A stretch of 35,253 nucleotides of DNA from a virus. Lineage: Duplodnaviria > Heunggongvirae > Uroviricota > Caudoviricetes. The stretch lies in the IMG/VR virus record IMGVR_UViG_2778261009_000009; one strand, written 5' to 3'. Position numbers and translations under genes: made by a program. Shown piece by piece: positions 1 through 35,253 of the stretch. How positions within the stretch are numbered: the stretch's first letter is position 1; the number at the start of each line of letters is the position of its first letter. The notes below the pieces were generated by a model. It searched no databases. It was not told the DNA's origin and saw only the letters and a program-made list of their open reading frames with translations.

Positions 1-1
1 A

Positions 2-568
2 TTAGCCTCTTATCTTGAATTCTGCTATAACTTTGCCGATGAATACAAGGTCATTAATGTTCATATCAACAATGATATTCCCATAGTTAATCTTAACTTT
101 ATTATCAGGAATTCTAATAACTTGTTTTATAGAATGCTTTCCATCAATGGAGATTAACCAATCACCATCAACTACATCTGTGAAATCCCTCTCAATAAAA
201 TAAGAGTTATTCCCGTTTGATATCACAGATGGTGATGATAAACCATCAGGAATGAACACTTTGTCAAACATTAGTGTTCCTGCATCCAATAGCACTCCAT
301 CAATCAATTTTATTTTTTGAATATTGATGATGTCAGAAGTTAAATATTCATGTTTAGGAGGTAAGCCTGTTACCAGCCACTTTATGTTTACTCCTGTTTC
401 GAGCGCGCACTGAATAACCCAATCAGAAGGGAATGAATCTCTCATGTAGCGTGTAGCAAGACTGCTTTTTGATATGCCTAGTTGTTCACATAACGCCTGT
501 CTTGTAGTGAACCCATAGGCTTCAACCATCCTTTCGATAGCTTTCTTTCCACCTTGACTAAAATCCAT
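2..568 (-). CDS. cI: 186-type CI immunity repressor (N-terminal HTH, no LexA-like Ser/Lys peptidase motif); ATG at 568 preferred over GTG at 673
   Basis: HTH-like segment GFTTRQALCEQLGISKSSLATRYM; AGGTGA Shine-Dalgarno 4 nt before ATG at 568; longer ORF would contain the divergent promoter. Confidence 0.65.
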   Translation of the reverse strand: MDFSQGGKKAIERMVEAYGFTTRQALCEQLGISKSSLATRYMRDSFPSDWVIQCALETGVNIKWLVTGLPPKHEYLTSDIINIQKIKLIDGVLLDAGTLMFDKVFIPDGLSSPSVISNGNNSYFIERDFTDVVDGDWLISIDGKHSIKQVIRIPDNKVKINYGNIIVDMNINDLVFIGKVIAEFKIRG

Positions 569-569
569 C

Positions 570-645
570 GATTTCACCTTGTGAACTTTATGGTTGACGA
601 TTTCAATTTGTGATCTTATAGTCGCATTGATTTCAAAATGTGACT
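570..645. promoter_or_regulatory. Three direct copies of a 17-bp element GATTTCA-N4-TGTGA (570-586, 599-615, 629-645; spacing 29-30 bp), putative repressor operators overlapping the early promoter
   Basis: Read directly: gatttcaccttgtgaac / gatttcaatttgtgatc / gatttcaaaatgtgact; each has partial dyad TCA(C/A)-N3-GTGA. Confidence 0.45.
594..622 (+). promoter_or_regulatory. Sigma70-type early rightward promoter (pR-like): TTGACG (594-599), 17-bp spacer, TATAGT (617-622)
   Basis: Near-consensus -35/-10 hexamers with 17-bp spacing about 70 bp upstream of apl-like ORF. Confidence 0.5.
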
Positions 646-694
646 TACAACTACTCGTCAATGTTAAACACACTTAAACAGGAGATGTTGCCTT

Positions 695-916
695 ATGACT
701 CAGCACATTTCAATCACATTAGCTGTCCCATCCATTTCGGTTGAAAAGTACAGTGAACTCACAGGGTTATCTGTAGACACTATCAACAGTATGCTCGCAG
801 ATGGACGCCTTAAGCGGCATCGTCTTCGCAAGGATAAAAAACGTGAAAAGGTAATGATCAACATTGCAGCCATGACAGTGGATGCGCTTGCCGATTCCAA
901 TGTCGTAATCAATTGA
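695..916 (+). CDS. Apl/Cox-like small HTH early regulator/excisionase
   Basis: 73-aa ORF first in rightward operon, divergent from cI; AGGAG 10 nt upstream; HTH-like KYSELTGLSVDTINSMLADGRL. Confidence 0.55.
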   Translation: MTQHISITLAVPSISVEKYSELTGLSVDTINSMLADGRLKRHRLRKDKKREKVMINIAAMTVDALADSNVVIN

Positions 917-948
917 TTCGATTTTGAAATAAAGGGAAGGGGCTGACT

Positions 949-1458
949 ATGTTTGATTATCAAGTTTCCAAACATCCACATTTTGACGAAGCCTGTCGTG
1001 CATTCGCACTGCGCCACAACCTGGTGCGACTGGCAGAACGTGCAGGCATGAATGTACAGATTCTGCGGAACAAGCTGAACCCAGCTCAACCTCATTTATT
1101 AACCGCACCAGAAATCTGGTTGCTTACCGATCTGACTGAAGATTCAACGCTGGTAGATGGCTTTCTGGCACAGATTCACTGCCTGCCATGTGTACCGATT
1201 AATGAGGTGGCAAAAGAGAAACTGCCGCATTATGTCATGAGTGCAACCGCAGAGATCGGGCGTGTTGCTGCAGGTGCGGTATCTGGCGATGTAAAAACCA
1301 GTGCAGGTCGTCGTGATGCTATCAGCAGCATTAACTCTGTAACACGACTGATGGCGCTGGCCGCTGTTTCATTGCAGGCCCGTTTACAGGCTAATCCTGC
1401 GATGGCGAGTGCAGTTGATACCGTGACTGGCCTCGGTGCTTCATTCGGTTTGCTGTGA
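949..1458 (+). CDS. cII: CII-like lysogeny establishment regulator (169 aa, same length as phage 186 CII)
   Basis: Position after apl; strong RBS GGGAAGGGG; recognised from memory as the P2/186 CII family, not database-checked. Confidence 0.65.
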
Positions 1459-1465
1459 GGTGCTT

Positions 1466-1666
1466 ATGCTGACGAAAGAACCATCATTTGCATCGCTGCT
1501 GGTAAAACAAAGTCCGGCAATGCACTACGGTCACGGCTGGATCATGGGTGAGGATGGTAAACGCTGGCATCCGTGCCGTTCACAAGATGAATTGCTGGCA
1601 GAACTATCTACGAAAAAACGGGGGAACAAATGGCTATTGAAGGCGCTGCGGCGACTGTTCCATTAA
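1466..1666 (+). CDS. hypothetical early protein (66 aa)
   Basis: ATG at 1466 preceded by GAGGTG; overlaps cII stop; long form from 1436 rejected. Confidence 0.4.
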   Translation: MLTKEPSFASLLVKQSPAMHYGHGWIMGEDGKRWHPCRSQDELLAELSTKKRGNKWLLKALRRLFH

Positions 1667-1971
1667 GACCCGGTGAACGCCTGAATGGACTTAATCATAT
1701 TGCGGAGTTAAGGGCGAAAGTTTTTGGTTTGAATATTGAGTCAGAGCTTGAGCGGTTTATTAAAGATATGCGTGATCCTCGGGATATCAATAATGAACAA
1801 AATAAACGGGCACTGGCTGCCATATTCTTTATGGCAAAAATTCCAGCTGAACGTCATAGCATCAGCATTAATGAGCTGACCACTGACGAAAAGCGGGAGT
1901 TGATTAAAGCAATGAATCATTTTCGTGCAGTGGTGAGCTTATTTCCCAGACGGCTAACCATGCCGAATTAA
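1630..1971 (+). CDS. hypothetical early protein (113 aa)
   Basis: ORF with GGGGGA RBS; same-strand operon context. Confidence 0.45.
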   Translation: MAIEGAAATVPLRPGERLNGLNHIAELRAKVFGLNIESELERFIKDMRDPRDINNEQNKRALAAIFFMAKIPAERHSISINELTTDEKRELIKAMNHFRAVVSLFPRRLTMPN

Positions 1972-2038
1972 CCAACTAATGAAATTAATGGCGTAAACCC
2001 GCCGGGCATCCCTTTATCTAAATTCAGGAGAATTGCTT

Positions 2039-2272
2039 ATGCGTAATATTGAAACCCTCACGACCAAAACCGGACCGGATGATGCAGGTCTTAATCTTTT
2101 ACTGACAGAGGCTCGTCTGGAAGAACGCCGGGCAAGGGCTGAAGCAATGGCTGCTCGCCTCGATAGCCTGGCGTGTCATATCACCTCCCGCCAGCTAAAC
2201 CACGTCGAAGCGGCAGAACTGCTGCGTGTGACTGCTGAAGCAATCCAGAACGAAGCGCAGGAGATCCACTGA
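2039..2272 (+). CDS. hypothetical early protein (77 aa)
   Basis: ATG at 2039 with AGGAG at 2024-2028; stop overlaps next start. Confidence 0.5.
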   Translation: MRNIETLTTKTGPDDAGLNLLLTEARLEERRARAEAMAARLDSLACHITSRQLNHVEAAELLRVTAEAIQNEAQEIH

Positions 2273-2499
2273 TGGCTGATGCAATGGATCTCGTACAGCA
2301 GCGCGTTGAAGAAGAACGCCAACGCCATATCCGTGCTGCCCGTGCCAAAACGCCGGGCGTGTCCCGCGTGCTTTGCGTTGAGTGTGAAGCGCCAATTCCG
2401 CCAGCACGCCGCCGTGCCATTCCGGGTGTGCAGCTTTGCATTACCTGTCAGGAAATCGCAGAGCTGAAAGGCAAACATTACAACGGAGGTGCTGTATGA
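2272..2499 (+). CDS. TraR/DksA-family C4 zinc-finger protein
   Basis: CVECEAPIPPARRRAIPGVQLCITCQ four-Cys motif; 75 aa; start overlaps previous stop. Confidence 0.7.
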   Translation: MADAMDLVQQRVEEERQRHIRAARAKTPGVSRVLCVECEAPIPPARRRAIPGVQLCITCQEIAELKGKHYNGGAV

Positions 2500-3350
2500 G
2501 CACCATCCTGAAATGGGCAGGAAATAAAACCGCCATAATGTCCGAACTGAAAAAGCATCTTCCTGCTGGCCCGCGACTGGTTGAACCTTTCGCGGGTTCC
2601 TGTGCAGTGATGATGGAGACGGATTACCCCAGCTATCTTGTTGCGGATATTAATCCTGATTTAATCAACCTCTATAAAAAGGTTGCTGCTGATTGTGAGG
2701 CGTTTATATCTCGTGCCAGAGCTTTATTTGAGGAAGCAAACAGGGAGGTGGCTTATTACAACATAAGGCAGGAGTTTAATTACTCCACTGAAATTACTGA
2801 TTTCATGAAAGCGGTATATTTCCTGTATCTCAATCGTCACGGTTACCGTGGTTTATGTCGCTATAACAAGAGCGGGCATTTCAACATTCCCTACGGTAAT
2901 TATAAAAATCCGTATTTCCCTGAAAAAGAAATTCGCGCATTTGCAGAGAAAGCCCAGCGGGCAACGTTTATCTGCGCCAGCTTTGATGAAACGCTGGCGA
3001 TGTTGAAGGTGGGGGATGTGGTGTATTGCGATCCGCCTTATGACGGTACGTTTTCCGGCTATCACACTGATGGTTTCACTGAAGATGATCAGTATCACCT
3101 GGCATCCATTCTTGAACATCGGTCATCAGAAGGACATCCGGTCATTGTTTCTAACAGTAACACGTCTTTGACCCGGTCCCTTTATCGTAATTTCACTCAC
3201 CACTACATCAGGGCGAAACGCAGCATCGGCGTTGCAGCGGGGGAGGGAAAATTTGCAACAGAGATGATTGCCACTAAATCTGCTAATTGGTTTAGTGCCG
3301 ATTTTAGTAGGGGACGTGACTCTACTGTTATTTTCGGGGTGCAAGTGTGA
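2496..3350 (+). CDS. dam: Dam-type N6-adenine DNA methyltransferase
   Basis: N-terminal KWAGNK...EPFAGS and catalytic DPPY motif (CDPPYDG); GGAGG RBS; ATG at 2496 overlaps previous stop. Confidence 0.85.
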
Positions 3351-4177
3351 AAGAAATGCACCACGGAATTCATCATTTCCATGGGACGCCTGTCTGGGGA
3401 AGTGCTGGCGACGTTCATCGTATTGCGGTGAGCGGAGCTGGCGCTTTCGTCTCCTATGTACGACCAGATCAGATTGCGGCGTCCATTCAGCACGCTCAGG
3501 TCGTCGGCATTGATAACGGCGCATTTTCTGCATGGGTGCGTGGGCTAAAAATTAACTGGAGTGATTTTTATAAATGGCTCCTGAACTATTACCACCATCC
3601 TAAGGTCGCTTTTTTTGTCATTCCTGATGTTGTGGACGGAGGTGAACGTGACAATGATGCCCTGATAAACGAAGTTCCGAAAATGTTCTACGGGAAGGCA
3701 ACTCCCGTCTGGCATCTGCACGAGTCAATCGATCGGCTTATCGAGCTATGTCGTGAATGGCCTCGTGTCTGCTTTGGATCGTCTGGTGAATATGCGGCTA
3801 TCAGAACTGCGCACTGGCATCGTCGTATGCAGGACGCTTTTGAAGCAATTTATTGCCGACACAATTTCAAAACAGCTGTTCATGGTTTGCGCATGCTTGA
3901 CGGTCGTGTGTTGGGAAATTACCCACTGGCGACTGCCGACAGTACAAATCTTGCCTGCAATGTCCCCAAATTTAATAGCAAATATCCTGAGCTGACGCGG
4001 GCTATTCAGGAGGCTGAGTATTCGCGCAATCTGACGGAAAAGGAGCTGAAAGCTGTCATTCTGAAAAACCGTTGCGCAATTTTAAAAGGTGCAATTGAAG
4101 CTGTTCGCCCACCTTCAGTTTCTGATTGGCTGTCGAATGGTTTGCAGCCTTCACAGCTCGAACTGGAGATTGCGTAA
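3347..4177 (+). CDS. TGT-fold (tRNA-guanine transglycosylase-like, possibly DpdA-like) protein; hypothesis
   Basis: 276-aa ORF with motifs resembling TGT catalytic-Asp segments (VVGIDNGAF ~ LTDSGGFQ; FFVIPDVV ~ MIFDEC; GLRMLDGR ~ GIDMFDC); no CxCxxC zinc motif; start overlaps dam stop. Confidence 0.45.
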
Positions 4178-6518
4178 TGAACTACAGCTATTCCTGGAAT
4201 GCTGAGAAAAAAGCAATCAATCCTTACGTAGAGACGGAAGAGCAATCTTCAGTTTCTGCGCTTTCAAACCTGATCGCTCTGTACGCTGCCGATAACGAGC
4301 AGGAACAGCTGCGCCGCGAGGCACTGAGTGATCAGGTCTGGGAGCGTTATTTCTTTAATGAATCCCGTGATCCTGTCCAGCGCGAAATGGAGCAGGATAA
4401 GCTCATTAGTCGGGCAAAGCTGGCGCATGAGCAGCAGCGTTTTAATCCAGATATGGTCATTCTGGCGGACGTTAATGCCCAGCCTTCCCATATCAGCAAG
4501 CCACTGATGCAACGTATTGAATACTTCAGCAGCCTGGGCAGGCCAAAGGCTTATTCCCGCTATTTGCGTGAGACGATTAAGCCATGTCTGGAACGGCTGG
4601 AGCATGTACGCGACTGTCAGCTATCCACTTCTTTTCGCTTTATGGCAAGCCATGAAGGGCTGGACGGCCTGCTGATCCTGCCTGAAATGAGTCAGGATCA
4701 GGTGAAACGCCTGTCCACCCTGGTAGCTGCGCATATGAGCATGTGCCTTGATGCAGCTTGTGGCGATTTGTATGTCACCGATGACGTTAAGCCAGAAGAA
4801 ATCCGCAAGACATGGGAAAAGGTGGCAGCGGAAACCCTGCGTCTGGATGTTATCCCGCCTGCGTTTGAGCAACTCCGCCGGAAAAGAAACCGCCGTAAAC
4901 CCGTGCCCTATGAACTCATTCCGGGTTCGCTGGCGCGTATGTTGTGCGCTGACTGGTGGTACCGGAAATTATGGAAGATGCGTTGCGAATGGCGGGAAGA
5001 GCAGTTGCGTGCTGTCTGCCTGGTCAGCAAAAAGCATCTCCCTATGTCAGCTATGAAGCCGTGATGCATAAACGTGAGCAGCGCCGTAAGTCGCTGGAGT
5101 TTTTTCGTTCTCATGAACTGGTGAACGAAGACGGCGACACGCTGGACATGGAGGATGTGGTAAACGCCAGCAGCAGCAACCCTGCGCATCGCCGCAATGA
5201 GATGATGGCCTGTGTTAAAGGCCTGGAGCTTATCGCGGAAATGCGCGGTGACTGCGCCGTTTTCTACACCATCACCTGTCCGTCACGTTTCCATTCCACG
5301 CTAAATAATGGCAGGCCCAACCCAACTTGGACAAATGCGACGGTAAGACAAAGCAGTGATTATCTGGTCGGCATGTTTGCTGCATTTCGTAAGGCGATGC
5401 ACAAAGCCGGATTGCGGTGGTATGGCGTGCGGGTGGCTGAGCCGCATCATGACGGTACAGTTCACTGGCACCTGTTGTGTTTTATGCGCAAAAAAGACCG
5501 CCGCGCCATCACTGCATTACTGCGTAAGTTTGCCATCCGTGAAGACCGCGAGGAACTGGGCAATAACACTGGGCCGCGCTTTAAGTCTGAGTTGATTAAC
5601 CCGCGCAAAGGTACGCCAACAAGCTACATCGCGAAATACATCAGTAAGAACATTGACGGGCGTGGTCTGGCTGGCGAGATCAGCAAGGAAACGGGGAAAT
5701 CCCTGCGTGATAATGCTGAATACGTTAATGCCTGGGCGTCTCTGCATCGTGTTCAGCAATTCCGCTTCTTTGGCATTCCGGGGCGTCAGGCTTACCGTGA
5801 ACTGCGATTGCTGGCTGGTCAGGCGGCAAGGCAACAGGGGGACAAAAAAGCAGGTGCGCCGGTACTGGATAACCCGCGCCTTGATGCCATCCTGGCTGCT
5901 GCTGATGCTGGTTGTTTTGCCACCTACATCATGAAGCAGGGCGGCGTACTGGTTCCCCGCAAATATCACCTCATCAGAACCGCTTATGAAATCAACGAAG
6001 AGCCGACCGCCTATGGCGATCACGGCATTCGTATTTATGGCATCTGGTCACCTATTGCAGAGGGCAAGATCTGCACTCATGCCGTGAAGTGGAAAATGGT
6101 TCGTAAGGCCGTTGATGTTCAGGAGGCGGCAGCCGACCAGGGCGCTTGCGCCCCTTGGACTCGTGGCAATAACTGTCCCCCTGTTGAAAATTTGAACCAA
6201 TCAGGGGGCGATTTACCAGAAGCCAGTGGGCCGGAGTCGCTGCCGGATCTTCATAATCTGAGCGCGAAGGAACGACGGGAGCTGACGGCGCGGCTGAGAT
6301 TGGTAAAACCTAAGCGGCGGAAAGGGTACAAACAGCAGATTAGCAATCATCAGCGCCAGCAGCTTGATGCTGAACTGAGGTCTAGGGGGTTCGATGCGAG
6401 TGATACCGAGGTGGATCTGCTTTTGCGTGGTGGCAGTATCCCGTCCGGGGCCGGGCTGCGTTTGTTCTATCGAAACCAGCGCCTGCAGGAAGATGATAAA
6501 TGGCGGCAGTGGTACTAA
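4177..6518 (+). CDS. A: Replication initiation protein A (HUH rolling-circle endonuclease), interrupted by a frame change near 5029-5034 (ORFs 4177..5064 and 4956..6518)
   Basis: [16 protein letters not shown] motif and [12 protein letters not shown] tyrosine motif in the downstream frame; both frames resemble P2 A across the junction as recalled from memory. Confidence 0.8.
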
Positions 6519-6550
6519 TGTGAGAGTATTTTATATTCATATTCAAAAAT

Positions 6551-6582
6551 GCCAGCCTAACAAATCAGGCTGACATTTTTTT
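6551..6582. terminator. Bidirectional rho-independent terminator between gene A and convergent cargo operon
   Basis: Stem cagcct/aggctg (6553-6558/6567-6572), T7 run 6576-6582 on plus, A5 run 6545-6549 giving T-run on minus. Confidence 0.5.
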
Positions 6583-6589
6583 ACTTACT

Positions 6590-7048
6590 CTATTTAGTTT
6601 TTTCAATCATAGTGCTTTCGGCTTTTGAATATACACTATTAATAGTGGTGATTTTTGTAGTTAATGCTATACAAACTAGACTCAGAAGTAAGACACCAAT
6701 TGATATTGTATTGTTGCTGAGTATTATATGTAGACAAATAGAATAAATTGCAACAATGACTATTGCTACGAAAACAAAGATTGCCATTAAATTATGTGCT
6801 TTGATGTAGTCCTCAGGGGTTAATATGTAGCTTATGTTTATGATTATAAATAAAATTAAAAATGCTCCCCCAATCCATTTGGGTAGGGCTGTTTCTTTTT
6901 TTGATACTGCAGGTGTGGTTCTTGGGATCGATTCTACGAAGGATTTAAGATTTCCCATGTCAGTATTGTTTAATGCTGCACTTTCTGCTTCGAATTTTGA
7001 AACAGTGCCATCAGGAAGGGTTGTAGTCCAGCTTATTTTTCCTGTCAT
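6590..7048 (-). CDS. cargo membrane protein (152 aa; about 55-aa soluble N-terminus then about 3 TM helices), unknown function
   Basis: AT-rich ORF; start ATG overlaps upstream stop (ATGA); AGGGA RBS; hydrophobic segments FLILFIIINISYIL, MAIFVFVAIVIVAIYSI, IGVLLLSLVCIAL. Confidence 0.6.
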   Translation of the reverse strand: MTGKISWTTTLPDGTVSKFEAESAALNNTDMGNLKSFVESIPRTTPAVSKKETALPKWIGGAFLILFIIINISYILTPEDYIKAHNLMAIFVFVAIVIVAIYSICLHIILSNNTISIGVLLLSLVCIALTTKITTINSVYSKAESTMIEKTK

Positions 7049-7419
7049 ACAACATCCCTTATTCTGAATATTCTATTAAAATCAATATCAACAGCAGAGT
7101 TCGACCACTCACTCTTTTGATTATCTTTAATTAGAATTGCTTTGTTCTCGTCAAAGATTATATTTGTACCACTAAACTCAATATGAGATAGGTCTCCTCT
7201 AAATATTTTTTGCTCAACGCTTTTGAATGCATCTTTTAATGATGCACACTCTTTTCTGAATAATGGTTTGGGGCTGTAAGTCCCTAAGTTTATAACTATT
7301 ACGCCACTACCATCTTTAGCAGGGTGAATGGAGAAAGATAGCGCTAATCCGTGATAGTGGGATTGTATTTTCTTCATTAATTTACGAACGTAATCATCAT
7401 ACCGCTTTCTATATATCAT
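7045..7419 (-). CDS. cargo soluble protein (124 aa), unknown function, first gene of two-gene operon
   Basis: AT-rich ORF translationally coupled to 6590..7048; candidate promoter TCGACA-18-TAATAT upstream on minus strand. Confidence 0.55.
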   Translation of the reverse strand: MIYRKRYDDYVRKLMKKIQSHYHGLALSFSIHPAKDGSGVIVINLGTYSPKPLFRKECASLKDAFKSVEQKIFRGDLSHIEFSGTNIIFDENKAILIKDNQKSEWSNSAVDIDFNRIFRIRDVV

Positions 7420-7583
7420 TTTTTTCTTAATGGTTAGTTGTTTTTCGTATATTACAATACTAATAAATATATTGTCGATTCAAATAAAACGTTGTAGCCA
7501 AGCGGAAGAATTTTAGTTTACGGATGGTTGTTTTTTGATCTCCATAGCCGAAGGCAATCTGAACTATAGTGATCATAAAAGTG

Positions 7584-7627
7584 TTTACATTCATGGAACT
7601 ACGCATATACTGTATATGTGTACAGTG
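7584..7627 (+). promoter_or_regulatory. SOS-regulated promoter: -35 TTTACA (7584-7589), -10 TATACT (7606-7611), LexA box TACTGTATATGTGTACAGTG (7608-7627)
   Basis: Perfect CTGT-N8-ACAG palindrome (7610-7625) overlapping the -10 and start site, about 30 bp upstream of a strong RBS. Confidence 0.7.
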
Positions 7628-7657
7628 CTTTCTGTGTGTTTGGTGATAGGAGGGAAG

Positions 7658-7846
7658 ATGCAAGACTATTTTTTGGAGTCGTTGAAGCTCCAGCGCATTG
7701 ATTTTTTTGTCAAGCTTGTGGCGGCTAGTGAGTGTGATGATGAAGAGAAGCGACTGGCTATCCAGTGGGTTTCTGAGTTAACGGATGAGCTGATGGCAAA
7801 GATTCGTGCTCATGAATACAACCGCTCAATGGATCTTCCCAGTTAA
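7658..7846 (+). CDS. SOS-controlled small protein (62 aa), candidate Tum/DinI-like antirepressor
   Basis: ATG at 7658 with TAGGAGGGA RBS immediately downstream of LexA box; acidic small protein; weak resemblance to DinI C-terminus. Confidence 0.55.
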   Translation: MQDYFLESLKLQRIDFFVKLVAASECDDEEKRLAIQWVSELTDELMAKIRAHEYNRSMDLPS

Positions 7847-7924
7847 CAGCAGGAACGTTGCTGGCGTGAGAACTAGCTTCTTACGTCAGCAAGGTTAAAC
7901 AACGAGTACAACGAGGCGTTAGCC

Positions 7925-8191
7925 ATGGGTAAATCCAACAGCAAATTCCAGACCGTTTATGAGGGGCAGGCGCTTGAACGTGACGAACTTGGCGGATGGG
8001 TTTTGTTTCAGCGTCGTGTAGAGTATGGCGGCAAGTACTGGATGGGAATAACCATGGATGATGTGTTTTTGTTTGGCTCCGATCATCCTGTATCAGGTAG
8101 TGAGGCGATGGTCTTCATCATTGATTATGAGGGCGAGCAGCTCAGACGGTCTTTACCCGTTGGATACACCCCACAAATGCCGCTTTTCTGA
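7925..8191 (+). CDS. SOS-operon second gene (88 aa), unknown function
   Basis: ORF with GAGG RBS, same strand, followed by strong terminator. Confidence 0.5.
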   Translation: MGKSNSKFQTVYEGQALERDELGGWVLFQRRVEYGGKYWMGITMDDVFLFGSDHPVSGSEAMVFIIDYEGEQLRRSLPVGYTPQMPLF

Positions 8192-8258
8192 CAACCGGCT
8201 GGGTGCATGTCTATGCTGCATGAGATCGCATGATCGTTTGAGGATCGTTTTCGCTGAG

Positions 8259-8286
8259 GCCCGCCAGAACTGGCGGGCTTTTGCTT
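8259..8286 (+). terminator. rho-independent terminator of the SOS operon
   Basis: 8-bp GC stem gcccgcca/tggcgggc, loop gaac, followed by TTTTGCTT. Confidence 0.75.
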
Positions 8287-8327
8287 ATGTCATGCAGGTG
8301 CATGAAAATCGCTCCATAAAGCGGGCA

Positions 8328-8346
8328 GGCGTGGCGGGGATACGAG
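8328..8346. other. candidate cos site (cohesive-end sequence) GGCGTGGCGGGGATACGAG
   Basis: First 13 nt match the P2/186-family 19-nt cohesive end as I recall it (GGCG(A/T)GGCGGGGAAAGCA...); lies in non-coding DNA between right-end genes and the Q side. Confidence 0.35.
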
Positions 8347-8433
8347 CGCGCGCAATAGGGTTATGTACAATAAATTTTTGACGATCTTCGAGTGTTATTA
8401 GCTTGAGGCTGTCAGGGAAAATGAATACAATAA

Positions 8434-8465
8434 GAAGCGCCTAGCAGAATGTTACTAGGCGCTTC
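8434..8465 (-). terminator. perfect 11-bp inverted repeat hairpin (gaagcgcctag ... ctaggcgcttc), possible terminator of the minus-strand cargo operon
   Basis: Read directly; followed on minus strand by T-rich stretch; no T-run on plus. Confidence 0.35.
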
Positions 8466-8498
8466 GAATATATAACCTGTATGACTTTCTTAACCTAC

Positions 8499-8606
8499 TT
8501 ATCTTTTTGATTTCTTCTTCGTATCATCGTGATCGAATACTTGGCGTGTAGGCGGCTTGCTGGGTGGTGGCGGCGGCGGTAAATTAGATTTCTCATTTTT
8601 GCTCAT
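8499..8606 (-). CDS. polyproline mini-ORF 3 (35 aa): MSKNEKSNLPPPPPPSKPPTRQVFDHDDTKKKSKR
   Basis: Hand-translated; own AGGA RBS; start lies inside the end of mini-ORF 2; paralogous to two upstream mini-ORFs. Confidence 0.35.
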   Translation of the reverse strand: MSKNEKSNLPPPPPPSKPPTRQVFDHDDTKKKSKR

Positions 8607-8724
8607 CTTTATTTTTCCTATTTTTTGGATCATTGCCATAGCTTTCTCTAACTAACCGAGTGATTGGCGGTTTAGGTGGTGGTGGTGGTGCTTCATTTTT
8701 TTTAGGATTTTTGTGTTCGGTCAT
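8593..8724 (-). CDS. polyproline mini-ORF 2 (43 aa): MTEHKNPKKNEAPPPPPKPPITRLVRESYGNDPKNRKNKDEQK
   Basis: In-frame portion of track ORF 8593..8778 starting at ATG 8724 with AAGGA RBS; overlaps neighbours in other frames. Confidence 0.4.
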   Translation of the reverse strand: MTEHKNPKKNEAPPPPPKPPITRLVRESYGNDPKNRKNKDEQK

Positions 8725-8839
8725 TTTTATCGTCCTTTCTGTCTCTTCGTAGTTGCCTTGCTTTTGAATCATCTTCAATAACGATCCTTCTTGCGGGTGG
8801 AGTAGGCCGAGGAGGTGGTGGCGGTAACGGTTTGGTCAT
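8702..8839 (-). CDS. polyproline mini-ORF 1 (45 aa): MTKPLPPPPPRPTPPARRIVIEDDSKARQLRRDRKDDKNDRTQKS
   Basis: Hand-translated; ATG overlaps stop of upstream membrane-protein gene (TAATG); AGGAGA RBS 5 nt upstream. Confidence 0.4.
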   Translation of the reverse strand: MTKPLPPPPPRPTPPARRIVIEDDSKARQLRRDRKDDKNDRTQKS

Positions 8840-9489
8840 TAAGTTCTCCTGACATTTTCAATAGGTATTATCAAATAGTTAGGGTCGTTATTTTTCCGCG
8901 GTGATGCTGCATCTAAATCAGCTAAAAGAAATATGACTACTGCTGCGATAATTGGAATCCATGACCAGACAAGATACTTTGTTGACTCAAATAGTTTACT
9001 GGAACGTTCCTCATTGATATTACTGTTCCAGCTAGCACATTCTCTGATTTCTTGATGAATAAACTCCCAAAGTTTATTATCAGGGTTATAACTTTCATCG
9101 TATGTAAGTCCATTGTCATCGCAATATTTTTTATATTTCACTTCGTAACTAATCAGATCTATGTGATAATCATGCAATGCTTTAGGTGCAGGGCAATACT
9201 TAAATTCATTTCCCCATATGACTTGTTTCAACAGAATTGATGATACAAGAACTAAACCAAATGAAATTGCGGTACATAAAAATACTAGGCAAGCTAGCCT
9301 TGGGTGGGATTCATAAGATGTATTTTTGGCGAGATAAGTGAGTATAGTTGCGGTAATGACAACTAATCCGAATTCGGCTTGAGCGCGAGTATGTATCTTG
9401 TCTTTATTCTCAATTTCTGAGAAATAAAGTTTTTCGTAAAATTCTAATGCTTTATCCTTTTTCATTTTTAGATTCAGTGTGATGTCCAT
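8839..9489 (-). CDS. cargo membrane protein (216 aa; two N-proximal TM helices, soluble Cys-containing middle domain, C-terminal TM helix), unknown function
   Basis: AT-rich ORF between portal terminator and mini-ORFs; hydrophobic segments FGLVVITATILTYL, LACLVFLCTAISFGLVLVSSILL, VWSWIPIIAAVVIFLL. Confidence 0.6.
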   Translation of the reverse strand: MDITLNLKMKKDKALEFYEKLYFSEIENKDKIHTRAQAEFGLVVITATILTYLAKNTSYESHPRLACLVFLCTAISFGLVLVSSILLKQVIWGNEFKYCPAPKALHDYHIDLISYEVKYKKYCDDNGLTYDESYNPDNKLWEFIHQEIRECASWNSNINEERSSKLFESTKYLVWSWIPIIAAVVIFLLADLDAASPRKNNDPNYLIIPIENVRRT

Positions 9490-9510
9490 GTATCAAACAT
9501 ATCACGATAA

Positions 9511-9540
9511 CAAAAAAAGAAAAGCCGCAATTCTGCGGCT
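9511..9540 (-). terminator. rho-independent terminator downstream of portal gene Q
   Basis: Stem agccgca/tgcggct (9523-9529/9534-9540) followed on minus strand by T-tract (plus A-run 9511-9522). Confidence 0.6.
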
Positions 9541-9549
9541 GTTGGGAAG

Positions 9550-10587
9550 CTAATCTAGCGATAATTCGTAATTTGTGAACCCTATCGCGTTTTTATCCAG
9601 CCATTTATTAAGCTCCTCAAAGCGTCTCTGAAGCGGAATAAGTTCATTACGAACGAATACGCGGCTGGCCTTCTCCACATCCCCAAATCCCCCAACATTA
9701 TTAGGCATAATCCCCATCATTTGCGGTGGCACACGATGCGCCGCCATCATGTCATCCCGGCTCACGTTCTTGATGTTTAGAAACTCATCCTTCGCCGCGA
9801 CTTCTGACAGAGGAATGATCTGAAGCCCATCCTTTTTGCCGTTAGGCGAGTACATAAACAGGTTGCGGAAGTTACCCGGTCCTTTGGCGCTTTTCATCGC
9901 ATTGCGGAGGTTGTTCACATCCTCCTGGTTCTGCGCGGCATCGGTCATGTACATGATGAAGCCTGCATGACTACCGTTAATGTAATACTTCCGGCGGAAC
10001 AGCGTGGCGGACTCGTTGAGCAAAGCGGATGGGATGGCAGAAAGATAGCCGGGCAGGCCGTAGATCTCCTGATTAATATCCGGTTCCATCAGATGAAAAA
10101 TGCTGCCTTTCGAGAACTGATACGGCTGGGTTGTCATACCGTATTGCACAAACCAGTAGGTATCCAGGTCTAACCCGCGTCGGGTATATTTTGCCAGAGC
10201 AGGCTCAAGGGCGATAACTTCACCGAAGCGGTTCGTGCGTTTCTCCAAGTAGGCGTTACCAAATACCAGATAGTCCTGCACAAAACGTGAAAAAGCCTGC
10301 TGGCTGAGCAGCGGGTGAGGGATGTAGGTACTGGTCAGTATGTTGCATTTCACCGCAATTGGTGAACTGTGATGCACGGCAGCGCGGAAGGTGCGCGCCA
10401 GTCCGTCAAAGCTCACTGGCGGCTCATACCAGCGATCTGTCTGTACGCATTCCACATAGTCCAGCAGTTCTCGGCGGTCCAGAACAGGAACGGGATCGCC
10501 GAAGCTGAATGCTTCGGCTGTAGTTTGACTTTTAAGCTGGATCTGTTTTGTCGCCGAAGCGCGGTTCTTCTTACTCTTTCCCATCAA
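9550..10587 (-). CDS. Q: portal protein (capsid portal, gpQ-like)
   Basis: 345-aa ORF colinear with P2 Q; start overlaps terminase stop (ATGATG with TGA). Confidence 0.85.
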   Translation of the reverse strand: MMGKSKKNRASATKQIQLKSQTTAEAFSFGDPVPVLDRRELLDYVECVQTDRWYEPPVSFDGLARTFRAAVHHSSPIAVKCNILTSTYIPHPLLSQQAFSRFVQDYLVFGNAYLEKRTNRFGEVIALEPALAKYTRRGLDLDTYWFVQYGMTTQPYQFSKGSIFHLMEPDINQEIYGLPGYLSAIPSALLNESATLFRRKYYINGSHAGFIMYMTDAAQNQEDVNNLRNAMKSAKGPGNFRNLFMYSPNGKKDGLQIIPLSEVAAKDEFLNIKNVSRDDMMAAHRVPPQMMGIMPNNVGGFGDVEKASRVFVRNELIPLQRRFEELNKWLDKNAIGFTNYELSLD

Positions 10588-12350
10588 AAAATCTCCACAA
10601 TATTGCTGGTATTGGCGGACTCGCCCTGCAGCGGTTCGTTAAACAGTGCGTGCATTGTTGCCCAGGCCAGATCGGCGTGACTGGCTTCTTCGCTGCGGCT
10701 GGCTTCATAGGTCGGGCGGTTGCCGCTGGCGGTGGTGGCGCGACGGATTGCCATGAATGACTGCGCTATGTCGGTGTGTCCGGCGTCAAACTCCAGACGG
10801 CGGTGGCTGATAATGTCGTAGGCCTTGAGTACCAGGGCGTTTTTAACATTGGGGTTGTAGACAAACTCCCGGACGGCAGGAAAGAACGCTTTTACGTTCT
10901 CGTAAACCCCGTGGCCGACCCCAGTTGAGTCGATGCCGATATAGGTCACGTTGTACTGTTCGGTCAGTTTTTTGATTGCGTCAGCCTGGGCGCGGAAGTC
11001 CATCCCGCGCCACTGGTGACGCTCAAGAATGCGGAACTTACCGCCCGGCACGGCTGGCGGTGCCACCACCACGCATCCGGCACTGTCGCCGTTCTGCGTA
11101 CCTTTTGCCGGGTCATAACCGATCCATACTTCGCGCCAGCCAAACGGGCGAAGGGCCAGTGCATGAAAGTCGGTCCAGACTTCCCAACTGTCCACCATGC
11201 ACGCCTGCAGCTCGCTGAGCGGAAACACGGACGCGAGATCGTCCACAAACTCGCACATCAGCAGGTTCTGGTATTCGTCCGGGCTGTACTCCATGCGCAA
11301 CTGGTCAAGGTCGAACAGGTTGCAGCCGCCGCGCACCGCATCTTCCACGGTGACTATCTGGCGGTATTGCCCGTCTGCGCACAGCAGGCCGGGGGCCAGA
11401 TTGCTGTGGGACAGGTCGATGTCCACCTTGTCAGCTTTGTTGCGTCCACGGTTGAACAGCGCACCGGACCAGAACGGATAAGCACTGTGGGTCAGGCTGG
11501 ATGGCGTGGAAAAATAGGTTTGTCGCCATTTCTTGTGAATAGCCATCCCGGAAGCCACTTTGCGCAGCTCCTGGAATTTCGGTATCCAGAAATATTCATC
11601 CAGATACAGGTTGCCGTGATAACTCTGGGCCGTGCGGGCATTGGTGCCGAGGAAGTAAAGCGTGGCCCCATTAGGAAGCACCATCGGATCGCCTTTTAGC
11701 TCCACCTCGACTTCTTTGGCGAAGTCGATGATGTATTGTTTAAAGACGTGGGCCTGAGCCTTACTGGCAGAAAGGAAAATCTGGTTACGTCCGGTCAGCA
11801 GGGCGTCAATCAGGGCTTCACGGGCAAAATAGAAGGTCGCGCCGATCTGGCGTGACTTCAGCAGGTTGCGGATGCGGTTGGTTTTTCCGGCTTCCCACCA
11901 GTGGCGCTGGTAGTTGAACATGGAGGAATGGAAGATTTCTTCCAGCTTCTCAATCTGTTCATCGTTGAAGACATTCTTTTCCGGCTGACGGCGCGGGCCC
12001 TTGTTGCGGTTGGCGACGTTAGGATTTAAGTCGGCTTCGTTGCCGCCATTGTTAAACTTGCCGATCCGCGCGTGGCGCTCCGACTGGCGCGCCAGCAGGT
12101 CAATCTCTTTGAAATCTTTCCCTTCTTTGTGCTCCTTCATAATGAGCTGGCAGTAGCGTGCGGCGGTGGTGAGCTGCATCTGATCCAGCGGCCCATAGTC
12201 ACCCCACTTGTCGCGTTTTTTCCAGCTGTGAACGGTTGCAACTTTCTCGCCCAGCATTTCAGCAATGCGGGCGACGCGGTATCCCTGAAAGTACAGCAGC
12301 ATGGCCTGCCGACGGGGATCGAGATCTGCGGGTGTCAGTGTGGTGTTCAT
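10584..12350 (-). CDS. P: terminase large (ATPase) subunit, gpP-like
   Basis: 588-aa ORF divergent from capsid operon, position and size as P2 P. Confidence 0.85.
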   Translation of the reverse strand: MNTTLTPADLDPRRQAMLLYFQGYRVARIAEMLGEKVATVHSWKKRDKWGDYGPLDQMQLTTAARYCQLIMKEHKEGKDFKEIDLLARQSERHARIGKFNNGGNEADLNPNVANRNKGPRRQPEKNVFNDEQIEKLEEIFHSSMFNYQRHWWEAGKTNRIRNLLKSRQIGATFYFAREALIDALLTGRNQIFLSASKAQAHVFKQYIIDFAKEVEVELKGDPMVLPNGATLYFLGTNARTAQSYHGNLYLDEYFWIPKFQELRKVASGMAIHKKWRQTYFSTPSSLTHSAYPFWSGALFNRGRNKADKVDIDLSHSNLAPGLLCADGQYRQIVTVEDAVRGGCNLFDLDQLRMEYSPDEYQNLLMCEFVDDLASVFPLSELQACMVDSWEVWTDFHALALRPFGWREVWIGYDPAKGTQNGDSAGCVVVAPPAVPGGKFRILERHQWRGMDFRAQADAIKKLTEQYNVTYIGIDSTGVGHGVYENVKAFFPAVREFVYNPNVKNALVLKAYDIISHRRLEFDAGHTDIAQSFMAIRRATTASGNRPTYEASRSEEASHADLAWATMHALFNEPLQGESANTSNIVEIF

Positions 12351-12395
12351 GGCACAAACCTACAGCCTTGAATGAAGGCTTTCCCCGCCTGCGGT

Positions 12396-12413
12396 TTGTG
12401 TGGTTGTCGGTAC
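12396..12413 (+). promoter_or_regulatory. late promoter activator site TGT-N12-ACA (Ogr/Delta-type) upstream of capsid operon
   Basis: tgt gtggttgtcggt aca read directly; about 95 bp upstream of O start. Confidence 0.5.
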
Positions 12414-12492
12414 AAATACCGCGCATTGTTTCACTGCCCCTATCACCGCAACCATAAGGCTCCAGTAAGTTTTTTCTAACGGAGCACGGCTC

Positions 12493-13326
12493 ATGACAGT
12501 GAAAGCAAAGCGTTTTCGCATCGGGGTGGAAGGTGCCACCACCGACGGACGCGAAATCCAGCGTGAATGGCTGGAACAGATGGCAGCCAGCTATAACCCG
12601 GCGGTGTATACCGCGCTGATTAACCTTGAGCACATCAAGTCTTATCTGCCGGACAGCACCTTTAACCGCTACGGCAAGGTGACGGCGCTGTTTGCTGAAG
12701 AAATCACGGAAGGTCCGCTGGCAGGCAAGATGGCGCTGTATGCTGACGTTGAGCCAACGGAGTCCCTGGTGGAACTGGTGAAAAAAGGCCAGAAATTATT
12801 CACCTCTATGGAAGTCAGCCCGAAGTTCGCTGATACGGGCAAAGCCTACCTGGTCGGCCTGGCTGCCACTGATGACCCTGCCAGTCTGGGCACTGAAATG
12901 CTGACATTCAGCGCCAGTGCAGCCCATAACCCGCTGGCAAACCGCAAGCAGAATCCCGCCAATCTCTTTACCGCCGCAGAGGAAACGGTGATCGAACTGG
13001 AAGAAGTCCAGGACGACAAACCGTCCCTGTTTGCCCGCGTCACGGCGCTGTTTACCAAAAAAGAGCAGTCCGATGACGCCCGGTTCTCTGATGTGCATAA
13101 GGCCGTGGAGCTGGTCGCCACTGAGCAGCAGAACCTGAGCGCACGCACCGAAAAATCCCTGTCTGAGCAGGAAGAACGCCTGTCTGAGCTGGAGACTGCC
13201 CTGCAGGCACAGCAAACCGCCTTTAACGAACTGGTGGACAAGCTGAGTCATGAAGACAGCCGCCAGGACTACCGCCAGCGTGCAACAGGCGGTAACGCCC
13301 CCGCTGACACTCTGACCAATTGCTGA
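12493..13326 (+). CDS. O: capsid scaffolding protein, gpO-like
   Basis: 277-aa ORF, first gene of rightward late operon, acidic/Gln-rich C-terminal region. Confidence 0.85.
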   Translation: MTVKAKRFRIGVEGATTDGREIQREWLEQMAASYNPAVYTALINLEHIKSYLPDSTFNRYGKVTALFAEEITEGPLAGKMALYADVEPTESLVELVKKGQKLFTSMEVSPKFADTGKAYLVGLAATDDPASLGTEMLTFSASAAHNPLANRKQNPANLFTAAEETVIELEEVQDDKPSLFARVTALFTKKEQSDDARFSDVHKAVELVATEQQNLSARTEKSLSEQEERLSELETALQAQQTAFNELVDKLSHEDSRQDYRQRATGGNAPADTLTNC

Positions 13327-13342
13327 TGGAGCACAAAACCCG

Positions 13343-14401
13343 ATGAAGAAGAATACCCGCTTTGCTTTTAACGCTTACCTGCAGCAGCTGGCGCGTCTGA
13401 ACGGTGTGGCAGTTGAAGAACTGTCCAGCAAATTCACTGTGGAGCCGTCTGTGCAGCAGACGCTGGAAGACCAGATCCAGCAGTCCGCCGCTTTCCTGAC
13501 GCTGATTAACGTCACGCCAGTGACTGAGCAGTCCGGTCAGTTGCTGGGGCTGGGTGTTGGCAGCACCATTGCCGGAACCACTGATACCACAGCTAAAGAG
13601 CGTGAGCCTGTCGATCCGACGCTGATGGTCGATGTGGAATATAAATGCGAGCAGACTAACTTTGACACGGTGCTGACCTACGCGAAGCTGGACCTGTGGG
13701 CGAAGTTTCAGGATTTCCAGGTGCGTATCCGTGACGCCATCGTGAAACGTCAGGCACTGGACCGCATCATGATCGGCTTTAACGGCGTGAAGCGTGCGAA
13801 AACCTCCAACCGTAGCGAAAACCCGCTGCTGCAGGATGTGAACAAAGGCTGGCTGCAGAAAATCCGTGAGGATGCACCGGATCACGTCATGGGCAGCACC
13901 ACCACGGGCGGTGAAACCACACCGGGCGCGGTGAAAGTCGGGAAAGGTGGCGAATATGCCAACCTGGACGCCGTGGTGATGGATGCCGTCAATGAGCTTA
14001 TCGACGTGGTCTACCAGGACGATGACGATCTGGTGGTGATTTGCGGTCGTGAGCTGCTATCTGACAAGTATTTCCCGCTGGTCAACAAAGAGCAGGAAAA
14101 CAGTGAAAAACTGGCTGCCGATATGATCATCAGTCAGAAACGCATGGGTGGCCTGCAGGCCGTGCGTGCGCCGTTCTTCCCGCCGAATGCGCTGCTGATC
14201 ACCCGTCTGGATAACCTGTCCATCTATTGGCAGGAGGACACCCGCCGCCGTTCAGTTATCGACAACCCGAAACGTGACCGGATTGAAAACTTTGAATCCG
14301 TTAACGAAGCCTATGTGGTTGAGGACTACCGCTGCGCCGCACTGGTGGAAAACATCCAGATTGGTGATTTCAGCGCCGCCGCAGCAGAAGCCGGAGCGTA
14401 A
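13343..14401 (+). CDS. N: major capsid protein, gpN-like
   Basis: 352-aa ORF following scaffold gene. Confidence 0.85.
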   Translation: MKKNTRFAFNAYLQQLARLNGVAVEELSSKFTVEPSVQQTLEDQIQQSAAFLTLINVTPVTEQSGQLLGLGVGSTIAGTTDTTAKEREPVDPTLMVDVEYKCEQTNFDTVLTYAKLDLWAKFQDFQVRIRDAIVKRQALDRIMIGFNGVKRAKTSNRSENPLLQDVNKGWLQKIREDAPDHVMGSTTTGGETTPGAVKVGKGGEYANLDAVVMDAVNELIDVVYQDDDDLVVICGRELLSDKYFPLVNKEQENSEKLAADMIISQKRMGGLQAVRAPFFPPNALLITRLDNLSIYWQEDTRRRSVIDNPKRDRIENFESVNEAYVVEDYRCAALVENIQIGDFSAAAAEAGA

Positions 14402-14404
14402 CCT

Positions 14405-15055
14405 ATGAGCCTGAGTCCCGCACGGCAGCATCGCCTGCGCGTTCAGGCTGAACAGGCCGCCCGCGAGGGCGGCAGTGTTCGCCACGCGTCGGGCTATGAC
14501 CTGATGTTGCTGCAACTGGCGGAAGATCGCCGCCGTCTCAAGGGCGTTCAGTCCACGGTCAAAAAAGCGGAAATCAAAGTGGAGCTGCTGCCGAAGTACG
14601 CCGCCTGGGCGGAGGGTGTCCTGGCTGCCGGAGGCACTCAACAGGATGACGTGCTGATGTACGTGATGCTGTGGCGCATTGATGCCGGAGATTATGCCGG
14701 GGCGCTGGAGATCGGGCGTCATGCCCTGCGTCATGGCTGGGTGATGCCGCTGGGTAACCGCAACGTGCAGACCGTGATGGCAGAGGAAATGGCAGACGCA
14801 GCGCAGAGCGCAATGCTTGCCGCCACCGGCTTTGATGCCGATCTGTTACTGCAGACACTGGAACTAACAGACGGTCTGGATATGCCGGACCAGTCACGGG
14901 CGCGTCTGCATAAAGCGATTGGCGCTGTCCTGAGTGAAAGCAATCCGGCTTCCGCCCTTAATCATCTCAACCATGCGTTACAGCTCGATCCCCGCTGTGG
15001 CGTGAAAAAAGACAAACAGCAGCTGGAGCGCAGACTGCGCAATGACAGCCGCTGA
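14405..15055 (+). CDS. M: terminase small (endonuclease) subunit, gpM-like
   Basis: 216-aa ORF following capsid gene, P2 order. Confidence 0.8.
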   Translation: MSLSPARQHRLRVQAEQAAREGGSVRHASGYDLMLLQLAEDRRRLKGVQSTVKKAEIKVELLPKYAAWAEGVLAAGGTQQDDVLMYVMLWRIDAGDYAGALEIGRHALRHGWVMPLGNRNVQTVMAEEMADAAQSAMLAATGFDADLLLQTLELTDGLDMPDQSRARLHKAIGAVLSESNPASALNHLNHALQLDPRCGVKKDKQQLERRLRNDSR

Positions 15056-15150
15056 CAGAACGTGCCCCCGCGCACGGGCGGCACGGGGTGGCGAAAGGCT
15101 CTGCCACATCAAAACCCCGTCCACCGCCCTTTATTTCAGGAGAAAGCAGC

Positions 15151-15615
15151 ATGAAGTTTGTTGCGCCAGAACAGGCACCGGAACAGGCGGAAATCATCAG
15201 AAATACGCCGTTCTGGCCTGATGTGGACCTGTCGGAGTTTCGCAGTGTCATGCGCACTGACGGCACGGTGACGCCGCCGCGTTTAAAGCAGGTTGCGCTG
15301 TCGGCAATTTCGGAGGTCAACGCAGAGCTGTATGAGTTTCGCAGACGTCAGCAGATGCTGGGGTATGTGTCGCTGGCTGAGGTTCCGGCGGAACAGCTGG
15401 ACGGCAAAAGTGAGCGCATTCAGCACTATTTCAACGCGGTTTACTGCTGGGCACGCGCCATGCTCAACGAACGATACCAGGACTATGACGCCACGGCATC
15501 CGGTGTGAAGCGAGGCGAGGAACTGGCGGAATCCTGCGGTGATTTGTGGCGTGACGCCCGCTGGGCCATCAGCCGGGTGCAGGATGCGCCGCACTGCACA
15601 GTGGAGCTTATCTGA
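15151..15615 (+). CDS. L: head completion/stabilization protein, gpL-like
   Basis: ATG at 15151 with CAGGAGAAA RBS; 154 aa; longer form from 15088 rejected. Confidence 0.8.
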   Translation: MKFVAPEQAPEQAEIIRNTPFWPDVDLSEFRSVMRTDGTVTPPRLKQVALSAISEVNAELYEFRRRQQMLGYVSLAEVPAEQLDGKSERIQHYFNAVYCWARAMLNERYQDYDATASGVKRGEELAESCGDLWRDARWAISRVQDAPHCTVELI

Positions 15616-15818
15616 TGAAAGTGCGTGCGCATCAGTATGACACGGTGGACGCGCTTTGCTGGCGTCATTACGGGCGCACGCAGGGTGTCACGGAGCAGGT
15701 ACTGAAGGCAAATCCGGGGCTTGCCGAATATGGCCCCTTTTTACCTCACGGGCTGCAGGTGGAGCTGCCGGACATTCCGACCACCACCACCGTGCAGACC
15801 GTCCAGCTATGGGACTGA
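15615..15818 (+). CDS. X: tail protein X (gpX-like, 67 aa)
   Basis: Size and position as P2 X; start overlaps L stop. Confidence 0.8.
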   Translation: MKVRAHQYDTVDALCWRHYGRTQGVTEQVLKANPGLAEYGPFLPHGLQVELPDIPTTTTVQTVQLWD

Positions 15819-15821
15819 ATT

Positions 15822-16037
15822 ATGACGCTTGAGCGAATCAGCGCCTTTATCACGTACTGCATCGCCGTTGTGCTGGCCTGGCTGGGCGATTTGTCCATCA
15901 AGGATGCCTCAACGCTGGGCGGCCTGATGATTGGTGTGCTGATGCTGGCTATCAACTGGTACTACAAACACAAAGCCTACCAGCTTCTGCGCGACGGGCA
16001 GATCTCGCGGGAGGACTATGAATCCATCAATCGTTAA
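15822..16037 (+). CDS. holin (small two-TM membrane protein)
   Basis: 71-aa ORF with two hydrophobic segments and charged C-terminus, directly upstream of endolysin. Confidence 0.7.
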   Translation: MTLERISAFITYCIAVVLAWLGDLSIKDASTLGGLMIGVLMLAINWYYKHKAYQLLRDGQISREDYESINR

Positions 16038-16530
16038 ACGCTGCCTTGTCGGGGCCGTGCTGGCTATTGCTGCCACGCTGCCGGGTTTTCAGCAGCTTCA
16101 CACCTCCGTGGAAGGGCTGAAACTGATTACCGATTACGAAGGTTGTCGTCTGCAGCCGTATCAGTGCAGCGCGGGTGTCTGGACCGACGGCATTGGTAAT
16201 ACGTCGGGCGTCATTCCCGACAAAACCATTACGGAGCGACAGGCAGCAGAAGGGCTGATCTCCAACGTGCTGCGTGTGGAGCGGGCGCTGGAAAGGTGTG
16301 TGAAGCAACAGCCGCCGCAGAAGGTGTATGACGCTGCGGTGTCGTTTGCCTTCAACGTGGGTACGGGCAATGCCTGCAGTTCCACGCTGGTGAAATTGCT
16401 CAATCAGCGGCGCTGGGCGGATGCGTGCCGACAGTTGCCGCGCTGGGTGTATGTAAAAGGTGTGTTTAATCAGGGGCTGGATAACCGCCGTGCGCGGGAG
16501 ATGGCCTGGTGCTTACAGGGAGCAAACTGA
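16018..16530 (+). CDS. endolysin, lysozyme with N-terminal signal-anchor-release-like segment (SAR endolysin, P1 Lyz-like)
   Basis: Gly/Ala-rich hydrophobic N-terminus CLVGAVLAIAATLPGF followed by EGCRLQPYQCSAGVWTDGIGNT lysozyme motif. Confidence 0.8.
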   Translation: MNPSIVKRCLVGAVLAIAATLPGFQQLHTSVEGLKLITDYEGCRLQPYQCSAGVWTDGIGNTSGVIPDKTITERQAAEGLISNVLRVERALERCVKQQPPQKVYDAAVSFAFNVGTGNACSSTLVKLLNQRRWADACRQLPRWVYVKGVFNQGLDNRRAREMAWCLQGAN

Positions 16531-16531
16531 A

Positions 16532-16909
16532 ATGAAAAAGAAAGTAATCAGCGGGCTGTTTCTGATGTTATGGATAGCGCTGTTAATCGCCGCAATGATG
16601 TATCCGCAGGGGATTTTTCCGGTACTGGCAGCATCTGGTGTCTGGGTAGCCTGTCTGCTGACATGGGCAGTAATTCCGGTATCACTGGCTGCGTTAATTA
16701 AGAACGGCCCGCTCTGGCAGGAGTTGAGGGCATCTTTGCTGAAGACAATTACCCGAAAAGAAAACGTATTTATCAGCTGGATGATGCGATTGCTGATTGT
16801 CGTCAGTCTCGCCTGGACGGGGTGGGCTATTACCCTGGTCTTTTATCTACTGACCGTTATTGCCTTCTGGATCACCCGTAATCAGATGGCGCAACAGGTA
16901 GCAGCATGA
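16532..16909 (+). CDS. lysA: LysA-like lysis membrane protein
   Basis: 125-aa multi-TM ORF after endolysin; ATG 16532 with AGGGA RBS. Confidence 0.65.
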   Translation: MKKKVISGLFLMLWIALLIAAMMYPQGIFPVLAASGVWVACLLTWAVIPVSLAALIKNGPLWQELRASLLKTITRKENVFISWMMRLLIVVSLAWTGWAITLVFYLLTVIAFWITRNQMAQQVAA

Positions 16910-17334
16910 ACCGGTTGCTGCTGGTTGTGCTGGCGTTATTACTGGCGGCGCTGGGCTGGCAGACGTGGCGGCTGGCTGATGCCAGCCAGACCATCAGCAC
17001 GCAGGCAGACGAGCTGCAGAGCAAAAGCCAGGCACTGGCAAAGAGCAACAGCCAGCTTATCAGCCTGTCCATTCTGACTGAAACCAATAACCGGGAGCAG
17101 GCGCGGCTCTATGCCGAAGCAGAACAGACCAGCGCGCTGCTGAGACAACGACAACACCGGATCGAGGAACTGAAACGTGAGAACGAGGATTTACGCCGCT
17201 GGGCTGATACTCCTTTGCCTGCTGACATTATCCGGCTGCGGGAACGTCCGACGCTCACCGGAGGTGCAGCTTACCGTCAGTGGTTGTCCGCGAGTGACGC
17301 CGTGTCGGCTGGATCAGGCAGCGCCGCGCACTAA
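16906..17334 (+). CDS. lysB: LysB, Rz-like inner-membrane spanin
   Basis: N-terminal TM anchor then coiled-coil-like Q/E/R-rich region; overlaps embedded lipoprotein gene. Confidence 0.75.
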   Translation: MNRLLLVVLALLLAALGWQTWRLADASQTISTQADELQSKSQALAKSNSQLISLSILTETNNREQARLYAEAEQTSALLRQRQHRIEELKRENEDLRRWADTPLPADIIRLRERPTLTGGAAYRQWLSASDAVSAGSGSAAH

Positions 17335-17467
17335 CGGTGATCTGAACGCGTTGCAGGATGAAACGGAGGCCGCCTGGGCGGTCTGTGCAGACAAAGTGGA
17401 CATGATTATTGCGTGTCAGGAGCGAAACAGTGAACAAACCACAATCCCTGCGCCACGCCCTCAATAA
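17177..17467 (+). CDS. lysC: LysC, Rz1-like outer-membrane lipoprotein spanin (GTG start), overlapping lysB in another frame
   Basis: Signal peptide with lipobox LTLSGC, Pro-rich mature part; starts inside lysB. Confidence 0.7.
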   Translation: MRTRIYAAGLILLCLLTLSGCGNVRRSPEVQLTVSGCPRVTPCRLDQAAPRTNGDLNALQDETEAAWAVCADKVDMIIACQERNSEQTTIPAPRPQ

Positions 17468-17861
17468 AGCGGTGCCTTATGTCCGCAATAACCCGGACAA
17501 ACTGCATCTGTTTGTGGATAACGGTTCGCTGGTTGCCACGGGGGTCAGCTCCATGTCGTGGGAGTACCGTTACACCCTGAACGCGGTGATTGAGGATTTC
17601 AGCGGCGACCAGAATCTGCTGATGGCCCCGGTTTTGCTGTGGCTGAGGGATAACCAGCCCGATGCCATCAATAACCCGGCGTTACGGGAAAAACTATTCA
17701 CCTTTGAGGTGGATATTCTGCGCAACGATGTCTGTGATATCAGCCTTAACCTGCAACTGACGGAGCGTGTGCTGGTCAGCACTGACGGCAGTGTGTCGAA
17801 CGTTGAAGCGGTAGCGGAACCTGATGAACCTGAAGAAATGTGGACGGTGAAACGTGGCTGA
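17430..17861 (+). CDS. R: tail completion protein gpR-like (GTG start at 17430 after CAGGAG; alternative TTG at 17409)
   Basis: Size and position as P2 R. Confidence 0.75.
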   Translation: MNKPQSLRHALNKAVPYVRNNPDKLHLFVDNGSLVATGVSSMSWEYRYTLNAVIEDFSGDQNLLMAPVLLWLRDNQPDAINNPALREKLFTFEVDILRNDVCDISLNLQLTERVLVSTDGSVSNVEAVAEPDEPEEMWTVKRG

Positions 17862-18300
17862 ACTGCAGAAGGTGGACGACTGGCTGAGTGCCTTGCTGGC
17901 GAATCTGGAACCAGCCACGAGAAGTCGCATGATGCGCCAGCTGGCGCAGGAACTGCGCCGGACACAGCAGCAGAACATCAGGATGCAGCGCAATCCAGAT
18001 GGCAGCAGTTATGAACCTCGACGGGTAACAGCACGCAGTAAAAAGGGGCGCATCAAACGTCAGATGTTTGCAAAGCTGCGCACCACAAAATACCTGAAAA
18101 CTGCCGCCAGCGCCGACTCTGCCAGCGTACAGTTTGAAGGTAAGGTGCAGCGTATTGCCCGTGTTCACCATTACGGCCTGCGCGATCGCGTCAGTCGCAA
18201 AGGACCGGAAGTTCGTTACGCAGAGCGTCGGTTGCTGGGTCTTAATGGTGAGTCTTACGTTCTAACTCTTGATATATTGAATAGATTCCTTCTGTCTTGA
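17854..18300 (+). CDS. S: tail completion protein gpS-like (GTG start); last ~19 codons lie in AT-rich inserted DNA
   Basis: Size and position as P2 S; 3' end overlaps convergent moron gene. Confidence 0.75.
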   Translation: MAELQKVDDWLSALLANLEPATRSRMMRQLAQELRRTQQQNIRMQRNPDGSSYEPRRVTARSKKGRIKRQMFAKLRTTKYLKTAASADSASVQFEGKVQRIARVHHYGLRDRVSRKGPEVRYAERRLLGLNGESYVLTLDILNRFLLS

Positions 18301-19048
18301 ATTCACCATATGCCCAATGAATTGCATTTTTTTGTTCAGTCAGAATATATTTCCTAACTTTTTTAGAATAATGAATGGTCAGTATAAAACCCAAAGAAAT
18401 CCATAATAGAATAAATATGGTTGTTGGGGCAAAGGAATAGATAAAGAATTTGTCTTTAACGAAATTCTTGACTTCTTCATCAATGTAAGCATTCCCTTCA
18501 TCAGTGGTTAGTAGTTTACAAAGAATTTCTTTATGTTCGATAGTTAATGATTTGTACTTCTCTGTACTGGCAGAGGATGACTCTTCGCAATCATCCTTTG
18601 ATATTTCCCAATCAGGAGTGGTTAATATTGTAGCTGCAGTCGCCAGTTTTTTTGACATATAAAATGATTCACCGGACTTTATCCAATAAAGCAATGTGCT
18701 ATTTGGTGGGGTTCTAATGGCTTGGATGAAAACTGGACCAAAAATATAAATTGCATACAAAAAAAGAAGTGAAAAGAGAACCGTGATTGATTTTTCAGCC
18801 CATGTGATAGTAGGCAGCCTTTTTAATGATATTCGTATAAGAAAAAAATTTAATATAAACGCAGGTATTCCTGATTTTTTCAAAATTACATCATGAGATT
18901 TTCTATATTTGAATAGTGCTCTTATAACTATCGTCACCAAAGTTATAATAGCTCCAATAATGGAAATCCATGCGGCAAGTGCCGCTGCCGGGGTGTTTAA
19001 AAATTCAGCATTAAATATATTAGAACTTATTGGATTCATAACACTCAT
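18242..19048 (-). CDS. moron-encoded membrane protein (268 aa, about 4 TM helices with central soluble region), unknown function
   Basis: AT-rich minus-strand ORF between S and V; AGGTGG RBS; hydrophobic segments at N-terminus, ~88-110 and ~210-232. Confidence 0.6.
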   Translation of the reverse strand: MSVMNPISSNIFNAEFLNTPAAALAAWISIIGAIITLVTIVIRALFKYRKSHDVILKKSGIPAFILNFFLIRISLKRLPTITWAEKSITVLFSLLFLYAIYIFGPVFIQAIRTPPNSTLLYWIKSGESFYMSKKLATAATILTTPDWEISKDDCEESSSASTEKYKSLTIEHKEILCKLLTTDEGNAYIDEEVKNFVKDKFFIYSFAPTTIFILLWISLGFILTIHYSKKVRKYILTEQKNAIHWAYGEFKTEGIYSIYQELERKTHH

Positions 19049-19087
19049 TTATCCACCTATTGGTTGTTTTTTATCCTTTTATCAATT

Positions 19088-19105
19088 TGTACCATCGATA
19101 CCACA
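19088..19105 (+). promoter_or_regulatory. late promoter activator site TGT-N12-ACA upstream of baseplate operon (V)
   Basis: tgt accatcgatacc aca read directly, about 50 bp upstream of V start. Confidence 0.5.
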
Positions 19106-19151
19106 ATTTGCAAGAAGTTATAAACAAGTTTTCAGCTGTCATCATATATCT

Positions 19152-19730
19152 ATGAACGCACAATTAACCGAAATCATGCGCCTTATCACCAACCTGATCC
19201 GCACAGGGGTAGTCACCGAAGTGGACAGGGAAAACTGGCTTTGCCGGGTGAAAACGGGCGAGCTTGAAACCAACTGGATCAGCTGGCTGACGCTGCGTGC
19301 CGGGAATGCCCGCACATGGTGGCGACCATCGGAAGGTGAGCAGGTGGTGCTGCTTAGTCTGGGCGGCAATCTGGAAACAGCCTTTGCGTTACCCGCCATC
19401 TATTCGAATCAGTTCGCGCCACCGTCGACGTCGGCGGACGTCTGCGTGACAGAACATCCTGATGGTGGCTGGTTTGAATACGAACCCGCCACCGGGCGCT
19501 GGTATGTCAGGGGCATCAAATCAATGGTCATTGAGGCCGCTGACAACATCACCCTGAAAACCAGTGAGTTTGTACTGGAGGCTGACCGCACGCGCATTAA
19601 CAGCGAAGTGGTGATCAATGGTGGCGTTACCCAGGGCGGCGGAGCGATGAGTTCTAACGGGATCGTGGTTGATGCGCATCAGCATACTGGCGTCCTGAAA
19701 GGCGGCGACACAACCGGAGGCCCGGTATGA
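19152..19730 (+). CDS. V: baseplate spike/assembly protein gpV-like
   Basis: 192-aa ORF from internal ATG 19152; upstream extension to 18909 lies in the moron region and is rejected. Confidence 0.8.
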   Translation: MNAQLTEIMRLITNLIRTGVVTEVDRENWLCRVKTGELETNWISWLTLRAGNARTWWRPSEGEQVVLLSLGGNLETAFALPAIYSNQFAPPSTSADVCVTEHPDGGWFEYEPATGRWYVRGIKSMVIEAADNITLKTSEFVLEADRTRINSEVVINGGVTQGGGAMSSNGIVVDAHQHTGVLKGGDTTGGPV

Positions 19731-20086
19731 CGCTTTATAGCGGGATGAACAATACCAGCGGTAAAGCCATTACTGATATTGACCATCTGCGCCAGTCGGT
19801 GCGGGACATTCTGCTGACGCCGCAGGGTAGCCGCATTGCTCGTCGTGAATATGGTTCTCTGCTGTCGGCTTTAATAGATCAGCCACAAAATCCGGCATTA
19901 CGGCTGCAGGTCATGTCGGCTGTGTATGTGGCACTGAGTCGCTGGGAGCCACGGCTGATGCTGGATTCCATCACCATCAACAGCCATTTTGACGGTTCAA
20001 TGGTGGTGGGGCTGACCGGGCGGCGTAATAACGGTGTGCCTGTTTCCCTTTCCGTATCAACAGGAGCAGAGAATGGCAGTGATTGA
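19727..20086 (+). CDS. W: baseplate wedge protein gpW-like (gp25/lysozyme-like fold family)
   Basis: 119-aa ORF; GGAGG RBS; start overlaps V stop. Confidence 0.8.
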   Translation: MTLYSGMNNTSGKAITDIDHLRQSVRDILLTPQGSRIARREYGSLLSALIDQPQNPALRLQVMSAVYVALSRWEPRLMLDSITINSHFDGSMVVGLTGRRNNGVPVSLSVSTGAENGSD

Positions 20087-20981
20087 CCTTTCGCAGTTGC
20101 CTGCGCCGCAGATTGTCGATGTGCCGGACTTTGAGACGCTGCTTGCCGAACGCAAGGCAGAATTTGTGGCGCTTCATCCGAAAGATGAGCAGGAAGCCGT
20201 GATGCGTACGCTGGAACTGGAATCTGAACCCGTCACCAAATTGTTGCAGGAGAACGCTTACCGTGAGTTGCTTCTGCGCCAGCGCATTAACGAAGCCGCG
20301 CAGGCGGTGATGGTGGCTTATGCCATAGGGAGCGATCTGGACCAGCTCGCTGCCAATTACAACGTGAAACGCCTGACGGTGACGTCTGCTGATAATGACG
20401 CTGTGCCGCCCGTCGCGGCTGTGATGGAAAGTGATGAAGCGTTACGCCTGCGTGTGCCTGCAGCCTTTGAAGGGCTTTCAGTTGCGGGGCCAACTGCAGC
20501 TTATGAATTTCATGCCCGAAGCGCCGACGGTCGGGTGGCGGATGCCAGTGCAACCAGCCCGGCACCTGCAGAGGTGGAGCTGACTGTCCTTAGCCGCGAA
20601 GGAGACGGAACAGCAGAAAAAGACCTGCTGGATGTGGTGGAGAAAGCACTGAACAGTGAGAACGTCCGCCCGGTGGCTGACCGTCTGACGGTTCGCAGCG
20701 CAGAAATCATCCCTTACCGCGTGGAAGCCACCATTTTTCTCTATCCGGGACCGGAAGCGGAGCCGGTAATGGCAGCGGCAAAAGCCAGCCTGCAGAAGTA
20801 CATCGCCAGTCAGACGCGGCTTGGTCGGGATATTCGCCGTAGCGCCATCTTTGCCGCGTTGCATGTTGAAGGTGTGCAGCGTGTGGAACTGGCTTCGCCG
20901 CTGGCGGATGTGGTCCTGAACAAAACGCAGGCGGCATCATGCACGCAGTGGAGCGTAACCAACGGGGGAACTGATGAATAG
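20073..20981 (+). CDS. J: baseplate assembly protein gpJ-like
   Basis: 302 aa from ATG 20073 with AGGAG RBS. Confidence 0.8.
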   Translation: MAVIDLSQLPAPQIVDVPDFETLLAERKAEFVALHPKDEQEAVMRTLELESEPVTKLLQENAYRELLLRQRINEAAQAVMVAYAIGSDLDQLAANYNVKRLTVTSADNDAVPPVAAVMESDEALRLRVPAAFEGLSVAGPTAAYEFHARSADGRVADASATSPAPAEVELTVLSREGDGTAEKDLLDVVEKALNSENVRPVADRLTVRSAEIIPYRVEATIFLYPGPEAEPVMAAAKASLQKYIASQTRLGRDIRRSAIFAALHVEGVQRVELASPLADVVLNKTQAASCTQWSVTNGGTDE

Positions 20982-21579
20982 TCTGCTGCCACCGGGTTCA
21001 ACGCCACTAGAGCGCCGACTGGCGCAAGCGTGCAGCGGGATTTCTGATTTGCAGGTGCCGCTGCGTGACTTGTGGAATCCGGCAACCTGTCCAGTCAGTT
21101 TCCTGCCTTATCTCGCCTGGGCGTTCTCTGTGGATCGCTGGGACGAGGGCTGGACAGAAAGCGTCAAGCGCCAGGTGGTGAAGGATGCTTTTTATATTCA
21201 TCAGCATAAAGGGACCACCAGTGCCGTGCGGCGGGTGGTGGAGCCGTTCGGCTTTCTGATCCGCATTATTGAGTGGTGGCAGACCGGAGAGGCACCGGGC
21301 ACGTTTCGCCTGGATATCGGCGTGCAGGACCAGGGCATCACTGAAGATACCTATCTGGAACTTGAGCGACTGATAAGCGATGCCAAACCATGTAGCCGTC
21401 ACATGATCGGCATGTCCATCAATCTGCAGACCAGCGGCCCGCATTGGGTGGGAGCCGCCAGCTATCTTGGCGAAGAAATCACGATCTATCCGTATATCAA
21501 CGAAACAATTATTTCCGGTGGCACCGCGCATGAAGGCGGGGCGGTCCATGTTATTGACACAATGAGAGTGAATCCATGA
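20974..21579 (+). CDS. I: baseplate/tail protein gpI-like
   Basis: 201-aa ORF overlapping J stop. Confidence 0.8.
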   Translation: MNSLLPPGSTPLERRLAQACSGISDLQVPLRDLWNPATCPVSFLPYLAWAFSVDRWDEGWTESVKRQVVKDAFYIHQHKGTTSAVRRVVEPFGFLIRIIEWWQTGEAPGTFRLDIGVQDQGITEDTYLELERLISDAKPCSRHMIGMSINLQTSGPHWVGAASYLGEEITIYPYINETIISGGTAHEGGAVHVIDTMRVNP

Positions 21580-23117
21580 GCACAAAATTTTATACCCTGC
21601 TGACGGATATTGGCGCGGCGAAACTTGCCAGCGCCGCCGCGCTCGGTGTGCCTTTAAAAATTACCCATATGGCGGTCGGCGATGGCGGCGGAACATTGCC
21701 AACGCCGGACGCAAAGCAGACAGCATTGGTAAATGAGAAACGCCGGGCTGCGCTGAATATGCTCTATATCGACCCGCAGAACAGCAGCCAGATTATTGCC
21801 GAACAGGTAATCCCTGAAAACGAGGGCGGTTGGTGGATACGTGAAGTGGGCCTGTTTGATGAGTCAGGGGCATTGATTGCCGTGGGAAACTGCCCGGAAA
21901 GCTATAAGCCGCAACTGGCTGAAGGCAGCGGGCGTACCCAGACCGTGCGCATGGTGCTGATTACCAGCAGCACGGACAATATCACCCTGAAAATCGACCC
22001 TGCTGTAGTGCTGGCAACCCGCAAGTATGTGGATGACAAGGCACTGGAGCTGAAGGTGTACGCGGATGATCAGATGGCAAAACATCTTGCCGCACCGAAC
22101 CCGCATTCACAGTATGCAGCCAAAGAAAGTCCTACGTTTACCGGGACACCCAAAGCGCCAACGCCAGCGGCGGGGAATAACACCACGCAGGTTGCGACCA
22201 CCGCATTTGTTCAGGCGGCACTGACGGCTCTTATTAATGGTGCGCCAGCCACGCTGGACACGCTGAAAGAAATAGCCGTAGCCATTAACAATGATCCGAA
22301 ATTCAGTACCACCATTAACAATGCGCTGGCACTGAAAGCGCCGCTGTCGAGTCCGGCACTCACCGGAACGCCAACAGCCCCTACGGCGGCGCAGTCGGTC
22401 AATAATACACAGATTGCCACTACGGCTTTTGTGAAATCGGCGATTGCAGGAATGGTGGGTTCTGCACCTGCGGCACTGGATACACTGAACGAACTGGCGG
22501 CGGCACTGGGGAATGATCCGAACTTTGCCACGACAATGCTTAATGCGCTGGCAGGTAAACAACCGCTGGACAATACGCTGACTAATTTGAGTGGAAAGGA
22601 TGTAGCTGGTCTTCTCACATACCTTGGTTTGGGAGAAGGCTCTGCATTACCTGTTGGTGTGCCTGTTCCGTGGCCTTCCGCCACTCCGCCGACAGGCTGG
22701 CTGAAATGCAACGGAGCAGCTTTTTCTGCTGAAGAATACCCGGAACTGGCAAAGGCTTATCCGACAAATAAATTGCCTGATTTACGCGGTGAATTTATTC
22801 GTGGCTGGGATGACGGACGTGGAGTGGATAACGGAAGGGGATTATTAACGCTTCAGGACGGTGCGATTGTCAGTCATAACCACTATTGGGGAATCTGGAC
22901 TTCACGAACTAACGACCAGACTCTGGAAAGTTTTACAGGCACCACGATTTTAAAACAAATCACGCCCCTGTCTCCAGCCATTGACTTCGATAATTACCCA
23001 ATTCCCAACCCGGCTATTACAGAGGGTGGTGTTGTTGCGGCAACGACTAAACCTGCAGGTGCGAATGAAACACGCCCACGAAATGTCGCTTTTAACTATA
23101 TTGTGAGGGCTGCATAA
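21576..23117 (+). CDS. H: tail fibre protein gpH-like; constant part 21576-22637 fused to the currently expressed variable C-terminal domain 22638-23117
   Basis: 513-aa ORF with N-terminal fibre anchor, two copies of a ~75-aa fibre repeat, C-terminal receptor-binding-like domain. Confidence 0.85.
   Translation: MSTKFYTLLTDIGAAKLASAAALGVPLKITHMAVGDGGGTLPTPDAKQTALVNEKRRAALNMLYIDPQNSSQIIAEQVIPENEGGWWIREVGLFDESGALIAVGNCPESYKPQLAEGSGRTQTVRMVLITSSTDNITLKIDPAVVLATRKYVDDKALELKVYADDQMAKHLAAPNPHSQYAAKESPTFTGTPKAPTPAAGNNTTQVATTAFVQAALTALINGAPATLDTLKEIAVAINNDPKFSTTINNALALKAPLSSPALTGTPTAPTAAQSVNNTQIATTAFVKSAIAGMVGSAPAALDTLNELAAALGNDPNFATTMLNALAGKQPLDNTLTNLSGKDVAGLLTYLGLGEGSALPVGVPVPWPSATPPTGWLKCNGAAFSAEEYPELAKAYPTNKLPDLRGEFIRGWDDGRGVDNGRGLLTLQDGAIVSHNHYWGIWTSRTNDQTLESFTGTTILKQITPLSPAIDFDNYPIPNPAITEGGVVAATTKPAGANETRPRNVAFNYIVRAA
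22612..22637. other. invertase crossover site (hix/gix-like 26-bp site, left) inside H
   Basis: ttctcacataccttggtttgggagaa; reverse complement shares 14 of 14 bp (ttctcccaaaccaa) with the second site; central AA dinucleotide. Confidence 0.7.
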
Positions 23118-23719
23118 TGAATAACGCAGAATTAAACAGTGAATTAATTGCCACTATAGCAGGAGAAATTACTGTTTATAACTTTGACGTCATGAGTCGG
23201 GAGTATATTTCAGCTTCAACTGAATATCTTGCTGTTGGTGTCGGCATTCCGGCATATTCCTGTTTAGATGCTCCAGGCACCTACAAAGCTGGTTATGCAA
23301 TCTGCCGCTCTGCAGATTTTAACTCATGGGAATATGTACCAGACCATCGCGGTGAAATTGTCTTTAGCACCGAAACAGGAGAATCAAAAGAAATCACAGC
23401 ACCGGGTGATTACCCTGATAATACAACCACTATCGCCCCGTTAACGCCATACGATAAATGGGATGGTGAGAAATGGGTGACGGATACCGAGGCACAGCAT
23501 AGCGCCGTAGTAGATGCAGCAGAAGCACAGCGCCAGTCGCTGATTGATACAGCAATGGCTTCTATCAGTCTGATTCAACTGAAATTACAGGCCGGACGGA
23601 ATCTGACGCAGGCAGAAACCGCCCGACTTAACGCTGCGCTGGATTACATTGACGCGGTGACGGCAACAGATACCAGCACCGCACCGGATGTCATCTGGCC
23701 TGAACTGCCGGAGGCGTAG
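23117..23719 (+). CDS. G: tail fibre assembly protein (Tfa, gpG-like), expressed orientation
   Basis: 200-aa ORF overlapping H stop; conserved C-terminal APDVIWPELP-type motif. Confidence 0.8.
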   Translation: MNNAELNSELIATIAGEITVYNFDVMSREYISASTEYLAVGVGIPAYSCLDAPGTYKAGYAICRSADFNSWEYVPDHRGEIVFSTETGESKEITAPGDYPDNTTTIAPLTPYDKWDGEKWVTDTEAQHSAVVDAAEAQRQSLIDTAMASISLIQLKLQAGRNLTQAETARLNAALDYIDAVTATDTSTAPDVIWPELPEA

Positions 23720-24110
23720 GCCATTCAATATCTGGAGCACTGGAGGGATCAACCAGTTCCAGTGCGTCCAGATAATCCAGCCATAAATTATATTGCGCCA
23801 GTTCCTCACCTTTCAGACGACCAATAGCCGCTTTACCTAGCCATTGTCTGCTGTTCATGTGCTCGTTGGCTTCATTAATAAGTTTTCTTTTTTCCAACTC
23901 CACCAATGCAATAAGGTTTTCTTTTGATAAAGGTGGTTGCTCTGTCAAAACCGGATATCCCTCCTGATTGCTGACTATTTTCATGCCATTATCCTGACCA
24001 TCCAGTAGTAACAGCCATTCATCCGTGGTTATCTCAACAGCATCTGAAGGTGCTTTATTTAAATCGGTAAAAAAACCATTTTCTTTTTGTGAATAGAAGT
24101 ATCTGTCCAT
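23691..24110 (-). CDS. alternative tail fibre assembly protein (Tfa'), silent orientation
   Basis: 139-aa ORF with Tfa-type C-terminus SAPDIEWPTPP; follows alternative fibre segment on minus strand. Confidence 0.7.
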   Translation of the reverse strand: MDRYFYSQKENGFFTDLNKAPSDAVEITTDEWLLLLDGQDNGMKIVSNQEGYPVLTEQPPLSKENLIALVELEKRKLINEANEHMNSRQWLGKAAIGRLKGEELAQYNLWLDYLDALELVDPSSAPDIEWPTPPAVQAR

Positions 24111-24113
24111 TTA

Positions 24114-24487
24114 TCAATCTCCAAAAGCAATCCAGTAAGCAAAAGGATTTATTCCTTGCTCAGTCACAGATGACATCAGGGAAAATTGCGATGGTGAAAC
24201 AGGCAATGCTGCAAAACTAACCATTGTTGACACACCTGACCGTGCATTATCGTACGATGCAACAACACAATAATTGGTATTGCTGAAAGATATCGGCAGG
24301 GTGATATTTACAGGTGAGCCTAATGGTCCTGATGCTGATATTCCCATTTGAATGATGGTTCCATCAGGCAATTTTCTCCAGCGATTAGAACTCGGATTTC
24401 TTTTCCAGGCTGACATATCCGGTATCTGATTTTCTCCTGTACCCACATCCCTTTTCGCCGCTTCTCCCAAACCAACGTTTATTAAAA
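24114..24487 (-). CDS. alternative tail fibre C-terminal variable segment (H'v), no own start; becomes fused to H constant part after inversion
   Basis: Reading frame continues through crossover site encoding GLGE shared with H (…YLGLGE); ends 3 nt before Tfa' start. Confidence 0.65.
24462..24487. other. invertase crossover site (hix/gix-like 26-bp site, right), next to invertase gene
   Basis: ttctcccaaaccaacgtttattaaaa with central AA; inverted relative to site at 22612-22637. Confidence 0.7.
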
Positions 24488-24542
24488 TGCAGAGATAATG
24501 GCTAACTGGCATCATCCATGGTTTTTATTCAGGGGATTGATC

Positions 24543-25109
24543 ATGCTTATTGGCTATGTACGCGTGTCAACAAATGACCAGAACACCGATTTGCAACGTA
24601 ATGCACTGAACTGCGCGGGATGTGAGCGGATTTTTGAGGATAAAATCAGTGGCACTAAGCCCGACAGACCGGGGCTTAAAAAACTGCTCAGGACACTATC
24701 GGCTGGAGACACTCTGGTTGTCTGGAAGCTGGACAGGTTGGGGCGCAGTATGCGGCATCTTGTTACGCTGATAGAAGAGTTGCGTCAGCGTGGCGTGAAT
24801 TTCCGAAGCCTGACTGACAGTATTGATACCAGCACCCCAATGGGCCGTTTCTTTTTTCATGTCATGGGGGCCCTGGCTGAAATGGAACGCGAACTGATAG
24901 TTGAACGTACCATGGCAGGGCTGGCTGCAGCTCGTGCCAAAGGCAGAGTAGGTGGACGCCGTCCTAAGTTGACCACCGAACAGTGGGCACAGATTGGGCG
25001 TTTACTCGAGGCCGGAGAATCAAGACAGCGTATTGCACTGATTTTTGATGTAGGCGTTTCTACCATTTATAGAAAATTTCCGGCAAATAAGAGCAATGAA
25101 TCCCCCTGA
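24543..25109 (+). CDS. serine DNA invertase (Hin/Gin/Cin/Pin family)
   Basis: N-terminal MLIGYVRVSTNDQ catalytic-serine motif, resolvase domain, C-terminal HTH; ATG 24543 with AGGGGA RBS. Confidence 0.85.
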   Translation: MLIGYVRVSTNDQNTDLQRNALNCAGCERIFEDKISGTKPDRPGLKKLLRTLSAGDTLVVWKLDRLGRSMRHLVTLIEELRQRGVNFRSLTDSIDTSTPMGRFFFHVMGALAEMERELIVERTMAGLAAARAKGRVGGRRPKLTTEQWAQIGRLLEAGESRQRIALIFDVGVSTIYRKFPANKSNESP

Positions 25110-25157
25110 ATCAGCATTATTTTGATTATCCCTGCAAGTAGACAAATACCGTCATTT

Positions 25158-25175
25158 TGTGTGAATAACGACACA
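25158..25175 (+). promoter_or_regulatory. late promoter activator site TGT-N12-ACA upstream of tail sheath operon
   Basis: tgt gtgaataacgac aca read directly, about 80 bp upstream of FI start. Confidence 0.5.
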
Positions 25176-25251
25176 ACTGCGCTTAGCTGTTTGTCAGGCA
25201 CAATCACTTCAACATAGGGCGAAGCCTAATCCAATCAGGAGGTTCGCCACT

Positions 25252-26424
25252 ATGGCTCAGGATTACCACCACGGGGTGCGCGTTGTTGAAGTCAACGAAG
25301 GCACCCGATCCATTACCACGGTGAGCACCGCCATCGTGGGCATGGTCTGCACGGGCGATGATGCCGATGCAAAAATGTTTCCTCTTAATAAACCCGTGCT
25401 GATCACTGATGTGCTTACCGCCAGTGGTAAAGCGGGTGAGTCCGGCACACTGGCCCGCTCGCTGGATGCCATCGCTGACCAGGCAAAACCCGTGACCGTT
25501 GTTGTGCGTGTGCCGCAGGGTGAAACGGAAGAAGAAACCACGACCAATATCATCGGCGCAGTGACTGCTGAAGGTAAAAAAACAGGTATGAAAGCCCTGT
25601 TATCTGCCCAGTCACAGCTCGGCGTTAAACCGCGCATTCTCGGCGTGCCAGGCCACGACACCAAGGCGGTAGCTACTGAGTTGCTGAGCGTGGCGCAAAG
25701 CCTGCGTGGGTTTGCTTACCTGTCAGCGTATGGCTGCAAGACAGTGCAGGAGGCGATCACTTACCGCGAAAACTTCAGCCAGCGCGAAGGGATGCTGATC
25801 TGGCCTGACTTTACTGGCTGGGACACGGTGCTGAATGCCGAAGCAACGGCATATGCCACCGCTCGTGCGCTCGGTCTGCGCGCCAAAATTGATGAGCAGA
25901 CTGGATGGCACAAAAGCCTGTCCAACGTGGGCGTGAACGGTGTCACCGGAATTTCTGCTGATGTGTTCTGGGATCTGCAGGACCCGGCAACCGATGCAGG
26001 TCTGCTGAACCAGAACGACGTCACCACGCTTGTGCGTAAAGACGGTTTCCGCTTCTGGGGTTCCCGCTGCCTGAGTGATGACCCGCTCTTTGCCTTCGAA
26101 AACTACACCCGCACGGCGCAGGTGCTGATGGACACGATGGCAGAAGCACACATGTGGGCGGTGGATAAACCGCTTAACCCGTCGCTGGCCCGCGACATTA
26201 TCGAAGGTATCCGCGCCAAAATGCGCAGCCTGGTCAGTCAGGGCTATCTCATTGGTGGTGATTGCTGGCTGGATGAGTCGGTGAACGACAAAGACACGCT
26301 GAAAGCCGGAAAACTCACCATCGACTATGACTACACGCCAGTGCCGCCACTTGAAAATCTGATGCTGCGCCAGCGCATCACCGATCAGTACCTGGTGAAT
26401 TTCGCCAGCCAGGTCAGCGCGTAA
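25252..26424 (+). CDS. FI: tail sheath protein gpFI-like
   Basis: 390-aa ORF, CAGGAGG RBS, P2 order. Confidence 0.85.
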
Positions 26425-26433
26425 GGGGACAAC

Positions 26434-26949
26434 ATGGCTTTACCACGCAAATTAAAACATCTGAACCTGTTTAACGACGGGAACAACTGGCAGGGGATCG
26501 TAGAGTCGCTGACGCTGCCGAAATTCACCCGCAAATATGAGAAGTATCGCGGCGGCGGAATGCCTGGTGCAGTTGATGTGGATCTGGGGCTTGATGACAG
26601 TGCGCTGGACACAGAATTTTCCATTGGTGGTACTGAACTGCTGCTGTTTAAGCAGATGGGCAAAGCCACGGTGGATGGCATCCAGTTGCGCTTTACCGGC
26701 TCTATCCAGCGTGACGATACCGGAGAAGTGCAGGCCGTGGAGCTTGTGGTGCGTGGACGTCACAAAGAAGTGGATTCCGGCGAGTGGAAGACGGGCGAAA
26801 GCAACACCACCAAAGTGACCAGTACCAACAGCTACGCGAAGCTGACCATCAATGGTGAGGTGCTCTATGAAGTGGACCTTATCAACATGGTGGAAATTGT
26901 GGACGGTGTGGACCTGATGGAAGCGCACCGCAACGCCCTCGGCCTCTGA
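26434..26949 (+). CDS. FII: tail tube protein gpFII-like
   Basis: 171-aa ORF after sheath gene. Confidence 0.85.
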   Translation: MALPRKLKHLNLFNDGNNWQGIVESLTLPKFTRKYEKYRGGGMPGAVDVDLGLDDSALDTEFSIGGTELLLFKQMGKATVDGIQLRFTGSIQRDDTGEVQAVELVVRGRHKEVDSGEWKTGESNTTKVTSTNSYAKLTINGEVLYEVDLINMVEIVDGVDLMEAHRNALGL

Positions 26950-27003
26950 ACTATCTGAACGGCGCGGGATACCGCGCCAGAACCCAATTTACAGGACAGC
27001 AAA

Positions 27004-27306
27004 ATGAGCGATAAGCAAACTGAAAAGACCATTCAACTGGACACCCCCATCATGCGCGGTAAAACAGAAATTACCGAAATTGTGCTGCGTAAACCGCAGT
27101 CCGGTGCGCTGCGCGGTACACGCCTGCAGGCCATTATGGATATGGATGTAAACGCGATGATGACCGTGATCCCCCGCATCTCCAGTCCGGCACTGACTGC
27201 GCAGGAAATTGCAGAGATGGACCCGGCAGATCTCACTGCCATGTCGGTTGAGGTTGTCACTTTTTTGTTGAAGAAGTCGGTGCTTGCCGGTTTACCGACA
27301 GCCTGA
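27004..27306 (+). CDS. E: tail assembly chaperone gpE-like
   Basis: 100-aa ORF containing slippery T TTT TTG at 27261-27267. Confidence 0.8.
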   Translation: MSDKQTEKTIQLDTPIMRGKTEITEIVLRKPQSGALRGTRLQAIMDMDVNAMMTVIPRISSPALTAQEIAEMDPADLTAMSVEVVTFLLKKSVLAGLPTA

Positions 27307-27440
27307 CGGTTGACGATCTGGTGGCAGATATCGCCACCATTTTTCACTGGCCGCCATCCGTTACTGACGTTATGCCGCTGACCGAAGTGCTGGAATGGCG
27401 GTATAAAGCGATTCAGAGAAGCGGGGCCAACGATGAGTGA
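27004..27440 (+). CDS. tail assembly chaperone E+E' fusion made by -1 programmed frameshift at 27261-27267
   Basis: -1 frame is open from the slip site to TGA at 27438-27440, overlapping the tape measure start. Confidence 0.6.
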
Positions 27441-30400
27441 TAATAACCTGCGCCTGCAGGTCATTCTTAATGCGGTTGACAAACTCACCCGCCCATTCCG
27501 TGCTGCACAGGCCAGTTCGAAAGAGCTGGCTGGCGCAATCAGAGACTCCCGTGACGCATTAAAGCAACTCAATCAGGCGGGTAACAGCCTGGAAAAATTT
27601 CGCAAGCTGCAGGCCGATAACAAGAAGTTAGGCGACAGGCTGAACTATGCCAGACAGAAGGCTAATTTGCTTAGCTCTGAGCTGGAGGCGATGGAACAAC
27701 CATCACAACGGCACCTTGTGGCTTTAGGTCGGCAAACGCTGGCAGTCCAACGCCTGGAAGAACAACAAAAATATTTGCAGAAGCAAACGGCGCTTGTGCG
27801 TGCAGAACTGTACCGGGCGGGAATTTCTGCGAAAGATGATGCGGGAGCAACTGCCCGTTTAGCCCGTGAAACATCACGTTATTACCAGGAATTGTCGAAA
27901 CAGGAGGCGCGGCTGAAGCGACTGGGTGAAGCTCAGCGCAGGATGAATGCGGCGCGTGCCAGTTATGCCCGTTCGCTGGAGGTGCGCGATCGTATTGCAG
28001 GAGCCGGAACCACTACCACGGCTGCAGGGCTGGCAATGGGGACGCCAGTGATGGCGGCAGTAAAAAGCTATACCAGCATGGAAGATGCCATGAAAGGTGT
28101 GGCAAAGCAGGTCAATGGTCTGCGTGACGATAATGGAAACCGTACTGCACGTTTTTATGAAATGCAGGATGCCATCAAGGCTGCCAGCGAACAGTTGCCG
28201 ATGGAAAACGGTGCGGTGGACTTCGCTGCACTGGTTGAAGGTGGTGCGCGCATGAACGTCGCAAACCCTGACGACAGCTGGGAAGACCAGAAACGTGACC
28301 TGCTGGCCTTCGCCAGTACGGCAGCAAAGGCGGCAACAGCCTTTGAGCTGCCAGCGGATGAACTGTCAGAAAGTCTGGGGAAAATCGCCCAGCTCTACAA
28401 AATACCTACCCGCAATATTGAACAGCTCGGCGATGCGCTGAACTATCTGGATGATAACGCCATGTCGAAAGGGGCGGACATCATTGATGTGATGCAACGT
28501 CTGGGCGGTGTGGCTGACCGTCTGGATTATCGTAAAGCGGCGGCACTGGGTTCCACCTTTCTGACACTGGGCGCTGCGCCGGAGGTTGCAGCCAGTGCAG
28601 CAAACGCGATGGTGCGTGAATTGTCCATTGCCACCATGCAAAGCAAGAGTTTCTTTGAAGGAATGAATCTGCTGAAATTCAATCCTGAAGTGATTGAAAA
28701 GCAGATGACGAAGGATGCGATGGGAACTATCCAGCGCGTGCTGGAGAAGGTGAACGCACTGCCGCAGGACAAGCGTCTGTCTGCCATGACCATGTTGTTT
28801 GGTAAAGAGTTTGGCGATGACGCGGCGAAACTGGCAAACAACCTGCCGGAACTGCAGCGCCAGCTAAAACTGACAGCGGGCAATGATGCGCTCGGTTCCA
28901 TGCAGAAAGAATCCGACATCAACAAAGACTCACTTTCTGCTCAGTGGTTGCTGGTCAAAACCGGAGCGCAGAACACCTTCAGCAGCCTGGGCGAAACGCT
29001 GCGCCAGCCGCTGATTGATATTCTGTACACGGTGAAAAGCGTCACAGGGGCGTTGCGTCGCTGGGTGGAAGCTAACCCGGAACTGACAGGCACACTGATG
29101 AAAGTAGCCGCTGTGGTGGCTGCCGTTACCGTGGGCCTCGGCACCTTAGCGGTGGCGCTGGCTGCAGTGCTGGGGCCGCTGGCAGTGATCCGTCTGGGAT
29201 TCTCTGTGCTGGGTATCAAAATGTTACCTTCCGTTACGGCAGCAGTAACTCGAACCAGCAGCGCGTTGTCCTGGCTGGCTGGCGCACCACTGGCACTGCT
29301 ACGACGCGGGCTTGCTTCATCGGGCAACGCCGCAGGTTTACTTACTGCGCCGTTGTCGTCTTTGCGCCGCACGGCATCACTGACGGGAAATGTCCTGAAA
29401 ACGGTAGCAGGTGCGCCGGTTGCACTTTTGCGGTCTGGATTATCCGGGTTACGTGCGGTTGCTGTGATGTTTATGAATCCACTGGCAGCACTACGCGGTG
29501 GACTGGCTGCCGCAGGCGCGGTGCTGCGTGTGCTGGCATCCGGTCCGCTGGCGATGCTGCGCGTTGCCCTGTATGCCGTATCTGGTCTGTTAGGTGCTCT
29601 GCTCAGTCCGATAGGTCTTGTGGTTACTGCACTGGCGGGCGTGGCGCTGGTTGTCTGGAAATACTGGCAACCCATCACCGCATTTCTCGGTGGCGTGGTG
29701 GAAGGATTCAAAGCGGCGGCAGGTCCCATCAGTGCTGCATTCGAACCGCTTAAGCCCGTGTTTCAGTGGATTGGCGACAAAGTACAGGCGCTGTGGGGCT
29801 GGTTTACTGATCTGCTGACGCCCGTTAAGTCGACCTCTGCCGAACTGCAGAGTGCAGCGGCAATGGGGCGGCGATTCGGGGAGGCACTGGCGGAAGGGCT
29901 GAATATGGTCATGCATCCGCTGGACTCCCTGAAATCCGGCGTTTCCTGGTTGCTGGAGAAACTCGGCATTGTCAGTAAAGAGGCCGCAAAGGCAAAACTA
30001 CCGGAAAGCGTGACGCGTCAGCAACCTGCGACGGTGAATGCAGACGGTAAAGTGATGATGCCATCGGGTGATTTTCCGTCATGGGGATATGGCTTTGCGG
30101 GTATGTATGACAGCGGCGGCTATATCCCGCGTGGGCAGTTTGGCATCGTCGGTGAAAACGGGCCGGAAATTGTTAACGGCCCGGCAAACGTGACCAGCCG
30201 GAGAAATACAGCTGCACTGGCTGCCGTTGTCGCCGGAATGATGGGCGTTGCTGCCGCGCCAGCAGAGCTTCCACCGTTGCATCCTTTGGCGCTTCCCGCG
30301 AAAGGCGGTGAAGCGATGGTGAGTCGTGCAGCTACTGTGCCGCCCATTTACCGGATTGAAGCACCGACGCAGATCATCATCCAGACACAGCCAGGACAAA

Positions 30401-30510
30401 GTGCGCAGGATATTGCGCGGGAGGTGGCCCGCCAGCTTGATGAACGTGAACGCAGGTTGAAGGCAAAAGCCAGGAGTAACTACAGCGATCAGGGGGGATA
30501 CGACGCATGA
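27433..30510 (+). CDS. T: tail tape measure protein gpT-like (1025 aa)
   Basis: Very long Ala/Leu-rich ORF directly after the chaperone frameshift pair. Confidence 0.85.
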   Translation: MSDNNLRLQVILNAVDKLTRPFRAAQASSKELAGAIRDSRDALKQLNQAGNSLEKFRKLQADNKKLGDRLNYARQKANLLSSELEAMEQPSQRHLVALGRQTLAVQRLEEQQKYLQKQTALVRAELYRAGISAKDDAGATARLARETSRYYQELSKQEARLKRLGEAQRRMNAARASYARSLEVRDRIAGAGTTTTAAGLAMGTPVMAAVKSYTSMEDAMKGVAKQVNGLRDDNGNRTARFYEMQDAIKAASEQLPMENGAVDFAALVEGGARMNVANPDDSWEDQKRDLLAFASTAAKAATAFELPADELSESLGKIAQLYKIPTRNIEQLGDALNYLDDNAMSKGADIIDVMQRLGGVADRLDYRKAAALGSTFLTLGAAPEVAASAANAMVRELSIATMQSKSFFEGMNLLKFNPEVIEKQMTKDAMGTIQRVLEKVNALPQDKRLSAMTMLFGKEFGDDAAKLANNLPELQRQLKLTAGNDALGSMQKESDINKDSLSAQWLLVKTGAQNTFSSLGETLRQPLIDILYTVKSVTGALRRWVEANPELTGTLMKVAAVVAAVTVGLGTLAVALAAVLGPLAVIRLGFSVLGIKMLPSVTAAVTRTSSALSWLAGAPLALLRRGLASSGNAAGLLTAPLSSLRRTASLTGNVLKTVAGAPVALLRSGLSGLRAVAVMFMNPLAALRGGLAAAGAVLRVLASGPLAMLRVALYAVSGLLGALLSPIGLVVTALAGVALVVWKYWQPITAFLGGVVEGFKAAAGPISAAFEPLKPVFQWIGDKVQALWGWFTDLLTPVKSTSAELQSAAAMGRRFGEALAEGLNMVMHPLDSLKSGVSWLLEKLGIVSKEAAKAKLPESVTRQQPATVNADGKVMMPSGDFPSWGYGFAGMYDSGGYIPRGQFGIVGENGPEIVNGPANVTSRRNTAALAAVVAGMMGVAAAPAELPPLHPLALPAKGGEAMVSRAATVPPIYRIEAPTQIIIQTQPGQSAQDIAREVARQLDERERRLKAKARSNYSDQGGYDA

Positions 30511-30992
30511 TGATGGTGCTGGGATTGTACGTGTTTATGCTGCGCACCGTGCCATATCAGGAACTGCAGTATCAACGCAGCTGGCGACATGCGGCTAACA
30601 GCCGGGTAAATCGTCGTCCGTCCACGCAGTTTCTGGGACCGGACAACGACATGCTGACGCTTTCCGGTGTTCTTATGCCGGAGATAACAGGCGGCAGGCT
30701 GTCGTTGCTGGCACTTGAGCAGATGGCAGAACAGGGGAAAGCATGGCCCCTGATTGAAGGCAGCGGCACGATTTACGGCATGTATGTGATTGAGGGACTG
30801 AATCAGACTAAAACGGAGTTTTTCCGCGACGGTATGCCGCGCCGGATTGAGTTCACCCTGTCGCTCAAACGGGTGGATGAATCCCTGTCCGATATGTTCG
30901 GTGATCTCAGTGCGCAGCTGAATAATCTGCAGGACACGGCAACATCTGCATTAAGCGATATCAGTAAAACGGTGGGAGGGCTGCTGTCGTGA
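30507..30992 (+). CDS. U: tail protein gpU-like
   Basis: 161-aa ORF overlapping T stop. Confidence 0.8.
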   Translation: MMMVLGLYVFMLRTVPYQELQYQRSWRHAANSRVNRRPSTQFLGPDNDMLTLSGVLMPEITGGRLSLLALEQMAEQGKAWPLIEGSGTIYGMYVIEGLNQTKTEFFRDGMPRRIEFTLSLKRVDESLSDMFGDLSAQLNNLQDTATSALSDISKTVGGLLS

Positions 30993-32089
30993 ATTTCAGC
31001 TCTGAACTGCTTAACAAAGGCAACAAAACTCCCGCATTCAGCATCAGTATTGAGGGCAGGGATATCACTACTGTGCTGGATAACCGCTTGATGAGTCTGA
31101 CGCTGACGGACAATCGGGGATTTGAAGCGGACCAGCTTGATCTGGAGCTGGACGACGCCGACGGAAAAATCGTGCTGCCGCGCCGTGGTGCGGTCATTAC
31201 GCTGGCGCTGGGGTGGAAGGGGCAGCCGCTTTTCCCGAAAGGGGCATTCACGGTGGACGAGATTGAACACACTGGCGCACCGGACCGCCTGACTATCCGG
31301 GCGCGAAGTGCTGATTTTCGTGAAACGCTGAATACCCGCCGTGAAAAATCGTGGCACAAGACCACCGTTGGGGAAGTGGTGAAGGAAATATCTGCGCGGC
31401 ACAAACTGAAGATGGCATTGGGTGAAGACCTGTCGGATAAACCCGTGGAGCATATAGACCAGACCAATGAGAGTGACGGCAGTTTTCTGATGCGGCTGGC
31501 GCGCCAGTACGGTGCTATTGCGTCGGTGAAAAATGGCAATCTGTTATTCATCCGGCAGGGACAGGGTAAAAGCGCCAGCGGTAAACCACTACCGGTTATC
31601 ACTATCACACGTAAGGACGGCGACAGTCACCGCTTTACCCTGGCAGATCGCGGAGCCTACACGGGCGTAATTGCCAGCTGGTTGCATACCCGCGAACCCG
31701 CGAAGAAAGAAAGCACCACGGTGAAGCGTAAGCGCAGGACTAAGAAGCAGAAGAAAGAGCCGGAAGCGAAGCAGGGCGATTACCTAGTGGGTACGGATGA
31801 AAACGTGCTGGTACTTAATCGCACTTATGCCAACCGGAGCAACGCCGAACGAGCGGCGAAAATGCAGTGGGAACGCCTGCAACGCGGCGTTGCGTCATTC
31901 TCGTTACAACTGGCGGAAGGGCGGGCAGATCTCTACACGGAAATGCCAGTGAAAGTCAGTGGCTTTAAACAGCCGATAGATGATGCGGAATGGACCATTA
32001 CGACTCTGACGCATACCGTAAGCCCGGATAATGGTTTTACGACCAGTCTGGAGCTTGAAGTGAGGATTGATGATTTCGAAATGGAATGA
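30989..32089 (+). CDS. D: tail protein gpD-like (GTG start)
   Basis: 366-aa ORF, GGGAGGG RBS, P2 order. Confidence 0.8.
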   Translation: MNFSSELLNKGNKTPAFSISIEGRDITTVLDNRLMSLTLTDNRGFEADQLDLELDDADGKIVLPRRGAVITLALGWKGQPLFPKGAFTVDEIEHTGAPDRLTIRARSADFRETLNTRREKSWHKTTVGEVVKEISARHKLKMALGEDLSDKPVEHIDQTNESDGSFLMRLARQYGAIASVKNGNLLFIRQGQGKSASGKPLPVITITRKDGDSHRFTLADRGAYTGVIASWLHTREPAKKESTTVKRKRRTKKQKKEPEAKQGDYLVGTDENVLVLNRTYANRSNAERAAKMQWERLQRGVASFSLQLAEGRADLYTEMPVKVSGFKQPIDDAEWTITTLTHTVSPDNGFTTSLELEVRIDDFEME

Positions 32090-32179
32090 TTCTTCGCAAT
32101 GGAGAACTTTTAAGTTTGCAAAATGGAATAATGCGGTATCATTATTGTGAATTTAGCAAAAATGGGGAGAACTCGAAAA

Positions 32180-32398
32180 ATGATGATTTGCCCACTGTGT
32201 GGAAGTGCCGCCCATACTCGCAGCAGTTTTCAGGTATCTTCATTGACCAAAGAGCGTTACAACCAGTGCCAGAACATTAACTGCAGCCATACTTTTGTTA
32301 CCCATGAAACTTTTGTTCGTTCGATTGCAACGCCAAAAGAGTCAAATCCGGTTCAGCCGCATCCAATGAAATCAGGACAGGTGGCGCTCTCTCTTTGA
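32180..32398 (+). CDS. ogr: Ogr/Delta-family zinc-finger late transcription activator (72 aa)
   Basis: MMICPLCGSAAHTRSS...CQNINCSHTF four-Cys pattern; same length as P2 Ogr; ATG at 32180. Confidence 0.8.
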   Translation: MMICPLCGSAAHTRSSFQVSSLTKERYNQCQNINCSHTFVTHETFVRSIATPKESNPVQPHPMKSGQVALSL

Positions 32399-32478
32399 CG
32401 CTGCCGCCATTTTGTCGCCATCGTTAAAAAACAGTGCTTCTAACATCATGATTTTAAACAGCTTAAATTTCAGGCAAC

Positions 32479-32521
32479 AAAAAACCCATCAACCTTGAAC
32501 CGAAATGGCGGGGTTGATGGG
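32479..32521 (-). terminator. rho-independent terminator, probably of host ybjL
   Basis: 10-bp stem cccatcaacc/ggttgatggg with 17-nt loop, followed on minus strand by T6 (plus A-run 32479-32484). Confidence 0.5.
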
Positions 32522-32633
32522 CTCCACAAAATGGGGACATCAAAGAAAAGCAGTGGCACTAATTAAGACTGATGCCCTGCGGAAAAGTTCTGCGGTTGTG
32601 CAAAAAAATTTCATTTTCAGGGCAACTTCAGTT

Positions 32634-34319
32634 TTATCCTAATCCTGGCCATACCATGACGATGATTGTCCCTGCCAGCGTCAGCAGGACGTTGGCGATT
32701 GCATAGGTGCCCGCATAGCCCAGCGCCGGGATGTTACTGCGAGCTGTATCACTGATGATCTCCATTGCCGGCGCGCAGGTACGTGCGCCCATCATTGCGC
32801 CGAACAACAGCGCGCGGTTCATTCGCAATACATAAGCACCGAACAAGAAACAGATAACCACGGGCACCAGACTGACAATCAATCCGGCAATCAACATCTG
32901 ACCGCCAATCGCGCCCAGGCCGTTATTAATACCGCTACCGGCGCTCAGACCAACGCCTGCCATAAACACCATCAAGCCGAACTCTTTCACCATGCTTAAT
33001 GCACCCTGCGGAATGTAACCGAAGGTCGGGTGGTTAGCACGCATAAAGCCCAGCATAATTCCGGCGAATAACAACCCGGCAGCGTTCCCCATGCCGAAAC
33101 TGAATGTGCTGAACTGGAAGGTGATCATCCCGATCATCAGCCCAATAACAAAGAAGGCGCAGAATGCCAGCAGGTCAGTGACCTGGCTGTGAATCGAGAT
33201 AAAGCCGATGCGATCGGCGATGGTTTTTACGCGGCGGGCATCGCCGCTGACTTGTAAAACGTCACCTTTGTTAAGCACGACGTTGTCATCTATCGGCATC
33301 TCAATCTGGCTACGAATGACGCGGTTAAGGAAGCAACCGTGATCGGTCAACTTCAGTTGTGCGAGACGTTTACCTACAGCGTTATGGTTTTTAACGACCA
33401 CTTCTTCAGTGACGATACGCATGTCGAGAAGGTCACGATCGAAAACTTCTTTACCGTTACGGAAGCTGGGATCGAGTCGGGCATGGGCGTCGGGATAGCC
33501 TACCAACGCTATTTCATCGCCCATTTGTAGCACGGCATCACCGTCTGGATTTGCCAGAATCCCGTTACGTCGAATACGTTCAATGTAGCAGCCGGTTTGT
33601 CGATAAATACCCAGTTCACGCAGATTTTTGCCGTCGGTCCAGGCCACCAGTTCCGGGCCGACGCGATAGGCGCGGATCACCGGTAAATAAACCTTACGGT
33701 TGGCATCAGTGTCCAGGCCACGTTCGCGGGCGATTTGCTGGGCGCTGGTCTGTAAGTCCTGATGCTGCAATTTCGGCAAGTAACGCGCACCAACAATCAA
33801 ACTCACCAGACCGATTAAATAGGTTAAGGCATACCCGAGGCTCAGATTATCCAGTGCCAGTGAGAGCTGCCTGCTTTCCATGCCGGAATGACGCAGTGTA
33901 TCGCCAGCACCGACCAGAACCGGTGTCGACGTCATAGAGCCTGCTAACATACCGGCCGTCAGGCCAATATCCCAGCCAAACAGCTTACCTAACCCTAAGG
34001 CGATCACCAGCGCACTGCCAACCATCACCAGTGCTAACATTAGGTAATTTTTCCCATCGCGAAAAAAAATGGAAAAAAAGTTCGGTCCGGCTTCGACCCC
34101 GACGCAGAAAATAAACAGCATAAAGCCAAGATTAAGCGCATCGGTGTTAATGCTGAAATGTTGTTGGCCTAATAACAGCGATACGACTAAAACGCCAATG
34201 GAATTACCCAGTTGGATCGAACCAAGTCGTAACTTTCCGAGACATAGCCCAAGCGCGAGGACCACAAATAATAACAGAATGTAATTCCCATTTAACAATT
34301 CGGCGACGTTTATATTCAC
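32634..34319 (-). CDS. ybjL: host putative transporter YbjL (AAE family, 561 aa, GTG start)
   Basis: Multi-TM N- and C-terminal halves flanking soluble RCK_C-like repeats; recognised as E. coli YbjL. Confidence 0.8.
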
Positions 34320-34588
34320 GGAGGCTAACTTCTTGTTTACTAGTAAGCTGTTGAAAGAAATGGTAATTTACGATAATGTTTTTTACCAGAATTCAGGGCG
34401 CAGATTCATTCAGCGCACCTAAACGATAGTAAAGTAACAATATATTTTACTAGTGTAATCACATTAGGTATCAACGGCTATATGAATTGCGTTGGCCTAT
34501 ATTAGCATGGAATGCGAAGCGGCTTTATCTTACTGAACGCCACACTGGCGAAAAATGTGTTCGATAGACGCAGTGTCAGGAGGAACGA

Positions 34589-34966
34589 GTGAAACATAAA
34601 CAACGTTGGGCGGGGGCAATCTGCTGTTTTGTCCTCTTCATTGTGGTGTGCCTTTTTCTGGCGACGCACATGAAAGGCGCTTTTCGGGCTGCCGGGCATC
34701 CTGAAATCGGCTTGCTATTTTTCATTCTTCCTGGAGCAGTCGCCAGCTTCTTTTCACAGCGTAGAGAAGTCCTGAAACCTCTGTTTGGCGCAATGCTGGC
34801 GGCACCCTGTTCGATGCTCATTATGCGGCTGTTTTTTTCACCGACGCGCTCATTCTGGCAAGAGCTGGCATGGTTACTAAGCGCGGTGTTCTGGTGTGCG
34901 CTGGGGGCACTGTGTTTCTTATTTATCAGTAGTTTGTTTAAACCACAGCACAGAAAAAATCAGTAA
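34589..34966 (+). CDS. ybjM: host inner membrane protein YbjM (125 aa, GTG start)
   Basis: CAGGAGG RBS; hydrophobic 125-aa protein adjacent to grxA as in E. coli. Confidence 0.7.
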   Translation: MKHKQRWAGAICCFVLFIVVCLFLATHMKGAFRAAGHPEIGLLFFILPGAVASFFSQRREVLKPLFGAMLAAPCSMLIMRLFFSPTRSFWQELAWLLSAVFWCALGALCFLFISSLFKPQHRKNQ

Positions 34967-34995
34967 AGCCCTCAACGCGAGGGCTTGTCAGACGA

Positions 34996-35253
34996 TCAGG
35001 CGTCCAGATTTTCTTTCACCCATGCAGCAAAATCGGTATAGCCGCCGATATGTTGCTGATCGACAAAAATCTGCGGCACGGTTTCTACGGGTTTACCTGC
35101 CTTTTGTTGTAGATCTTCTTTAGTGATCCCTTCCGCACGAATATCTACATACTGATACTGAAAATCATCGCGTTCATTGCTCAATTTCTCAGCCAGATCT
35201 TTTGCACGCACACAGTAAGGGCAACCCGAACGACCAAAAATAACGGTTTGCAT
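34996..35253 (-). CDS. grxA: glutaredoxin 1
   Basis: 85-aa ORF with CPYC active site (GRSGCPYCVRAK); start codon is the last 3 nt of the window. Confidence 0.9.
   Translation of the reverse strand: MQTVIFGRSGCPYCVRAKDLAEKLSNERDDFQYQYVDIRAEGITKEDLQQKAGKPVETVPQIFVDQQHIGGYTDFAAWVKENLDA

What the first reader, a model, noticed from the sequence alone, without database searches (positions are those of the whole stretch)
569..694. Immunity switch: three direct 17-bp repeats overlapping a strong pR-like promoter
In the cI/apl intergenic region, a TTGACG-17-TATAGT promoter points toward apl/cII and is overlapped by three copies of GATTTCA-N4-TGTGA at 29-30 bp spacing (about three helical turns), each with partial dyad symmetry TCA(C/A)-N3-GTGA. 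This looks like cooperative repressor binding across -35, spacer and start site, as expected for a 186-type switch.
Basis: seen in the sequence. Interest (0 to 1): 0.4.

Follow-up and report, generated by a model that had tools for sequence, protein, structure and literature searches.

The report
Repressor operators of a 186-like prophage
Three same-direction copies of a 15-17 bp sequence overlapping the lytic promoter of an E. coli 186-like prophage are most likely the binding sites of its CI repressor; this is an ordinary immunity switch, with sites about three DNA turns apart instead of the two turns in phage 186.

Summary
GATTTCA-N3-TGTGA occurs exactly at 570-584, 599-613 and 629-643, spaced 29 and 30 bp, and nowhere else in the window. 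12 of 15 positions are identical in all three copies; 300 shuffles reached at most 9. TTGACG-17-TATAGT (594-622) points at the first lytic gene.

The gene to the left encodes a full-length homologue of phage 186 CI. In about 20 related switch types, three sites sit at the same positions:
- next to the cI start
- in the pR spacer
- at the transcription start

Their sequences follow the CI helix-turn-helix, not the Cox/Apl protein. The best parse of each site is ATTTC-N5-GTGAW. That is the geometry of the annotated 186 FL/FR sites, with a type-specific left half.

The operator reading is supported, with these differences from 186:
- spacing of about three turns, not two
- asymmetric sites, all in one orientation
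- a first lytic gene that is Cox-like, not an Apl homologue
- no convincing distal FL/FR sites

Binding itself is untested. I rate this a new member of a known kind, of modest interest. A by-product: a Dam site (GATC) inside the central operator is kept in 16 of 20 switch types.

The parts
570..586 (+). Operator O1, GATTTCACCTTGTGAAC (core ATTTC-ACCTT-GTGAA). It lies upstream of the pR -35 and overlaps the cI ribosome-binding site.
   Evidence: Exact motif match. Conserved position in relatives. The central CACC is also kept in other switch types, consistent with a second constraint from the cI Shine-Dalgarno sequence.
599..615 (+). Operator O2, GATTTCAATTTGTGATC. It fills the 17-bp spacer of pR and contains the Dam site GATC at 612-615.
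   Evidence: GATC sits at the same offset from the -35 in 16 of 20 switch types.
629..645 (+). Operator O3, GATTTCAAAATGTGACT. It covers the predicted pR start site (+1 to about +17).
   Evidence: The +1 is inferred from the position of the -10.
594..622 (+). Lytic promoter pR: TTGACG (594-599), 17-bp spacer, TATAGT (617-622).
   Evidence: Consensus scan, 10 of 12 matches. TTGAC and TAnAgT are conserved in relatives.
2..568 (-). cI repressor gene (188 aa), a homologue of 186 CI with an HTH N-terminal domain and an oligomerising C-terminal domain.
   Evidence: Pfam PF07022 and PF16452. PDB 2FJR E 4e-24 and 2FKD E 4e-8. RefSeq annotates it as 'phage repressor protein CI'.
575..580 (-). Probable cI Shine-Dalgarno sequence (AAGGTG on the - strand), 6 nt before the ATG at 568 and inside O1.
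   Evidence: Read directly from the sequence. The CACC column is conserved across switch types. Inferred.
685..713 (-). Candidate lysogenic promoter pL, facing pR: TTGAAA (713..708), 17-bp spacer, CAACAT (690..685).
   Evidence: Both hexamers sit at exactly the offsets from the first lytic gene's ATG that the annotated 186 pL hexamers have (-10 at -10..-5, -35 at +13..+18). ATGTTGC is conserved in relatives. The match is weak (8 of 12) and below the scan threshold. Inferred.
695..916 (+).
   Evidence: PHROG 575, E 3.6e-26. No BLASTP alignment to 186 Apl. No Pfam hit.
664..682 (+). Two cox-box-like direct repeats 10 bp apart, TTAAACACA (664-672) and TTAAACAGG (674-682), between pR and candidate pL. 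They are candidate sites for the Cox-like protein.
   Evidence: The first matches the P2 cox-box consensus TTAAA(G/C)NC(A/C), whose boxes start 10-11 bp apart (PMC3936717). Sequence. Inferred and untested.
306..322 (+). Weak operator-like sequence AATTTTATTTTTTGAAT inside cI, at the position equivalent to 186 FL.
   Evidence: PWM score 8.4, fraction of positions scoring at least as high 0.0002, about 0.02 after correcting for the zone searched. Not corroborated in relatives with the same operator type. Doubtful.
915..931 (-). Weak operator-like sequence TATTTCAAAATCGAATC just after the cox-like gene's stop codon, at the position equivalent to 186 FR.
   Evidence: PWM score 9.6, seventh best in the window, about 0.009 after zone correction. 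Only the left half and the spacer match. Not corroborated in relatives. Doubtful.

Best explanation
The three repeats are the operators O1, O2 and O3 of the prophage's CI repressor at the early lytic promoter pR.

- Site anatomy: each site is best read as a 15-bp asymmetric site, ATTTC-N5-GTGA(A/T/C). It is presumably bound by one CI dimer through its helix-turn-helix domains, with half-site centres 10 bp apart.
- Repression: O2 fills the promoter spacer and O3 covers the start site, so bound CI keeps RNA polymerase off pR. O1, about 30 bp upstream, probably adds cooperative binding energy through contacts between CI C-terminal domains, as in the 186 CI multimer.
- Lysogenic side: repressing pR should also relieve interference on the weak, convergent promoter pL, which makes cI.
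- What is shown: the repeats, the promoter, the homology of CI, the positional conservation of the sites, and their co-variation with CI.
- What is inferred: one dimer per site, cooperativity, the oligomeric state, and pL.
For: 1. The repeats are real and far beyond chance.
2. They occupy the same stretch, from the cI ATG through pR, that the 186 record annotates as '3 binding sites for CI repressor; repression of pR'.
3. The adjacent gene encodes a full-length 186-CI homologue.
4. 20 distinct switch types from enterobacterial prophages keep sites at the same three positions relative to the -35, while the sequences differ by type. One example is GATTCCAAAAGCRAWC three times in Brenneria.
5. 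Natural swap experiments:
   - L032 and L013 have 100% identical Cox-like proteins but different CI recognition helices (SKGTLANRYMRD against SKSTLATRYMRD) and different sites.
   - L029 and L003 show the same pattern, with 99% identical Cox-like proteins.
   - The window and L024 have only 52% identical Cox-like proteins, but the same helix (SKSSLATRYMRD) and the same sites.
6. The parse ATTTC-N5-GTGAW has the same geometry and right half as the annotated 186 CI sites FL and FR, ATTCAC-N5-GTGAAT.
7. In other family members, individual sites are inverted (L046 + - +, L050 + + -). That fits a dimeric binder of a pseudo-symmetric site.
Against: - No binding data exist for this protein.
- The spacing (29-30 bp, about 2.8 turns at 10.5 bp per turn) differs from the 2-turn spacing of the 186 pR operators. 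The published 186 wheel model accommodates 3-turn spacing only with distortion (PMC3675496).
- Some relatives (L006, L007) share the recognition helix SKSTLATRYMRD with L003 yet have different sites. Specificity must therefore also depend on other residues.
- No convincing distal FL/FR-type or pB-type sites were found in the window.
Confidence: 0.85

Rival explanations
1. The repeats are binding sites for the Cox-like excisionase/repressor (the Apl analogue), not for CI.
For: Recombination directionality factors of P2-like phages bind direct repeats in the switch region (PMC7498355; PMC3936717). The three copies here are all in the same orientation.
Against: - Such sites are 6-9 bp long and 10-11 bp apart, and lie between pR and pL. 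The repeats here are 15-17 bp long and 29-30 bp apart.
- The repeats change when CI changes but the Cox-like protein stays 99-100% identical. They stay the same when the Cox-like protein diverges to 52%.
- Separate cox-box-like repeats exist at 664-682.
Confidence: 0.04
2. The repeats act at the RNA level, as hairpins in the cI leader transcribed from pL or in the pR leader, controlling translation or stability.
For: O1 is a 5+5 palindrome containing the cI Shine-Dalgarno sequence, and the predicted fold of the leader puts it in a small hairpin.
Against: - Folding energies are no better than shuffled sequence: z = -0.66 for the cI leader and +1.65 for the pR leader.
- There is no relevant Rfam match; the only hit is below threshold and lies inside the cox-like gene.
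- Sites O2 and O3 are poor palindromes.
- In relatives, the sites keep their position relative to the promoter rather than any pairing.
Confidence: 0.03
3. CI binds here, but not as a 186-style heptamer-of-dimers wheel. The roughly 3-turn spacing and the very divergent C-terminal domain would reflect a different oligomer or a differently sized ring.
For: - Spacing of 29-30 bp recurs across the family, and HP2 has 28-31 bp.
- C-terminal domains are only 26-41% identical among relatives whose N-terminal domains are 70-85% identical.
- The 186 authors say 3-turn spacing would need the DNA-binding domains about 3.9 nm further out.
- The linker here is not longer than in 186.
Against: - The C-terminal domain still matches the 186 CI C-terminal domain family and the 14-mer crystal chain 2FKD.
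- The same paper reports that the 186 wheel occupies about 180 bp, which fits 3-turn contacts.
Confidence: 0.25

Closest known systems
Coliphage 186 CI / pR-pL switch (three CI operators at pR; Dodd, Egan, Shearwin laboratories)
   Same: - Homologous CI with both domains.
- Three sites running from the cI start codon across pR.
- A strong pR facing a weak pL, whose hexamers sit at identical offsets from the first lytic gene's ATG.
- A cII gene of the same length (169 aa, PF06892) follows.
- The right half-site GTGAA and the X5-N5-Y5 geometry equal those of 186 FL/FR.
   Different: - Operators are about 29-30 bp apart rather than two turns.
- Sites are asymmetric and all in one orientation.
- O1 lies wholly upstream of the -35.
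- The pR -10 to pL -10 distance is 68 bp, against 82 bp in 186.
- The first lytic gene is Cox-like, not Apl.
- No clear FL, FR or pB sites.
- CI is only 30% identical.
Haemophilus phages HP1/HP2 cI and the pR1/pR2 region
   Same: The CI is in the same family (29% identity). Copies of GGGTCAAATGACCC lie about 28 bp apart in the spacer and at the start of the annotated pR2, with a weaker copy about 31 bp upstream. This is the same roughly 3-turn layout.
   Different: HP2 sites are good palindromes, and there are two tandem lytic promoters. That HP1 cI binding was mapped experimentally rests on my own recollection; I found no paper in the library.
P2 C repressor and its direct-repeat operators (P2, WPhi, P2 Hy dis)
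   Same: The operators are direct repeats overlapping the early promoter in a P2-like phage with convergent promoters (PMC1904268, PMC2995052).
   Different: P2 C belongs to a different, small repressor family. It binds two short direct half-sites with one dimer. The repressor here is a 186-type CI, and each repeat is itself a two-half-site unit.
Lambda CI with OR1-OR3
   Same: Three adjacent operators overlap a lytic promoter next to the divergent repressor gene, with cooperative dimers.
   Different: The protein family is unrelated in sequence. Lambda's promoters are back-to-back rather than face-to-face, and its operators are about 23-24 bp apart (my own knowledge).

Membership tests
186-type CI immunity switch | Repressor is a homologue of 186 CI (HTH N-terminal domain plus oligomerising C-terminal domain). 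| tested here: met
   PF07022 E 1e-28 and PF16452 E 1.7e-26. 2FJR E 4e-24 over residues 10-184. 30% identity to 186 CI by tblastn.
186-type CI immunity switch | Three CI operators between the cI start codon and the pR start site. | tested here: met
   Three repeats at 570-645 against the 186 annotation of 3 CI sites from the cI ATG across pR. Binding itself was not tested.
186-type CI immunity switch | pR operators spaced two helical turns apart. | tested here: not met
   Spacing is 29 and 30 bp. 186 is stated to have two turns (PMC3675496).
186-type CI immunity switch | Convergent (face-to-face) pR and pL promoters. | tested here: inconclusive
   pR is clear. pL is only a weak candidate, TTGAAA-17-CAACAT, at the 186-equivalent offsets, and is below the scan threshold.
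186-type CI immunity switch | Distal CI sites FL and FR about 300 bp either side of pR. | tested here: inconclusive
   There are weak matches at the equivalent positions, 306-322 and 915-931, with corrected p about 0.02 and 0.009. They are not corroborated in relatives with the same operators. A Brenneria relative does have a good fourth site at -286 from its cI ATG, where 186 FL lies at -285.
186-type CI immunity switch | CI site at the late-activator promoter (pB). | tested here: not met
   The operator-like sequence at 32135-32152 is unchanged in Klebsiella phages that carry other CI types, and it overlaps an invariant -10.
186-type CI immunity switch | The lytic operon begins with Apl, followed by CII. 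| tested here: inconclusive
   CII is present (PF06892, E 9e-42). The first gene is Cox-like (PHROG 575) and has no BLASTP alignment to 186 Apl. It is the same functional class but not detectably homologous.
186-type CI immunity switch | Operator sequence co-varies with the repressor's DNA-binding domain. | tested here: met
   L032/L013, L029/L003 and window/L024 comparisons.
186-type CI immunity switch | CI forms a 14-mer wheel that wraps operator DNA. | not testable with these tools
   There is only sequence homology of the C-terminal domain to 2FKD (E 4e-8).
P2 C-type direct-repeat operators | Repressor belongs to the P2 C protein family. | tested here: not met
   The repressor has the 186-CI Pfam domains.
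Cox/Apl (RDF) operator arrays | Short direct repeats spaced 10-11 bp apart. | tested here: not met
   The three repeats are 29-30 bp apart. Only 664-682 fits the RDF pattern.

The most novel reading that the evidence does not exclude
This large clade of 186-family repressors, of which the window is one clean example, may assemble on three strong asymmetric operators set about three helical turns apart. That would imply either a ring of different geometry from the published 186 wheel, or that 3-turn contacts are the family's native mode and 186's 2-turn pR is the exception. In addition, the almost invariant Dam site inside the central operator could make repressor binding or pR activity sensitive to methylation state. 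That would link the switch to replication or to the phage's own Dam methylase.
Probability: 0.15. Interest if true: 0.55.

Novelty: new member of a known kind. Interest (0 to 1): 0.3.

Why it matters
The result defines the likely operators of an uncharacterised immunity type of 186-like prophage, found in 17 of 5426 complete E. coli genomes. Placed beside about 20 related switch types, it also suggests three general points:

- The 3-site, roughly 30-bp layout may be common in the sampled part of the family, with 186's 2-turn layout a possible exception. This bears on an inconsistency the 186 authors themselves raised: their wheel occupies about 180 bp, which fits 3-turn contacts.
- Specificity seems to reside in one variable half-site paired with a shared GTGAW half-site.
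- A Dam site is embedded in the central operator.

All three are cheap to test. None of them overturns the known model.

Tried and rejected
1. pB-type CI site. GGTATCATTATTGTGAAT at 32135-32152 lies between gene D and the ogr/B-like gene, and GATTTCGAAATGGAATG (32072) and GTTTGCAAAATGGAATA (32114) are nearby. The region is 97-98% identical in Klebsiella phages with CI proteins only 38-44% identical, and TATCATTA is invariant even in Fels-2. It is therefore a promoter and coding feature, not a CI-type-specific site.
2. The best PWM hit outside pR is 1578-1594 (score 14.6). It lies inside the fil gene and is nearly the same in phage 4LV2017, which has a different CI. I take it as coding conservation.
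3. CACATTTTGA at 977-986 is a 10-nt inverted match to O3. It lies in cII codons that are homologous in 186, so it is probably chance.
4. Distal FL/FR sites: only weak matches in the window, and no support in relatives with the same operators.
5. RNA structure and Rfam gave nothing.
6. TTAAAC repeats near 32454 looked like possible att-side sites for the Cox-like protein. They lie in host DNA beyond the att core, CGCTGCCGCCATTTTGTCGCCA, which is duplicated at window 32398-32419 and next to int in L001.
7. A leftward promoter using the second TTGACG (661..656) has no usable -10 (read).
8. The automated 'best triple' survey of spacing is reliable only for high-scoring types. It does not recover the degenerate 186 operators.
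9. The literature search for HP1 operator mapping found nothing in the library.

Full report
**What the window is.** Positions 1-760 are 99.9-100% identical to a chromosomal prophage in 17 of 5426 complete E. coli genomes. In strain 13TMH22 the local gene order is rcdA, att, integrase, DUF4276 protein, AAA ATPase, 'phage repressor protein CI', a hypothetical gene, a CII family gene, Fil, and so on. The att core CGCTGCCGCCATTTTGTCGCCA occurs next to int and again at window 32398-32419, so the prophage ends there and the rest of the window is host DNA. From position 749 rightwards the DNA is about 91% identical to Klebsiella Peduoviridae, but the cI-to-promoter segment has no close match among deposited phages. 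This is therefore a distinct immunity type.

**The observation.** The finding spans the whole 126-bp gap between cI (568..2, minus strand) and the first lytic gene (695-916).
- GATTTCA-N3-TGTGA occurs exactly at 570-584, 599-613 and 629-643. The only other match with up to two mismatches in the whole window is at 1580-1594.
- The repeat finder reports the copies as 19-20 nt long, with spacing 29 and 30.
- Twelve of 15 positions are identical in all three copies. 300 dinucleotide-preserving shuffles of the region gave 6.97 ± 0.66, with a maximum of 9.
- TTGACG-17-TATAGT at 594-622 is the only strong rightward promoter.
- Copy 1 ends 8 bp upstream of the -35 and contains the probable cI Shine-Dalgarno sequence. 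Copy 2 starts at the last base of the -35 and fills the spacer. Copy 3 starts at about +1.

**The proteins.**
- The leftward gene has both Pfam domains of the 186 repressor (PF07022 and PF16452). It aligns end to end with the 186 CI crystal chain 2FJR (E 4e-24) and with the 14-mer C-terminal domain chain 2FKD. Identity to 186 CI is 30%, and to HP2 cI 29%.
- The gene at 949-1458 is a CII (CP76) protein of 169 aa.
- The first lytic gene is not a detectable homologue of 186 Apl (no BLASTP alignment). It belongs to PHROG 575, 'Cox-like excisionase and repressor'.

**Comparison with 186.**
- The GenBank record U32222 annotates three CI sites running from the cI ATG across pR. It also annotates seven Apl sites between pR and pL, a pL whose -10 and -35 straddle the apl ATG, and distal CI sites FL and FR.
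- In the window, TTGAAA (713..708) and CAACAT (690..685) lie at exactly the same offsets from the first lytic gene's ATG as the 186 pL hexamers. ATGTTGC is conserved in relatives.
- This makes a plausible weak pL facing pR, but it remains an inference.
- The 186 pR operators are two helical turns apart (PMC3675496). Here the spacing is 29-30 bp.

**Relatives.** Protein-guided searches returned about 100 loci whose CI is 45-63% identical to the window's.
- Oriented like the window, they fall into about 20 switch types that are less than 85% identical over the promoter region.
- Sites recur at the same three positions: abutting the cI ATG, in the pR spacer, and at +1. In some types one of the three is weak or unrecognisable.
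- The sequences differ by type. Examples are GATTCCAAAAGCRAWC in Brenneria, (A/G)TCAC-N5-GTGAA in Hafnia, and ATCTC-GAAAA-GTGAA in L046.
- Eight types share the window's ATTTC...GTGA motif. These include L040, the closest relative at 63% CI identity, where the N5 and flanking bases have drifted but ATTTC and GTGA are retained.

**Which protein the sites follow**.
- L032 and L013 encode 100% identical Cox-like proteins, but their CI recognition helices differ (SKGTLANRYMRD against SKSTLATRYMRD) and so do all three sites.
- L029 and L003 show the same pattern, with 99% identical Cox-like proteins.
- The window and L024 have Cox-like proteins only 52% identical, but the same helix (SKSSLATRYMRD) and the same sites.
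- The repeats therefore follow CI, not the Cox/Apl analogue.
- The correlation is imperfect. L006 and L007 have the L003 helix but different sites, so residues outside that helix must contribute.

**Anatomy of a site.**
- A parse that fits the whole family is X5-N5-GTGAW. In the window this gives ATTTC-ACCTT-GTGAA, ATTTC-AATTT-GTGAT and ATTTC-AAAAT-GTGAC.
- This is the geometry of the annotated 186 FL and FR sites, CTTCAC-TTAAT-GTGAAT and ATTCAC-TTTAT-GTGAAT.
- Across types the right half GTGAW is widely shared, while the left half is type-specific (ATTTC, ATCTC, RTCAC, TMTAC, GTACC).
- In some types a site is inverted (L046 + - +, L050 + + -). That fits a dimer on a pseudo-symmetric site rather than a monomer array.
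- From my own knowledge, Shearwin, Dodd and Egan reported that the 186 CI HTH recognises two distinct sequences, which is compatible with mixed half-sites. I could not retrieve that paper.

**Spacing.** Among the types with clear repeats, start-to-start distances are 28-30 and 30 bp. HP2 has copies of GGGTCAAATGACCC 28 bp apart in the spacer and at the start of the annotated pR2. One Klebsiella phage (ST11-VIM1phi8.4) has 29 and then 20 bp. The roughly 3-turn layout is thus the most frequent among the loci sampled, and 186 looks like the exception. The 186 authors note that their wheel occupies about 180 bp, which fits 3-turn contacts, but that 3-turn spacing would need the DNA-binding domains 3.9 nm further out. 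The window's linker is not longer than that of 186. Whether this CI forms the same wheel cannot be decided here.

**Other CI sites.** A PWM built from 15 window-type sites scores the three operators at 22-26 bits. The next best hit is 14.6 bits, at 1578-1594.
- The 1578-1594 hit lies in fil and is nearly unchanged in a phage with another CI.
- An operator-like sequence at the ogr/B-like promoter (32135-32152) is likewise unchanged in Klebsiella phages with three other CI types.
- Weak matches lie at the positions equivalent to 186 FL (306-322) and FR (915-931). Their zone-corrected chances are about 0.02 and 0.009, but relatives with the same operators show nothing consistent there.
- A Brenneria relative does have a good fourth site at -286 from its cI ATG, where 186 FL lies at -285. 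FL may therefore be ancestral but not universal.

**Rivals.**
- Cox/Apl binding is disfavoured by the co-variation, by the spacing, and by the presence of separate cox-box-like repeats. These are TTAAACACA (a full match to the P2 consensus TTAAA(G/C)NC(A/C)) and TTAAACAGG, 10 bp apart at 664-682.
- RNA-level roles have no support: fold z-scores are -0.66 and +1.65, and there is no relevant Rfam family.

**Verdict.** This is a new, uncharacterised member of the 186/HP1-type CI switch. It differs from the 186 paradigm in spacing, site asymmetry, the identity of the first lytic gene, and the lack of clear accessory sites. All functional statements remain inferences until binding is measured.

Noticed in passing
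window 612-615 (GATC inside O2, one base 5' of the pR -10); Dam methylase gene at window 2496-3350: A Dam site sits at exactly +18 from the start of the -35 in 16 of 20 distinct switch types, even where the operator sequence differs. It is also present in phages SEN1, Cartapus, 813R9 and ST11-VIM1phi8.4, but not in 186 or HP2. O1 and O3 usually have GAAC at the corresponding position. The phage's early operon encodes a D12-class adenine methylase (PF02086). This raises the possibility of methylation-sensitive repression or promoter activity.
   Followed up: partly
window 2-568 and loci L003-L032: CI proteins that share the window's operators and about 80% identical N-terminal domains have C-terminal domains only 31-41% identical. 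The repressor is mosaic. Phages with the same DNA specificity but different oligomerisation domains might be homoimmune yet unable to form mixed oligomers, or might differ in sensitivity to antirepressors.
   Followed up: partly
window 664-682: TTAAACACA and TTAAACAGG lie 10 bp apart between pR and the candidate pL. The first is a full match to the P2 cox-box consensus. They are likely sites for the Cox-like protein.
   Followed up: partly
The switch combines a 186-type CI and CII with a Cox-type excisionase/repressor.
   Followed up: yes
L001 2267-4000 (immediately left of window position 1): An AAA family ATPase gene and a DUF4276 gene sit between int and cI. This looks like a two-gene accessory cassette, possibly anti-phage defence. 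Phage 186 has int directly next to cI.
   Followed up: no
window 32398-32419 and L001 about 500-525: The 22-bp direct repeat CGCTGCCGCCATTTTGTCGCCA marks the prophage ends (att core). The prophage lies between rcdA and a 561-aa transporter gene plus grxA. Window 32420-35253 is host DNA.
   Followed up: partly
L001 about 860-1110 (between the att core and int): There is a run of roughly 30-bp tandem repeats (…CCACCACCTGGTCCTGTGTA…). It would encode a Gly/Pro-rich repeat peptide on the minus strand and is not annotated as a gene.
   Followed up: no
L006 2769-2785 and L008 2757-2773 (Brenneria prophages): A fourth operator-like site (GATTGCAAAAGCGCACC) lies inside cI at -286 from the ATG. That is the same offset as the annotated 186 FL site (-285), which suggests FL is an old feature of the family.
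   Followed up: partly
L124 54-995 (Klebsiella phage 4LV2017) and L076: The annotated 'CI' is an over-long ORF that appears to contain two tandem CI-like N-terminal segments, and tblastn finds two places per record. It may be a duplicated or fused repressor region.
   Followed up: no
window 587-600 and 655-668: There is an inverted repeat containing TTGACGA on both strands (TTTATGGTTGACGA / TCGTCAATGTTAAA). The leftward copy has no usable -10, and its meaning is unknown.
   Followed up: partly

Follow-up and report, generated by a model that had tools for sequence, protein, structure and literature searches.

The 276-amino-acid (aa) open reading frame (ORF) at positions 3347 to 4177 (+ strand) of the window, the 35,253-nucleotide stretch of caudoviral DNA analyzed here, a P2-like prophage of E. 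coli (IMG/VR record IMGVR_UViG_2778261009_000009), belongs to the already catalogued family of stand-alone ("solo") phage DpdA proteins and encodes a minimal barrel of the tRNA-guanine transglycosylase (TGT) fold. Solo phage DpdA enzymes are believed to replace a small number of guanines in DNA by a host-made 7-deazaguanine, and, by analogy, we moderately favor the reading that this protein modifies phage DNA from host precursors. The gene itself is not new. An earlier analysis based on the DNA letters only (here, the sequence-only reading) had treated it as a possible discovery, but the orthologue from the P2-like Salmonella phage SEN1 (76% identical) already figured in a 2019 list of DpdA-only phages (PMC6884629).

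Family membership of the 276-aa protein

The protein matched PHROG 887 (phrog_887, labeled "queuine tRNA-ribosyltransferase") with an E value of 2.4e-96. The same family is matched by the DpdA of phage CAjan (8.2e-96), as well as by 7-11 gp032, MED16 gp38, and the homologues from BTP1 and Epa33. CAjan DpdA is genetically validated, given that deletion of dpdA abolished dPreQ0 (PMC6884629). When a profile built from 66 homologues was compared with the CAjan DpdA family by hhalign, the probability was 98.8% (E value of 8.5e-17 over 159 columns), a result that, together with the shared PHROG family, shows that the guess of a TGT/DpdA-like protein made in the sequence-only reading was right. Pairwise, the similarity to CAjan DpdA amounts to ∼22% identity (BLASTP E value of 0.001), compared with 75 to 76% identity to the SI22 and SEN1 proteins, 54.7% to MED16, and 34% to 7-11. 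In total, 555 clusters (at 50% identity) match the 276-aa protein.

No Pfam, NCBIfam, or PADLOC model, including the PADLOC models for bacterial Dpd systems, matched the protein. For PF01702, there was no match at an E value of ≤1 for this protein or for the other 65 members of the 66-sequence alignment, and a Pfam scan found none in the DpdA proteins of CAjan, 7-11, MED16, BTP1, and Epa33 either. Searches of the PDB sequences with phmmer and with the 66-sequence profile retrieved chance matches only, such as GCN4 coiled coils, and a tblastn search of the phage collection with E. coli Tgt yielded host-like tgt genes only and no DpdA. When the 66-homologue, CAjan-family, or merged alignment was compared with 8 bacterial TGTs by hhalign, no result was significant; the 66-homologue alignment reached a probability of 0.1, and the best result against the TGT alignment (P = 0.009) paired CAjan D63 with D89 of E. 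coli TGT. Since these sequence and profile comparisons with TGT are not significant, the link to canonical TGTs rests on the fold search described below and on an HHpred match published for MED16 DpdA (99.18% to 2ASH; PMC8306585).

Fold and active site

The AF2 model of the protein (pLDDT of 93, pTM of 0.89) consists of eight beta-alpha units and ends in short helices, without an extra subdomain at the C terminus. Foldseek against the PDB, the check proposed in the sequence-only reading, returned the TGT-superfamily fold, i.e., the (beta/alpha)8 barrel expected of a phage DpdA, with Cap10 and arcTGT as the two best matches. Among the BFVD structures, 33 matched at an E value of ≤1e-3, and the named ones are mostly annotated as queuine tRNA-ribosyltransferase.

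Residues D56, D94, H123, H179, and D198-S199 are invariant in the 66 homologues, down to ∼26% identity, and residue 60 is either F or Y. When aligned with the CAjan family, D56/F60 corresponds to D63/F67, H123 to H132, G144 to G153, H179 to H187, and D198-S199 to D206-S207, whereas the second aspartate is displaced (D94 here versus D105 in CAjan). The invariant residues also fit the Cap10 active site (D73, D122, K154, H226, and D248) in order and spacing, and that of bacterial DpdA (D95, F99, D130, H181, and D256; PMC10164549) by order and spacing only. Thus, D56, D94, and D198 provide the acids expected of a phage DpdA (general acid/base, base-binding, and nucleophilic aspartates). Two of the three catalytic motifs named in the sequence-only reading hold up in this comparison, with D56 (IDNGAF) and D94 (IPDVV) invariant among the 66 sequences, but D185 (GLRMLDGR) is conserved in only 32 of them. 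We therefore rejected D185 as the nucleophile; the invariant acid is found in D198-S199, and sequence conservation points to D198 as the likely nucleophile. The lack of a CxCxxC zinc subdomain was correctly noted: none of the five cysteines lies in a CxCxxC...H motif, and none is conserved among the 66 homologues.

Compared with DpdA1 of the Queuovirinae (Escherichia phages CAjan and 9g), the protein has a homologous barrel core in which the DxGAFS, H, G, H, and DS motifs align, and both are small and have no Pfam TGT match. The differences are that the C-terminal 70 residues are unrelated and that CAjan and 9g carry folE-queD-queE-queC (and yhhQ) beside dpdA and replace 25 to 32% of G. The bacterial DpdA from the Salmonella Montevideo Dpd system (PDB 7UI4) is larger (413 aa, with several insertions), contains a structural Zn site, and depends on the ATPase DpdB, whereas the protein described here has 276 aa, no Zn site, and 13% identity to it. 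As for a DpdB partner, the neighbors here are Dam and gene A, and no ParB-like family appears among the genes up to two positions away in 38 nonredundant related loci. Unlike bacterial TGT and archaeal ArcTGT (PF01702), the 276-aa protein has neither the CxCxxC...H subdomain nor the C-terminal tRNA-binding domains.

Operon layout and the gene A frameshift

The gene is part of a run of consecutive + strand ORFs with stop/start overlaps of 1 to 4 nucleotides (nt). The first is a small ORF of the DUF2732 family (2039 to 2272, + strand; its start in the ORF list is TTG 2033 or ATG 2039), a label taken from the annotation of the 99.9% identical E. coli EC11 copy. Its stop codon overlaps, in the junction TGATG, the ATG of a TraR/DksA-family C4 zinc-finger gene (2272 to 2499, + strand; PF01258, 4.4e-11; TIGR02419, 67 bits with a cutoff of 59.7; phrog_54). 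An ATGA junction leads from there to an orphan N6-adenine DNA methyltransferase of the Dam family (2496 to 3350, + strand; PF02086, 2e-76; TIGR00571, 318 bits; PADLOC orphan methyltransferase, 6e-110), which contains the DPPY motif. Dam and the 276-aa ORF share the junction GTGA, and TAATG joins the latter to gene A, which starts at 4177. The overlap with Dam hinges on the GTG start at 3347; the RefSeq start, ATG 3356 (273 aa), leaves a 5-nt gap instead. Hence, the overlaps described in the sequence-only reading are present, but five genes are coupled rather than four. This coupling is real but not special, as tight overlaps are normal for the operon and for the gene family, in which a 4-nt overlap is the commonest spacing to the upstream ORF (38 nonredundant loci).

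Gene A (replication endonuclease), previously taken as one gene, carries a frameshift in the window that had been missed, and it appears as two ORFs in different frames (4177 to 5064 and 4956 to 6518). The N-terminal part (4177 to 5064, + strand; PF05840 positions 1 to 115; phrog_91) is cut short by a stop codon that follows the frameshift, and the C-terminal part continues in the shifted frame from 5034 to 6518 (+ strand; PF05840 positions 107 to 321, 3.5e-98; phrog_91, 5.6e-222) within the ORF listed from 4956. Alignment to EC11 places a 1-nt deletion in a run of five A's at 5029 to 5033 (+ strand; six A's in EC11). Adding one A to this run restores a 780-aa gene A protein, the length at which the gene is intact in EC11. 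A sequencing error in this homopolymer is a possible source of the frameshift.

Genomic context and precursor genes

Using a 16-sequence alignment, we collected 79 related loci, 38 of them nonredundant, and tallied the Pfam families of the neighbors within two genes on either side. In P2-like phages (9 of the 38 nonredundant loci), the DpdA-like gene immediately precedes the gene for the replication initiator. In other phages it occupies other sites, namely, the ea region of BTP1, a position beside head genes in Vibrio K394, and one near a C5 methylase in Epa33. In the window, in Epa33, and in some of the relatives, DNA methyltransferase genes are neighbors of the DpdA-like gene. A Dam gene is the upstream neighbor in only 3 of the 38 nonredundant loci, and in other P2-like relatives a small DUF5405 ORF takes its place. 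These counts rule out Dam and DpdA as an obligate pair, and the "two-layer module" of the sequence-only reading is facultative.

The closest known systems are the DpdA-only (singleton) phages of gammaproteobacteria, represented by Salmonella phages SEN1 (gp38; P2-like) and 7-11 (gp032), SW9 (gp39; P2-like), Pantoea phage MED16 (gp38), and the homologues from BTP1 and SPN3UB (Hutinet 2019, PMC6884629; Simoliunas 2021, PMC8306585). They share the protein family (all in phrog_887), have no que genes, and infect hosts with the full queuosine pathway. According to its annotation, SI22 (Eganvirus SW9) has the gene at the equivalent position, immediately ahead of gene A, and the match in SEN1 adjoins its replication protein gene. 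The locus described here differs in having Dam upstream, not the small DUF5405 ORF, and in its host, E. coli.

There are no que or yhhQ genes in the window, in line with the expectation that the phage has no preQ0 genes of its own, and phmmer searches with CAjan FolE, QueC, QueE, and QueD against all ORFs of the 79 loci and the window gave no significant match. In one related locus (L076), a QueD (PTPS) gene, visible through Pfam PTPS only, lies directly upstream of the DpdA-like gene, and the Pfam tally contains a second upstream PTPS match. In 6 of the 38 nonredundant loci (12 of all 79), a gene of the YhhQ family (PF02592) is at most two genes away from the DpdA-like gene, and relatives whose DpdA is 59 to 60% identical to the 276-aa protein have a two-gene YhhQ-DpdA cassette. 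YhhQ is a family of preQ0 transporters. The queuosine pathway is present in the E. coli host.

The DpdA-like gene was found in 107 of 5,426 complete E. coli genomes (∼2%). The ORF is intact and 99 to 100% identical in ∼100 genomes whose gene A carries a replication endonuclease annotation, and the copies examined are labeled "hypothetical protein" in RefSeq.

Proposed mechanism and alternative explanations

The homology, the fold, the conserved active-site residues, the absence of que genes, and the linkage to 7-deazaguanine genes in relatives are read from the sequences and the model, and we infer from them a DNA substrate, the kind of base inserted, and a benefit to the phage, as follows. 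If it works like bacterial DpdA and TGT, the protein would be a stripped-down TGT-fold TIM barrel that acts on DNA without a zinc subdomain. Upon entry of the prophage into lytic growth, the early operon would express Dam, the DpdA gene, and the replication initiator. [quoted passage not shown] Because the phage has no que genes, this base (preQ0 or its amide ADG) would have to be supplied by the queuosine pathway of E. coli (FolE, QueD, QueE, and QueC) or by YhhQ-mediated salvage. A small precursor pool would mean that only a small fraction of the guanines is replaced, judging by relatives no more than some tens of sites per 32-kb genome, and the most likely purpose would be to blunt some host nuclease-based defense in the next host.

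The use of host precursors is possible, as the sequence-only reading had suggested, given that relatives adjoin YhhQ-family genes and that 9g DpdA alone produces dPreQ0 in plasmid DNA in E. coli, at 0.3% of G versus ∼25% in the phage, which has its own pathway (PMC6884629). Without que genes, MED16 carries dADG at 0.13% of G, and phage 7-11 carries it at 0.02% (PMC8306585). No functional study of DpdA from a P2-like or temperate phage came up in our literature search. Several observations count against the preferred explanation. The solo-DpdA phage Orion had no modification, although its host is devoid of the pathway. The dADG levels in 7-11 and MED16, the nearest tested relatives, are very low. 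MED16 DNA is still cut by most restriction enzymes tried (PMC8306585), and the anti-restriction benefit suggested in the sequence-only reading is unproven. Moreover, the base in 7-11 and MED16 is ADG rather than preQ0, with no amidating enzyme identified.

Alternatively, the protein may be an active DNA transglycosylase whose role is not general anti-restriction but the placement of a few site-specific 7-deazaguanines for another purpose, such as escape from one defense system, self-marking of phage DNA, or modulation of Dam, replication, or packaging at particular sites. We regard this as unlikely, though credible: modification of 0.02 to 0.13% of G corresponds to roughly 3 to 20 sites here (16,524 G per 32.1 kb), MED16 DNA stayed restriction sensitive, and the gene directly precedes the replication initiator in P2-like phages. 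However, sparseness may simply reflect limiting host preQ0, as with 9g DpdA alone, and the gene has unrelated positions in BTP1, Vibrio K394, and Epa33 and is therefore not tied to gene A. It is rather unlikely that the solo-DpdA clade, with this P2-like enzyme, is not a diluted version of the bulk-modifying DpdA1 but a site-specific installer of the amide ADG, rather than preQ0, at a small set of fixed positions. The base would stem from a QueC intermediate of the host or from salvage, and the purpose would be other than blanket restriction evasion, for example, the defeat of one defense system or interplay with Dam-methylated sites. If true, this would explain dADG without an amidase, the very low stoichiometry, and the recurrent methyltransferase neighbors.

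The very low DNA modification in solo-DpdA phages, the TGT-superfamily fold, and the "queuine tRNA-ribosyltransferase" labels in databases could also speak for a minimal TGT that acts on RNA and remodels host tRNAs (by G/Q34 exchange or preQ0 insertion), thereby tuning translation or evading tRNA-targeting defenses. We consider such an enzyme improbable, as the homology is to the DNA-acting CAjan DpdA and not significantly to bacterial TGT, the zinc subdomain and the C-terminal parts of TGT are missing, and two phages that carry homologues contain dADG in their DNA; the "tRNA" label itself is an inherited annotation and not a test.

The best structural match, Cap10 of type IV CBASS (PDB 9NTN), counts against the DNA reading, since Cap10, which works with the QueC-like Cap9 on the CD-NTase N terminus, binds a deazaguanine-modified protein N terminus and not DNA or tRNA. 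A comparable role here, in which the pocket binds 7-deazaguanine on a protein or small molecule or transfers it to another acceptor, seems very improbable; no QueC-like ORF is present in the window, and neither CD-NTase nor QueC families occur among the neighbors within two genes in the 38 loci. Equally remote is a decayed, functionless passenger gene in a defective prophage: the frameshift means that this prophage copy may not replicate, and few E. coli genomes carry the gene, but the possible sequencing error, the near-identical intact ORFs, the intact gene A of EC11 (examined in detail), the six residues invariant across 66 homologues, and the 555 matching clusters argue against decay, and neither loss of conserved residues nor ORF disruption was seen in most relatives.

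Significance

The finding reveals no new kind of system. Naming the gene a solo DpdA fills an annotation gap in ∼2% of complete E. coli genomes, and P2-like prophages, which are inducible and reside in a host whose queuosine genetics is complete, offer a tractable system. Such a system could settle whether solo-DpdA phages modify their DNA, which base is used, where ADG originates, what the target motif is, and whether sparse modification protects the phage.

A DpdA-like gene in the early operon of a P2-like prophage

The window, a P2-like (Peduoviridae) prophage of Escherichia coli, shares 99.9% identity over positions 2000-6600 with prophages found on the chromosome in numerous complete E. 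coli genomes. Its early operon runs along the plus strand from a DUF2732 ORF (2039-2272) through a TraR/DksA zinc finger gene (2272-2499), the Dam methylase gene (2496-3350) and an ORF of 276 amino acids (3347-4177) to gene A (from 4177), with the successive junctions TGATG, ATGA, GTGA and TAATG. These junctions bear out the overlapping stop and start codons described in an earlier sequence-only reading, whose list of four genes has to be extended by one, since the run reaches further upstream to the DUF2732 ORF. If the 276-amino-acid ORF is started at ATG 3356, as annotated in RefSeq (273 amino acids), a 5-nucleotide gap follows Dam and there is no overlap.

Gene A (4177-6518) is short of one A in a homopolymer, with A5 at 5029-5033 versus A6 in EC11, an E. 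coli genome with a 99.9% identical prophage copy to which we aligned it, and in other copies. As a result, the Pfam GPA domain is divided between two ORFs in different frames, the first of which stops at 5064 and the second at 6518; adding one A restores a replication endonuclease of 780 amino acids. Either the frameshift is a real mutation that inactivates gene A and leaves the prophage defective, or the sequencing miscounted the homopolymer. At the right end of the window (32634-34966) lie a host-type ybjL-like Asp-Al_Ex/TrkA_C permease gene (minus strand) and ybjM (plus strand), which puts the boundary between prophage and host at about 32.1-32.6 kb. The other end of the prophage, with the integrase, is outside the window, left of the gene for the CI repressor.

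An AT-rich stretch (6590-9489; GC content, 0.39 to 0.44) separates gene A from the portal gene and occupies the position of a P2 accessory/defence hotspot. Its content is unlike that of EC11, where an “ATP-dependent nuclease” is present, and its minus-strand ORFs of 152, 124 and 216 amino acids had no significant Pfam or PADLOC match. Just 3′ of the 216-amino-acid ORF, on the same strand (8499-8839), are three tandem, partly overlapping small ORFs that have in common a poly-proline core (PPPPP..PP.R) and tails rich in lysine and arginine; apart from a short GGT run, the DNA there showed no tandem repeat. A further AT-rich island (GC content, 0.388) within the late-gene region carries, on the opposite strand, a DUF6216 ORF of 268 amino acids (18242-19048, minus strand), which is probably a moron.

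Homology and fold of the 276-amino-acid protein

No Pfam, NCBIfam or PADLOC family was found for the 276-amino-acid protein, and PDB sequences gave no match, even with a profile of 66 diverse homologues (alignment A1, which includes the window protein and reaches down to ∼26% identity). In PHROGs, however, the protein falls into phrog_887, “queuine tRNA-ribosyltransferase” (E value, 2.4e-96), a family matched comparably by the DpdA of phage CAjan, gp032 of phage 7-11, gp38 of Pantoea phage MED16 and the homologues from BTP1 and Epa33. Profile-profile comparison of A1 with the CAjan DpdA family gave a probability of 98.8% (E value, 8.5e-17; 159 columns). The family is moderately large; at an E value of ≤1e-3, matching clusters number 4,313 in the 90% identity clustering and 555 in the 50% identity clustering. 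The comparison of A1 with a small alignment of bacterial tRNA-guanine transglycosylases (TGTs) was not significant; for the deeper link to TGTs, the published HHpred match of MED16 DpdA to Thermotoga maritima TGT (99.18%) (PMC8306585) is better evidence than our own.

AlphaFold2 with A1 yielded a confident model (pLDDT, 93; pTM, 0.89) in which eight beta-alpha units precede a few helices at the C terminus. Foldseek, which the sequence-only reading had proposed as a check, returned the TGT-superfamily proteins Cap10 (E value, 1.6e-5) and ArcTGT (1.2e-3), and among viral models there were 33 matches at an E value of ≤1e-3, the named ones being mostly queuine tRNA-ribosyltransferases. With a modest margin over generic barrels, this predicted fold would be weak evidence by itself, and it becomes convincing only when the homology to DpdA and the pattern of conserved residues are considered as well. 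Taken together, phrog_887, the CAjan-family alignment and the TGT-like fold uphold the fold and family first guessed from short motifs, and the protein is almost certainly a DpdA-family homologue.

Conserved residues of the putative active site

Six residues (D56, D94, H123, H179, D198 and S199) are invariant in the 66 sequences of A1, which also show the nearly invariant motifs DNGA(F/Y), PD(V)I.G, PVWH..E, G(S)SG, HGLR and (S)ADS. In the profile-profile alignment, D56/F60, H123, G144, H179 and D198-S199 pair with positions that are invariant in the CAjan family. In order and spacing, the residues parallel both the bacterial DpdA site, in which D95 is the general acid/base and D256 the nucleophile, with F99, D130, H181 and a Gly-rich loop that follows strand 6 (PMC10164549), and the Cap10 site, composed of D73, D122, K154, H226 and D248; from this we infer how they may map onto the solved structures.

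Two of the three motif resemblances first pointed out, IDNGAF and IPDVV, were well chosen, as they contain the invariant D56 and D94. The third, GLRMLDGR, fails: its D185 occurs in just 32 of the 66 sequences, which rules it out as the nucleophile. D198 is instead the conserved candidate. No conserved cysteine was found in A1, and the protein therefore has no zinc site, as had been noted.

Genomic context of related genes

No homologues of folE, queD, queE, queC or yhhQ were found in the window. From 79 IMG/VR loci that encode relatives we kept 38 nonredundant ones, in which two genes on each side of the DpdA-like gene were scanned against Pfam. Gene A was the most common neighbor (9 loci, which form the P2-like subgroup). 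Next came Vut_1 transporters of the YhhQ family (6) and DUF5405 (5), followed by TraR (4), D12 methylases (3), PTPS/QueD (2) and an N6_N4 methylase (1). YhhQ is a family of preQ0/preQ1 transporters, and it scored above the Pfam threshold in five loci, among them L042 and L043. In these two, the transporter gene is followed by a DpdA-like gene (59 to 60% identity to the window protein) in a two-gene plus-strand cassette (4537-5783 and 4552-5798, respectively) with minus-strand genes on both sides, which looks like a mobile module to import the base and insert it. In a third locus (L076), a QueD-family gene is located immediately upstream. The YhhQ, QueD and methylase neighbors connect this clade with precursors of 7-deazaguanine and, less tightly, with the modification of DNA.

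The proposal that Dam and the DpdA-like gene form one module does not generalize: the pairing is optional, given the few loci with D12 methylases and P2-like relatives such as SI22, in which a small ORF stands in the place of Dam. Elsewhere among phages, the stand-alone (solo) gene sits within unrelated modules. Pseudomonas phage Epa33 (L006, 7019-9848) is another case of a DNA methyltransferase paired with this family, a C5 cytosine methylase of 696 amino acids directly following the DpdA-like gene; ASCH-domain and DUF1643 proteins are encoded further downstream.

Precedents and proposed function

The window gene belongs to an already catalogued kind. Supplementary Data 1 of Hutinet et al. 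lists the P2-like Salmonella phage SEN1 (YP_009217891) as a DpdA-only phage, beside 7-11, SE131, SPN3UB and BTP1 (PMC6884629); the SEN1 and window proteins share 75.7% identity. The MED16 study identifies SEN1 gp38 and SW9 gp39 as the viral homologues nearest to the MED16 DpdA (PMC8306585). In the literature searched, we found no functional study of the P2-like solo members. Among other relatives, CAjan loses all dPreQ0 from its DNA when dpdA is deleted, 9g DpdA alone generates dPreQ0 in E. coli plasmids (∼0.3% of G), and phage 7-11 carries dADG at 0.02% of G (PMC6884629). By analogy, the window protein would be a minimal DNA guanine transglycosylase, produced with Dam and gene A as lytic growth starts, that, once the phage DNA has replicated, swaps a small share of its guanines for a 7-deazaguanine base, which may be ADG or preQ0 and would come from the host queuosine pathway or from salvage, with D56 as acid/base and D198 as covalent nucleophile. 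We regard such an exchange as fairly probable. Both strands together, the prophage part contains 16,524 guanines, so the levels in relatives would correspond to roughly 3 to 50 modified sites.

In MED16, dADG makes up 0.13% of G and restriction digestion is little affected (PMC8306585); a site-specific role other than protection from restriction is a less likely reading of the window gene. An RNA target, of the kind named in the phrog_887 label, is improbable, and a role on something other than nucleic acid, like that of Cap10, the stronger of the two named fold matches, is very improbable. We likewise give little credence to a functionless passenger gene.

Of 5,426 complete E. coli genomes, 107 carry the solo gene, with an identity of ≥99% and the same Dam-ORF-gene A order in nearly all of them. 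Matches to some portion of the 4.6-kb TraR-to-gene A query, mainly in gene A, occur in 1,296 genomes. One prophage lineage carries the solo gene as an accessory gene, which RefSeq labels “hypothetical protein” in the copies examined. The chief value of these results lies in a better annotation and in a system for experiments on solo DpdA proteins.

Follow-up and report, generated by a model that had tools for sequence, protein, structure and literature searches.

A probable one-base deletion in a short adenine run interrupts the replication gene A of an otherwise intact P2/186-like prophage

Introduction

In a Peduoviridae prophage of Escherichia coli, the gene for the replication endonuclease (gene A) appears as two overlapping open reading frames that part at a run of five adenines. 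Is this division an error in the sequence, a genuine mutation that inactivates the gene, or a site at which ribosomes change frame and produce the full-length protein? The sequence-only reading of this locus had listed these three alternatives, with a homopolymer sequencing error and an inactivating mutation in a defective prophage kept for its cargo placed ahead of low-level -1 slippage. We analysed the whole stretch of DNA that carries the gene (35,253 nucleotides, hereafter the window), which is 100% identical to NMAY01000002.1, a contig of the E. coli draft assembly GCA_002536795.1. The window comprises the prophage from the C repressor gene (5-568, minus strand) to ogr (32180-32395), followed by the host genes ybjL, ybjM and grxA. 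In GCA_002536795.1, this prophage sits between rcdA and ybjL, the location occupied by prophages of the same kind in relatives.

Results

Gene A is divided between two overlapping frames

Gene A belongs to the P2 gpA family (Pfam Phage_GPA) and covers positions 4177..6518 of the plus strand; the open reading frames and the annotation of relatives indicate a frameshifted gene whose product would have 780 aa with one A restored. The upstream ORF (4177..5064, plus strand) runs from ATG 4177 to the stop codon TGA at 5062-5064 and encodes 295 aa, corresponding to wild-type residues 1-286 followed by nine out-of-frame residues (HLPMSAMKP). The downstream ORF (5064..6518, plus strand), located in the -1 frame, encodes the catalytic part of A. 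Its frame is open from 4953/4956 to 6518, which gives 520 aa from GTG 4956 and 484 aa from ATG 5064, the start chosen by gene callers. At the junction, the upstream frame reads GTC AGC AAA AAG CAT, and the run itself (5029..5033, plus strand) consists of exactly five adenines (A5) between c5028 and g5034. Alignment with four relatives (L001, L002, L005 and L006) places a gap at 5029, marking the run as the site of a one-base deletion, and six adenines (A6) are present at this site in all relatives examined.

The HUH motif (His430-Trp-His432 in the numbering of the intact protein; 5463..5471, plus strand) and the active-site tyrosine pair Y484-x3-Y488 (5625..5639, plus strand, with Y484 at 5625-5627 and Y488 at 5637-5639) are both located in the downstream frame. 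We take Y484 and Y488 to be the catalytic residues, in line with the P2 literature. The N-terminal and catalytic parts of the protein are thus carried in the window by two ORFs, with one base missing, instead of by a single uninterrupted frame, and the window gene is a member of the gpA family by descent in the form of a disrupted copy. All the coordinates given in the sequence-only reading for this split (an upstream part at 4177-5064 and a frame from 4956, with the change of frame at A5) are accurate, and its assignment of the HUH and tyrosine motifs to the downstream frame holds. Its prediction that one extra A would restore a protein of about 780 aa is also borne out, since the repaired gene reads through to give a continuous product of 780 aa, the length of the annotated 'replication endonuclease' of relatives.

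A scan of positions 4800-5300 found no promoter-like sites. Just past the premature stop, at 5079-5096 on the plus strand, a hairpin with a T6 tail weakly resembles a terminator; such hits are no more frequent than chance would give (2 versus 0.6 +/- 0.7 expected). Were ribosomes to stop at 5064, this hairpin might have a polar effect on the distal part of A.

Relatives carry six adenines and a single open reading frame

The sequence-only reading had proposed a comparison with the A genes of related prophages, and in all of those examined the gene is intact at the junction, with A6. The 16 nearest complete E. coli genomes are 99.9% identical to the window over the gene (2,343 versus 2,342 bases) and carry A6 in an intact single gene with a product of 780 aa. 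Each of these nearest relatives differs from the window gene by the missing base and two SNPs, the A5/A6 difference being the sole indel. The same difference is the only internal indel between the first 6.2 kb of the window and E. coli 13TMH22 (L005), which are 99.92% identical. A 96-base query covering the junction matched 1,252 places in 5,426 complete E. coli genomes; none of them was identical to the query (none carries A5), and the best matched at 96/97 over 97 bases. Among IMG/VR contigs with this junction, scored with a gapped pattern search, A6 was present in 119/119 and A5 in none. Moreover, an exact-pattern scan for the A5 junction found no match in the viral, one-genome-per-species or JGI metagenome contig collections. 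The presence of A6 and a single ORF across the relatives compared shows that the two-ORF state is not conserved and is private to the lineage of the window.

The 119 A loci retrieved from IMG/VR include 83 with an intact single frame, 24 cut by the end of the locus and 12 remaining ones, several of which are broken elsewhere in A, either by frame changes (L041, L053 and L080) or by internal stops (L088 and L090). In another relative (L136), the terminase gene is split. These breaks at other positions of A in other contigs, together with the terminase of L136, indicate that disrupted genes are commonplace in such prophages.

The five-adenine run recurs in separately assembled contigs

Indel errors typically arise in homopolymers, and the presence of A6 in all relatives would be expected if the real genome also had six adenines and an intact gene A, with A5 introduced during sequencing or assembly. 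Related assemblies do contain errors of this sort, such as the one-base deletions in G runs of ybjL and ybjM in 13TMH22. This explanation is nevertheless distinctly unlikely, because A5 is also found outside the assembly that gave the window. A separately assembled Logan contig (SRR20627659_276009, 2,164 bp) is 100% identical to window positions 3300-5463, including CAAAAAG, and encodes the exact 295-aa product; a third contig (50-200 kb) encodes this exact 295-aa product and the 484-aa downstream product. Furthermore, base-level comparison of the 35-kb window, which contains 148 homopolymer runs of at least 5 bases, identified A5 as the only frame-breaking homopolymer indel. When the annotated genes of two relatives were translated and matched to the window, about 50 phage and host genes proved to be full length and without stops, and only A is split into two frames. 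Given the recurrence of A5 on separate contigs and the lack of other homopolymer damage, we consider an assembler artefact very unlikely; a sequencing error is also unlikely, bearing in mind that SRR20627659 could correspond to the same strain re-sequenced. More generally, a second, independently assembled dataset helps to tell whether a homopolymer change is a true mutation or an error of assembly.

In the complete genome of 13TMH22, the one-base G-run deletions correspond to window positions ~33492 and ~34612, in the host genes ybjL and ybjM, respectively, both of which are intact in the window. The nfsA gene of 13TMH22 is flagged as frameshifted by PGAP and, together with ybjL and ybjM, forms a pattern typical of homopolymer assembly errors.

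The break falls in the conserved core of the Phage_GPA domain

The repaired-type protein matches the Phage_GPA profile (PF05840) with an E-value of 5.5e-128 and 426.9 bits (cut-off 31.4), residues 174-496 aligning with profile positions 1-321. This match is shared between the two window fragments, the upstream one scoring 84.3 bits (profile 1-115) and the downstream one 309.7 bits (profile 121-321); the downstream fragment also matches REP_ORF2-G2P. We aligned seven sequences comprising the nearest E. coli and Klebsiella relatives, the proteins of P88, PSP3 and P2, and the Rep protein of the filamentous Vibrio phage fs2. The HUH histidines H430/H432 and the tyrosines Y484/Y488 are invariant in this alignment and so are, around the junction, V283, Y290 and S292, as far as fs2. 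At the junction, the sequence of P2 gpA is AVGEVNKDRSPYASK. The invariance of V283, Y290 and S292, P2 included, bears out the earlier statement that both frames resemble P2 A across the junction. The identity amounts to ~31% with P2 gpA and ~37% with PSP3 gp36, so the label 'P2 A' is valid at the family level only. A search for solved structures related to the protein by sequence returned none.

As indicated by the profile positions of the two fragments and the invariant residues on either side, the break falls within the conserved Phage_GPA core (around profile position 115 of 321), between V283 and Y290/S292, and not in a linker or at a domain boundary. This position bears on the possibility that the two ORFs encode a functional split protein, the N- and C-terminal chains being produced by translational coupling and reassembling as an active initiator. 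The stop codon of the upstream ORF does share one base with an ATG of the downstream frame in the sequence TGATG (5062..5066, plus strand), a possible termination-reinitiation point; this ATG is in frame, corresponds to wild-type M297 and is the start that gene callers use (5064). However, residues 287-296, among them the invariant Y290 and S292, would be absent from both products, which makes a working split enzyme improbable; the cut would also pass through the conserved core, and none of the relatives examined is split at this point. We thus regard this possibility as very remote.

Possible ribosomal slippage at the junction

The deletion leaves the sequence C_AAA_AAG at the junction (5028..5034, plus strand; codons AGC AAA AAG by codon phasing of the upstream frame), which contains the shift-prone tetramer A_AA.G. 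Re-pairing of tRNA-Lys from AAG to AAA in the -1 direction, followed by GCA, yields ...VSKKASPY..., exactly the wild-type sequence. The gene could therefore be a leaky mutant, in which the deletion is real and -1 slips on C_AAA_AAG supply useful amounts of full-length wild-type gpA, the prophage being attenuated and not dead. Published measurements speak on both sides of this proposal, which we consider unlikely. The tetramer A_AA.G is the most shift-prone one in E. coli when stimulated, whereas tetramer motifs without a stimulator show a mean of 0.147% shifting versus a background of 0.112% (PMC4066793). For C-AAA-AAA without an obvious stimulator, 25-60% shifting was reported in a T7 overexpression vector (PMC1851650), and a 'savior indel' combined with low-level frameshifting has a precedent in the herpesvirus TK gene (PMC5009743). 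In the window, stimulatory elements are not apparent: the downstream region 5035-5125 folds at -17.5 kcal/mol versus a shuffle mean of -20.9 (z = +1.13), i.e. no better than shuffled sequences, and the 20 nt before the site (5008-5027) contain no visible SD-like (GGAGG-like) element. Moreover, the motif owes its existence to the deletion and is found in no relative, suggesting that nothing selected for C_AAA_AAG. Leakiness is possible but probably near background. Slippage well above background, for which we see a still smaller chance, would turn the prophage into a naturally attenuated replicator, an example, in a temperate phage, of a 'pseudo-pseudogene' or savior indel; spontaneous induction might then be less costly and a route back to viability be kept.

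A dedicated recoding device, either programmed (a conserved two-ORF layout) or phase-variable (an A5/A6 contingency tract), is much harder to reconcile with these data and appears most implausible. The general shape of the locus, with overlapping ORFs and a homopolymer at their junction, is what such a device would have in common with it. Nonetheless, A5 occurs at none of the 1,252 E. coli places and in none of the 119 viral contigs, the tract is short (5-6 bases) and stimulatory structure is absent. The junction also departs from the canonical X_XXY_YYZ heptamer, C_AAA_AAG satisfying only the A_AA.G tetramer rule (definitions in PMC4066793), and relatives, with A6 and a single ORF, do not share the two-ORF arrangement. 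We rejected a programmed -1 frameshift in A for want of a canonical heptamer, a stimulator and conservation of the split. A phase-variable contingency locus was likewise rejected, as both tract lengths do not recur and A5 is confined to this lineage.

This phage does have a true programmed -1 site elsewhere, in the tail assembly chaperone genes E and E' (27004-27437, plus strand), where the slip heptamer T_TTT_TTG is located at 27262-27268 in a two-ORF layout that is annotated likewise in relatives. We identify this site with the programmed -1 frameshift known from P2-like phages; it contrasts with gene A, whose change of frame is accidental.

Gene content around A and at other variable loci

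A gene encoding 273 aa (3356-4177, plus strand) is located between dam (2496-3350) and A, its TAA stop codon (4174-4176) abutting the ATG of A at 4177. The product matches phrog_887, 'queuine tRNA-ribosyltransferase' (E = 7.5e-96), and has no Pfam or PADLOC match; on the basis of the phrog_887 match, we consider it a candidate DpdA/Tgt-like protein of 7-deazaguanine DNA modification. Most relatives are devoid of this gene: dam is directly followed by a gene A encoding 794-804 aa with a different N-terminus, and DNA matches to gene A of the window begin at nucleotide 76 of the gene.

Downstream of A, the region between gpA and gpQ is a hotspot in P2-like phages (PMC9122126). In the window, this hotspot (6519-9549) contains ORFs at 6590-7048 (minus), 7045-7419 (minus), 7658-7846 (plus), 7925-8191 (plus) and 8839-9489 (minus). 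The small ORFs of the hotspot gave no PADLOC match and none past the Pfam threshold, and their PHROG matches correspond to families of unknown function. The ORF adjoining the portal gene (8839-9489) encodes 216 aa and is widespread in relatives (446 index blocks), suggesting that it probably belongs to the conserved phage genes rather than to the cargo; A is intact on all those contigs. This gene was considered as a marker of sister prophages and discarded, being too widespread to isolate the lineage.

A 268-aa DUF6216 protein (E = 1.6e-11) is encoded at 18242-19048 on the minus strand, between a virion-morphogenesis gene (17854-18291) and the baseplate V gene (19152-19727). This region has no match in the relative 13TMH22, pointing to a second variable locus. 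The segment 23117-25106 resembles an invertible tail-fibre segment: a tail-fibre assembly gene (23117-23716, plus strand) faces two genes at 24110-23694 and 24515-24117 (minus strand), followed by a recombinase-family gene (24543-25106). Outside the window, just to its left, the source contig (L007) has a DUF4276 gene and a gene for an AAA_15/AAA_21 ATPase at 4091-5824, flanked by those for the integrase and the C repressor; both also occur in 13TMH22 and likely form an accessory or defence pair.

Discussion

The division of gene A is, with high probability, the result of a genuine, recent and lineage-private A6 to A5 deletion in an otherwise intact P2/186-like prophage, and the resulting allele is predicted from its sequence to be null or severely hypomorphic. 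Such a loss would be of the replication-slippage type in a short homopolymer. The deletion truncates the initiator after residue 286, and the catalytic part with its HUH and tyrosine motifs is no longer in frame. Normal translation would then yield an N-terminal fragment of 295 aa and, through reinitiation, at best a C-terminal one of 484 aa, both without the stretch that carries Y290 and S292. The gpA protein of P2 nicks the origin and acts in cis; from this, we predict that after induction the prophage initiates rolling-circle replication hardly or not at all, the deletion having probably disabled its replication.

Concerning the alternatives of the sequence-only reading, the inactivating mutation thus remains as the best explanation, the error loses ground with the occurrence of A5 on further contigs, and -1 slippage is reduced to incidental leakiness at most, in view of the missing stimulator and conservation. 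The accompanying suggestion of a defective prophage kept for its cargo finds no support: no damage is seen in the other phage genes checked, and only this lineage carries the allele, which argues for recent damage and not for long-term domestication. The event is ordinary pseudogenisation, or prophage decay, of a known kind and opens no new biological question. For annotation, it implies that the locus should be labelled as one frameshifted replication endonuclease rather than as two proteins. The prophage would be replication-defective and locked in, and probably still expresses its immunity and hotspot genes. As in the P2/P4 pair, late genes for a P4-like satellite are probably still expressible without gene A function.

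Comparison with known systems

The window gene resembles the A-type initiators of P2 and 186, HUH rolling-circle endonucleases, in its Phage_GPA match, its invariant HUH motif and its invariant Y-x3-Y pair. As in these phages, A is the last gene of the early operon, preceded by TraR and Dam-type genes and followed by the gpA-gpQ hotspot (PMC9122126). It differs from them by its identity of only ~31% with P2 gpA and by the one-base deletion that interrupts it, and it belongs to a sub-lineage in which ~75 nt at the 5' end are replaced and dam and A are separated by an additional gene (273 aa).

The junction shares with the dnaX-type -1 frameshift signal (A_AAA_AAG with an upstream SD-like element and a downstream hairpin) an AAA_AAG core read by tRNA-Lys and a meaningful -1 product. 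Unlike dnaX, the window site starts with C instead of A and has no SD-like element, downstream structure or conservation; the likeness is a chance by-product of the deletion. The savior indel in the G run of the herpesvirus TK gene (PMC5009743) is similar in being a homopolymer indel of a viral gene whose effect can be partly offset by rare frameshifting, but the window provides no evidence of selection for the indel or of a product.

In kind, the locus resembles the frameshift pseudogenes of prophages: the window has a one-base indel in a short homopolymer, private to its lineage, in a gene that is dispensable for lysogeny. It departs from them in that the prophage is otherwise complete, which suggests that decay, provided that the prophage is dead at all, is at its very beginning.

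Follow-up and report, generated by a model that had tools for sequence, protein, structure and literature searches.

The AT-rich segment that follows the replication gene of the P2/186-like prophage in the analyzed stretch of viral DNA (35,253 nt; the window) carries two overlapping minus-strand genes, here termed A and B, which are cargo of the prophage and stand outside the phage life cycle. The neighboring phage gene is referred to throughout as replication gene A, or gpA. The reading that we favor, with a probability of roughly 45%, is that the two genes form an accessory module, self-contained and horizontally mobile, in which A would control a membrane-acting partner, leading to abortive infection or exclusion. 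More broadly, a phage-defense or toxin-type role is probable for the pair; abortive infection is put forward as a hypothesis drawn solely from genomic association and architecture, and guilt by association with the hotspot and with integrons gives a defense prior of only about 20–40%.

Organization of the Cargo Insert

On one side of the pair lies the stop codon of replication gene A, and on the other a LexA-controlled operon. A Pfam scan identifies the flanks of the region as the portal gene Q and replication gene A (E = 3.5e-98 for Phage_GPA). The insert comprises the following features.

6520–7619, minus strand: whole cargo insert (terminator, B, A, and promoter region), 1.1 kb, delimited by blastn breakpoints and GC content
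6545–6580, both strands: bidirectional intrinsic terminator (hairpin arms and flanks) common to replication gene A (plus strand) and the pair (minus strand)
6590–7048, minus strand: gene B, a predicted small inner-membrane protein of 152 aa with a polar head of ~55 aa and three TM helices, from the ORF and hydropathy
6650–6874, minus strand: predicted TM helices of B, residues 59–77 (6818–6874), 87–105 (6734–6790), and 115–133 (6650–6706)
6920–7048, minus strand: predicted cytoplasmic head domain of B, codons 1–43, almost invariant in a codon comparison (alignment A2)
7045–7059, minus strand: coupling junction, with an AGGGA Shine-Dalgarno sequence (7059–7055), a 6-nt spacer, and the B ATG (7048–7046) over the A TGA (7047–7045)
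7045–7419, minus strand: gene A, a 124-aa basic (pI 9.5), predicted cytoplasmic protein of an unnamed ~125-aa family, from the ORF, phrog_18061, and HMMER
7449–7478, minus strand: candidate sigma-70 promoter of the pair, with a -35 TCGACA (7478–7473), an 18-nt spacer, and a -10 TAATAT (7454–7449)

In blastn comparisons with L020 and L021, two related 186-like prophages without the pair, homology stops at position 6519 and restarts at ~7620–7643, and the insert stands in place of an intergenic region of ~118 nt. Its GC content (0.31–0.37 over 6450–7650 versus 0.53–0.57 in replication gene A and the backbone) bears out the AT-richness that an earlier note, made from the sequence of the window, had described. 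Based on the homology breakpoints, the pair occupies a separate, A-proximal insertion point, and a conserved SOS-regulated operon separates it from the Q-proximal variable slot. The gpA–gpQ interval of P2/186-like prophages has, just after replication gene A, a second, rarely filled insertion point that differs from the classical cos-proximal slot. The earlier note had assigned the pair to the slot that contains old and tin in P2; this holds for the A-to-Q interval as a whole but not for the classical Q-proximal slot, since the SOS-regulated operon lies between.

A and B are variable, non-core genes in the gpA–gpQ interval of a P2-like prophage and thus belong to the cargo of this hotspot. The comparison of this slot across P2/186-like prophages that the earlier note had suggested finds the A-proximal insert in 17 of the 1,277 complete Escherichia coli genomes with a related replication gene A (5,426 complete genomes in all), such that the pair is missing from ~99% of E. 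coli prophages carrying that gene. The Q-proximal cargo varies independently of the pair: an Old-like nuclease is present in EC11, a Pro-rich module in this prophage, and DUF4145, GAPS4-PDDEXK, RES, or DUF6953 alongside the pair in other hosts. The cargo status proposed earlier is thus upheld by the discrete insert, its rarity, its assortment apart from the Q-proximal cargo, and the integron-cassette relatives described below. No attC-like repeats lie around the prophage copy of the pair in the window, and an Rfam scan of 6000–9700 returned no RNA families.

The candidate promoter, also proposed in the earlier note, scores 9 of 12 matches, which taken alone does not exceed chance expectation (9 promoter-like sites versus 9.4 expected). 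The -35 hexamer and a TATTGTAAtATA block are nevertheless kept in the diverged Klebsiella (84% identity) and Enterobacteriaceae (72% identity) versions of the locus, and outside these two elements the upstream region diverges among the three versions. At the other end of the insert, the terminator arms at 6545–6558 (AAAAATGCCAGCCT) and 6567–6580 (AGGCTGACATTTTT), each of 14 nt and 93% complementary, agree with a terminator scan match at 6553–6572. The hairpin is predicted to work in both directions, as the earlier note had it, because an A-run flanks it on one side and a T-run on the other.

Architecture of the A and B Proteins

The two ORFs and their ATGA overlap at 7048–7045 were found exactly as previously described. 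A matches phrog_18061, a PHROG of unknown function (E = 1.5e-13), and an exhaustive HMMER search groups it with about 74 representative clusters of ~125-aa proteins. The family alignment (alignment A3) keeps Y10, Q70, G84, T85, N86, K98, W105, and D113, with Y10 present in 55 of 56 members. RefSeq calls a shorter, 110-aa protein that starts at M15. The 124-aa start is favored here, since residues 1–11 are invariant among the versions of the locus that were compared, although synonymous changes occur there, and since Y10 falls within the added segment. N-terminal extensions occur in some family members; a reading of these as fused domains was rejected, as they look like miscalled starts. A is under strong purifying selection (dN/dS 0.15), and its polar residues Y10, Q70, T85, N86, K98, and D113 could equally form an active site.

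The polar N terminus and approximately three TM helices previously attributed to the second protein are confirmed by three Kyte-Doolittle hydropathy peaks (19-residue window) of 2.27, 2.97, and 2.23 for TM1–TM3, with an NNTIS loop between TM2 and TM3. AlphaFold2 places helices at residues 57–76, 87–109, and 117–151 with low confidence. Selection on B is uneven: among variants, the head contains 19–20 synonymous versus only 1–2 nonsynonymous differences, and the remainder of the protein has a dN of ~0.3. Against the Klebsiella version, the dN/dS of B is 0.12, indicative of strong purifying selection, and the synonymous sites of the pair are saturated against the 72%-identity variant. Homologues of B (69–99% identity) always adjoin A, and the only match to B is a weak one to PHROG 16940, of unknown function.

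Relatives of the Pair and Their Surroundings

The comparison covered 21 loci of 11 distinct types. In all 11 types, the gene downstream of A encodes a small membrane protein (120–155 aa), its start overlaps the A stop codon by 1–8 nt, and a Shine-Dalgarno sequence is embedded at the junction. The architecture of these membrane partners is not uniform, and at least two unrelated kinds occur: a kind with three TM helices, as in B, and a kind with a single TM helix and a periplasmic coiled coil with a conserved Cys. The A protein of a freshwater locus with the 3-TM type is 40% identical to A proteins with 1-TM partners, whereas the partners themselves are unrelated; common ancestry of the two partner types was rejected at an hhalign probability of 0.2%. 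An FtsL-like identity of the 1-TM partner, considered for its FGK-P motif, TM helix, and coiled coil, was likewise rejected (hhalign probability 1%). By sequence comparison, A is evidently the conserved hallmark of the family, whereas its membrane partner can be exchanged.

In Vibrio gallaecicus and Photobacterium proteolyticum, and in these relatives only, the pair is an integron cassette, constituting exactly one cassette between attC-like repeats of ~130 nt. In one locus (L019), the pair at 1499–2250 lies between repeats at 1350–1475 and 2279–2404; in the other (L018), the pair at 5460–6229 lies between repeats at 5304–5438 and 6209–6313. The cassettes share the orientation of their neighbors, and just ~21–28 nt separate the attC repeat from the A ATG, a distance that appears to leave no space for an internal promoter.

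The surroundings of the distant homologues differ from locus to locus. An ApaLI restriction-modification system and IS91 are found at one locus; a TIR protein, an Nhi/AbiO/PDC-S41-like helicase, and PDC-M34A in another context; HicAB and Gp49/HigB-like genes elsewhere; and housekeeping genes on both sides of the pair in L015. A tblastn search of 50,697 sequenced phages and 72,556 plasmids gave no match for either type of A. IMG/VR yielded one P2-like contig and none for the marine type of A, and the Photobacterium locus already known was the sole result of a pattern-based scan of 100,044 species genomes.

Comparison with Known Systems

The earlier note had recognized no motif in either protein, and remote-homology searches concur: neither A nor B has a match in Pfam, NCBIfam, PADLOC, or PDB. 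The Pfam searches returned nothing at E ≤ 1 for the window proteins and the partners or at E ≤ 0.1 for 56 A-family members. PADLOC-DB 2.0 (2023; 5,027 models), which predates Sucellos, gave no match for A, B, or eight partner proteins and nothing beyond three stray single-member matches for the 56 family members. Matches of the RdrD type were rejected as sub-threshold, compositional TM signal (RdrD, 18 bits versus a cutoff of 230). A PDB profile search with A3 found nothing below E = 0.03, and RexA was absent from its results. Foldseek searches of PDB with the AlphaFold2 models gave no match at E ≤ 0.001 and are uninformative, since these models, built on four-sequence alignments, reach a pLDDT of only 45 (A) and 56 (B).

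Similar to RexA/RexB of phage lambda, the pair is a two-gene prophage operon in which a soluble gene precedes a small (~144–152 aa) polytopic inner-membrane protein, and this gene order is accompanied by a conserved promoter of its own. RexA/RexB is expressed in the lysogen, a property that is only predicted for the pair, and the RexB-type membrane protein is thought to be the effector. The proteins themselves differ. A, with 124 aa, is far shorter than RexA (279 aa; hhalign probability of A3 versus RexA, 0.04%), and B has three predicted TM helices rather than four (A2 versus RexB, 0.9%). In addition, the Pfam RexA and RexB families match neither A nor B nor any of the 56 A-family members.

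The Vibrio and Photobacterium relatives, with a soluble and a membrane gene in a single cassette, are reminiscent of Sucellos (SclA/SclB), in which soluble and membrane-pore genes form one V. cholerae integron cassette and which is also found in enterobacterial prophages. Sucellos requires both genes, acts by cell suicide, and is described as structurally RexAB-like (bioRxiv 10.1101/2024.07.02.601686); it is near-universal in S. Enteritidis (PMC13656390). The two systems may well be distinct: none of the few homologues with an organism named in their source comes from V. cholerae or Salmonella, which is indirect evidence against identity or homology.

A second group of soluble–membrane pairs is formed by toxin-antitoxin systems. 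In YgfY (SdhE/CptB)–YgfX (CptA) and in GhoS–GhoT, the soluble gene is upstream of an inner-membrane gene, the product of which is toxic. The gene order is like that of the pair, but there is no relation in Pfam, and the integron versions of the pair are apparently promoterless.

Similar to the cargo of the P2 hotspot (old, tin, and the Rst systems), the pair lies between gpA and gpQ, is AT-rich, and has a candidate promoter of its own. Rst systems combine a soluble component with a small TM protein that is presumed to act in cell suicide, for example a HAD-like hydrolase with a TM protein or a TIR protein with 2TM and 1TM proteins (PMC9122126). The differences are that the pair is A-proximal, upstream of the SOS-controlled operon, and has no hydrolase, TIR, or otherwise recognizable domain. 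The eight loci cloned by Rousset et al. (2022) show no sign of the pair, and Table S5A of that study lists its protein accessions solely as "hypothetical" companions of Old-like loci (PMC9122126).

Proposed Function and Alternative Explanations

In the proposed mechanism, the pair would be expressible in the lysogen, since it has its own candidate promoter and the bidirectional terminator would insulate it from the convergent, repressed early operon. A would be translated first and the translation of B tied to it, such that B would not be made without A, with a likely consequence for stoichiometry. A may act on B through the short cytoplasmic head, which is near-frozen over 43 aa in the enterobacterial version. 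Upon a cue from an infecting competitor phage, the membrane part of B would then disturb the inner membrane, and the infection would be aborted or excluded; we infer this last step from the RexAB/Sucellos-type layout and the genomic company of the pair. A conserved A with unrelated partners fits the pattern of a sensor or regulator with swappable effectors, although the sensor and effector roles may be assigned to A and B either way round.

The settings of the pair are consistent with such a function. The gpA–gpQ interval is a validated anti-phage hotspot in which 3 of 8 loci tested were active (PMC9122126), and 18% of the V. cholerae integron cassettes tested are anti-phage, including Sucellos as a two-gene combination of soluble and pore proteins (bioRxiv 10.1101/2024.07.02.601686). 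A more far-reaching and more tentative proposal is that A is an unrecognized small cytoplasmic sensor or enzyme domain that defines a new minimal (~0.8 kb) abortive-infection class, with interchangeable membrane effectors (3-TM, or bitopic with a periplasmic coiled coil), common to P2-like hotspots, chromosomal integron cassettes, and defense islets. If active, the pair would be among the smallest two-component defense (or toxin) modules, with a hallmark family that has no annotated relative. It would also be a natural experiment in effector swapping, and its gene family would connect three reservoirs of immunity in bacteria, namely small defense islets, sedentary integron cassettes, and the hotspots of P2-like prophages. 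If inactive against phages, it would still be a well-defined membrane-toxin candidate.

The main rival is a toxin-antitoxin (addiction) system in which A would be the cytoplasmic neutralizer of the membrane toxin B and the pair would stabilize the prophage or the integron array, with or without defense; we consider it unlikely, if less so than the other alternatives. Such systems are the commonest recognizable ones in chromosomal integrons (bioRxiv 10.1101/2024.07.02.601686). A small, mobile two-gene module in which the coupled membrane gene follows the soluble gene, and B would hence never appear without A, resembles the YgfY/YgfX and GhoS/GhoT layouts, and relatives of the pair adjoin HicAB and Gp49/HigB-like genes. 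The Pfam scans, however, found no Cpta_toxin, Sdh5, GhoS, or GhoT at the thresholds given above, and a single-domain, conserved A would have to neutralize two unrelated membrane proteins. In addition, addiction cassettes would normally need an internal promoter, whereas the integron versions seem promoterless and are co-oriented with their neighbors.

The remaining alternatives are less probable still. The pair could be an accessory "moron" for host physiology (e.g., stress, transport, or signaling), unrelated to phages or addiction, as suggested by the missing match to defense families, the L015 copy among housekeeping genes, and the 82% of tested integron cassettes without anti-phage activity (bioRxiv 10.1101/2024.07.02.601686). 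This explanation is rather improbable, given that the pair recurs in defense-rich places (the P2 hotspot and restriction-modification, TIR, Nhi-like, and PDC-M34A neighbors) and that its partner swapping and quickly diverging TM part are what conflict systems typically show. About as improbable is constitutive superinfection exclusion or envelope lysogenic conversion, in which B, with A serving it as cofactor or chaperone, would stop DNA entry or alter the envelope without killing. B is a predicted membrane protein that the lysogen probably expresses from the pair's own promoter, P2-type phages hold the exclusion cargo old, tin, and fun in such slots (PMC9122126), and the periplasmic coiled coil with a conserved Cys in the second partner class suggests envelope contacts. 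This alternative leaves unexplained the constant coupling of a conserved cytoplasmic A to a membrane protein and the presence of the pair in non-phage islands and in integron cassettes that seem to lack a promoter, and no likeness to known Sie or Imm-type proteins was found in PHROGs or Pfam.

A life-cycle role tied to replication gene A (for instance, as an accessory to replication or in the timing of lysis), or an origin of the two ORFs as spurious products of AT-rich DNA, is effectively refuted. Its only support is the adjacency to replication gene A and the tendency of AT-rich DNA to give long ORFs by chance. In P2-type phages, the lysis genes are located elsewhere. Almost all E. coli prophages with a related replication gene A have no pair, its relatives reside in integrons and non-phage islands, and the dN/dS of 0.12–0.15, the saturated synonymous sites, and the 74-cluster family argue for two genuine, selected genes.

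Gene Organization and Signals of the Pair

The window is a P2/186-like prophage in which two minus-strand genes, ORF A and ORF B (together, the pair), lie between the replication endonuclease gene, gene A, and the portal gene, Q, the latter two identified by Pfam matches.

Features of the pair and its flanks
4177-6518, plus strand: gene A (Phage_GPA), stop at 6518
6545-6580, both directions: terminator hairpin, arms AAAAATGCCAGCCT / AGGCTGACATTTTT
6590-7048, minus strand: ORF B, 152 aa, ATGA overlap with ORF A
7045-7419, minus strand: ORF A, 124 aa
7478-7449, minus strand: candidate promoter, TCGACA-18-TAATAT
9550-10587, minus strand: gene Q (Phage_portal)

The earlier note had described an AT-rich operon encoding a soluble protein (A) translationally coupled to a protein with about three transmembrane (TM) helices (B), and both reading frames and their overlap are present as proposed, with an AGGGA Shine-Dalgarno sequence within the 3′ end of ORF A, 6 nt upstream of the ATG of B. 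Approximately 55 polar N-terminal residues of B are followed by three hydropathy peaks (residues 59-77, 87-105, and 115-133), in agreement with the suggested helices, and the GC content is 0.31-0.37 over 6450-7650 versus 0.53-0.57 in gene A. The hairpin, which the note took for a shared bidirectional terminator, lies between an A-run and a T-run and is thus able to terminate transcription both ways. The candidate promoter is also found; as a consensus match it is no better than chance (9 sites versus 9.4 expected), but its −35 hexamer and a TATTGTAAtATA block are kept in the diverged Klebsiella and Enterobacteriaceae versions of the locus, between which the remaining upstream region diverges or varies in length. 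Every element that the note described is thereby confirmed. The note recognized no motif in either protein, and A and B are without a match in Pfam, NCBIfam, or PADLOC.

Boundaries of the Insert

When mapped against the related E. coli prophages NC19 and EC101, which lack the pair, homology runs to 6519, immediately before the insert, and restarts at ~7620-7643; the pair and its signals therefore constitute a 1.1-kb insert in place of an intergenic region of ~118 nt. A related gene A is present in 1,277 of 5,426 complete E. coli genomes, and the pair in only 17, all at an identity of at least 99%. Assignment of the pair to the A-to-Q cargo slot holds insofar as it stands between these genes; however, it lies outside the classical Q-proximal variable slot, from which it is separated by a conserved plus-strand operon with a LexA box.

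The A-proximal insert and the Q-proximal slot assort independently. In E. coli EC11, the pair occurs together with an Old-like nuclease, and in other hosts it is combined with DUF4145, GAPS4-PDDEXK, RES, or DUF6953 genes. The Q-proximal module of the window is found in six other genomes of the E. coli set; at the single locus inspected among these, that of strain 639, the module is present and the pair absent, and the 15 pair-carrying genomes that are listed, out of 17, include none of the six.

Selective Constraint

The pair is a genuine cargo module with clear boundaries and under evolutionary constraint. Three versions are observed: that of E. coli/Citrobacter, a Klebsiella version (84% identity in A and 89% in B), and an Enterobacter/Pseudenterobacter version (72% and 69%, respectively). 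Both genes are under purifying selection, with dN/dS values of 0.146 (A) and 0.122 (B), and synonymous sites are saturated in the comparison with the most distant version. Residues 1-43 of B have scarcely changed (19-20 synonymous and only 1-2 nonsynonymous differences), and dN is ~0.3 in the rest of the protein. In A, residues 1-11 are unchanged between versions despite synonymous changes, and Y10 is kept in 55 of 56 family members, which favors the 124-aa start over the 110-aa start of RefSeq.

The A Family and Exchange of Its Membrane Partner

The sole PHROG match of A is phrog_18061, annotated as function-unknown. A word-indexed search returned only three or four close clusters, and an exhaustive HMMER search over 1.84 billion representative proteins returned 74, with near full-length matches in proteins of ~125-131 aa. 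A 56-sequence alignment shows that these proteins form a genuine family, with the signature GxL..F.GTN...E.NRIILIKDD...EW, invariant residues G84 and K98, and near-invariant residues Y10, G38, F82, T85, W105, and D113. The apparent N-terminal extensions of some members look like mis-called starts and not fused domains. The family as a whole has no relative in Pfam, NCBIfam, PADLOC, or the PDB, is rare in isolate genomes, and was not found in the searched collections of phages and plasmids. Structure predictions from four-sequence alignments were of low confidence (pLDDT 45 and 56). Spurious ORFs, or a role in the phage life cycle, are effectively excluded by the 74 clusters, the low dN/dS of both genes, and the presence of the pair in 17 genomes versus 1,277 with a related gene A.

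Eight additional contexts were inspected, in which distant homologues are 22-32% identical to the A of the window: a Pseudoalteromonas chromosome, a freshwater metagenome, Photobacterium proteolyticum, Vibrio gallaecicus, and four metagenomic contigs. In all eight, a membrane protein of 120-142 aa is encoded just downstream of A, its start codon overlapping the stop of A by 1-8 nt. The partners adopt two architectures. The 3-TM partners are of two types, enterobacterial and freshwater, with only weak resemblance to each other (E about 1e-4); the bitopic partners have a cytoplasmic head of 36 aa, a single TM helix, and a presumably periplasmic coiled coil with conserved Cys. Homology between the two architectures was rejected (hhalign probability 0.2%), yet the A that accompanies the freshwater 3-TM partner shares 40% identity with the A proteins of pairs with a 1-TM partner, indicating that A is the conserved hallmark and that the membrane partner is exchanged.

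Mobility and Genomic Company

The pair corresponds to precisely one cassette in the chromosomal integron arrays of V. gallaecicus and P. proteolyticum, where attC-like repeats of ~130 nt bracket it and only ~21-28 nt separate the repeat from the ATG of A. The arrays on the two Vibrio/Photobacterium contigs (L018, 1-7568; L019, 1-7882; attC-like repeats of ~126-135 nt) also carry Imm33, DinB, AAA_33, DUF922, PhzF, CYTH, NIPSNAP, and GFA cassettes and a reverse transcriptase (RVT_1) cassette with a 139-aa partner. Other contexts of the pair adjoin defense-related genes: IS91 with an ApaLI-type restriction-modification system, a TIR-domain protein gene, HicAB, an Nhi/AbiO/PDC-S41-like helicase, PDC-M34A, and a Gp49/HigB-like gene.

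Anti-phage activity has been validated for the gpA-gpQ hotspot, in which three of eight tested loci were active (PMC9122126); Table S5A of that study lists the accessions of this very pair, but solely as "hypothetical" genes accompanying Old-like (AAA_15/AAA_21) loci. Among V. cholerae integron cassettes tested, 18% were anti-phage, including the two-gene cassette Sucellos, which encodes a soluble protein together with a membrane pore and kills the infected cell (10.1101/2024.07.02.601686).

Possible Function

The pair is similar in layout to RexAB, Sucellos, CptB/CptA, and GhoS/GhoT. A Pfam scan and hhalign did not place it with RexAB, Pfam scans did not place it in the CptAB or GhoST families, and none of the PADLOC models matches it. 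Homology to Sucellos is unlikely because none of the few organism-named homologues is from V. cholerae or Salmonella. The pair is thus a mobile-element two-gene module, soluble plus membrane protein, of an unannotated protein family.

Our tentative reading, to which we assign a probability of roughly 0.45, is that the pair is an accessory module that would be expressed in the lysogen and triggered by an incoming phage. Cytoplasmic A, putatively the sensing protein, would gate or activate B through contact with its short cytoplasmic head, and B, putatively the acting protein, would damage the inner membrane such that infection is aborted or excluded. The main rival, a membrane-toxin/antitoxin addiction module, is less probable; it agrees with the gene order and coupling but fits less well with integron cassettes apparently too tight for a promoter and with a single A domain serving two unrelated partners. 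A "moron" function outside conflict is improbable, and constitutive superinfection exclusion or envelope conversion, if anything, more so. The pair is a good, inexpensive candidate for a defense or toxicity assay.

Neighboring Features of the Window

Features between the pair and gene Q
7584-7611, plus strand: promoter-like TTTACA-16-TATACT
7610-7625, plus strand: perfect LexA box CTGTATATGTGTACAG, overlapping the −10 element
7658-7846, plus strand: 62-aa gene, phrog_698
7925-8191, plus strand: 88-aa gene, phrog_2100
8434-8465: terminator hairpin of the Q-proximal module
8499-9489, minus strand: Q-proximal cargo module

The operon at 7584-8191, with both genes downstream of the LexA box, resembles the operon under SOS control in 186-type phages (p95/tum region). 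The Klebsiella and Enterobacteriaceae loci share the box, and in most relatives a DinI-like gene replaces the 88-aa gene after the 62-aa gene.

The Q-proximal module encodes a 216-aa membrane-like protein (phrog_36961, E 6e-22; no Pfam or PADLOC match), followed by three tandem overlapping mini-ORFs of 45, 43, and 35 aa (starts 8839, 8724, and ~8605), all with a PPPPP(P)xxPPxR motif and a K/D/E-rich tail; EC11 has its Old-like nuclease in this place. Candidate defense cargo is likewise seen beside Q in related prophages (L003, 2581-5450; L005, 4431-5468; L020, 4411-5759), examples being a three-gene locus with a GAPS4-type PDDEXK, a RES-domain protein, and a TIR-domain protein with a 243-aa partner, and this variety illustrates turnover in the slot beside cos and Q.

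Gene A of the window is broken into two overlapping ORFs (4126-5064 and 4956-6518) by a 1-nt deletion in an A-run at ~5029 (A5 versus A6 in EC11, where the gene is intact at 780 codons). Either the frameshift is genuine and the prophage defective, or the missing base is a sequencing error in the homopolymer.

What the first reader, a model, noticed from the sequence alone, without database searches (positions are those of the whole stretch)
7584..8191. LexA-box controlled small-gene operon, likely the SOS antirepressor (Tum-like) module
A near-consensus LexA box (TACTGTATATGTGTACAGTG, CTGT-N8-ACAG) overlaps the -10 (TATACT) of a TTTACA-16-TATACT promoter, followed by a strong RBS and ORFs of 62 and 88 aa, then a strong terminator. 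The CI repressor here has no LexA-like autocleavage motif, so induction probably needs an SOS-induced antirepressor, as in phage 186 where the LexA-repressed tum operon sits in the same right-end position. The 62-aa protein weakly resembles the DinI C-terminus. The module is divergent from the cargo operon, so the cargo promoter may be SOS-influenced too.
Basis: partly seen in the sequence, partly recalled or inferred. Interest (0 to 1): 0.55.

Follow-up and report, generated by a model that had tools for sequence, protein, structure and literature searches.

The report
SOS-controlled prophage antirepressor (tumA) operon
This is the DNA-damage switch of a 186/P2-like E. coli prophage: a LexA-repressed promoter driving a 62-residue antirepressor (TumA) whose near-identical relative was already shown to be required for induction. 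It is ordinary in kind, but it is followed by a small unknown gene that in every phage examined sits under a LexA box.

Summary
A unique near-consensus LexA box (7608-7627) overlaps the -10 of a TTTACA-16-TATACT promoter. It is followed by a strong ribosome-binding site, ORF62 (7658-7846), ORF88 (7925-8191) and a GC hairpin plus T-run (8258-8286), which lies just before the phage cos site (8328-8346).

The prophage has a 186-type CI with no S24 autocleavage domain. ORF62 is a stand-alone homologue of the N-terminal half of 186 Tum (hhalign 95%, E 4e-8). It is 87-90% identical to Fels-2 STM2728 and to the 62-aa 'tum' gene of E. coli HS prophage DuoHS. Clean deletion of that gene, or lexA(Ind-), abolishes mitomycin C induction (primers mapped here).

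Two side claims fail. ORF62 does not resemble DinI. Nothing supports SOS control of the divergent cargo, which is a lineage-specific insertion about 130 bp or more from the box.

This copy has one LexA box where most relatives have a second, weaker box overlapping the first. It also lacks the usual DinI (TumB) gene and carries ORF88 instead.

ORF88 belongs to an uncharacterised family. In 87 of 87 loci that could be assessed, the gene lies under a LexA box, either its own or that of a Tum-type operon.

Verdict: a new member of a known kind, of low to moderate interest.

The parts
7584..7589 (+). -35 hexamer TTTACA of the tum promoter (equivalent of 186 p95)
   Evidence: TTTAC[AT] is kept in 77 of 79 distinct upstream regions of ORF62 homologues.
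7606..7611 (+). -10 hexamer TATACT at a 16-nt spacing. The alternative TACTGT at 7608-7613 (18-nt spacing) is the hexamer annotated as -10 in 186 p95.
   Evidence: TATACT is present in 70 of 79 relatives.
7608..7627 (.). Single LexA (SOS) box TACTGTATATGTGTACAGTG, covering the -10 hexamer and the expected transcription start
   Evidence: Unique in the window and absent from 100 shuffles at up to 3 mismatches. Rough heterology index 5.2-6.7, against 11.2 for the next best site. Conserved in 76 of 79 relatives. Aligns with the annotated LexA site of 186 p95.
7648..7653 (+). Ribosome-binding site AGGAGG of tumA
   Evidence: Invariant in the alignment with DuoHS, Fels-2, SopEphi and MLG42.
7658..7846 (+). 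tumA (ORF62): 62-aa stand-alone antirepressor, homologue of the N-terminal half of 186 Tum
   Evidence: phrog_698 at 2.8e-36, with cross-hits shared with 186 Tum. hhalign probability 95%, E 3.9e-8, residues 3-44 aligned to Tum 3-44. 87-90% identical to the Fels-2 and DuoHS genes. The DuoHS orthologue is the gene deleted as 'tum'. The AlphaFold2 model is a two-helix hairpin, pLDDT 88.
7925..8191 (+). ORF88: second gene of the operon, function unknown. It belongs to a LexA-linked small-protein family of temperate phages (phrog_2100) and occupies the place where relatives carry DinI/TumB.
   Evidence: In 87 of 87 loci that could be assessed the family gene lies under a LexA box. No match in Pfam, NCBIfam or PADLOC, and no fold match.
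8258..8286 (+). Intrinsic-terminator-like hairpin GGCCCGCCAGAACTGGCGGGC plus TTTTGCTT, ending the operon inside the conserved cos region
   Evidence: RNA fold. Conserved in DuoHS, Fels-2 and MLG42.
8328..8346 (.). cos cohesive-end sequence GGCGTGGCGGGGATACGAG. The physical right end of the phage genome falls after 8327, and the conserved cos region spans about 8205-8357.
   Evidence: The 186 record ends at the position aligned to window 8327. 186 nucleotides 1-19, annotated cos, align to 8328-8346. The region is 89-94% identical across many Peduoviridae.
2..568 (-). 186-type CI immunity repressor, the presumed target of TumA
   Evidence: PF07022 at 1.3e-28 plus PF16452 at 2.4e-26, with no S24 domain. 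46% identical to DuoHS CI and 29% to 186 CI.

Best explanation
The region 7584-8286 is the SOS-induction module of a 186/Fels-2-type (Peduoviridae) prophage of E. coli. It is the right-most transcription unit of the phage genome, lying between replication gene A and cos.

Proposed mechanism:
1. In undamaged cells a LexA dimer sits on the single box at 7608-7627 and blocks the -10 hexamer and transcription start of the promoter.
2. DNA damage activates RecA, LexA cleaves itself, and the promoter fires.
3. The first product, the 62-residue helical-hairpin protein TumA, binds the 186-type CI repressor stoichiometrically and keeps it off its operators. The early lytic promoter then opens and the prophage enters lytic development.

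What is shown and what is inferred:
- Shown at sequence level here: the box and promoter, homology to the Tum N-terminal half, the CI type, and the position in the genome.
- Shown experimentally in a relative with 89% identical TumA (DuoHS): induction needs both this gene and cleavable LexA.
- Inferred from phage 186 biochemistry: direct binding of CI.

ORF88 is co-transcribed as an accessory SOS-induced gene of unknown function. It is not needed for the antirepressor step, because many relatives carry tumA alone. Two differences from most relatives may change the tightness and timing of induction (inference): this copy has one LexA box where they have a second, weaker overlapping box, and it lacks the DinI-like gene.
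For: - The LexA box is unique in the window and not expected by chance. It overlaps the promoter.
- The promoter plus box architecture is conserved in 76-77 of 79 distinct relatives while flanking sequence diverges. It aligns with the annotated p95 and LexA site of 186.
- ORF62 and 186 Tum share PHROG families (phrog_698, phrog_8554, phrog_1993). Profile against sequence gives 95% probability, E 3.9e-8.
- ORF62 is 87-90% identical to Fels-2 STM2728 and to the DuoHS 62-aa ORF.
- PMC3121763 states that Fels-2 and PSP3 have tum split by a stop codon and that the upstream PSP3 gene carries the antirepressor activity.
- PMC12055606 reports that delta-tum and lexA(Ind-) abolish mitomycin C induction of DuoHS. 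Its deletion primers map exactly to the ATG and stop of the 62-aa ORF and leave the DinI-like gene intact.
- The repressor is 186-type with no autocleavage domain.
- Every IMG/VR locus with enough upstream DNA that encodes TumA also encodes a 186-type CI.
- In about 10 loci tumA is followed directly by the cos region, so TumA is the constant core of the operon.
- The position just before cos matches 186.
Against: - No experiment exists on this exact sequence. LexA binding, SOS induction and TumA-CI contact are all inferred.
- BLASTP finds no alignment between ORF62 and 186 Tum. The homology rests on profile methods and on the conserved context.
- The window's CI is only 46% identical to DuoHS CI, so transferring function from DuoHS assumes TumA tolerates divergent CI proteins. 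That assumption is supported only by co-occurrence.
- Replication gene A carries a -1 frameshift in this window. Induction here may therefore not yield phage.
Confidence: 0.87

Rival explanations
1. ORF88, not ORF62, is the antirepressor for this particular CI, or is required alongside ORF62. On this view it replaced DinI because this immunity type needs a different partner.
For: - ORF88-family genes are always LexA-linked, so they have some SOS-specific role.
- The window's CI differs from DuoHS CI (46% identity).
- The direct tumA-ORF88 arrangement is rare.
Against: - The identical tumA-ORF88 module occurs in strain EC11 with a DuoHS-type CI (98% identity). The window-type CI (100% identity) occurs in L072 with tumA plus DinI and no ORF88. 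ORF88 therefore does not track the CI type.
- The family also occurs, with its own LexA box, in P22-like and SSU5-like phages that lack 186-type CI.
- Many relatives have tumA alone.
Confidence: 0.05
2. The operon modulates the host SOS response, in the manner of DinI acting on RecA filaments, rather than triggering prophage induction.
For:
- Relatives encode DinI in the same operon.
- The 186 record annotates the shorter Tum products as modulators of SOS induction.
Against: - Neither ORF62 nor ORF88 is related to DinI, and no DinI gene exists in the window.
- Deleting the DuoHS orthologue of ORF62 blocks induction but leaves recA-reporter SOS activity intact.
Confidence: 0.04
3. The module is intact in sequence but functionally moot in this host, because the prophage is defective through a frameshift in replication gene A. 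SOS would then derepress early genes without producing phage.
For: Gene A is split into two overlapping frames (4126-5064 and 4956-6518) by the loss of one A in an A-run at about 5029, relative to DuoHS. Strain EC11, which has an identical tum module, has an intact A gene.
Against: - A single-base homopolymer difference is a common sequencing or assembly error.
- All other phage genes align colinearly with inducible DuoHS at 91-97% identity.
- This rival concerns the outcome of induction, not what the module is.
Confidence: 0.15

Closest known systems
The tum gene of E. coli HS prophage DuoHS (62-aa ORF, NC_009800 924619-924807), with the equivalent genes Fels-2 STM2728 and PSP3 TumA
   Same: - A 62-aa protein 87-90% identical to ORF62.
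- The same -35 hexamer, ribosome-binding site and first LexA box position.
- The same location between gene A and cos, and the same chromosomal attachment region (rcdA / rybB-ybjL).
- The rest of the prophage is about 96% identical to DuoHS.

   Different: - Those phages have a second, weaker LexA-like box overlapping the first at a +15 offset (DuoHS and Fels-2: 5 mismatches to the consensus). The window has one box.
- They carry a DinI-like TumB gene directly after tumA. The window has none and carries ORF88 instead.
- The window has a two-gene cargo inserted between A and the promoter.
- The window's CI is only 46% identical to DuoHS CI.
Phage 186 p95-tum operon (LexA-repressed antirepressor Tum, 146 aa)
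   Same: - A LexA box over the -10 hexamer of the promoter.
- The right-most operon before cos.
- A 186-type CI repressor without autocleavage.
- Tum residues 3-44 are homologous to ORF62 residues 3-44.

   Different: - 186 Tum is a fusion of the antirepressor half with a DinI-like half and is only about 16% identical to ORF62.
- The downstream gene in 186 is orf97 (243 aa), not an ORF88-type gene.
Gifsy-1/2/3 LexA-controlled dinI-antirepressor-irsA operons (GfoA, GftA)
   Same: Small LexA-controlled antirepressors that inactivate non-cleavable repressors by binding them, with a DinI homologue in the same operon in relatives (PMC3121763).
   Different: The Gifsy phages are lambdoid, their repressors and antirepressors belong to different families, and the gene order is reversed (dinI first). 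No sequence relationship was tested or claimed here.
Dual overlapping SOS boxes of colicin promoters (for example ColE1 cea)
   Same: Relatives such as Fels-2 and DuoHS carry TACTGTAAATATAAACAGTGGTTATA(C/T)(A/G)TACAGTA, which is two 20-mers overlapping by 5 nt. From memory, this is the same layout as the ColE1 operator.
   Different: The window itself has only one box. The comparison with colicins rests on my recollection of the ColE1 sequence and was not tested.

Membership tests
186-type LexA-controlled Tum antirepressor module | LexA box overlapping the promoter of the operon | tested here: met
   The box at 7608-7627 overlaps the -10 hexamer at 7606-7611. It is unique in the window and absent from 100 shuffles.
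186-type LexA-controlled Tum antirepressor module | Located between replication gene A and cos at the right end of a P2/186-like genome | tested here: met
   Gene A ends at 6518 and cos lies at 8328-8346.
186-type LexA-controlled Tum antirepressor module | Encodes a protein homologous to the antirepressor (N-terminal, non-DinI) part of Tum | tested here: met
   hhalign probability 95%, E 3.9e-8. Reciprocal PHROG cross-hits. Plain BLASTP is negative.
186-type LexA-controlled Tum antirepressor module | The cognate immunity repressor is 186-type CI without an S24 autocleavage domain | tested here: met
   PF07022 plus PF16452 only. Every TumA locus with upstream data has a 186-type CI.
186-type LexA-controlled Tum antirepressor module | The protein binds CI and prevents operator binding, and the gene is required for SOS induction | not testable with these tools
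   Requirement for induction was shown for the 89%-identical DuoHS gene (PMC12055606). CI binding was shown for 186 Tum (Shearwin 1998, as cited in PMC3121763 and PMC7708051).
Split TumA/TumB operon (PSP3, Fels-2, DuoHS type) | Stand-alone TumA of about 62 aa as the first gene | tested here: met
   87-90% identity over the full length.
Split TumA/TumB operon (PSP3, Fels-2, DuoHS type) | DinI-like TumB gene immediately downstream | tested here: not met
   tblastn with DuoHS DinI finds nothing in the window. ORF88 has no DinI Pfam hit and an hhalign probability of 0.07%.
   No Pfam or NCBIfam hit. hhalign probability 0.9%. The predicted fold is an all-helical hairpin.
Dual overlapping SOS-box operator (colicin-like; present in Fels-2 and DuoHS) | Second LexA-like 20-mer offset by +15 nt from the first | tested here: not met
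   The window 20-mer at the +15 offset has 15 mismatches to the consensus. Relatives mostly have 4-6.
Known anti-phage defence systems (for ORF88 and the cargo genes) | Match to a PADLOC model | tested here: not met
   None of the 8 proteins tested has a hit at E up to 0.01.

The most novel reading that the evidence does not exclude
ORF88 may represent a previously unrecognised class of SOS-induced temperate-phage effector.

- The family comprises about 550 clusters in Enterobacterales, all annotated as hypothetical.
- In 87 of 87 loci that could be assessed, the gene is under a LexA box. In lambdoid/P22-like, SSU5-like and Serratia phages it has its own box 13-20 nt upstream of the ATG. In 186-like phages it lies inside a Tum-type operon.
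- Most members end in an acidic tail of the form ...DFDDDF-x-L(F/T). From memory, this resembles the C-terminal tip of SSB (DFDDDIPF), the docking peptide for many replication and repair enzymes.
- The protein could therefore compete with SSB for host partners during the SOS response.

A second, more modest reading concerns TumA. It stays at least 89% identical next to more than 50 different CI alleles and is freely reshuffled with them. This suggests a pan-immunity antirepressor that targets the conserved CI N-terminal domain and could cross-induce heteroimmune co-resident prophages.
Probability: 0.2. Interest if true: 0.65.

Novelty: new member of a known kind. Interest (0 to 1): 0.3.

Why it matters
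For the finding as given, the value is mainly annotation.

- The 62-aa gene and its 803 database clusters are labelled 'hypothetical' everywhere and have no Pfam or NCBIfam model. Yet this gene is the switch that decides whether 186/Fels-2-type prophages respond to DNA damage. These prophages are common: 661 of 5426 complete E. coli genomes match part of this region.
- Recognising tumA plus a LexA box gives a simple marker for SOS-inducible P2-like prophages, as opposed to non-inducible P2-type ones.
- The variant features here (one LexA box, no DinI) provide natural material for asking how operator number and DinI shape induction threshold and timing.

The more interesting lead is ORF88. It belongs to a small, widespread phage gene family that is always wired to LexA and has no known function.

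Tried and rejected
- BLASTP of ORF62 and of ORF88 against 186 Tum found no alignment. The homology of ORF62 needed profiles.
- Pfam, NCBIfam and PADLOC gave nothing for ORF62, ORF88 or the cargo proteins. The weak RdrD and YfhO hits to the 152-aa cargo protein fall far below their cut-offs and were disregarded.
- The idea that ORF62 or ORF88 resembles DinI was rejected by hhalign.
- Word-based homologue searches returned only 'hypothetical' names.
- Rfam found no RNA family in or near the module. The only hit in the window is host RybB.
- There is no tandem repeat structure in the proline-rich small-ORF region.
- A literature search for an SSB-tail mimic among SOS or prophage proteins found nothing relevant.
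- SOS control of the divergent cargo was considered and rejected. There is no second box, the distance is too large for promoter occlusion, and the cargo is a lineage-specific insertion.
- ORF88 as a CI-type-specific partner was rejected because it does not co-vary with CI type.
Full report
**Context.** The window is a 186/P2-like (Peduoviridae) prophage of E. coli.
- It encodes a 186-type CI repressor at 2-568 on the minus strand (PF07022 plus PF16452, no S24 domain), a 186-type CII (PF06892) and a DUF5347 protein.
- It also has replication gene A at about 4135-6518, portal and terminase genes at 9550-12350 on the minus strand, and a full set of head, tail and lysis genes.
- It aligns colinearly, at 91-97% nucleotide identity over most of its length, with the prophage of E. 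coli HS named DuoHS, which sits between rcdA and ybjL.
- The sRNA gene rybB at 32476-32554 marks the host flank.
- The 861-bp region around the finding is 100% identical in 15 or more complete E. coli genomes. Part of it matches in 661 of 5426 genomes. Both ORFs are annotated 'hypothetical protein'.

**Observation.**
- The promoter is TTTACA (7584-7589), a 16-nt spacer, then TATACT (7606-7611). It matches 10 of 12 consensus positions.
- The LexA box is TACTGTATATGTGTACAGTG at 7608-7627.
- The bare pattern CTGT-N8-ACAG is weak evidence, since 37 of 100 shuffles contain one.
- The 20-mer as a whole lies within three mismatches of the SOS-box consensus. It is the only such site in 35 kb, and none appeared in 100 shuffles.
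- All three mismatches lie outside the CTGT/ACAG arms.
- A rough heterology index, from a matrix rebuilt from my memory of about 20 E. coli boxes and therefore approximate, is 5.2-6.7. That is comparable to recA, uvrB and ruvAB in the same matrix. The next best site in the window scores 11.2.
- AGGAGG at 7648-7653 precedes the ATG at 7658 of ORF62 (7658-7846). GAGG at 7913-7916 precedes the ATG at 7925 of ORF88 (7925-8191).
- An 11-pair GC-rich hairpin at 8258-8278 is followed by TTTTGCTT.

**Position in the phage genome.**
- The 186 genome record ends at the base that aligns to window 8327.
- Its first 19 nucleotides, annotated as the cos cohesive end, align to window 8328-8346. Fifteen of the 19 are identical, including the first 13.
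- The operon is therefore the last transcription unit before the physical right end of the phage DNA, as p95-tum is in 186.
- The terminator hairpin lies inside the conserved cos region at about 8205-8357. This explains why that stretch is 89-94% identical in many Klebsiella, Salmonella and Escherichia phages.

**What ORF62 is.**
- BLASTP against 186 Tum finds nothing.
- ORF62 matches phrog_698 at 2.8e-36, and residues 7-44 of 186 Tum match the same family at 2.4e-5.
- Conversely, ORF62 matches phrog_8554 (4e-8) and phrog_1993 (2e-3). The Tum N-terminal half matches both strongly.
- A search of 1.84 billion representative proteins gave 68 relatives, mostly 55-75 residues long.
- A profile of 30 of these aligns ORF62 residues 3-44 to Tum residues 3-44 with 95% probability, E 3.9e-8. 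The shared motif runs roughly E-x3-(L/I)-(Q/E)-R-(I/V)-x-(L/M)-x2-(R/K)-L-x5-C-x3-(D/E)-(K/R)-x-(L/I)-A-x4-(A/S)-E-(L/I).
- The DinI-like part of Tum is residues 72-142, so ORF62 corresponds to the other half.
- ORF62 is not related to DinI: hhalign probability 0.9% and no Pfam hit.
- It is predicted as a simple two-helix hairpin, helices 2-23 and 28-58, pLDDT 88.

**Experimental anchor.**
- ORF62 is 87-90% identical to Fels-2 STM2728, SopEphi orf10, a Yersinia phage MLG42 protein and the 62-aa ORF of DuoHS.
- Lemire et al. (PMC3121763) record that Fels-2 and PSP3 have tum split by a stop codon. [quoted passage not shown] The Fels-2 record calls its DinI gene 'similar to TumB of PSP3'.
- The Phollow study (PMC12055606) shows that delta-tum and lexA(Ind-) both abolish mitomycin C-induced lysis and virion formation of DuoHS. 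The SOS reporter still fires in delta-tum.
- The paper does not give coordinates, so I mapped its deletion primers from Supplementary file 3.
- The primers match DuoHS uniquely at 24599-24621 and 24805-24827 of locus L005. They fuse the ATG to the TGA of exactly the 62-aa ORF and leave the DinI-like gene intact.
- The closest characterised relative of ORF62 is thus genetically required for SOS induction.

**Comparative support for the regulatory reading.**
- Eighty IMG/VR loci encode TumA at 89% identity or more.
- Taking these together with the reference phages, 77 of 79 distinct upstream regions keep TTTAC[AT], 76 keep CTG-N10-CAG at the same place, and 75 are within 4 mismatches of the 20-mer consensus.
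- The sequence further upstream differs completely between lineages.
- Every locus with enough upstream DNA encodes a 186-type CI.
- TumA is always the first gene. It is followed by DinI in 54 loci, directly by the cos region in about 10, and by other genes in the rest. TumA is therefore the constant core of the operon.

**How this copy differs.**
1. It has one LexA box. Most relatives carry a second, weaker box overlapping the first at a +15 offset (49 of 79 within 6 mismatches of the consensus). One example is TACTGTAAATATAAACAGTGGTTATACATACAGTA in DuoHS. The window 20-mer at that offset has 15 mismatches. From memory, the double arrangement resembles colicin operators, where it tightens and delays expression. 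Whether the single box makes this prophage leakier or faster is inference.
2. There is no DinI/TumB gene anywhere in the window. ORF88 follows tumA after 78 nt.
3. A two-gene, minus-strand cargo (6590-7419) is inserted between A and the promoter. DuoHS has only about 155 bp there.
4. The CI is a different allele, 46% identical to DuoHS CI. The N-terminal domain is similar and the C-terminal domain has diverged.

**TumA and CI.**
- Fifty-three distinct CI proteins accompany TumA proteins that are at least 89% identical.
- Relative to the window's CI, their N-terminal 75 residues are a median 55% identical and the remainder 28%. The invariant positions cluster in the N-terminal domain.
- The two TumA variants and the CI alleles occur in all combinations: the window has window-type TumA with window-type CI, EC11 has identical TumA with 98% DuoHS-type CI, and L072 has DuoHS-type TumA with 100% window-type CI.
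- This pattern is what a rather unspecific antirepressor contacting a conserved N-terminal surface would produce. It is co-occurrence evidence only.

**ORF88.**
- It matches phrog_2100 (2.4e-19, function unknown) and nothing in Pfam, NCBIfam or PADLOC.
- A profile search finds 550 clusters in Enterobacterales, all 'hypothetical'.
- In Cartapus, Klebsiella phage phi12.1, L040 and L085 the homologue follows DinI in the tum operon.
- In unrelated phages it has its own near-consensus LexA box over a sigma-70-like promoter. These are P22-like SE1 (TACTGTATGAAAATACAGTA), SSU5 (CACTGTTTATATATACAGTA) and Serratia BZS1 (TACTGTATACATAAACAGTA).
- Across 88 loci, 33 have their own box ending 13-20 nt before the ATG, with 20 distinct box sequences.
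- Another 54 lie behind a LexA box inside a Tum-type operon, headed by TumA, by other 60-aa Tum-N-like proteins, or by fused 146-aa Tum.
- One locus is truncated.
- All 87 loci that could be assessed are therefore LexA-linked.
- Most family members end in an acidic tail. FD[DEAP][DNE][FY]xL lies at the C-terminus in 68 of 106, 47 of 106 end in LF, and the mean net charge of the last 15 residues is -3.1.
- From memory, this tail resembles the SSB C-terminal tip DFDDDIPF. That is a lead, not a test.
- The window's ORF88 belongs to a small divergent subgroup. Its tail (…YTPQMPLF, net +2) has lost the acidic part.
- My best guess, at low confidence, is an SOS-phase accessory factor acting on host DNA-metabolism proteins. 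It is not required for the antirepressor step.

**The cargo claim.** The only LexA box lies about 190 bp from the cargo start codon at 7419. It is about 130 bp from the nearest minus-strand promoter-like site at 7478-7449. No other box-like site exists in the window. LexA represses by occluding promoters, so an effect on the cargo is unlikely.

**Verdict.** The module is a new, slightly variant member of a known and experimentally characterised kind: the TumA-type SOS antirepressor operon of 186/Fels-2-like phages. The DinI resemblance and the cargo suggestion are not supported. The most interesting by-product is the strict LexA linkage of the uncharacterised ORF88 family.

Noticed in passing
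window 7925-8191; loci L006-L010, L092-L171: ORF88 belongs to an uncharacterised family of about 550 clusters. In 87 of 87 loci that could be assessed, the gene lies under a LexA box. In 33 loci it has its own box 13-20 nt upstream of the ATG (lambdoid/P22-like, SSU5-like and Serratia phages). In 54 loci it sits inside a LexA-headed Tum-type operon.
   Followed up: yes
C-termini of ORF88-family proteins (alignment A7, P0005-P0122): Most family members end in an acidic tail such as ...DFDDDFTL(T/F). The strict motif is present in 68 of 106, 47 of 106 end in LF, and the mean net charge of the last 15 residues is -3.1. From memory, this resembles the SSB C-terminal tip. The window's own ORF88 has an atypical basic tail...RRSLPVGYTPQMPLF.
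   Followed up: partly
window ~5029 (gene A, about 4135-6518): Replication gene A is split into two overlapping frames (4126-5064 and 4956-6518) by a run of five A's where DuoHS has six. Strain EC11, which has the identical tum module, has an intact A gene. This is either a real inactivating frameshift or a homopolymer sequencing error.
   Followed up: partly
window 6590-7419 (minus strand): A two-gene cargo is inserted between gene A and the tum promoter. It encodes a 152-aa protein with predicted membrane segments and a protein of about 110-124 aa. DuoHS lacks the insertion. Both proteins match PHROGs of unknown function and have no PADLOC, Pfam or NCBIfam match above threshold.
   Followed up: partly
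window 8499-9489 (minus strand): Left-end cargo lies between cos and the portal gene. It comprises a 216-aa protein with hydrophobic stretches (phrog_36961, function unknown) followed by three small overlapping or adjacent ORFs of 45-61 aa. Each small ORF contains a PPPPP(P) run and is lysine- and arginine-rich. In EC11 this position holds an Old-like ATP-dependent nuclease instead.
   Followed up: no
window 8205-8357: This is the conserved cos region. The 186 right end aligns up to 8327 and the 19-nt cohesive end aligns to 8328-8346. The spurious 107-aa ORF at 8058-8381 and the recurrent 'MKSHDRLRIVFAEARQ...' ORF in other loci are read-throughs of this non-coding element.
   Followed up: yes
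L003, L005 and most of L042-L091, upstream of tumA: Most relatives carry two LexA boxes overlapping by 5 nt (for example TACTGTAAATATAAACAGTGGTTATACATACAGTA). From memory, colicin promoters have the same layout. A subgroup that includes the window has a single box.
   Followed up: partly
L012-L091 compared with window 2-568: TumA stays at least 89% identical next to 53 distinct 186-type CI proteins, whose C-terminal domains are a median 28% identical to the window's. TumA variants and CI alleles occur in all combinations across the window, EC11 and L072. This suggests a promiscuous antirepressor and possible cross-induction of heteroimmune prophages.
   Followed up: partly
L093-L096, L103-L113, L116, L128, L130, L134, L138: Another family of 60-aa proteins occupies the first position of LexA-box operons (for example MVVEDVSRLQHQMACVQFIAEISLIANCKPSDLKLALSLI...). 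These are followed by DinI and/or ORF88-like genes. They are probably further stand-alone variants resembling the Tum N-terminal half.
   Followed up: no
L001 3310-3325, L004 2794-2809, L044 7216-7231: A second CTGT-N8-ACAG match lies inside the coding sequence of the DinI-like gene in several relatives. Its significance is unknown.
   Followed up: no
window 32476-32554 (minus strand): The host sRNA gene rybB (Rfam RF00110, 105 bits) lies just beyond the ogr-like gene. It marks the prophage-host junction next to ybjL.
   Followed up: no
window 7658-7846 and its database relatives: There is an annotation gap. All 803 clusters of TumA homologues are unnamed or 'hypothetical', apart from one phage record that calls it a 'levan regulatory domain protein'. 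No Pfam or NCBIfam model exists, despite published genetics for this gene.
   Followed up: yes

Follow-up and report, generated by a model that had tools for sequence, protein, structure and literature searches.

Introduction

The cut site for DNA packaging (cos) has been characterised experimentally in phage P2, in phage 186 and in the satellite P4. Cohesive ends of this family are G+C-rich, 19 nt long, and start with GGCG(A/T)GGCGGGG; in the GenBank records, cosL of P2 reads GGCGAGGCGGGGAAAGCAC, and the cos of 186 and PSP3 reads GGCGTGGCGGGGAAAGCAT. A 55-bp cos core conserved between P2 and P4 is credited to Ziermann & Calendar (1990) in PMC3931495 and PMC5694545, and cos is the only region that P2-like and P4-like elements have in common (PMC9122126). 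On the canonical map, the gpA side precedes cos, and Q-P and O-N-M come after it, with Q-P and O-N-M-L arranged as divergent operons.

The interval between cos and the portal gene Q is itself a described hotspot. For P2-like phages, PMC5694545 traces it to Dodd & Egan (1996) and Nakayama (1999). In phiCTX, the slot is occupied by the ctx cytotoxin gene. Rousset et al. 2022 (PMC9122126) defined a cos-proximal defence hotspot between gpA and gpQ, which has been taken up again in a 2026 preprint.

We analysed a stretch of 35,253 nt recorded in IMG/VR as IMGVR_UViG_2778261009_000009, hereafter the window. A prediction made from its sequence had proposed a 19-mer as a candidate cosN, with a cargo operon inserted between this site and the portal gene. 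We report that the 19-mer is almost certainly the DNA-packaging cut site of a P2-like prophage. The cos site and its hotspot are known biology: the 19-mer was published for Salmonella phage SEN8, and the slot, known from the work on phiCTX and 186 onward, received its systematic treatment from Rousset et al. What is new here is the cargo, a conserved and uncharacterised module composed of a membrane protein gene and three overlapping polyproline micro-ORFs.

Results

A predicted P2-family cohesive end in non-coding DNA

Direct reading of the window places GGCGTGGCGGGGATACGAG at 8328-8346, on the + strand. The 19-mer is single-copy in the window, even with up to 3 mismatches tolerated, and a match was found in 0 of 100 dinucleotide-preserving shuffles. 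The original prediction stated that its first 13 nt reproduced a P2/186-family end, and that it lay outside coding sequences. The consensus used was right: the cos features of GenBank give 13/13 identities over this segment for 186 and PSP3, and 12/13 for P2. The ORF map likewise places the 19-mer in non-coding DNA, between an 88-aa ORF (7925..8191, + strand) and the cargo operon. Over its full length, it shares 15/19 positions with the 186/PSP3 cohesive end, 14/19 with P2 cosL and 14/19 with P4, and it has the G+C-rich composition, the 19-nt length and the GGCG(A/T)GGCGGGG start of the family. Divergence is concentrated in the 3′ third, which reads ATACGAG in the window versus AAAGCAC/T in the experimentally sequenced ends; among the last six positions, 4 to 5 differ from P2 and 186. 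By analogy with these phages, nicks are predicted between 8327 and 8328 on the top strand, and between 8346 and 8347 on the bottom strand, the latter position being extrapolated because the 3′ end of cosN differs from that of P2 and 186.

Variants of this 3′ third were seen elsewhere. In related P2-like and P4-like elements (L014, L016 and L017), the site reads GGCGTGGCGGGGCTACGAG, with a C rather than an A at position 13. Stenotrophomonas phage Smp131 carries GGCGTGGCGGGGAGACGAG, an 18/19 match to the window cosN, and its variant of cosN, GAGACGAG, ends with GACGAG. Judging from these sequences, the 3′ third of cosN is a lineage-specific variant series, common to helpers and a satellite.

The 19-mer, together with the CGCGCGC that follows it, is identical (26/26) to the start of the record of Salmonella phage SEN8 (KT630647.2; Felsduovirus), which is a plaque-forming phage. 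The SEN8 genome announcement (PMC5427200) calls this sequence cos, identified during annotation, by homology. In both SEN8 and SEN1, the last base of the record corresponds to window position 8327. In Escherichia phage Cartapus (OV696611.1), a 59-bp feature labelled “putative cos” contains the same 26 bp, minus its last base; its annotation is worded as homologous to the cos of P2, and is therefore also homology-based. Virion preparations of E. coli LF82 contain detectable Cartapus DNA (PMC9928086), and the large terminase of Cartapus is 99.7% identical to that of the window, so that a near-identical pair of terminase and cos appears to be functional. One of the outcomes named as able to undo the original prediction, a faulty consensus together with relatives devoid of the sequence, did not materialise: the consensus was right, and the sequence is present in SEN8 and Cartapus. 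A full-text literature search with the 19-mer returned only the SEN8 announcement, and found no physical end mapping for a cosN of the ATACGAG type. The ends of IMG/VR contigs were used as a proxy for physical ends, and none starts or stops at the 19-mer among the loci listed.

Conservation around the predicted cut

An alignment of 180 bp was built over the circularised junctions of P2, 186, P4, SEN8 and Fels-2, together with the window. This comparison with P2, 186 and P4, which the original prediction had proposed as a check, bore it out: segment 8299-8353 aligns without gaps, with 43/55 identities to P2, 44/55 to P4 and 45/55 to 186, and 51/55 to SEN8. As a yardstick, P2 and 186 share 48/55 positions. 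The core is made up of 29 bp (TGCAT.AAAAC...AAGCGGGCR), the 19-nt cosN and NGCGCGC, with no insertion or deletion across the aligned phages. Coordinates of the features are collected in Table 1.

On the gpA side of cosN, TGCATG occurs at 8204, 8217 and 8299, GCATG at 8228 and CATGCA at 8291. The TGCATG and GCATG motifs align with counterparts in P2, 186 and P4. The cos region is the densest TGCAT cluster of the window, and holds 3 of its 7 TGCATG copies. Judged by these motifs, this side of the site is presumably the terminase recognition region, similar to a cosB. The same block contains a hairpin that terminates the upstream + strand operon, which consists of a 62-aa ORF (7658..7846) and the 88-aa ORF mentioned above. 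An equivalent hairpin is found at the same place in the alignment for 186, P4, SEN8 and Fels-2, and the 186 annotation names it t95b.

On the Q side, the CGCGCGC element is present in P2, 186, P4, SEN8 and Fels-2. A GCGSGCR sequence precedes each predicted nick on its own strand (GCGGGCA on the top strand, GCGCGCG on the bottom strand), as it does in P2, 186 and P4. The pair, at 8321-8353, is two-fold symmetric and brackets cosN, and it coincides with the limit of the 7-bp conservation on the Q side. We infer from this arrangement that CGCGCGC would be the symmetric half-site for the bottom-strand nick. A half-site placed 5′ of each nick would explain why exactly 7 bp are conserved beyond cosN.

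To see how far this conservation extends in a population, IMG/VR was scanned for exact matches to the 19-mer. At least 120 loci were found, and 120 were stacked in register against the window. Identity to the window stays at background up to 8202, reaches 80-100% at most positions of 8203-8353, with a handful of variable sites below 80%, and returns to background from 8354 on. The conserved unit is therefore 151 bp long, with 125 bp on the gpA side of cosN and 7 bp on the Q side; the extra conservation on the gpA (or psu) side, with almost none on the Q side, is that of a P2-family cos. Among 5426 complete E. coli genomes, 1278 contain the cos block.

Table 1. Features of the cos region, of the cargo slot and of the neighbouring packaging genes (window coordinates)
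Feature	Position	Strand	Basis
gpA-side (right-end) part of the cos region	8203..8327	+	in-register conservation; motifs align with P2, 186 and P4
G+C-rich hairpin, GCCCGCCAG-AA-CTGGCGGGC followed by TTTTG	8259..8283	+	read from the sequence
55-bp cos core (29 bp, 19-nt cosN, 7 bp)	8299..8353	+	ungapped alignment to P2-family cos
cosN, predicted 19-nt 5′-protruding cohesive end	8328..8346	+	identical to annotated cos of SEN8; alignment with P2, 186 and P4
CGCGCGC, sole conserved bases on the Q side	8347..8353	+	identity falls from >80% to background between 8353 and 8354
Intrinsic terminator of the cargo operon	8434..8465	-	13-bp stem, T-rich tail
Polyproline micro-ORF C, 35 aa, MSKNEKSNLPPPPPPSKPPTRQVFDHDDTKKKSKR	8499..8606	-	conserved in L014-L017
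Polyproline micro-ORF B, 43 aa from the conserved ATG	8593..8724	-	ORF map, conservation in relatives
Polyproline micro-ORF A, 45 aa	8702..8839	-	start overlaps the stop of the membrane protein gene (TAATG)
Cargo membrane protein, 208 aa	8839..9465	-	ORF; homologues
tQ-like terminator, directly after the Q stop	9523..9540	-	aligned with tQ of P2 and tW of 186
Portal gene Q	9550..10587	-	Pfam Phage_portal, E = 2.7e-18; 61% to P2 Q, 96% to Cartapus Q
Large terminase gene P, 588 aa, intact	10584..12350	-	99.7% to Cartapus TermL, 63% to P2 gpP
gpM-type terminase endonuclease subunit, 216 aa, intact	14405..15055	+	PGAP counterpart in E. coli WS0115A

Gene order and state of the prophage

The window is a P2-like prophage. 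Compared with E. coli WS0115A, it gave three colinear blastn segments of 91-98% identity, the largest covering 8203-18251 at 97.7%. Left of cos lies the early region, with CI, CII and Fil up to gene A in the PGAP annotation of WS0115A; right of cos lies the late region, with Q and P, then scaffold, capsid and M. From 8328 rightward, the + strand is colinear with the standard P2 map, in which cosL comes first and Q and P come next, encoded on the other strand. The two terminase subunits cognate to such a site, gpP and gpM, are both encoded full length in the window. All this evidence converges with the sequence comparisons: the proposal that the 19-mer is a cosN is supported by the 19-mer itself, the 55-bp core, the TGCATG motifs, the map position, the intact terminase genes and the annotations of SEN8 and Cartapus.

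Three further observations were made along the prophage. A second island of low GC (30-37%) is present on the gpA side, at 6590-7419 on the - strand, at the position of old/tin in P2; its two genes encode a predicted membrane protein of 152 aa and a protein of 124 aa (phrog_18061), and it fills the gpA-side half of the hotspot. A full-length gene for the RybB sRNA is found at 32476-32554 (- strand; Rfam RF00110, 105 bits), just past the last late genes of the phage, and probably marks the attR/host junction of the prophage. Rfam and tRNA scans found nothing at the cos/cargo locus.

The slot between cos and Q

The original prediction placed the cargo operon in the interval that separates cos from the 3′ end of Q, and the ORF map confirms it; the operon would thus start 8 bp from the left cohesive end of mature DNA. 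In the window, the distance from the end of cosN to the Q stop is 1203 bp (8347-9549), or 1196 bp when counted from 8354. The corresponding figure for P2 had been put at about 100 bp; the measured distance is 167 bp, or 160 bp past the 7-bp flank, and it is about 170 bp in 186. Counted from the end of the 7-bp flank to the Q stop, the slot is 160-171 bp long in P2, 186, PSP3 and SEN1, 810 bp in Cartapus, about 1850 bp in Fels-2 and about 2190 bp in SEN8. It ranged between 138 and 3516 bp (median 1654) in 86 IMG/VR loci, only 9 of which had an empty slot.

About 90% of the relatives with the same cosN hold 0.5-3.5 kb of cargo in this place. The 78 filled slots, window included, fell into 51 DNA clusters, and the cargo of the window was common to only 1 other locus. 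Conserved flanks, cos on one side and Q on the other, therefore enclose a hypervariable and non-homologous interior, as in a hotspot. Among the genes annotated at this place in relatives are Abi-alpha, AIPR, a retron RT and its effector, DUF4145 and an HNH-like gene. In the window, GC content is 33-42% across 8360-9550, versus 50-58% in core genes. The tQ-like terminator is kept and forms the Q-side border of the variable slot, which thus extends from 8354 to about 9522. The original prediction had implied that cargo next to cos was an oddity; given the share of filled slots and the published hotspot, this did not hold: phages of this lineage normally carry cargo between cos and the portal gene, as has been described before.

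The cargo operon

The cargo is a four-gene operon of low GC on the - strand, downstream of tQ, which converges on the cos site and is closed by its own strong terminator. Its first gene encodes the membrane protein. The longest ORF has 216 aa, starting from 9489, and the start at 9465 (208 aa) is probably the true one because homologues begin at the second ATG. The three micro-ORFs that follow overlap one another, and each encodes a PPPPP(P) run and then (T/A)R.(V/I).(E/D), the full motif being PPPPP..P.(T/A)R.(V/I).(E/D). A promoter search for the operon gave a single candidate (9579..9552, - strand), upstream of tQ, which was no better than expected from shuffled sequences.

The whole module is also found in the same slot of P2-like prophages from Cedecea and from a metagenome, in a Pantoea locus near an Ogr/Delta gene, and in a P4-like satellite of Enterobacter, where it lies between int and psu/cos. 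That satellite (L017, positions 1-8627 of a contig of Enterobacter pseudoroggenkampii) has a P4-type integrase, psu and a cos end; its polyproline module sits in a cos-adjacent hotspot, and points the same way with respect to cos as its counterpart in the window. The module was present in 2 of the 120 IMG/VR loci collected with the 19-mer. Of the 1278 E. coli genomes that contain the cos block, only 6 have it.

A profile search with the membrane protein gave 957 representative homologues. Among the homologues with a length of 240 aa or more, about half have the polyproline motif fused to their C-terminus. A scan of species-representative genomes revealed one distant cargo locus only, in a Campylobacterota MAG, where a homologue 25% identical to the membrane protein is followed by an overlapping polyproline ORF of 33 aa. 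The occurrence of split and fused forms, together with a conservation that reaches this MAG, indicates that the micro-ORFs are real partners of the membrane protein. The ORFs beside the Campylobacterota pair look TIR-like and caspase-like when their sequence motifs are judged by eye.

Searches for a known function gave little. Against the cargo proteins, PADLOC-DB v2 gave no match at E ≤ 0.1, and Pfam and NCBIfam gave nothing above threshold; the sole family match was PHROG 36961, of unknown function. The AF2 model of the membrane protein is all-helical and confident (pLDDT 86), and a Foldseek search of this model against the PDB gave no match with E < 0.09. Matches of the model to long-helix, BAR-like PDB entries were non-significant, and were rejected as meaningless. 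A blastn search of 8380-9540 against 50,697 phage records gave no match, none of the cargo accessions and keywords tried was present in the supplements of Rousset 2022, and a literature search combining polyproline, EF-P and anti-phage terms returned nothing relevant.

Discussion

Taken as a whole, we regard it as very likely that 8203-8353 is the cos of a P2-like (Peduoviridae) prophage of the Fels-2/SEN8/Cartapus type, cut by its own terminase and adjoining a recombinational cargo slot. According to this scheme, gpM and gpP, the phage terminase, would attach to the 125 bp with the TGCATG motifs, on the gpA side of cosN, and introduce the two predicted staggered nicks, leaving 19-nt 5′ overhangs of sequence GGCGTGGCGGGGATACGAG. 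Mature DNA would then begin with cosN, the 7 conserved bp and the cargo, which would place the operon at the extreme left of the packaged genome. If only the 7 bp of CGCGCGC are needed on the Q side, nothing would constrain the DNA between 8354 and the Q terminator, and the slot would act as a recombinational cargo site, with exchange by recombination between cos and Q as conserved anchors. The polyproline module found beside cos in a P4-like satellite fits such recombination at anchors, because cos is the only region shared by the two types of elements.

Could the site be a cos by descent, which has become a silent relic in this copy, usable at most by a superinfecting relative? Replication gene A is split in two frames (4126..5064 and 4956..6518, spanning 4126-6518), due to a frameshift near 5029 where the window has a run of A5, versus A6 in the intact gene of E. 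coli WS0115A, and because of this frameshift the prophage may never package its own DNA. The window also begins inside the prophage, with int and attL outside its coverage. Yet the cos block is intact and matches that of functional phages, P, Q and M are full length, and a single-base difference in a homopolymer may be a sequencing error, so that the split of gene A may reflect either a replication-defective prophage or such an error. We give this possibility a minor share of the probability only, and prefer a cos that is cut by the terminase of the prophage.

The diverged 3′ part of cosN, ATACGAG, raises the question of whether a genuine cos might be cut here at other positions, or with another overhang length, than in P2 and 186. 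The differences at its end, noted above, and the variability of position 13 among related loci (ATACGAG or CTACGAG, and GACGAG in Smp131) would be in line with this. The spacing of the flanking GCGSGCR sequences is nevertheless exactly preserved, which favours the same 19-nt stagger, and the 55-bp core is free of indels in P2, 186, P4, SEN8, Fels-2 and the window, so that we find an altered cut quite improbable. As for a chance similarity between G+C-rich sequences, or a block conserved for another reason, such as a purely terminating or regulatory role for the operon upstream, the hairpin at 8259-8283 is the one element that speaks for it; the absence of any match in the shuffled sequences, the canonical map position and a 55-bp ungapped similarity with three cos sites that were characterised by experiment, that of the satellite P4 included, effectively refute it.

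Identification of cos fixes the origin of packaging and, with it, where the mature genome of the prophage begins on the left and finishes on the right. For annotation, it provides exact limits to the cos module (8203-8353) and to the cargo slot (8354 to about 9522). The population data add that the constraint of 7 bp on the Q side fits with a GCGSGCR half-site 5′ of each nick.

What the cargo does is another matter. From its location in a known defence hotspot alone, one might guess at a role as an anti-phage or exclusion module. We tentatively suggest, as one possibility among others, that it is an undescribed mobile accessory system, in which a helical membrane protein with 3 TM segments is joined by three translationally coupled polyproline micro-proteins. 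Such a system would plausibly act in anti-phage defence or abortive infection, and would shuttle between the cos-adjacent hotspots of P2-like helpers and P4-like satellites; the peptides would be a regulatory or partner element, whose synthesis may depend on EF-P. Within this proposal, the function of the cargo and the part ascribed to EF-P are pure conjecture. The membrane protein and polyproline micro-protein module is nonetheless a candidate for defence testing, and the sole part of the locus that might repay more work.

Compared with described systems, the slot of the window has the same position, the same hypervariable interior and the same low GC as those of phiCTX (ctx) and phiRSY1 (ORF1-4), and as the hotspot of Rousset et al. 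2022. Relatives also hold genes of defence type in this position. The polyproline module of the window has no match in the supplementary tables of Rousset 2022. With the cos of P2, 186/PSP3 and P4, the site shares the first 12-13 nt of cosN, the GCGSGCR flanks, the upstream TGCAT..AAAAC motif, the TGCATG repeats and the location next to Q. It departs from them by the last six positions of cosN, and the window departs from P2, 186, PSP3 and SEN1 by a slot several times longer than theirs. The closest likeness is to SEN8 and Cartapus, which agree with the window in the 26 bp of the site, in its map position and in the presence of cargo genes between cos and Q, but which carry other genes there, a hypothetical protein and an HNH-like gene in SEN8, and DUF4145 in Cartapus.

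What the first reader, a model, noticed from the sequence alone, without database searches (positions are those of the whole stretch)
18242..19150. Membrane-protein moron between S and V with a chimeric S 3' end
An AT-rich 268-aa membrane protein gene sits on the minus strand between tail-completion gene S and baseplate gene V. Its 3' end overlaps the last ~19 codons of S (18242-18300), which are themselves AT-rich, so the insertion appears to have replaced the native S C-terminus. Its promoter region shares the 19049-19150 interval with the late promoter site for V (TGT-N12-ACA at 19088-19105). A lone multi-TM protein embedded in late genes is typical of superinfection exclusion or abortive-infection cargo.
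Basis: seen in the sequence. Interest (0 to 1): 0.6.

Follow-up and report, generated by a model that had tools for sequence, protein, structure and literature searches.

The report
Membrane-protein cargo at P2 orf30 site
An AT-rich gene for a small inner-membrane protein of unknown function sits at a known variable spot between two tail genes of a P2-like prophage; bacteria keep it even after the rest of the prophage has decayed, so it probably benefits the host, most plausibly by blocking other phages.

Summary
ORF 18242-19048 (-) encodes a 268-aa protein with three transmembrane segments. It is 33% G+C against about 57% in the flanks, and its last 59 nt overlap the end of tail gene S. A TGT-N12-ACA site lies at 19088-19105, upstream of V.

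The window is a P2-like prophage beside ybjL. The site is the known "orf30" variable locus of P2. The protein belongs to Pfam DUF6216 and matches no known defence family.

Among 5,426 complete E. coli genomes, 1,042 carry this R-S backbone. Of these, 544 have an empty S-V junction, 111 carry this cassette (including BL21/BLR(DE3)), and 22 carry another cargo.

The last ~17 residues of S travel with the cassette. They are a homologous S-tail variant encoded antisense to the conserved cargo tail.

The predicted cargo promoter (-35 TTGCAA, -10 TACAAA) encloses the Ogr site of the V late promoter.

The gene is under purifying selection (dN/dS 0.12-0.33). It stays intact in decayed prophage remnants of several genera, once as the only surviving phage gene.

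P2 Orf30 has the same position, orientation, size and predicted secondary-structure order, so it is probably a remote relative.

The function is untested. My best guess is envelope-level exclusion of other phages or abortive defence in lysogens. I file it as a new member of a known kind, of moderate interest.

The parts
17854..18300 (+). Tail-completion (virion morphogenesis) gene S, 148 aa. The body up to about 18230 is the normal backbone allele.
   Evidence: Pfam Phage_tail_S, E 8.3e-40, residues 3-146. It is 89% identical to S of Escherichia phage 500465-1, with all differences clustered in the last ~17 residues.
18231..19151 (.). Exchangeable AT-rich cassette. It comprises the S tail variant, the DUF6216 gene and the divergent promoter spacer. 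It takes the place of about 139 nt in relatives with an empty site.
   Evidence: Homology to the empty-site relative L001 breaks at about 18230 and resumes at the V ATG. Between the window and the BL21-type prophage the cassette has 6 mismatches in 900 nt. The adjacent flanks have 48 in 750 (Fisher p 1.7e-11).
18242..18300 (.). A 59-nt antisense dual-coding overlap. It encodes the S C-terminus (…ESYVLTLDILNRFLLS*) on the + strand and the cargo C-terminus (…EGIYSIYQELERKTHH*) on the - strand.
   Evidence: Both peptide tails are conserved across cargo-bearing loci. The cargo tail stays conserved where S is deleted or carries stop codons.
18242..19048 (-). DUF6216-family gene encoding a 268-aa inner-membrane protein. 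The predicted layout is N-terminus outside, three transmembrane segments (24-42, 90-108, 207-225), a periplasmic domain of about 95 aa carrying the invariant C154 and C177, and a basic cytoplasmic C-tail.
   Evidence: Pfam PF19723, 44.4 bits against a cut-off of 27.3. Hydropathy and charge distribution. AlphaFold model, pLDDT 73.8. Both cysteines are invariant in 41 family members. dN/dS is 0.12-0.33.
19053..19058 (-). Shine-Dalgarno sequence AGGTGG of the cargo gene, 4 nt before the ATG.
   Evidence: Read from the sequence. AGGTGG or GGAGG is conserved in all nine aligned loci.
19086..19113 (-). Predicted sigma-70 promoter of the cargo gene: -35 TTGCAA (19108-19113), a 16-nt spacer, and TGG + -10 TACAAA (19086-19091). 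The inferred transcription start is near 19079.
   Evidence: CTTCTTGCAAAT and GGTACAAATT are the most conserved blocks upstream of the gene in nine loci, down to 47% protein identity. They persist in remnants that have lost V. A similar layout is seen in the very distant locus L023, and the -35 block in the fossil locus L019. The generic promoter scan did not call it. It has not been mapped experimentally.
19088..19105 (+). Ogr/Delta activator dyad TGT-N12-ACA of the V late promoter. It lies inside the spacer and the -10 of the cargo promoter.
   Evidence: The centre lies 55.5 nt from the V ATG, as in L001, L002 and P2. The half-site that lies only in the spacer is mutated in the four most decayed remnants. 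The half-site inside the cargo -10 is kept.
19140..19152 (+). Inferred -10 of the V late promoter (CATCAT, 19140-19145) and a leaderless start at the V ATG (19152).
   Evidence: Inferred by analogy with the P2 record, where the V transcription start is annotated at the first base of the CDS. CATCAT is conserved where V is intact and decays in remnants.
19152..19730 (+). Baseplate spike gene V, 192 aa.
   Evidence: Pfam Phage_base_V (E 5.8e-18) and the GpV Apex motif. It is 98% identical to V of phage 500465-1.

Best explanation
This is a single-gene cargo cassette at the known orf30 (S-V) variable site of P2-like phages.

**The protein.** It encodes a DUF6216-family inner-membrane protein. The N-terminus is predicted to lie outside, followed by three membrane helices. 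A periplasmic domain of about 95 aa carries two invariant cysteines, which I infer form a disulfide. The C-terminal tail is conserved, basic and cytoplasmic.

**Expression (inferred).** The gene is transcribed away from V, from its own sigma-70 promoter. That promoter's spacer and -10 contain the Ogr-binding dyad of the V late promoter. The inferred logic is as follows. In the lysogen no Ogr is made, so the cargo promoter is free, although it may be damped by H-NS because the DNA is AT-rich. During lytic growth Ogr occupies the site. Late transcription from the O operon also runs through S into the cargo gene in antisense, because no terminator separates them. Both effects would shut the cargo gene off.

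**Link to S.** The last 19 cargo codons are encoded antisense to the last 19 codons of S, so the S tail and the cargo move together as one recombination unit. The cassette is exchanged between P2-like backbones by homologous recombination within S and V.

**Function (inferred, not shown).** The protein serves the host rather than the virion. Most likely it acts at the envelope against incoming phages, either by blocking DNA entry or by triggering abortive infection at the membrane.
For: **Anatomy and family.**

**Variable site.**
- Related phages lack the gene (L001) or carry an unrelated soluble cargo (Cartapus).
- P2 carries Orf30 there, in the same orientation.
- The literature names orf30 as one of three sites of horizontal acquisition in P2 (PMC3091744).
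- E. coli genome counts are 1,042 with the backbone, 544 empty, 111 with this cassette and 22 with the Cartapus type.

**Cassette exchange.** Between the window and the BL21-type prophage, cargo dS is 0.011. S has dS 0.28 and V 0.14. Identity is 99.3% in the cassette against 92-95% in the flanks.

**A real gene that benefits the host.**
- dN/dS is 0.12-0.33 across nine loci.
- The gene is intact while S is a pseudogene or deleted, in remnants from Klebsiella aerogenes, Citrobacter, Scandinavium and a MAG.
- In L019 a 35%-identical homologue is the only phage-derived gene left between ybjL and rcdA.
- A 33%-identical homologue sits in the moron position between Q and the holin of a lambdoid-type phage.

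**Fast protein evolution.** Between the window and L015, cargo dN is 0.455. The structural genes have dN 0.04-0.09 at comparable dS.

**Promoter nested with the operator.** See the conserved blocks and the distant loci.

**No terminator.** None was found between S and V on either strand. P2 has one there.

**H-NS link.** A September 2026 preprint on H-NS silencing of immunity loci contains the phrase "and DUF6216 gene". It also mentions BL21 29 times and P2-like 4 times. I could not read the text.
Against: - No functional evidence was obtained.
- There is no match in PADLOC and no significant PHROG match.
- No solved or viral structure resembles the model.
- The gene is absent from all 50,697 deposited phage genomes. 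It is so far known only from prophages.
- The most conserved parts are cytoplasmic (loop 45-87 and tail 227-249). A pure periplasmic entry-blocker would not obviously show that pattern.
- The generic promoter scan did not call the proposed promoter. Its -10 lacks the usual final T.
- The canonical DUF6216 proteins are ordinary chromosomal orphans with no phage context. The family need not be dedicated to defence.
Confidence: 0.55

Rival explanations
1. The gene is host-beneficial cargo, but not anti-phage. It would be an envelope protein giving some other lysogenic-conversion trait, such as immunity to membrane-acting bacteriocins, tailocins or contact-dependent toxins, or envelope stress tolerance.
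For: The evidence of retention in decayed prophages and purifying selection is the same as for the main explanation. There is no similarity to any known defence protein. Canonical DUF6216 members sit in ordinary chromosomal neighbourhoods. Small inner-membrane proteins with 3-4 membrane helices are also the format of immunity proteins to pore-forming colicins (my own background knowledge, not tested).
Against: P2-like variable sites are dominated by anti-phage cargo (PMC9122126, PMC13586616). The high dN relative to the structural genes fits an arms race. The gene is mentioned in a paper on H-NS-silenced antiviral loci.
Confidence: 0.25
2. The gene is a phage-lifecycle accessory. The protein would serve the phage itself, for example by tuning lysis timing or by preventing re-adsorption or re-injection into the lysing cell. 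It would be the functional counterpart of P2 Orf30.
For: It has the same site, orientation, size and predicted secondary-structure order as P2 Orf30. It lies just downstream of the lysis genes. There are weak, non-significant resemblances to holin families.
Against: About half of the otherwise near-identical backbones lack it. It points against the late operons and would be antisense-suppressed during lytic growth. It persists intact where every phage function is gone. P2 orf30 is annotated as nonessential.
Confidence: 0.1
3. The gene is a selfish passenger. It would be a potentially toxic membrane protein that persists because its 3' end is interlocked with the essential gene S, and because H-NS silences it. 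No benefit to host or phage would be needed.
For: The 59-nt dual-coding overlap means that any deletion removing the cargo's 3' end truncates S. AT-rich DNA is a typical H-NS target (abstract of the preprint listed).
Against: The ORF stays intact, with dN/dS well below 1, in loci where S is already dead or deleted. The interlock therefore cannot explain its retention. Precise cargo-free junctions are common.
Confidence: 0.07
4. The ORF is spurious and lies in non-coding AT-rich filler.
For: No evidence beyond the lack of a known function.
Against: The chance probability of the ORF is about 1e-9. It matches a Pfam family. There are 31 full-length homologues down to 50% identity, with dN/dS 0.12-0.33, a conserved Shine-Dalgarno sequence and a conserved promoter.
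Confidence: 0.01

Closest known systems
Bacteriophage P2 Orf30 (NP_046770.1), the nonessential gene between S and V
   Same: It lies at the same locus, on the same (minus) strand, divergent from V and convergent with S. Size is similar (261 against 268 aa). It is AT-rich and has three transmembrane segments at similar positions. Two invariant cysteines sit in the loop between TM2 and TM3 with similar spacing: TM2 to Cys1 is 50 against 46 residues, and Cys2 to TM3 is 27 against 30. The predicted element order is the same: TM2, four beta-strands, a short helix with the 'DC' motif, a helix with the second Cys, then a long helix into TM3. Function is unknown in both.
   Different: There is no significant pairwise similarity (BLASTP E 0.69). 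Profile-profile comparison is only borderline: 40% probability with E 2.9e-4, 11% with a second alignment and 0.3% with a narrow alignment. Orf30 has no Pfam match. It does not overlap S; a terminator is annotated between them. It has a longer cytoplasmic loop.
Pfam DUF6216 (PF19723)
   Same: The window protein scores above the gathering cut-off (44.4 against 27.3 bits). It shares the invariant W…DC…C signature and the TM2, periplasmic domain, TM3 core.
   Different: Only residues 73-237 match (profile positions 115-265). The N-terminal third differs from canonical members such as P0085 (271 bits, full length, chromosomal orphan). The C-terminal ~22 residues that overlap S are specific to the P2-borne subgroup.
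P2 cargo defence genes old, tin and Z/fun, and the TO and Z hotspots of P2-like phages (Rousset et al. 2022, PMC9122126)
   Same: These are also AT-rich accessory genes at a fixed site between conserved genes, exchanged among P2-like prophages. BL21's copy of this prophage carries a retron in the TO hotspot.
   Different: The site is different (S-V, inside the tail and baseplate gene block). It was not analysed in the hotspot surveys I read. There is no sequence relationship, and no demonstrated anti-phage activity.
Prophage-encoded membrane superinfection-exclusion or abortive proteins (for example P22 SieA, T4 Imm, HK97 gp15, lambda RexB) — named from my own background knowledge
   Same: They share the general format: a small inner-membrane protein encoded by a (pro)phage outside its structural operons.
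   Different: No homology was detected in the PHROGs or PADLOC libraries. The mechanism is untested. The resemblance is one of format only.

Membership tests
Pfam DUF6216 (PF19723) | Whole-protein HMM score at or above the curated gathering cut-off | tested here: met
   44.4 bits against a cut-off of 27.3, E 1.6e-11, but a partial match (profile positions 115-265 of 270). RefSeq names the E. coli orthologue 'DUF6216 family protein'.
Pfam DUF6216 (PF19723) | Conserved core: two cysteines and a tryptophan in the loop between the last two membrane helices | tested here: met
   C154 and C177 are invariant, and W147 and F129 at least 90% conserved, in a 41-sequence family alignment reaching 14% identity.
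Moron (independently acquired, independently expressed phage cargo gene) | Present in some and absent from other closely related genomes at the same site | tested here: met
   111 E. coli genomes carry it, 544 have the empty junction and 22 have another cargo. Phage 500465-1 is empty.
Moron (independently acquired, independently expressed phage cargo gene) | Nucleotide composition deviating from the surrounding genome | tested here: met
   33% against 57% G+C. All P2-borne alleles are 32-38% G+C.
Moron (independently acquired, independently expressed phage cargo gene) | Own promoter | tested here: inconclusive
   Conserved -35 TTGCAA, 16-nt spacer and -10 TACAAA blocks persist after loss of V. 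The generic scan did not call the promoter, and no transcript data were available.
Moron (independently acquired, independently expressed phage cargo gene) | Own terminator | tested here: not met
   No intrinsic terminator-like site on either strand in 17800-19400. The gene ends inside S.
Moron (independently acquired, independently expressed phage cargo gene) | Expressed from the repressed prophage | not testable with these tools
   This needs RNA-seq or a reporter in a lysogen. A preprint on H-NS silencing in BL21 mentions the gene but could not be read.
P2 Orf30 family | Same locus and orientation (between S and V, divergent from V) | tested here: met
   P2 record compared with the window.
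P2 Orf30 family | Detectable sequence homology | tested here: inconclusive
   BLASTP E 0.69. hhalign gives probabilities of 40%, 11% and 0.3%, depending on the alignment used. The predicted secondary-structure order and cysteine spacing are the same.
Known anti-phage defence systems (PADLOC-DB v2.0.0) | Match to any defence-protein HMM | tested here: not met
   0 families at E up to 10.
Superinfection-exclusion proteins | Blocks DNA entry or an early step of a superinfecting phage | not testable with these tools
   This requires infection assays. There is no significant PHROG match to exclusion families.
Superinfection-exclusion proteins | Located in the cell envelope | tested here: met
   This is a prediction only. 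Three hydrophobic helices and the charge distribution place residues 110-205 in the periplasm.

The most novel reading that the evidence does not exclude
DUF6216 and Orf30 proteins would form one ancient, fast-evolving family that is the resident of a third, overlooked immunity locus of P2-like phages. The family would be hard-wired into phage regulation in two ways. First, its promoter contains the Ogr operator of the V late promoter, so the gene is on in lysogens and switched off when late genes fire. Second, its C-terminus is overprinted on the essential S tail, so cargo and tail gene are inherited as one unit. The protein would be an envelope-level anti-phage effector useful enough to be domesticated as the sole survivor of decayed prophages in several genera.
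Probability: 0.2. Interest if true: 0.65.

Novelty: new member of a known kind. Interest (0 to 1): 0.45.

Why it matters
The S-V (orf30) site has been listed as variable since the P2 genome was analysed. The recent large surveys of P2-like defence hotspots that I read concentrate on the gpA-gpQ hotspot, and in two of the three on the Z/fun hotspot as well. P2 orf30 still has no known function.

This gene is present in BL21(DE3)-lineage laboratory strains and in about 2% of complete E. coli genomes, so it is easy to test.

If it proves to be an anti-phage or envelope-protective factor, several things would follow:
- A Pfam family of unknown function, and probably P2 Orf30 too, would gain a function.
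- A third cargo locus would be added to the P2 defence repertoire.
- It would give a compact example of a cargo promoter nested in a late-activator operator.
- It would give an example of a cargo gene overprinted on an essential tail gene.

If it has no phenotype, it remains an ordinary hypothetical membrane protein at a known variable site.

Tried and rejected
**Searches that found nothing useful**
- PADLOC, PHROGs and NCBIfam gave nothing significant for the cargo protein.
- Nucleotide and protein searches of 50,697 phage records found no copy.
- A profile search of PDB sequences found nothing.
- The afdb50 library was not available.

**Searches with limited reach**
- Scanning genome contigs with the family alignment gave only 5 loci.
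- Scanning viral contigs with the broad alignment failed, because it has no conserved stretch to search with.
- The third homologue search, with the broad alignment, mostly re-found close relatives.

**The unreadable preprint**
- The one paper that mentions this gene in a relevant context (bioRxiv 10.64898/2026.09.05.749240) could not be opened.
- Phrase probing established only the wording "and DUF6216 gene" and the counts of BL21, P2-like and retron mentions.

**Ideas I rejected**
- A spurious ORF, ruled out by the selection and conservation evidence.
- A holin. The weak holin matches (Pfam family E 0.037; PHROG holin family E 0.17) reflect the membrane helix alone.
- A fourth transmembrane segment at residues 61-75. 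It is too short, it would violate the positive-inside rule for the C-tail, and the model does not make it helical across a membrane.
- Retention explained by the overlap with S, refuted by intact copies beside a dead or deleted S.
Full report
**What is there**

The window is a P2-like (Peduoviridae) prophage. It runs from the CI repressor (2-673, -) through the head, lysis, tail and baseplate genes to ogr (32147-32398). The host genes ybjL and ybjM follow at 32634-34966.

- S is 17854-18300 and V is 19152-19730.
- Between them, on the minus strand, ORF 18242-19048 encodes 268 aa.
- G+C is 33% in the gene, 32% in the 59 nt shared with S and 30% in the 103-nt spacer to V. S and V themselves are 57%.
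- A stop-free run of this length at this composition has a chance probability of about 1e-9.

**The protein**

- Hydropathy gives three membrane segments: 24-42, 90-108 and 207-225.
- The loop after TM1 and the tail after TM3 are rich in Lys and Arg. The 110-205 domain is net acidic and holds the only two cysteines.
- By the positive-inside rule this gives N-terminus out and C-terminus in, with a periplasmic domain of about 95 aa. This is an inference.
- The AlphaFold model (pLDDT 73.8) shows TM2, four short strands, a short helix with D153-C154, a helix with C177, and one long helix running through TM3 into the cytoplasm.
- The protein passes the Pfam DUF6216 threshold (44.4 against 27.3 bits), but only over residues 73-237.
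- It has no PADLOC, PHROG, NCBIfam or PDB match, and no informative structural neighbour.
- The family is small. Only 49 representatives were found among 1.84 billion proteins. Most are 234-246 aa and lack the last ~22 residues. C154 and C177 are invariant across 41 members.

**The site is variable and already known**

- Close relatives share R, S, V and W at 85-98% protein identity. Escherichia phage 500465-1 has only a 68-nt spacer between S and V. Cartapus has an unrelated soluble 176-aa protein there, on the minus strand.
- P2 itself carries the nonessential Orf30 (261 aa) at this site and on this strand.
- The literature lists orf30 with the TO and Z regions as the places where P2-like phages carry horizontally acquired genes (PMC3091744).
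- The recent hotspot surveys I read treat the gpA-gpQ hotspot, and two of them Z/fun as well, or mention tail-gene hotspots only in general terms.
- Among 5,426 complete E. coli genomes, the R-S backbone occurs in 1,042, the empty junction in 544, this cassette in 111 and the Cartapus cargo in 22.
- Carriers include the E. coli B lineage, BLR(DE3) and C3029. There the gene sits in the defective P2-like prophage at the same ybjL site.
- No deposited phage genome has the gene.

**The S tail**

- S is 148 aa both here and in the empty-site relative, but the last ~17 residues differ: GESYVLTLDILNRFLLS against DDVEAMTRDMILQWLAG.
- DNA homology breaks at about 18230 and resumes at the V ATG.
- Every cargo-bearing locus with a readable S end has the same tail type, …ES(Y/I)xLTLDIL(N/H)R(F/Y)LL.
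- This tail is still a recognisable S tail. The Pfam match runs to position 147 of 148, and D140 and L146 are shared with the other alleles.
- It is encoded antisense to the cargo tail …EGIYxIYQEL(E/D)R. In this frame relation, codon position 3 of each gene pairs with position 2 of the other, so no site is free in both genes (read from the coordinates).
- The cargo tail is conserved before the overlap too (A242, I243, G248, E249, F250). It stays conserved where S has stop codons or is deleted. The cargo frame is therefore selected in its own right.

**Cassette behaviour**

- Between the window and the BL21-type prophage, the cassette has 6 differences in 900 nt and the adjacent 750 nt of flank has 48 (Fisher p 1.7e-11). 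Cargo dS is 0.011, against 0.28 for S and 0.14 for V. This indicates recent exchange of the cassette between backbones by recombination in S and V.
- Against a Buttiauxella MAG prophage (L015), dS is similar for cargo and structural genes (1.4 against 0.65-1.5). Cargo dN is 0.455, against 0.04-0.09. The gene is an old resident that evolves fast at the protein level.

**Retention**

dN/dS is 0.12-0.33 in all pairs. The gene is intact in remnants where the phage is dead:

- **Klebsiella aerogenes.** V is cut by an IS element and S has stop codons.
- **Citrobacter youngae.** Only fragments of S and R remain.
- **Scandinavium, Citrobacter sedlakii and an Enterobacteriaceae MAG.** S has been deleted right up to the cargo stop codon.
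- **Serratia rubidaea.** The arrangement is ogr-cargo-S.

More distant relatives extend the picture:

- A 35%-identical homologue is the only phage-derived gene left between ybjL and rcdA in another genome. Its G+C has partly ameliorated to 45%.
- A homologue of about 20% identity again lies between V and S remnants and overlaps S by 20 nt.
- Another lies in the moron position between Q and the holin of a lambdoid-type phage.
- Canonical DUF6216 members are chromosomal orphans.

**Promoter architecture**

The 103-nt spacer is strikingly conserved across nine loci, down to 47% protein identity. Read in the cargo sense it is CTTCTTGCAAAT-TGTGGTATCGATGGTACA-AATT…AGGTGGATAAATG.

- I read this as -35 TTGCAA (19108-19113), a 16-nt spacer, TGG + -10 TACAAA (19086-19091) and a Shine-Dalgarno sequence.
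- The Ogr dyad fills the spacer and overlaps the -10.
- The dyad centre is 55.5 nt from the V ATG here, in two relatives with unrelated spacers, and in P2. In the P2 record the V transcription start is annotated at the ATG.
- In the four most decayed remnants, the half-site that lies only in the spacer has mutated (TAT or AGT) and the V -10 (CATCAT) has decayed. TTGCAA and GGTACAA are kept.
- The distant locus L023 shows TTGCAG-TGT-N12-ACA-AAT. The fossil L019 keeps CTCTTGCTA without the dyad.
- No terminator-like site exists between S and V on either strand. P2 has one.

I infer that the cargo gene is expressed in lysogens and shut off in late lytic growth, by Ogr occupancy and by antisense read-through from the O operon. 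None of this has been shown experimentally.

**Relation to P2 Orf30**

- Pairwise similarity is not significant (E 0.69).
- Profile-profile comparison aligns the same 70-80 columns each time: DC…C, the helix, KxK, TM3 and the basic tail. The probabilities are 40% (E 2.9e-4), 11% and 0.3%, depending on alignment breadth.
- Segment and cysteine spacing match.
- The Orf30 AlphaFold model (pLDDT 72) has the same element order after TM2.
- Together with the identical locus and strand, I rate remote homology at roughly two in three.

**Function**

Nothing here tests function. The arguments are indirect.

- Retention under purifying selection in dead prophages argues for a benefit to the host.
- The envelope location, the fast protein evolution, the site's membership of a phage family whose variable loci are dominated by anti-phage genes, and the mention of the gene in a paper on H-NS-silenced antiviral loci in BL21 (text not readable) together make envelope-level anti-phage action the most likely role.
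- A different envelope trait, a role in the phage's own lifecycle, or selfish persistence remain possible. They are scored as rival explanations.

**Verdict**

This is a real, well-delimited cargo cassette at a known variable site, encoding a member of a family of unknown function. The dual-coded S tail, the promoter nested in the Ogr operator and the sole-survivor fossils are the features worth following up.

Noticed in passing
window 6500-9500: This is the AT-rich (33-45% G+C) cargo region between the replication gene and the portal gene, the TO hotspot. It has minus-strand ORFs 6590-7048 (152 aa), 7045-7419 (124 aa) and 8839-9489 (216 aa), and none has a Pfam or PADLOC match. The BL21 relative carries a retron (St85/Ec86 type) at this position instead.
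   Followed up: partly
window 23691-25109: Minus-strand tail-fibre and assembly ORFs (23691-24110 and 24114-24515) lie next to a resolvase-family invertase (24498-25109, Pfam Resolvase E 1e-52). This looks like a Cin/Gin-type invertible host-range segment in the Z/fun region.
   Followed up: partly
window 12339-12414 and 25158-25175: Three more TGT-N12-ACA sites lie where the P, O and FI late promoters of P2 are expected. Two are in the divergent P/O spacer and one is 85 nt upstream of the FI start.
   Followed up: partly
window 32634-34966; L003; L008; L012; L013; L019: The prophage abuts ybjL and ybjM, the same attachment region as the defective P2-like prophage of E. coli B. Remnants in Citrobacter, Scandinavium and a MAG sit at the same place. 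This suggests either an old integration inherited vertically or repeated use of one att site.
   Followed up: partly
L002 1413-1943 (Escherichia phage Cartapus): A different cargo occupies the same S-V site. It is a soluble 176-aa protein on the minus strand with no Pfam or PADLOC match, and it is present in 22 complete E. coli genomes, including LF82. In Cartapus the S tail is also a distinct AT-rich variant.
   Followed up: partly
[not shown]
   Followed up: no
L020 5001-5741: A 33%-identical DUF6216 homologue sits between an antiterminator Q / ParE-type toxin-antitoxin pair / DNA methylase block and the holin of a lambdoid-type phage. The family therefore also travels in the classic late-operon moron site of an unrelated phage group.
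   Followed up: no
window 18909-19730: The ORF list gives a 273-aa TTG-started ORF that is only an artefactual upstream extension of V through the AT-rich spacer. The true V start is the ATG at 19152.
   Followed up: yes

What the first reader, a model, noticed from the sequence alone, without database searches (positions are those of the whole stretch)
22612..25109. Invertible tail-fibre host-range switch with hix/gix-like crossover sites and adjacent invertase
Two 26-bp sites in inverted orientation (22612-22637 and 24462-24487) share a 14-bp half-site (ttctcccaaaccaa) and central AA, like Hin/Gin/Cin sites. One lies inside H at the constant/variable junction; the other is just upstream of a serine invertase gene. 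Between them are the expressed fibre C-terminus plus tfa (plus strand) and a startless alternative fibre C-terminus plus a second tfa (minus strand), whose frame reads GLGE through the crossover exactly as H does. The two tfa genes overlap tail-to-tail by 29 bp (23691-23719). This is a Mu G-segment-like switch in the P2 slot that otherwise holds Z/fun; classic P2 lacks it, though it is known biology.
Basis: partly seen in the sequence, partly recalled or inferred. Interest (0 to 1): 0.55.

Follow-up and report, generated by a model that had tools for sequence, protein, structure and literature searches.

The report
Pin-type invertible tail-fibre switch, P2-like prophage
This is an ordinary, already well-documented phage device: a small DNA segment that an adjacent enzyme flips to swap the tip of the phage tail fibre. 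Near-identical copies are found in both orientations in public E. coli genomes.

Summary
Two 26-bp sites (22612-22637 and 24462-24487) lie in inverted orientation. They share an identical inner half-site and the same central AA. Between them are a tail-collar fibre tip plus a 200-aa Tfa chaperone on the + strand, and a gp53-like tip plus a 139-aa Tfa on the - strand. An intact serine invertase (24543-25109) follows; it is 85% identical to PinE of e14, 77% to Cin and 74% to Gin. Inverting the segment in silico gives an in-frame 469-aa alternative fibre.

Relatives show that the segment really flips:
- In E. coli 13TMH22, the chromosomal prophage and its 36-kb circular copy are identical over 7,500 bp once the segment is inverted.
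- Two assemblies of ATCC 8739 differ in the same way (0 mismatches over 5,467 bp).
- Among 5,426 complete E. coli genomes, 43 carry the window state and 19 the inverted state.

The right site differs by 1 nt from the right-hand site of e14. The + cassette is stfE/tfaE-like. The host element is a P2-like prophage next to ybjL, and the module sits where P2 has fun(Z).

Invertible fibre segments in P2-like prophages are published (EPEC E2348/69, Fels-2) and annotated in many phage records. The host-range effect is inferred, not tested. Verdict: real, functional, already known, low interest.

The parts
21576..22625 (+). Constant N-terminal part of tail fibre gene H (aa 1-350). It lies outside the invertible segment.
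   Evidence: Pfam Phage_tail_fib N-terminal domain, E = 3e-65. 50% identity to P2 H over aa 1-354, and the homology stops at the crossover.
22612..22637 (.). Left 26-bp crossover site inside H: TTCTCACATACC TT GGTTTGGGAGAA. It encodes LTYLGLGE.
   Evidence: The orientation breakpoints in relatives fall here.
22626..23117 (+). Currently expressed variable fibre C-terminus (Sv, 163 aa) with a tail-collar domain.
   Evidence: Pfam Collar, E = 1.2e-14. 58% identity to the e14 StfE' C-terminus, with 92% nucleotide identity over the first 219 nt.
23117..23719 (+). Tail-fibre assembly chaperone for the expressed tip (200 aa, TfaE-like). Its start overlaps the H stop codon.
   Evidence: Pfam Caudo_TAP, E = 9e-33. 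87% identical to e14 TfaE.
23691..24110 (-). Silent alternative assembly chaperone (139 aa, TfaP-like). It overlaps the + strand tfa by 29 bp (23691-23719).
   Evidence: Pfam Caudo_TAP, E = 6e-25. 53% identical to e14 TfaP. Overlap read from the ORF coordinates.
24114..24473 (-). Silent alternative fibre C-terminus (Sv', 119 aa from GLGE). It is fused in frame to H only after inversion.
   Evidence: Pfam Gp53-like_C, E = 1.2e-13. In-frame 469-aa fusion in silico. The fused 1,410-nt gene is annotated in relatives.
24462..24487 (.). Right 26-bp crossover site, 56 bp upstream of the invertase start: TTCTCCCAAACC AA CGTTTATTAAAA.
   Evidence: 25 of 26 nt identical to the site upstream of pinE in e14.
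24543..25109 (+). Serine DNA invertase (188 aa) of the Pin/Cin/Gin/Hin group. The catalytic Ser9 motif YVRVST and the C-terminal HTH are intact.
24561..24632 (.). Stretch homologous to the annotated recombinational enhancer of P1 cin, inside the 5' end of the invertase gene. It contains a 15-mer matching the Fis consensus (as recalled from memory) at 24613-24627, conserved in all four invertase genes compared.
   Evidence: P1 enhancer annotation. Gap-free alignment: 56/72 nt identical to cin, 63/72 to pin. Function is inferred.

Best explanation
This is a functional Pin-type (Hin/Gin/Cin/Pin family) site-specific inversion switch in the tail-fibre gene of a P2-like prophage of E. coli.

How it works: the invertase (24543-25109) binds the two 26-bp sites. 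It synapses them, most likely with Fis bound to an enhancer inside the 5' end of its own gene. It then cuts at the central AA/TT dinucleotide, rotates the strands and rejoins them. This flips the roughly 1.85-kb segment 22626-24473.

- In the orientation seen in the window, the constant part of H (aa 1-350) is fused to a tail-collar tip and is followed by a TfaE-like chaperone.
- In the other orientation, the same constant part is fused to a gp53-like tip and is followed by a TfaP-like chaperone.

Only the cassette facing the late V-operon promoter is transcribed and translated. A lysogen population would therefore release two kinds of virions with different adsorption specificity.

Shown here: the anatomy, the intactness of all parts, the family relationships, and real inversion at these exact sites in relatives that are 95-98% identical. 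Inferred: activity of this particular copy, Fis and enhancer dependence, and the change of host range.
For: - Sites, frames and the in-frame alternative fusion.
- Domain content of all five genes.
- Invertase matches Gin structures at 2e-93 and is 85%, 77% and 74% identical to PinE, Cin and Gin, with the catalytic motifs conserved.
- Right site is 25/26 identical to the e14 site, and the + cassette is homologous to stfE'/tfaE.
- p13TMH22-1 is collinear with the in-silico inverted window over 5,002 bp at 97.8% identity, with the orientation change bounded by 22624-22638 and 24461-24478.
- In strain 13TMH22, the chromosomal copy inverted in silico equals the circular copy, with 0 mismatches in 7,500 bp.
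- Two ATCC 8739 assemblies differ by the same exact inversion, with 0 mismatches in 5,467 bp. A 1-nt polymorphism in the inner half-site moves with the segment.
- Both states occur in complete E. coli genomes, 43 versus 19.
- Published phase-variable inversions in P2-like prophages and in e14 (PMC4272514), and in Fels-2 (PMC7953296).
Against: - No read-level data exist for this particular genome, so switching of this copy is not shown.
- The outer half of its right site (CGTTTATTAAAA) differs by 1-2 nt from the sites of the relatives seen to flip.
- No sigma-70 consensus promoter for the invertase was found between the site and its start codon.
- Support for the enhancer from synonymous-site conservation is weak and inconsistent: 0.30 against 0.52 versus pin, but 0.64 against 0.60 versus gin.
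- The receptors of the two tips are unknown.
Confidence: 0.9

Rival explanations
1. Frozen relic. The architecture is inherited from an active switch, but this copy no longer inverts, for example because of its variant outer half-site on the right or too little invertase expression. The prophage would then make only the collar-type fibre.
For: The right outer half-site is unique among the copies examined: TATT here, against TATG in e14 and ATCC 8739 and TAAG in 13TMH22. No consensus promoter for the invertase was found. The invertase has three private substitutions relative to close relatives.
Against: Those site positions already vary among copies that demonstrably flip. The private substitutions lie at positions that also vary among Gin, Cin and Pin; M124, for instance, is the Gin residue. 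The silent cassette is fully open and 96-99% identical to expressed copies elsewhere.
Confidence: 0.07
2. Host-serving function. The switch matters mainly in the lysogen, where inversion creates a fibre-derived protein that masks a receptor and blocks superinfecting phages. This has been reported for the StfE2 chimera of e14 after PinQ-driven inversion.
For: The expressed tip and its chaperone are homologous to e14 StfE'/TfaE. PMC12529663 reports that inversion of the e14 P segment yields StfE2, which blocks T2 adsorption. The site is nearly identical to the e14 site, so cross-action in trans is plausible.
Against: Here the fibre gene lies inside the late V operon of an apparently complete P2-like prophage. 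By established P2 biology, that operon is silent in lysogens. The middle part of the tip (about 22830-23067) is diverged from e14 StfE.
Confidence: 0.03
3. A chance inverted repeat next to an unrelated recombinase, with no switch at all.
For: Exact 12-nt inverted repeats are common in this region: seven were observed, and 40% of shuffles have at least one.
Against: A 15-nt exact core arose in 0.4% of shuffles. The site matches a known crossover site at 25/26 positions. Both frames stay open across the site. Natural inversions have their breakpoints exactly here.
Confidence: 0

Closest known systems
Invertible P segment and PinE of the cryptic prophage e14 (E. coli K-12)
   Same: - The gene layout is the same: fibre constant part, site, tip, tfa, convergent tfa', tip', site, invertase.
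- The chaperone sizes are the same or close (603 nt for the TfaE-like one in both; 420 nt here against 414 nt in e14), and the 29-bp tail-to-tail overlap is the same.
- The invertases are 85% identical.
- The right site is 25/26 identical, and the inner half-sites are identical.
- The + cassette is homologous: Tfa 87%, tip 58%.
   Different: - The fibre shaft is P2 H-type here and StfP-type in e14.
- The second cassette is only distantly related: tip 30%, Tfa 53%.
- The host element is an apparently complete P2-like prophage, not a defective lambdoid/Mu-tail remnant.
- In MG1655 the stfE cassette lies in the silent orientation; here it is expressed.
G segment and Gin of phage Mu; C segment and Cin of phage P1
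   Same: - The same recombinase family: 74% identity to Gin, 77% to Cin.
- 26-bp sites built as 12 + 2 + 12.
- A constant fibre N-terminus outside the segment, with alternative tips and chaperones inside.
- As in Mu, the site lies just upstream of the invertase gene.
   Different: - The segment is 1.85 kb, against about 3 kb in Mu and 4.2 kb in P1.
- The tips and chaperones are unrelated in sequence to S/U and S'/U': no BLAST hits.
- The outer half-sites here are not identical to each other, whereas the Mu gix sites are full inverted repeats.
- The P1 enhancer and cixL are arranged differently relative to cin.
Invertible tail-fibre loci of P2-like prophages: EPEC E2348/69 (Goldberg et al. 2014, PMC4272514) and Salmonella Fels-2 with fin (PMC7953296)
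   Same: The same kind of element in the same kind of phage. Both orientations were shown to coexist in clonal cultures by paired-end sequencing and PCR. In Fels-2 the inversion fuses alternative C-termini to an identical N-terminus next to a pin homologue.
   Different: One EPEC locus has three inverted repeats and four variants. Here there are only two sites and two variants.
Annotated P2-like phage genomes carrying the same module (for example Escherichia phage 500465-1 NC_049342, Klebsiella phages Kp4845-2 and KP12, Escherichia phage Cartapus)
   Same: 93-96% nucleotide identity over 52-79% of 21576-25300. The 500465-1 and KP12 records carry tail fibre, tail fibre assembly and DNA invertase annotations. 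Invertase identity is 98-99% in 500465-1, KP12 and Kp4845-2-type phages.
   Different: The cassette combinations differ between records, which explains the partial coverage.

Membership tests
Hin/Gin/Cin/Pin (Din) DNA-inversion systems | A small serine recombinase of about 190 aa, with an N-terminal catalytic domain carrying the Ser9/10 nucleophile and a C-terminal helix-turn-helix. | tested here: met
   Pfam Resolvase at 8.8e-53 and HTH_7 at 1.5e-15. Gin PDB entries 3UJ3 and 4M6F match at E = 2e-93 over residues 1-184. The YVRVSTNDQ and LDRLGRS motifs are conserved, with 74-85% identity to Gin, Cin and PinE.
Hin/Gin/Cin/Pin (Din) DNA-inversion systems | Two 26-bp crossover sites in inverted orientation, each made of two imperfect 12-bp half-sites around a 2-bp core, with the same asymmetric core in both. 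| tested here: met
   Sites 22612-22637 and 24462-24487 both have core AA when read in the same sense. The inner half-sites are identical, and the outer half-sites match the inner one at 10/12 and 7/12. The right site is 25/26 identical to the e14 site. The layout is the same as in Mu gix and P1 cix.
Hin/Gin/Cin/Pin (Din) DNA-inversion systems | A cis-acting, Fis-dependent recombinational enhancer. | tested here: inconclusive
   The stretch 24561-24632 aligns without gaps to the enhancer annotated in P1 cin (56/72 identical; 63/72 to pin). A 15-mer matching the Fis consensus (recalled from memory), at gene nt 71-85, is conserved in all four genes. This is coding sequence, however, and excess conservation at synonymous sites is weak and inconsistent. 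Fis binding cannot be tested here.
Hin/Gin/Cin/Pin (Din) DNA-inversion systems | The segment actually inverts, so that both orientations exist with breakpoints at the sites. | tested here: met
   Not testable for this genome itself. It is met in close relatives: 13TMH22 chromosome versus its circular copy (0 mismatches in 7,500 bp after in-silico inversion); two ATCC 8739 assemblies (0 in 5,467 bp); and 43 versus 19 genomes in the two states.
Phage tail-fibre host-range switch (Mu G / P1 C / e14 P type) | A constant fibre N-terminus outside the segment, with two alternative C-terminal tips inside it. Each tip has its own downstream assembly chaperone, and both tips are in frame with the constant part. 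| tested here: met
   The fused alternative gene is annotated as a 1,410-nt phage tail protein in relatives.
Phage tail-fibre host-range switch (Mu G / P1 C / e14 P type) | The two orientations give virions with different host or receptor specificity. | not testable with these tools
   The two tips belong to different Pfam families, Collar and Gp53-like_C, so different receptors are likely. No receptor or adsorption data can be obtained here.
P2-like phages (Peduoviridae) | P2 gene order (Q P O N M L ... R S V W J I H G ... FI FII E T U D ogr) with P2-family capsid and tail proteins. | tested here: met
   The window is collinear at 96.6-97.4% identity with a RefSeq-annotated prophage that has exactly this content and lies next to ybjL. 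The order V W J I H G [slot] FI was compared with P2 itself.
Multiple-inversion systems (Min of p15B, or the three-site P2-like locus of EPEC) | More than two crossover sites, giving more than two arrangements. | tested here: not met
   Only two copies of the half-site occur in the 35-kb window. The one additional 3-mismatch hit is at chance level: 3.2 expected, 3 found.

The most novel reading that the evidence does not exclude
The most novel reading still open is that the prophage invertase also acts in trans on other Pin-type segments in the same cell (e14-like elements have a site that is 25/26 identical). Carriage of this P2-like prophage would then re-programme fibre-derived proteins of cryptic prophages, including StfE2-like receptor-masking defence. 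A further possibility is that the crossover site serves as the joint through which the same cassette pair moves between unrelated tail modules; the pair is seen at about 95% identity on an e14/Mu-like baseplate, with homology starting at the site.
Probability: 0.25. Interest if true: 0.35.

Novelty: already known. Interest (0 to 1): 0.12.

Why it matters
The practical value is for annotation.

- The fibre gene of this prophage should be described as two alternative products: 513 aa as sequenced, and 469 aa after inversion.
- The minus-strand 'gp53-like' ORF should not be called as a stand-alone gene.
- Differences in orientation between assemblies of one strain are biological, not assembly errors.

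For phage biology this adds one more example to a well-known class. It is not a new mechanism.

Tried and rejected
- I searched for extra crossover sites (a Min-like multi-site system) with up to 3 mismatches and found none beyond chance.
- A sigma-70 promoter and terminator scan of 22400-25300 gave counts at shuffle level. It found no convincing invertase promoter or V-operon terminator.
- I tested whether synonymous sites in the enhancer-equivalent codons 7-30 are more conserved than in the rest of the gene. The effect was small and inconsistent across pairs, so I do not use it as evidence.
- My first shuffle test for the inverted repeat was inflated by local palindromes. I redid it requiring at least 100 nt between the arms.
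- NCBIfam gave no family-level name for any of the five proteins: only below-cutoff hits for the invertase and none for the fibre proteins.
- The alignment of the invertase-FI spacer to the annotated P2 pF region was too poor to map the Ogr site.
- Pfam and PADLOC searches of cargo ORFs elsewhere in the window gave nothing, apart from one DUF6216 hit and one below-cutoff hit.
- I did not run structure prediction or the large protein-database searches. The answer did not depend on them.
Full report
**1. What is in the sequence**

Left site. The window carries TTCTCACATACC-TT-GGTTTGGGAGAA at 22612-22637. It lies inside the long ORF 21576-23117 (513 aa).

Right site. TTCTCCCAAACC-AA-CGTTTATTAAAA lies at 24462-24487, which is 56 bp upstream of an invertase-like ORF.

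Relationship of the two sites. Read in the same sense, they share an identical inner 12-nt half-site and the same AA core. The outer half-sites match the inner one at 10/12 and 7/12 positions. The repeat finder lists the pair as the longest inverted repeat of the region: 27 nt at 81%, with a 15-nt exact core.

Is this more than chance? An exact, well-separated 15-nt inverted repeat occurs in 0.4% of 1,000 shuffles of 21000-26000 (a first version was inflated by palindromes). The 14-nt half-site occurs exactly twice in the 35-kb window.

Content of the segment:
- The 3' part of H (Pfam Collar) on the + strand.
- A 200-aa Caudo_TAP chaperone on the + strand.
- A 139-aa Caudo_TAP chaperone on the - strand.
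- A 119-aa Gp53-like_C fibre tip on the - strand.

The two chaperone genes overlap tail-to-tail by 29 bp (23691-23719). Both tips read GLGE through the site. Inverting 22626-24473 in silico gives an uninterrupted 469-aa fibre.

**2. The recombinase**

The ORF is best started at 24543 (MLIGYVRVST...). It has Resolvase and HTH_7 domains. It matches the Gin crystal-structure sequences at E = 2e-93 over residues 1-184. It is 85% identical to PinE of e14, 77% to Cin of P1 and 74% to Gin of Mu, without indels and with the catalytic motifs intact.

The stretch 24561-24632 aligns without gaps to the enhancer annotated inside P1 cin. It contains a 15-mer matching the Fis consensus (as I recall it, GNNYRNNWNNYRNNC) that is conserved in all four invertase genes. 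Because this is coding sequence, and the excess of synonymous-site conservation is weak, I treat the enhancer as inferred only.

**3. Context**

- The window is most of a P2-like prophage, from the repressor region to ogr, plus E. coli flank (ybjL, ybjM).
- It is collinear at 96.6-97.4% identity with an annotated prophage of E. coli DETEC-P829. The host flank is 99.7% identical.
- The gene order around the finding is V W J I H tfa [tfa' tip' invertase] FI.
- In P2 itself the bracketed position holds fun(Z) on the minus strand.
- Homology of H to P2 H (50%) ends at aa 354, which is at the crossover.

**4. Which classical system it belongs to**

The e14 element of K-12 has the same layout:
- Chaperone genes of 603 and 414 nt (603 and 420 nt here).
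- The same 29-bp overlap.
- The same inner half-sites.
- A right site that differs from the window's at one position.

The + cassette is stfE'/tfaE-like: Tfa is 87% identical and the tip 58%, with the first 219 nt at 92% nucleotide identity. The - cassette is only distantly StfP/TfaP-like, at 30% and 53%. The Mu and P1 tips and chaperones show no detectable similarity.

So this is a Pin/P-segment type module joined to a P2-type fibre shaft.

**5. Does it flip?**

I built both junction states and searched complete E. coli genomes. Both states exist. A place covering at least 80% of the 2.46-kb window-state query occurs in 43 genomes, and of the inverted-state query in 19.

Two cases are decisive.

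*E. coli 13TMH22.*
- The strain carries the element in the chromosome in the window state, and as a 36,172-bp circular record (p13TMH22-1) in the other state.
- Inverting the chromosomal copy in silico between the two sites reproduces the circular copy with 0 mismatches in 7,500 bp.
- That element is 97.8% identical to the inverted window over 5 kb, and 99.4% within the segment. The change of strand is bounded by 22624-22638 and 24461-24478.

*E. coli ATCC 8739.*
- Two independent assemblies of this strain differ by the same exact inversion, with 0 mismatches in 5,467 bp.
- There the two inner half-sites differ at their outermost nucleotide, and that nucleotide travels with the segment. This places the exchange within the site, consistent with the central dinucleotide.

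**6. Mechanism**

*Established for the family, inferred here.* The invertase dimers bound at the two sites synapse with the Fis-bound enhancer. They cleave at the 2-bp core, rotate and religate.

*Consequence, read directly from the sequence.* The constant H part is joined to one tip or the other, and only the cassette facing the late V operon is expressed together with its cognate chaperone.

*Inferred consequence.* The progeny phage fall into two classes with different receptor specificity. The two tips belong to different Pfam families, which fits this. No receptor can be assigned with these tools.

**7. Prior knowledge**

- Goldberg et al. 2014 (PMC4272514) showed by sequencing and PCR that invertible loci in P2-like prophages of EPEC E2348/69, and the e14 locus, coexist in both orientations in clonal cultures.
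- The Fels-2 fibre inversion next to fin is described in PMC7953296.
- In the phage collection, 71 records match this region at the nucleotide level, and 116 encode a close homologue of the invertase. They include many P2-like phages annotated with 'DNA invertase' and two tail-fibre assembly genes.
- A recent paper reports that inversion of the e14 segment yields a chimeric StfE2 protein that blocks T2 adsorption (PMC12529663). I keep a host-serving role as a low-probability rival, because here the gene lies in a late operon of an apparently complete prophage.

**8. Verdict**

The closest relative is the Pin/P segment of e14 rather than Mu. The feature is real, very probably active, and already known. 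Interest is low.

Noticed in passing
window 6207-9668: This stretch is not collinear with the otherwise 97% identical DETEC-P829 prophage, which carries an AAA ATPase, a ComF-family gene and a DinI-like gene there. The window's ORFs are 6590-7048(-), 7045-7419(-), 8839-9489(-), 7925-8191(+) and 8058-8381(+). None has a PADLOC hit, and the only Pfam hit is one below-cutoff match for 8839-9489. It looks like unknown cargo in the P2 accessory hotspot between the replication gene and the portal gene.
   Followed up: partly
window 18251-19150: About 0.9 kb of extra DNA lies between the virion-morphogenesis gene (S) and baseplate gene V. It carries a 268-aa minus-strand ORF (18242-19048) with a DUF6216 match at E = 1.6e-11. 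DETEC-P829 has only a short spacer there, and WS3294A has a P-loop NTPase gene at the same place. This looks like a second cargo hotspot.
   Followed up: partly
L013 (E. coli QEC11-421, NZ_CP048821.1) 3715-6476: The same pair of cassettes plus pinE, at about 95% identity, sits on an e14/Mu-like baseplate module (gp46/gp47/YmfQ) rather than a P2 tail. Homology to the window begins at query nt 296, which is at the crossover site. The invertible module is therefore exchanged between unrelated tail modules, with the site as the boundary.
   Followed up: partly
L002 and L010 (E. coli 13TMH22, NZ_CP019257.1 and NZ_CP019256.1): The record deposited as plasmid p13TMH22-1 (36,172 bp, circular) appears to be a circular copy of the strain's own chromosomal P2-like prophage. 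The two are identical over the 7.5 kb compared, apart from the inverted fibre segment.
   Followed up: partly
L011 and L012 (E. coli ATCC 8739, two assemblies): The inner half-sites differ at one nucleotide (GGTTTGGGAGAA against GGTTTGGGAGAG). The variant nucleotide moves with the segment between the two assemblies, which confines the exchange point to within the 26-bp site.
   Followed up: yes
window 25158-25175: A TGT-N12-ACA motif lies upstream of the tail sheath gene FI (25252). It may be the Ogr-type activator site of the late F promoter; the consensus is recalled from memory. The alignment to the annotated P2 pF region was too poor to confirm it.
   Followed up: partly
window 24498-24542 and 24476-24515: Two mechanical ORF extensions cross in the invertase leader. 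One is a 15-codon upstream extension of the invertase (ATG at 24498). The other is a 14-codon extension of the silent fibre tip on the minus strand (ATG at 24515). RefSeq annotates the minus-strand ORF in relatives as a stand-alone 'gp53-like domain-containing protein' of 303 or 402 nt, which is probably an annotation artefact.
   Followed up: partly
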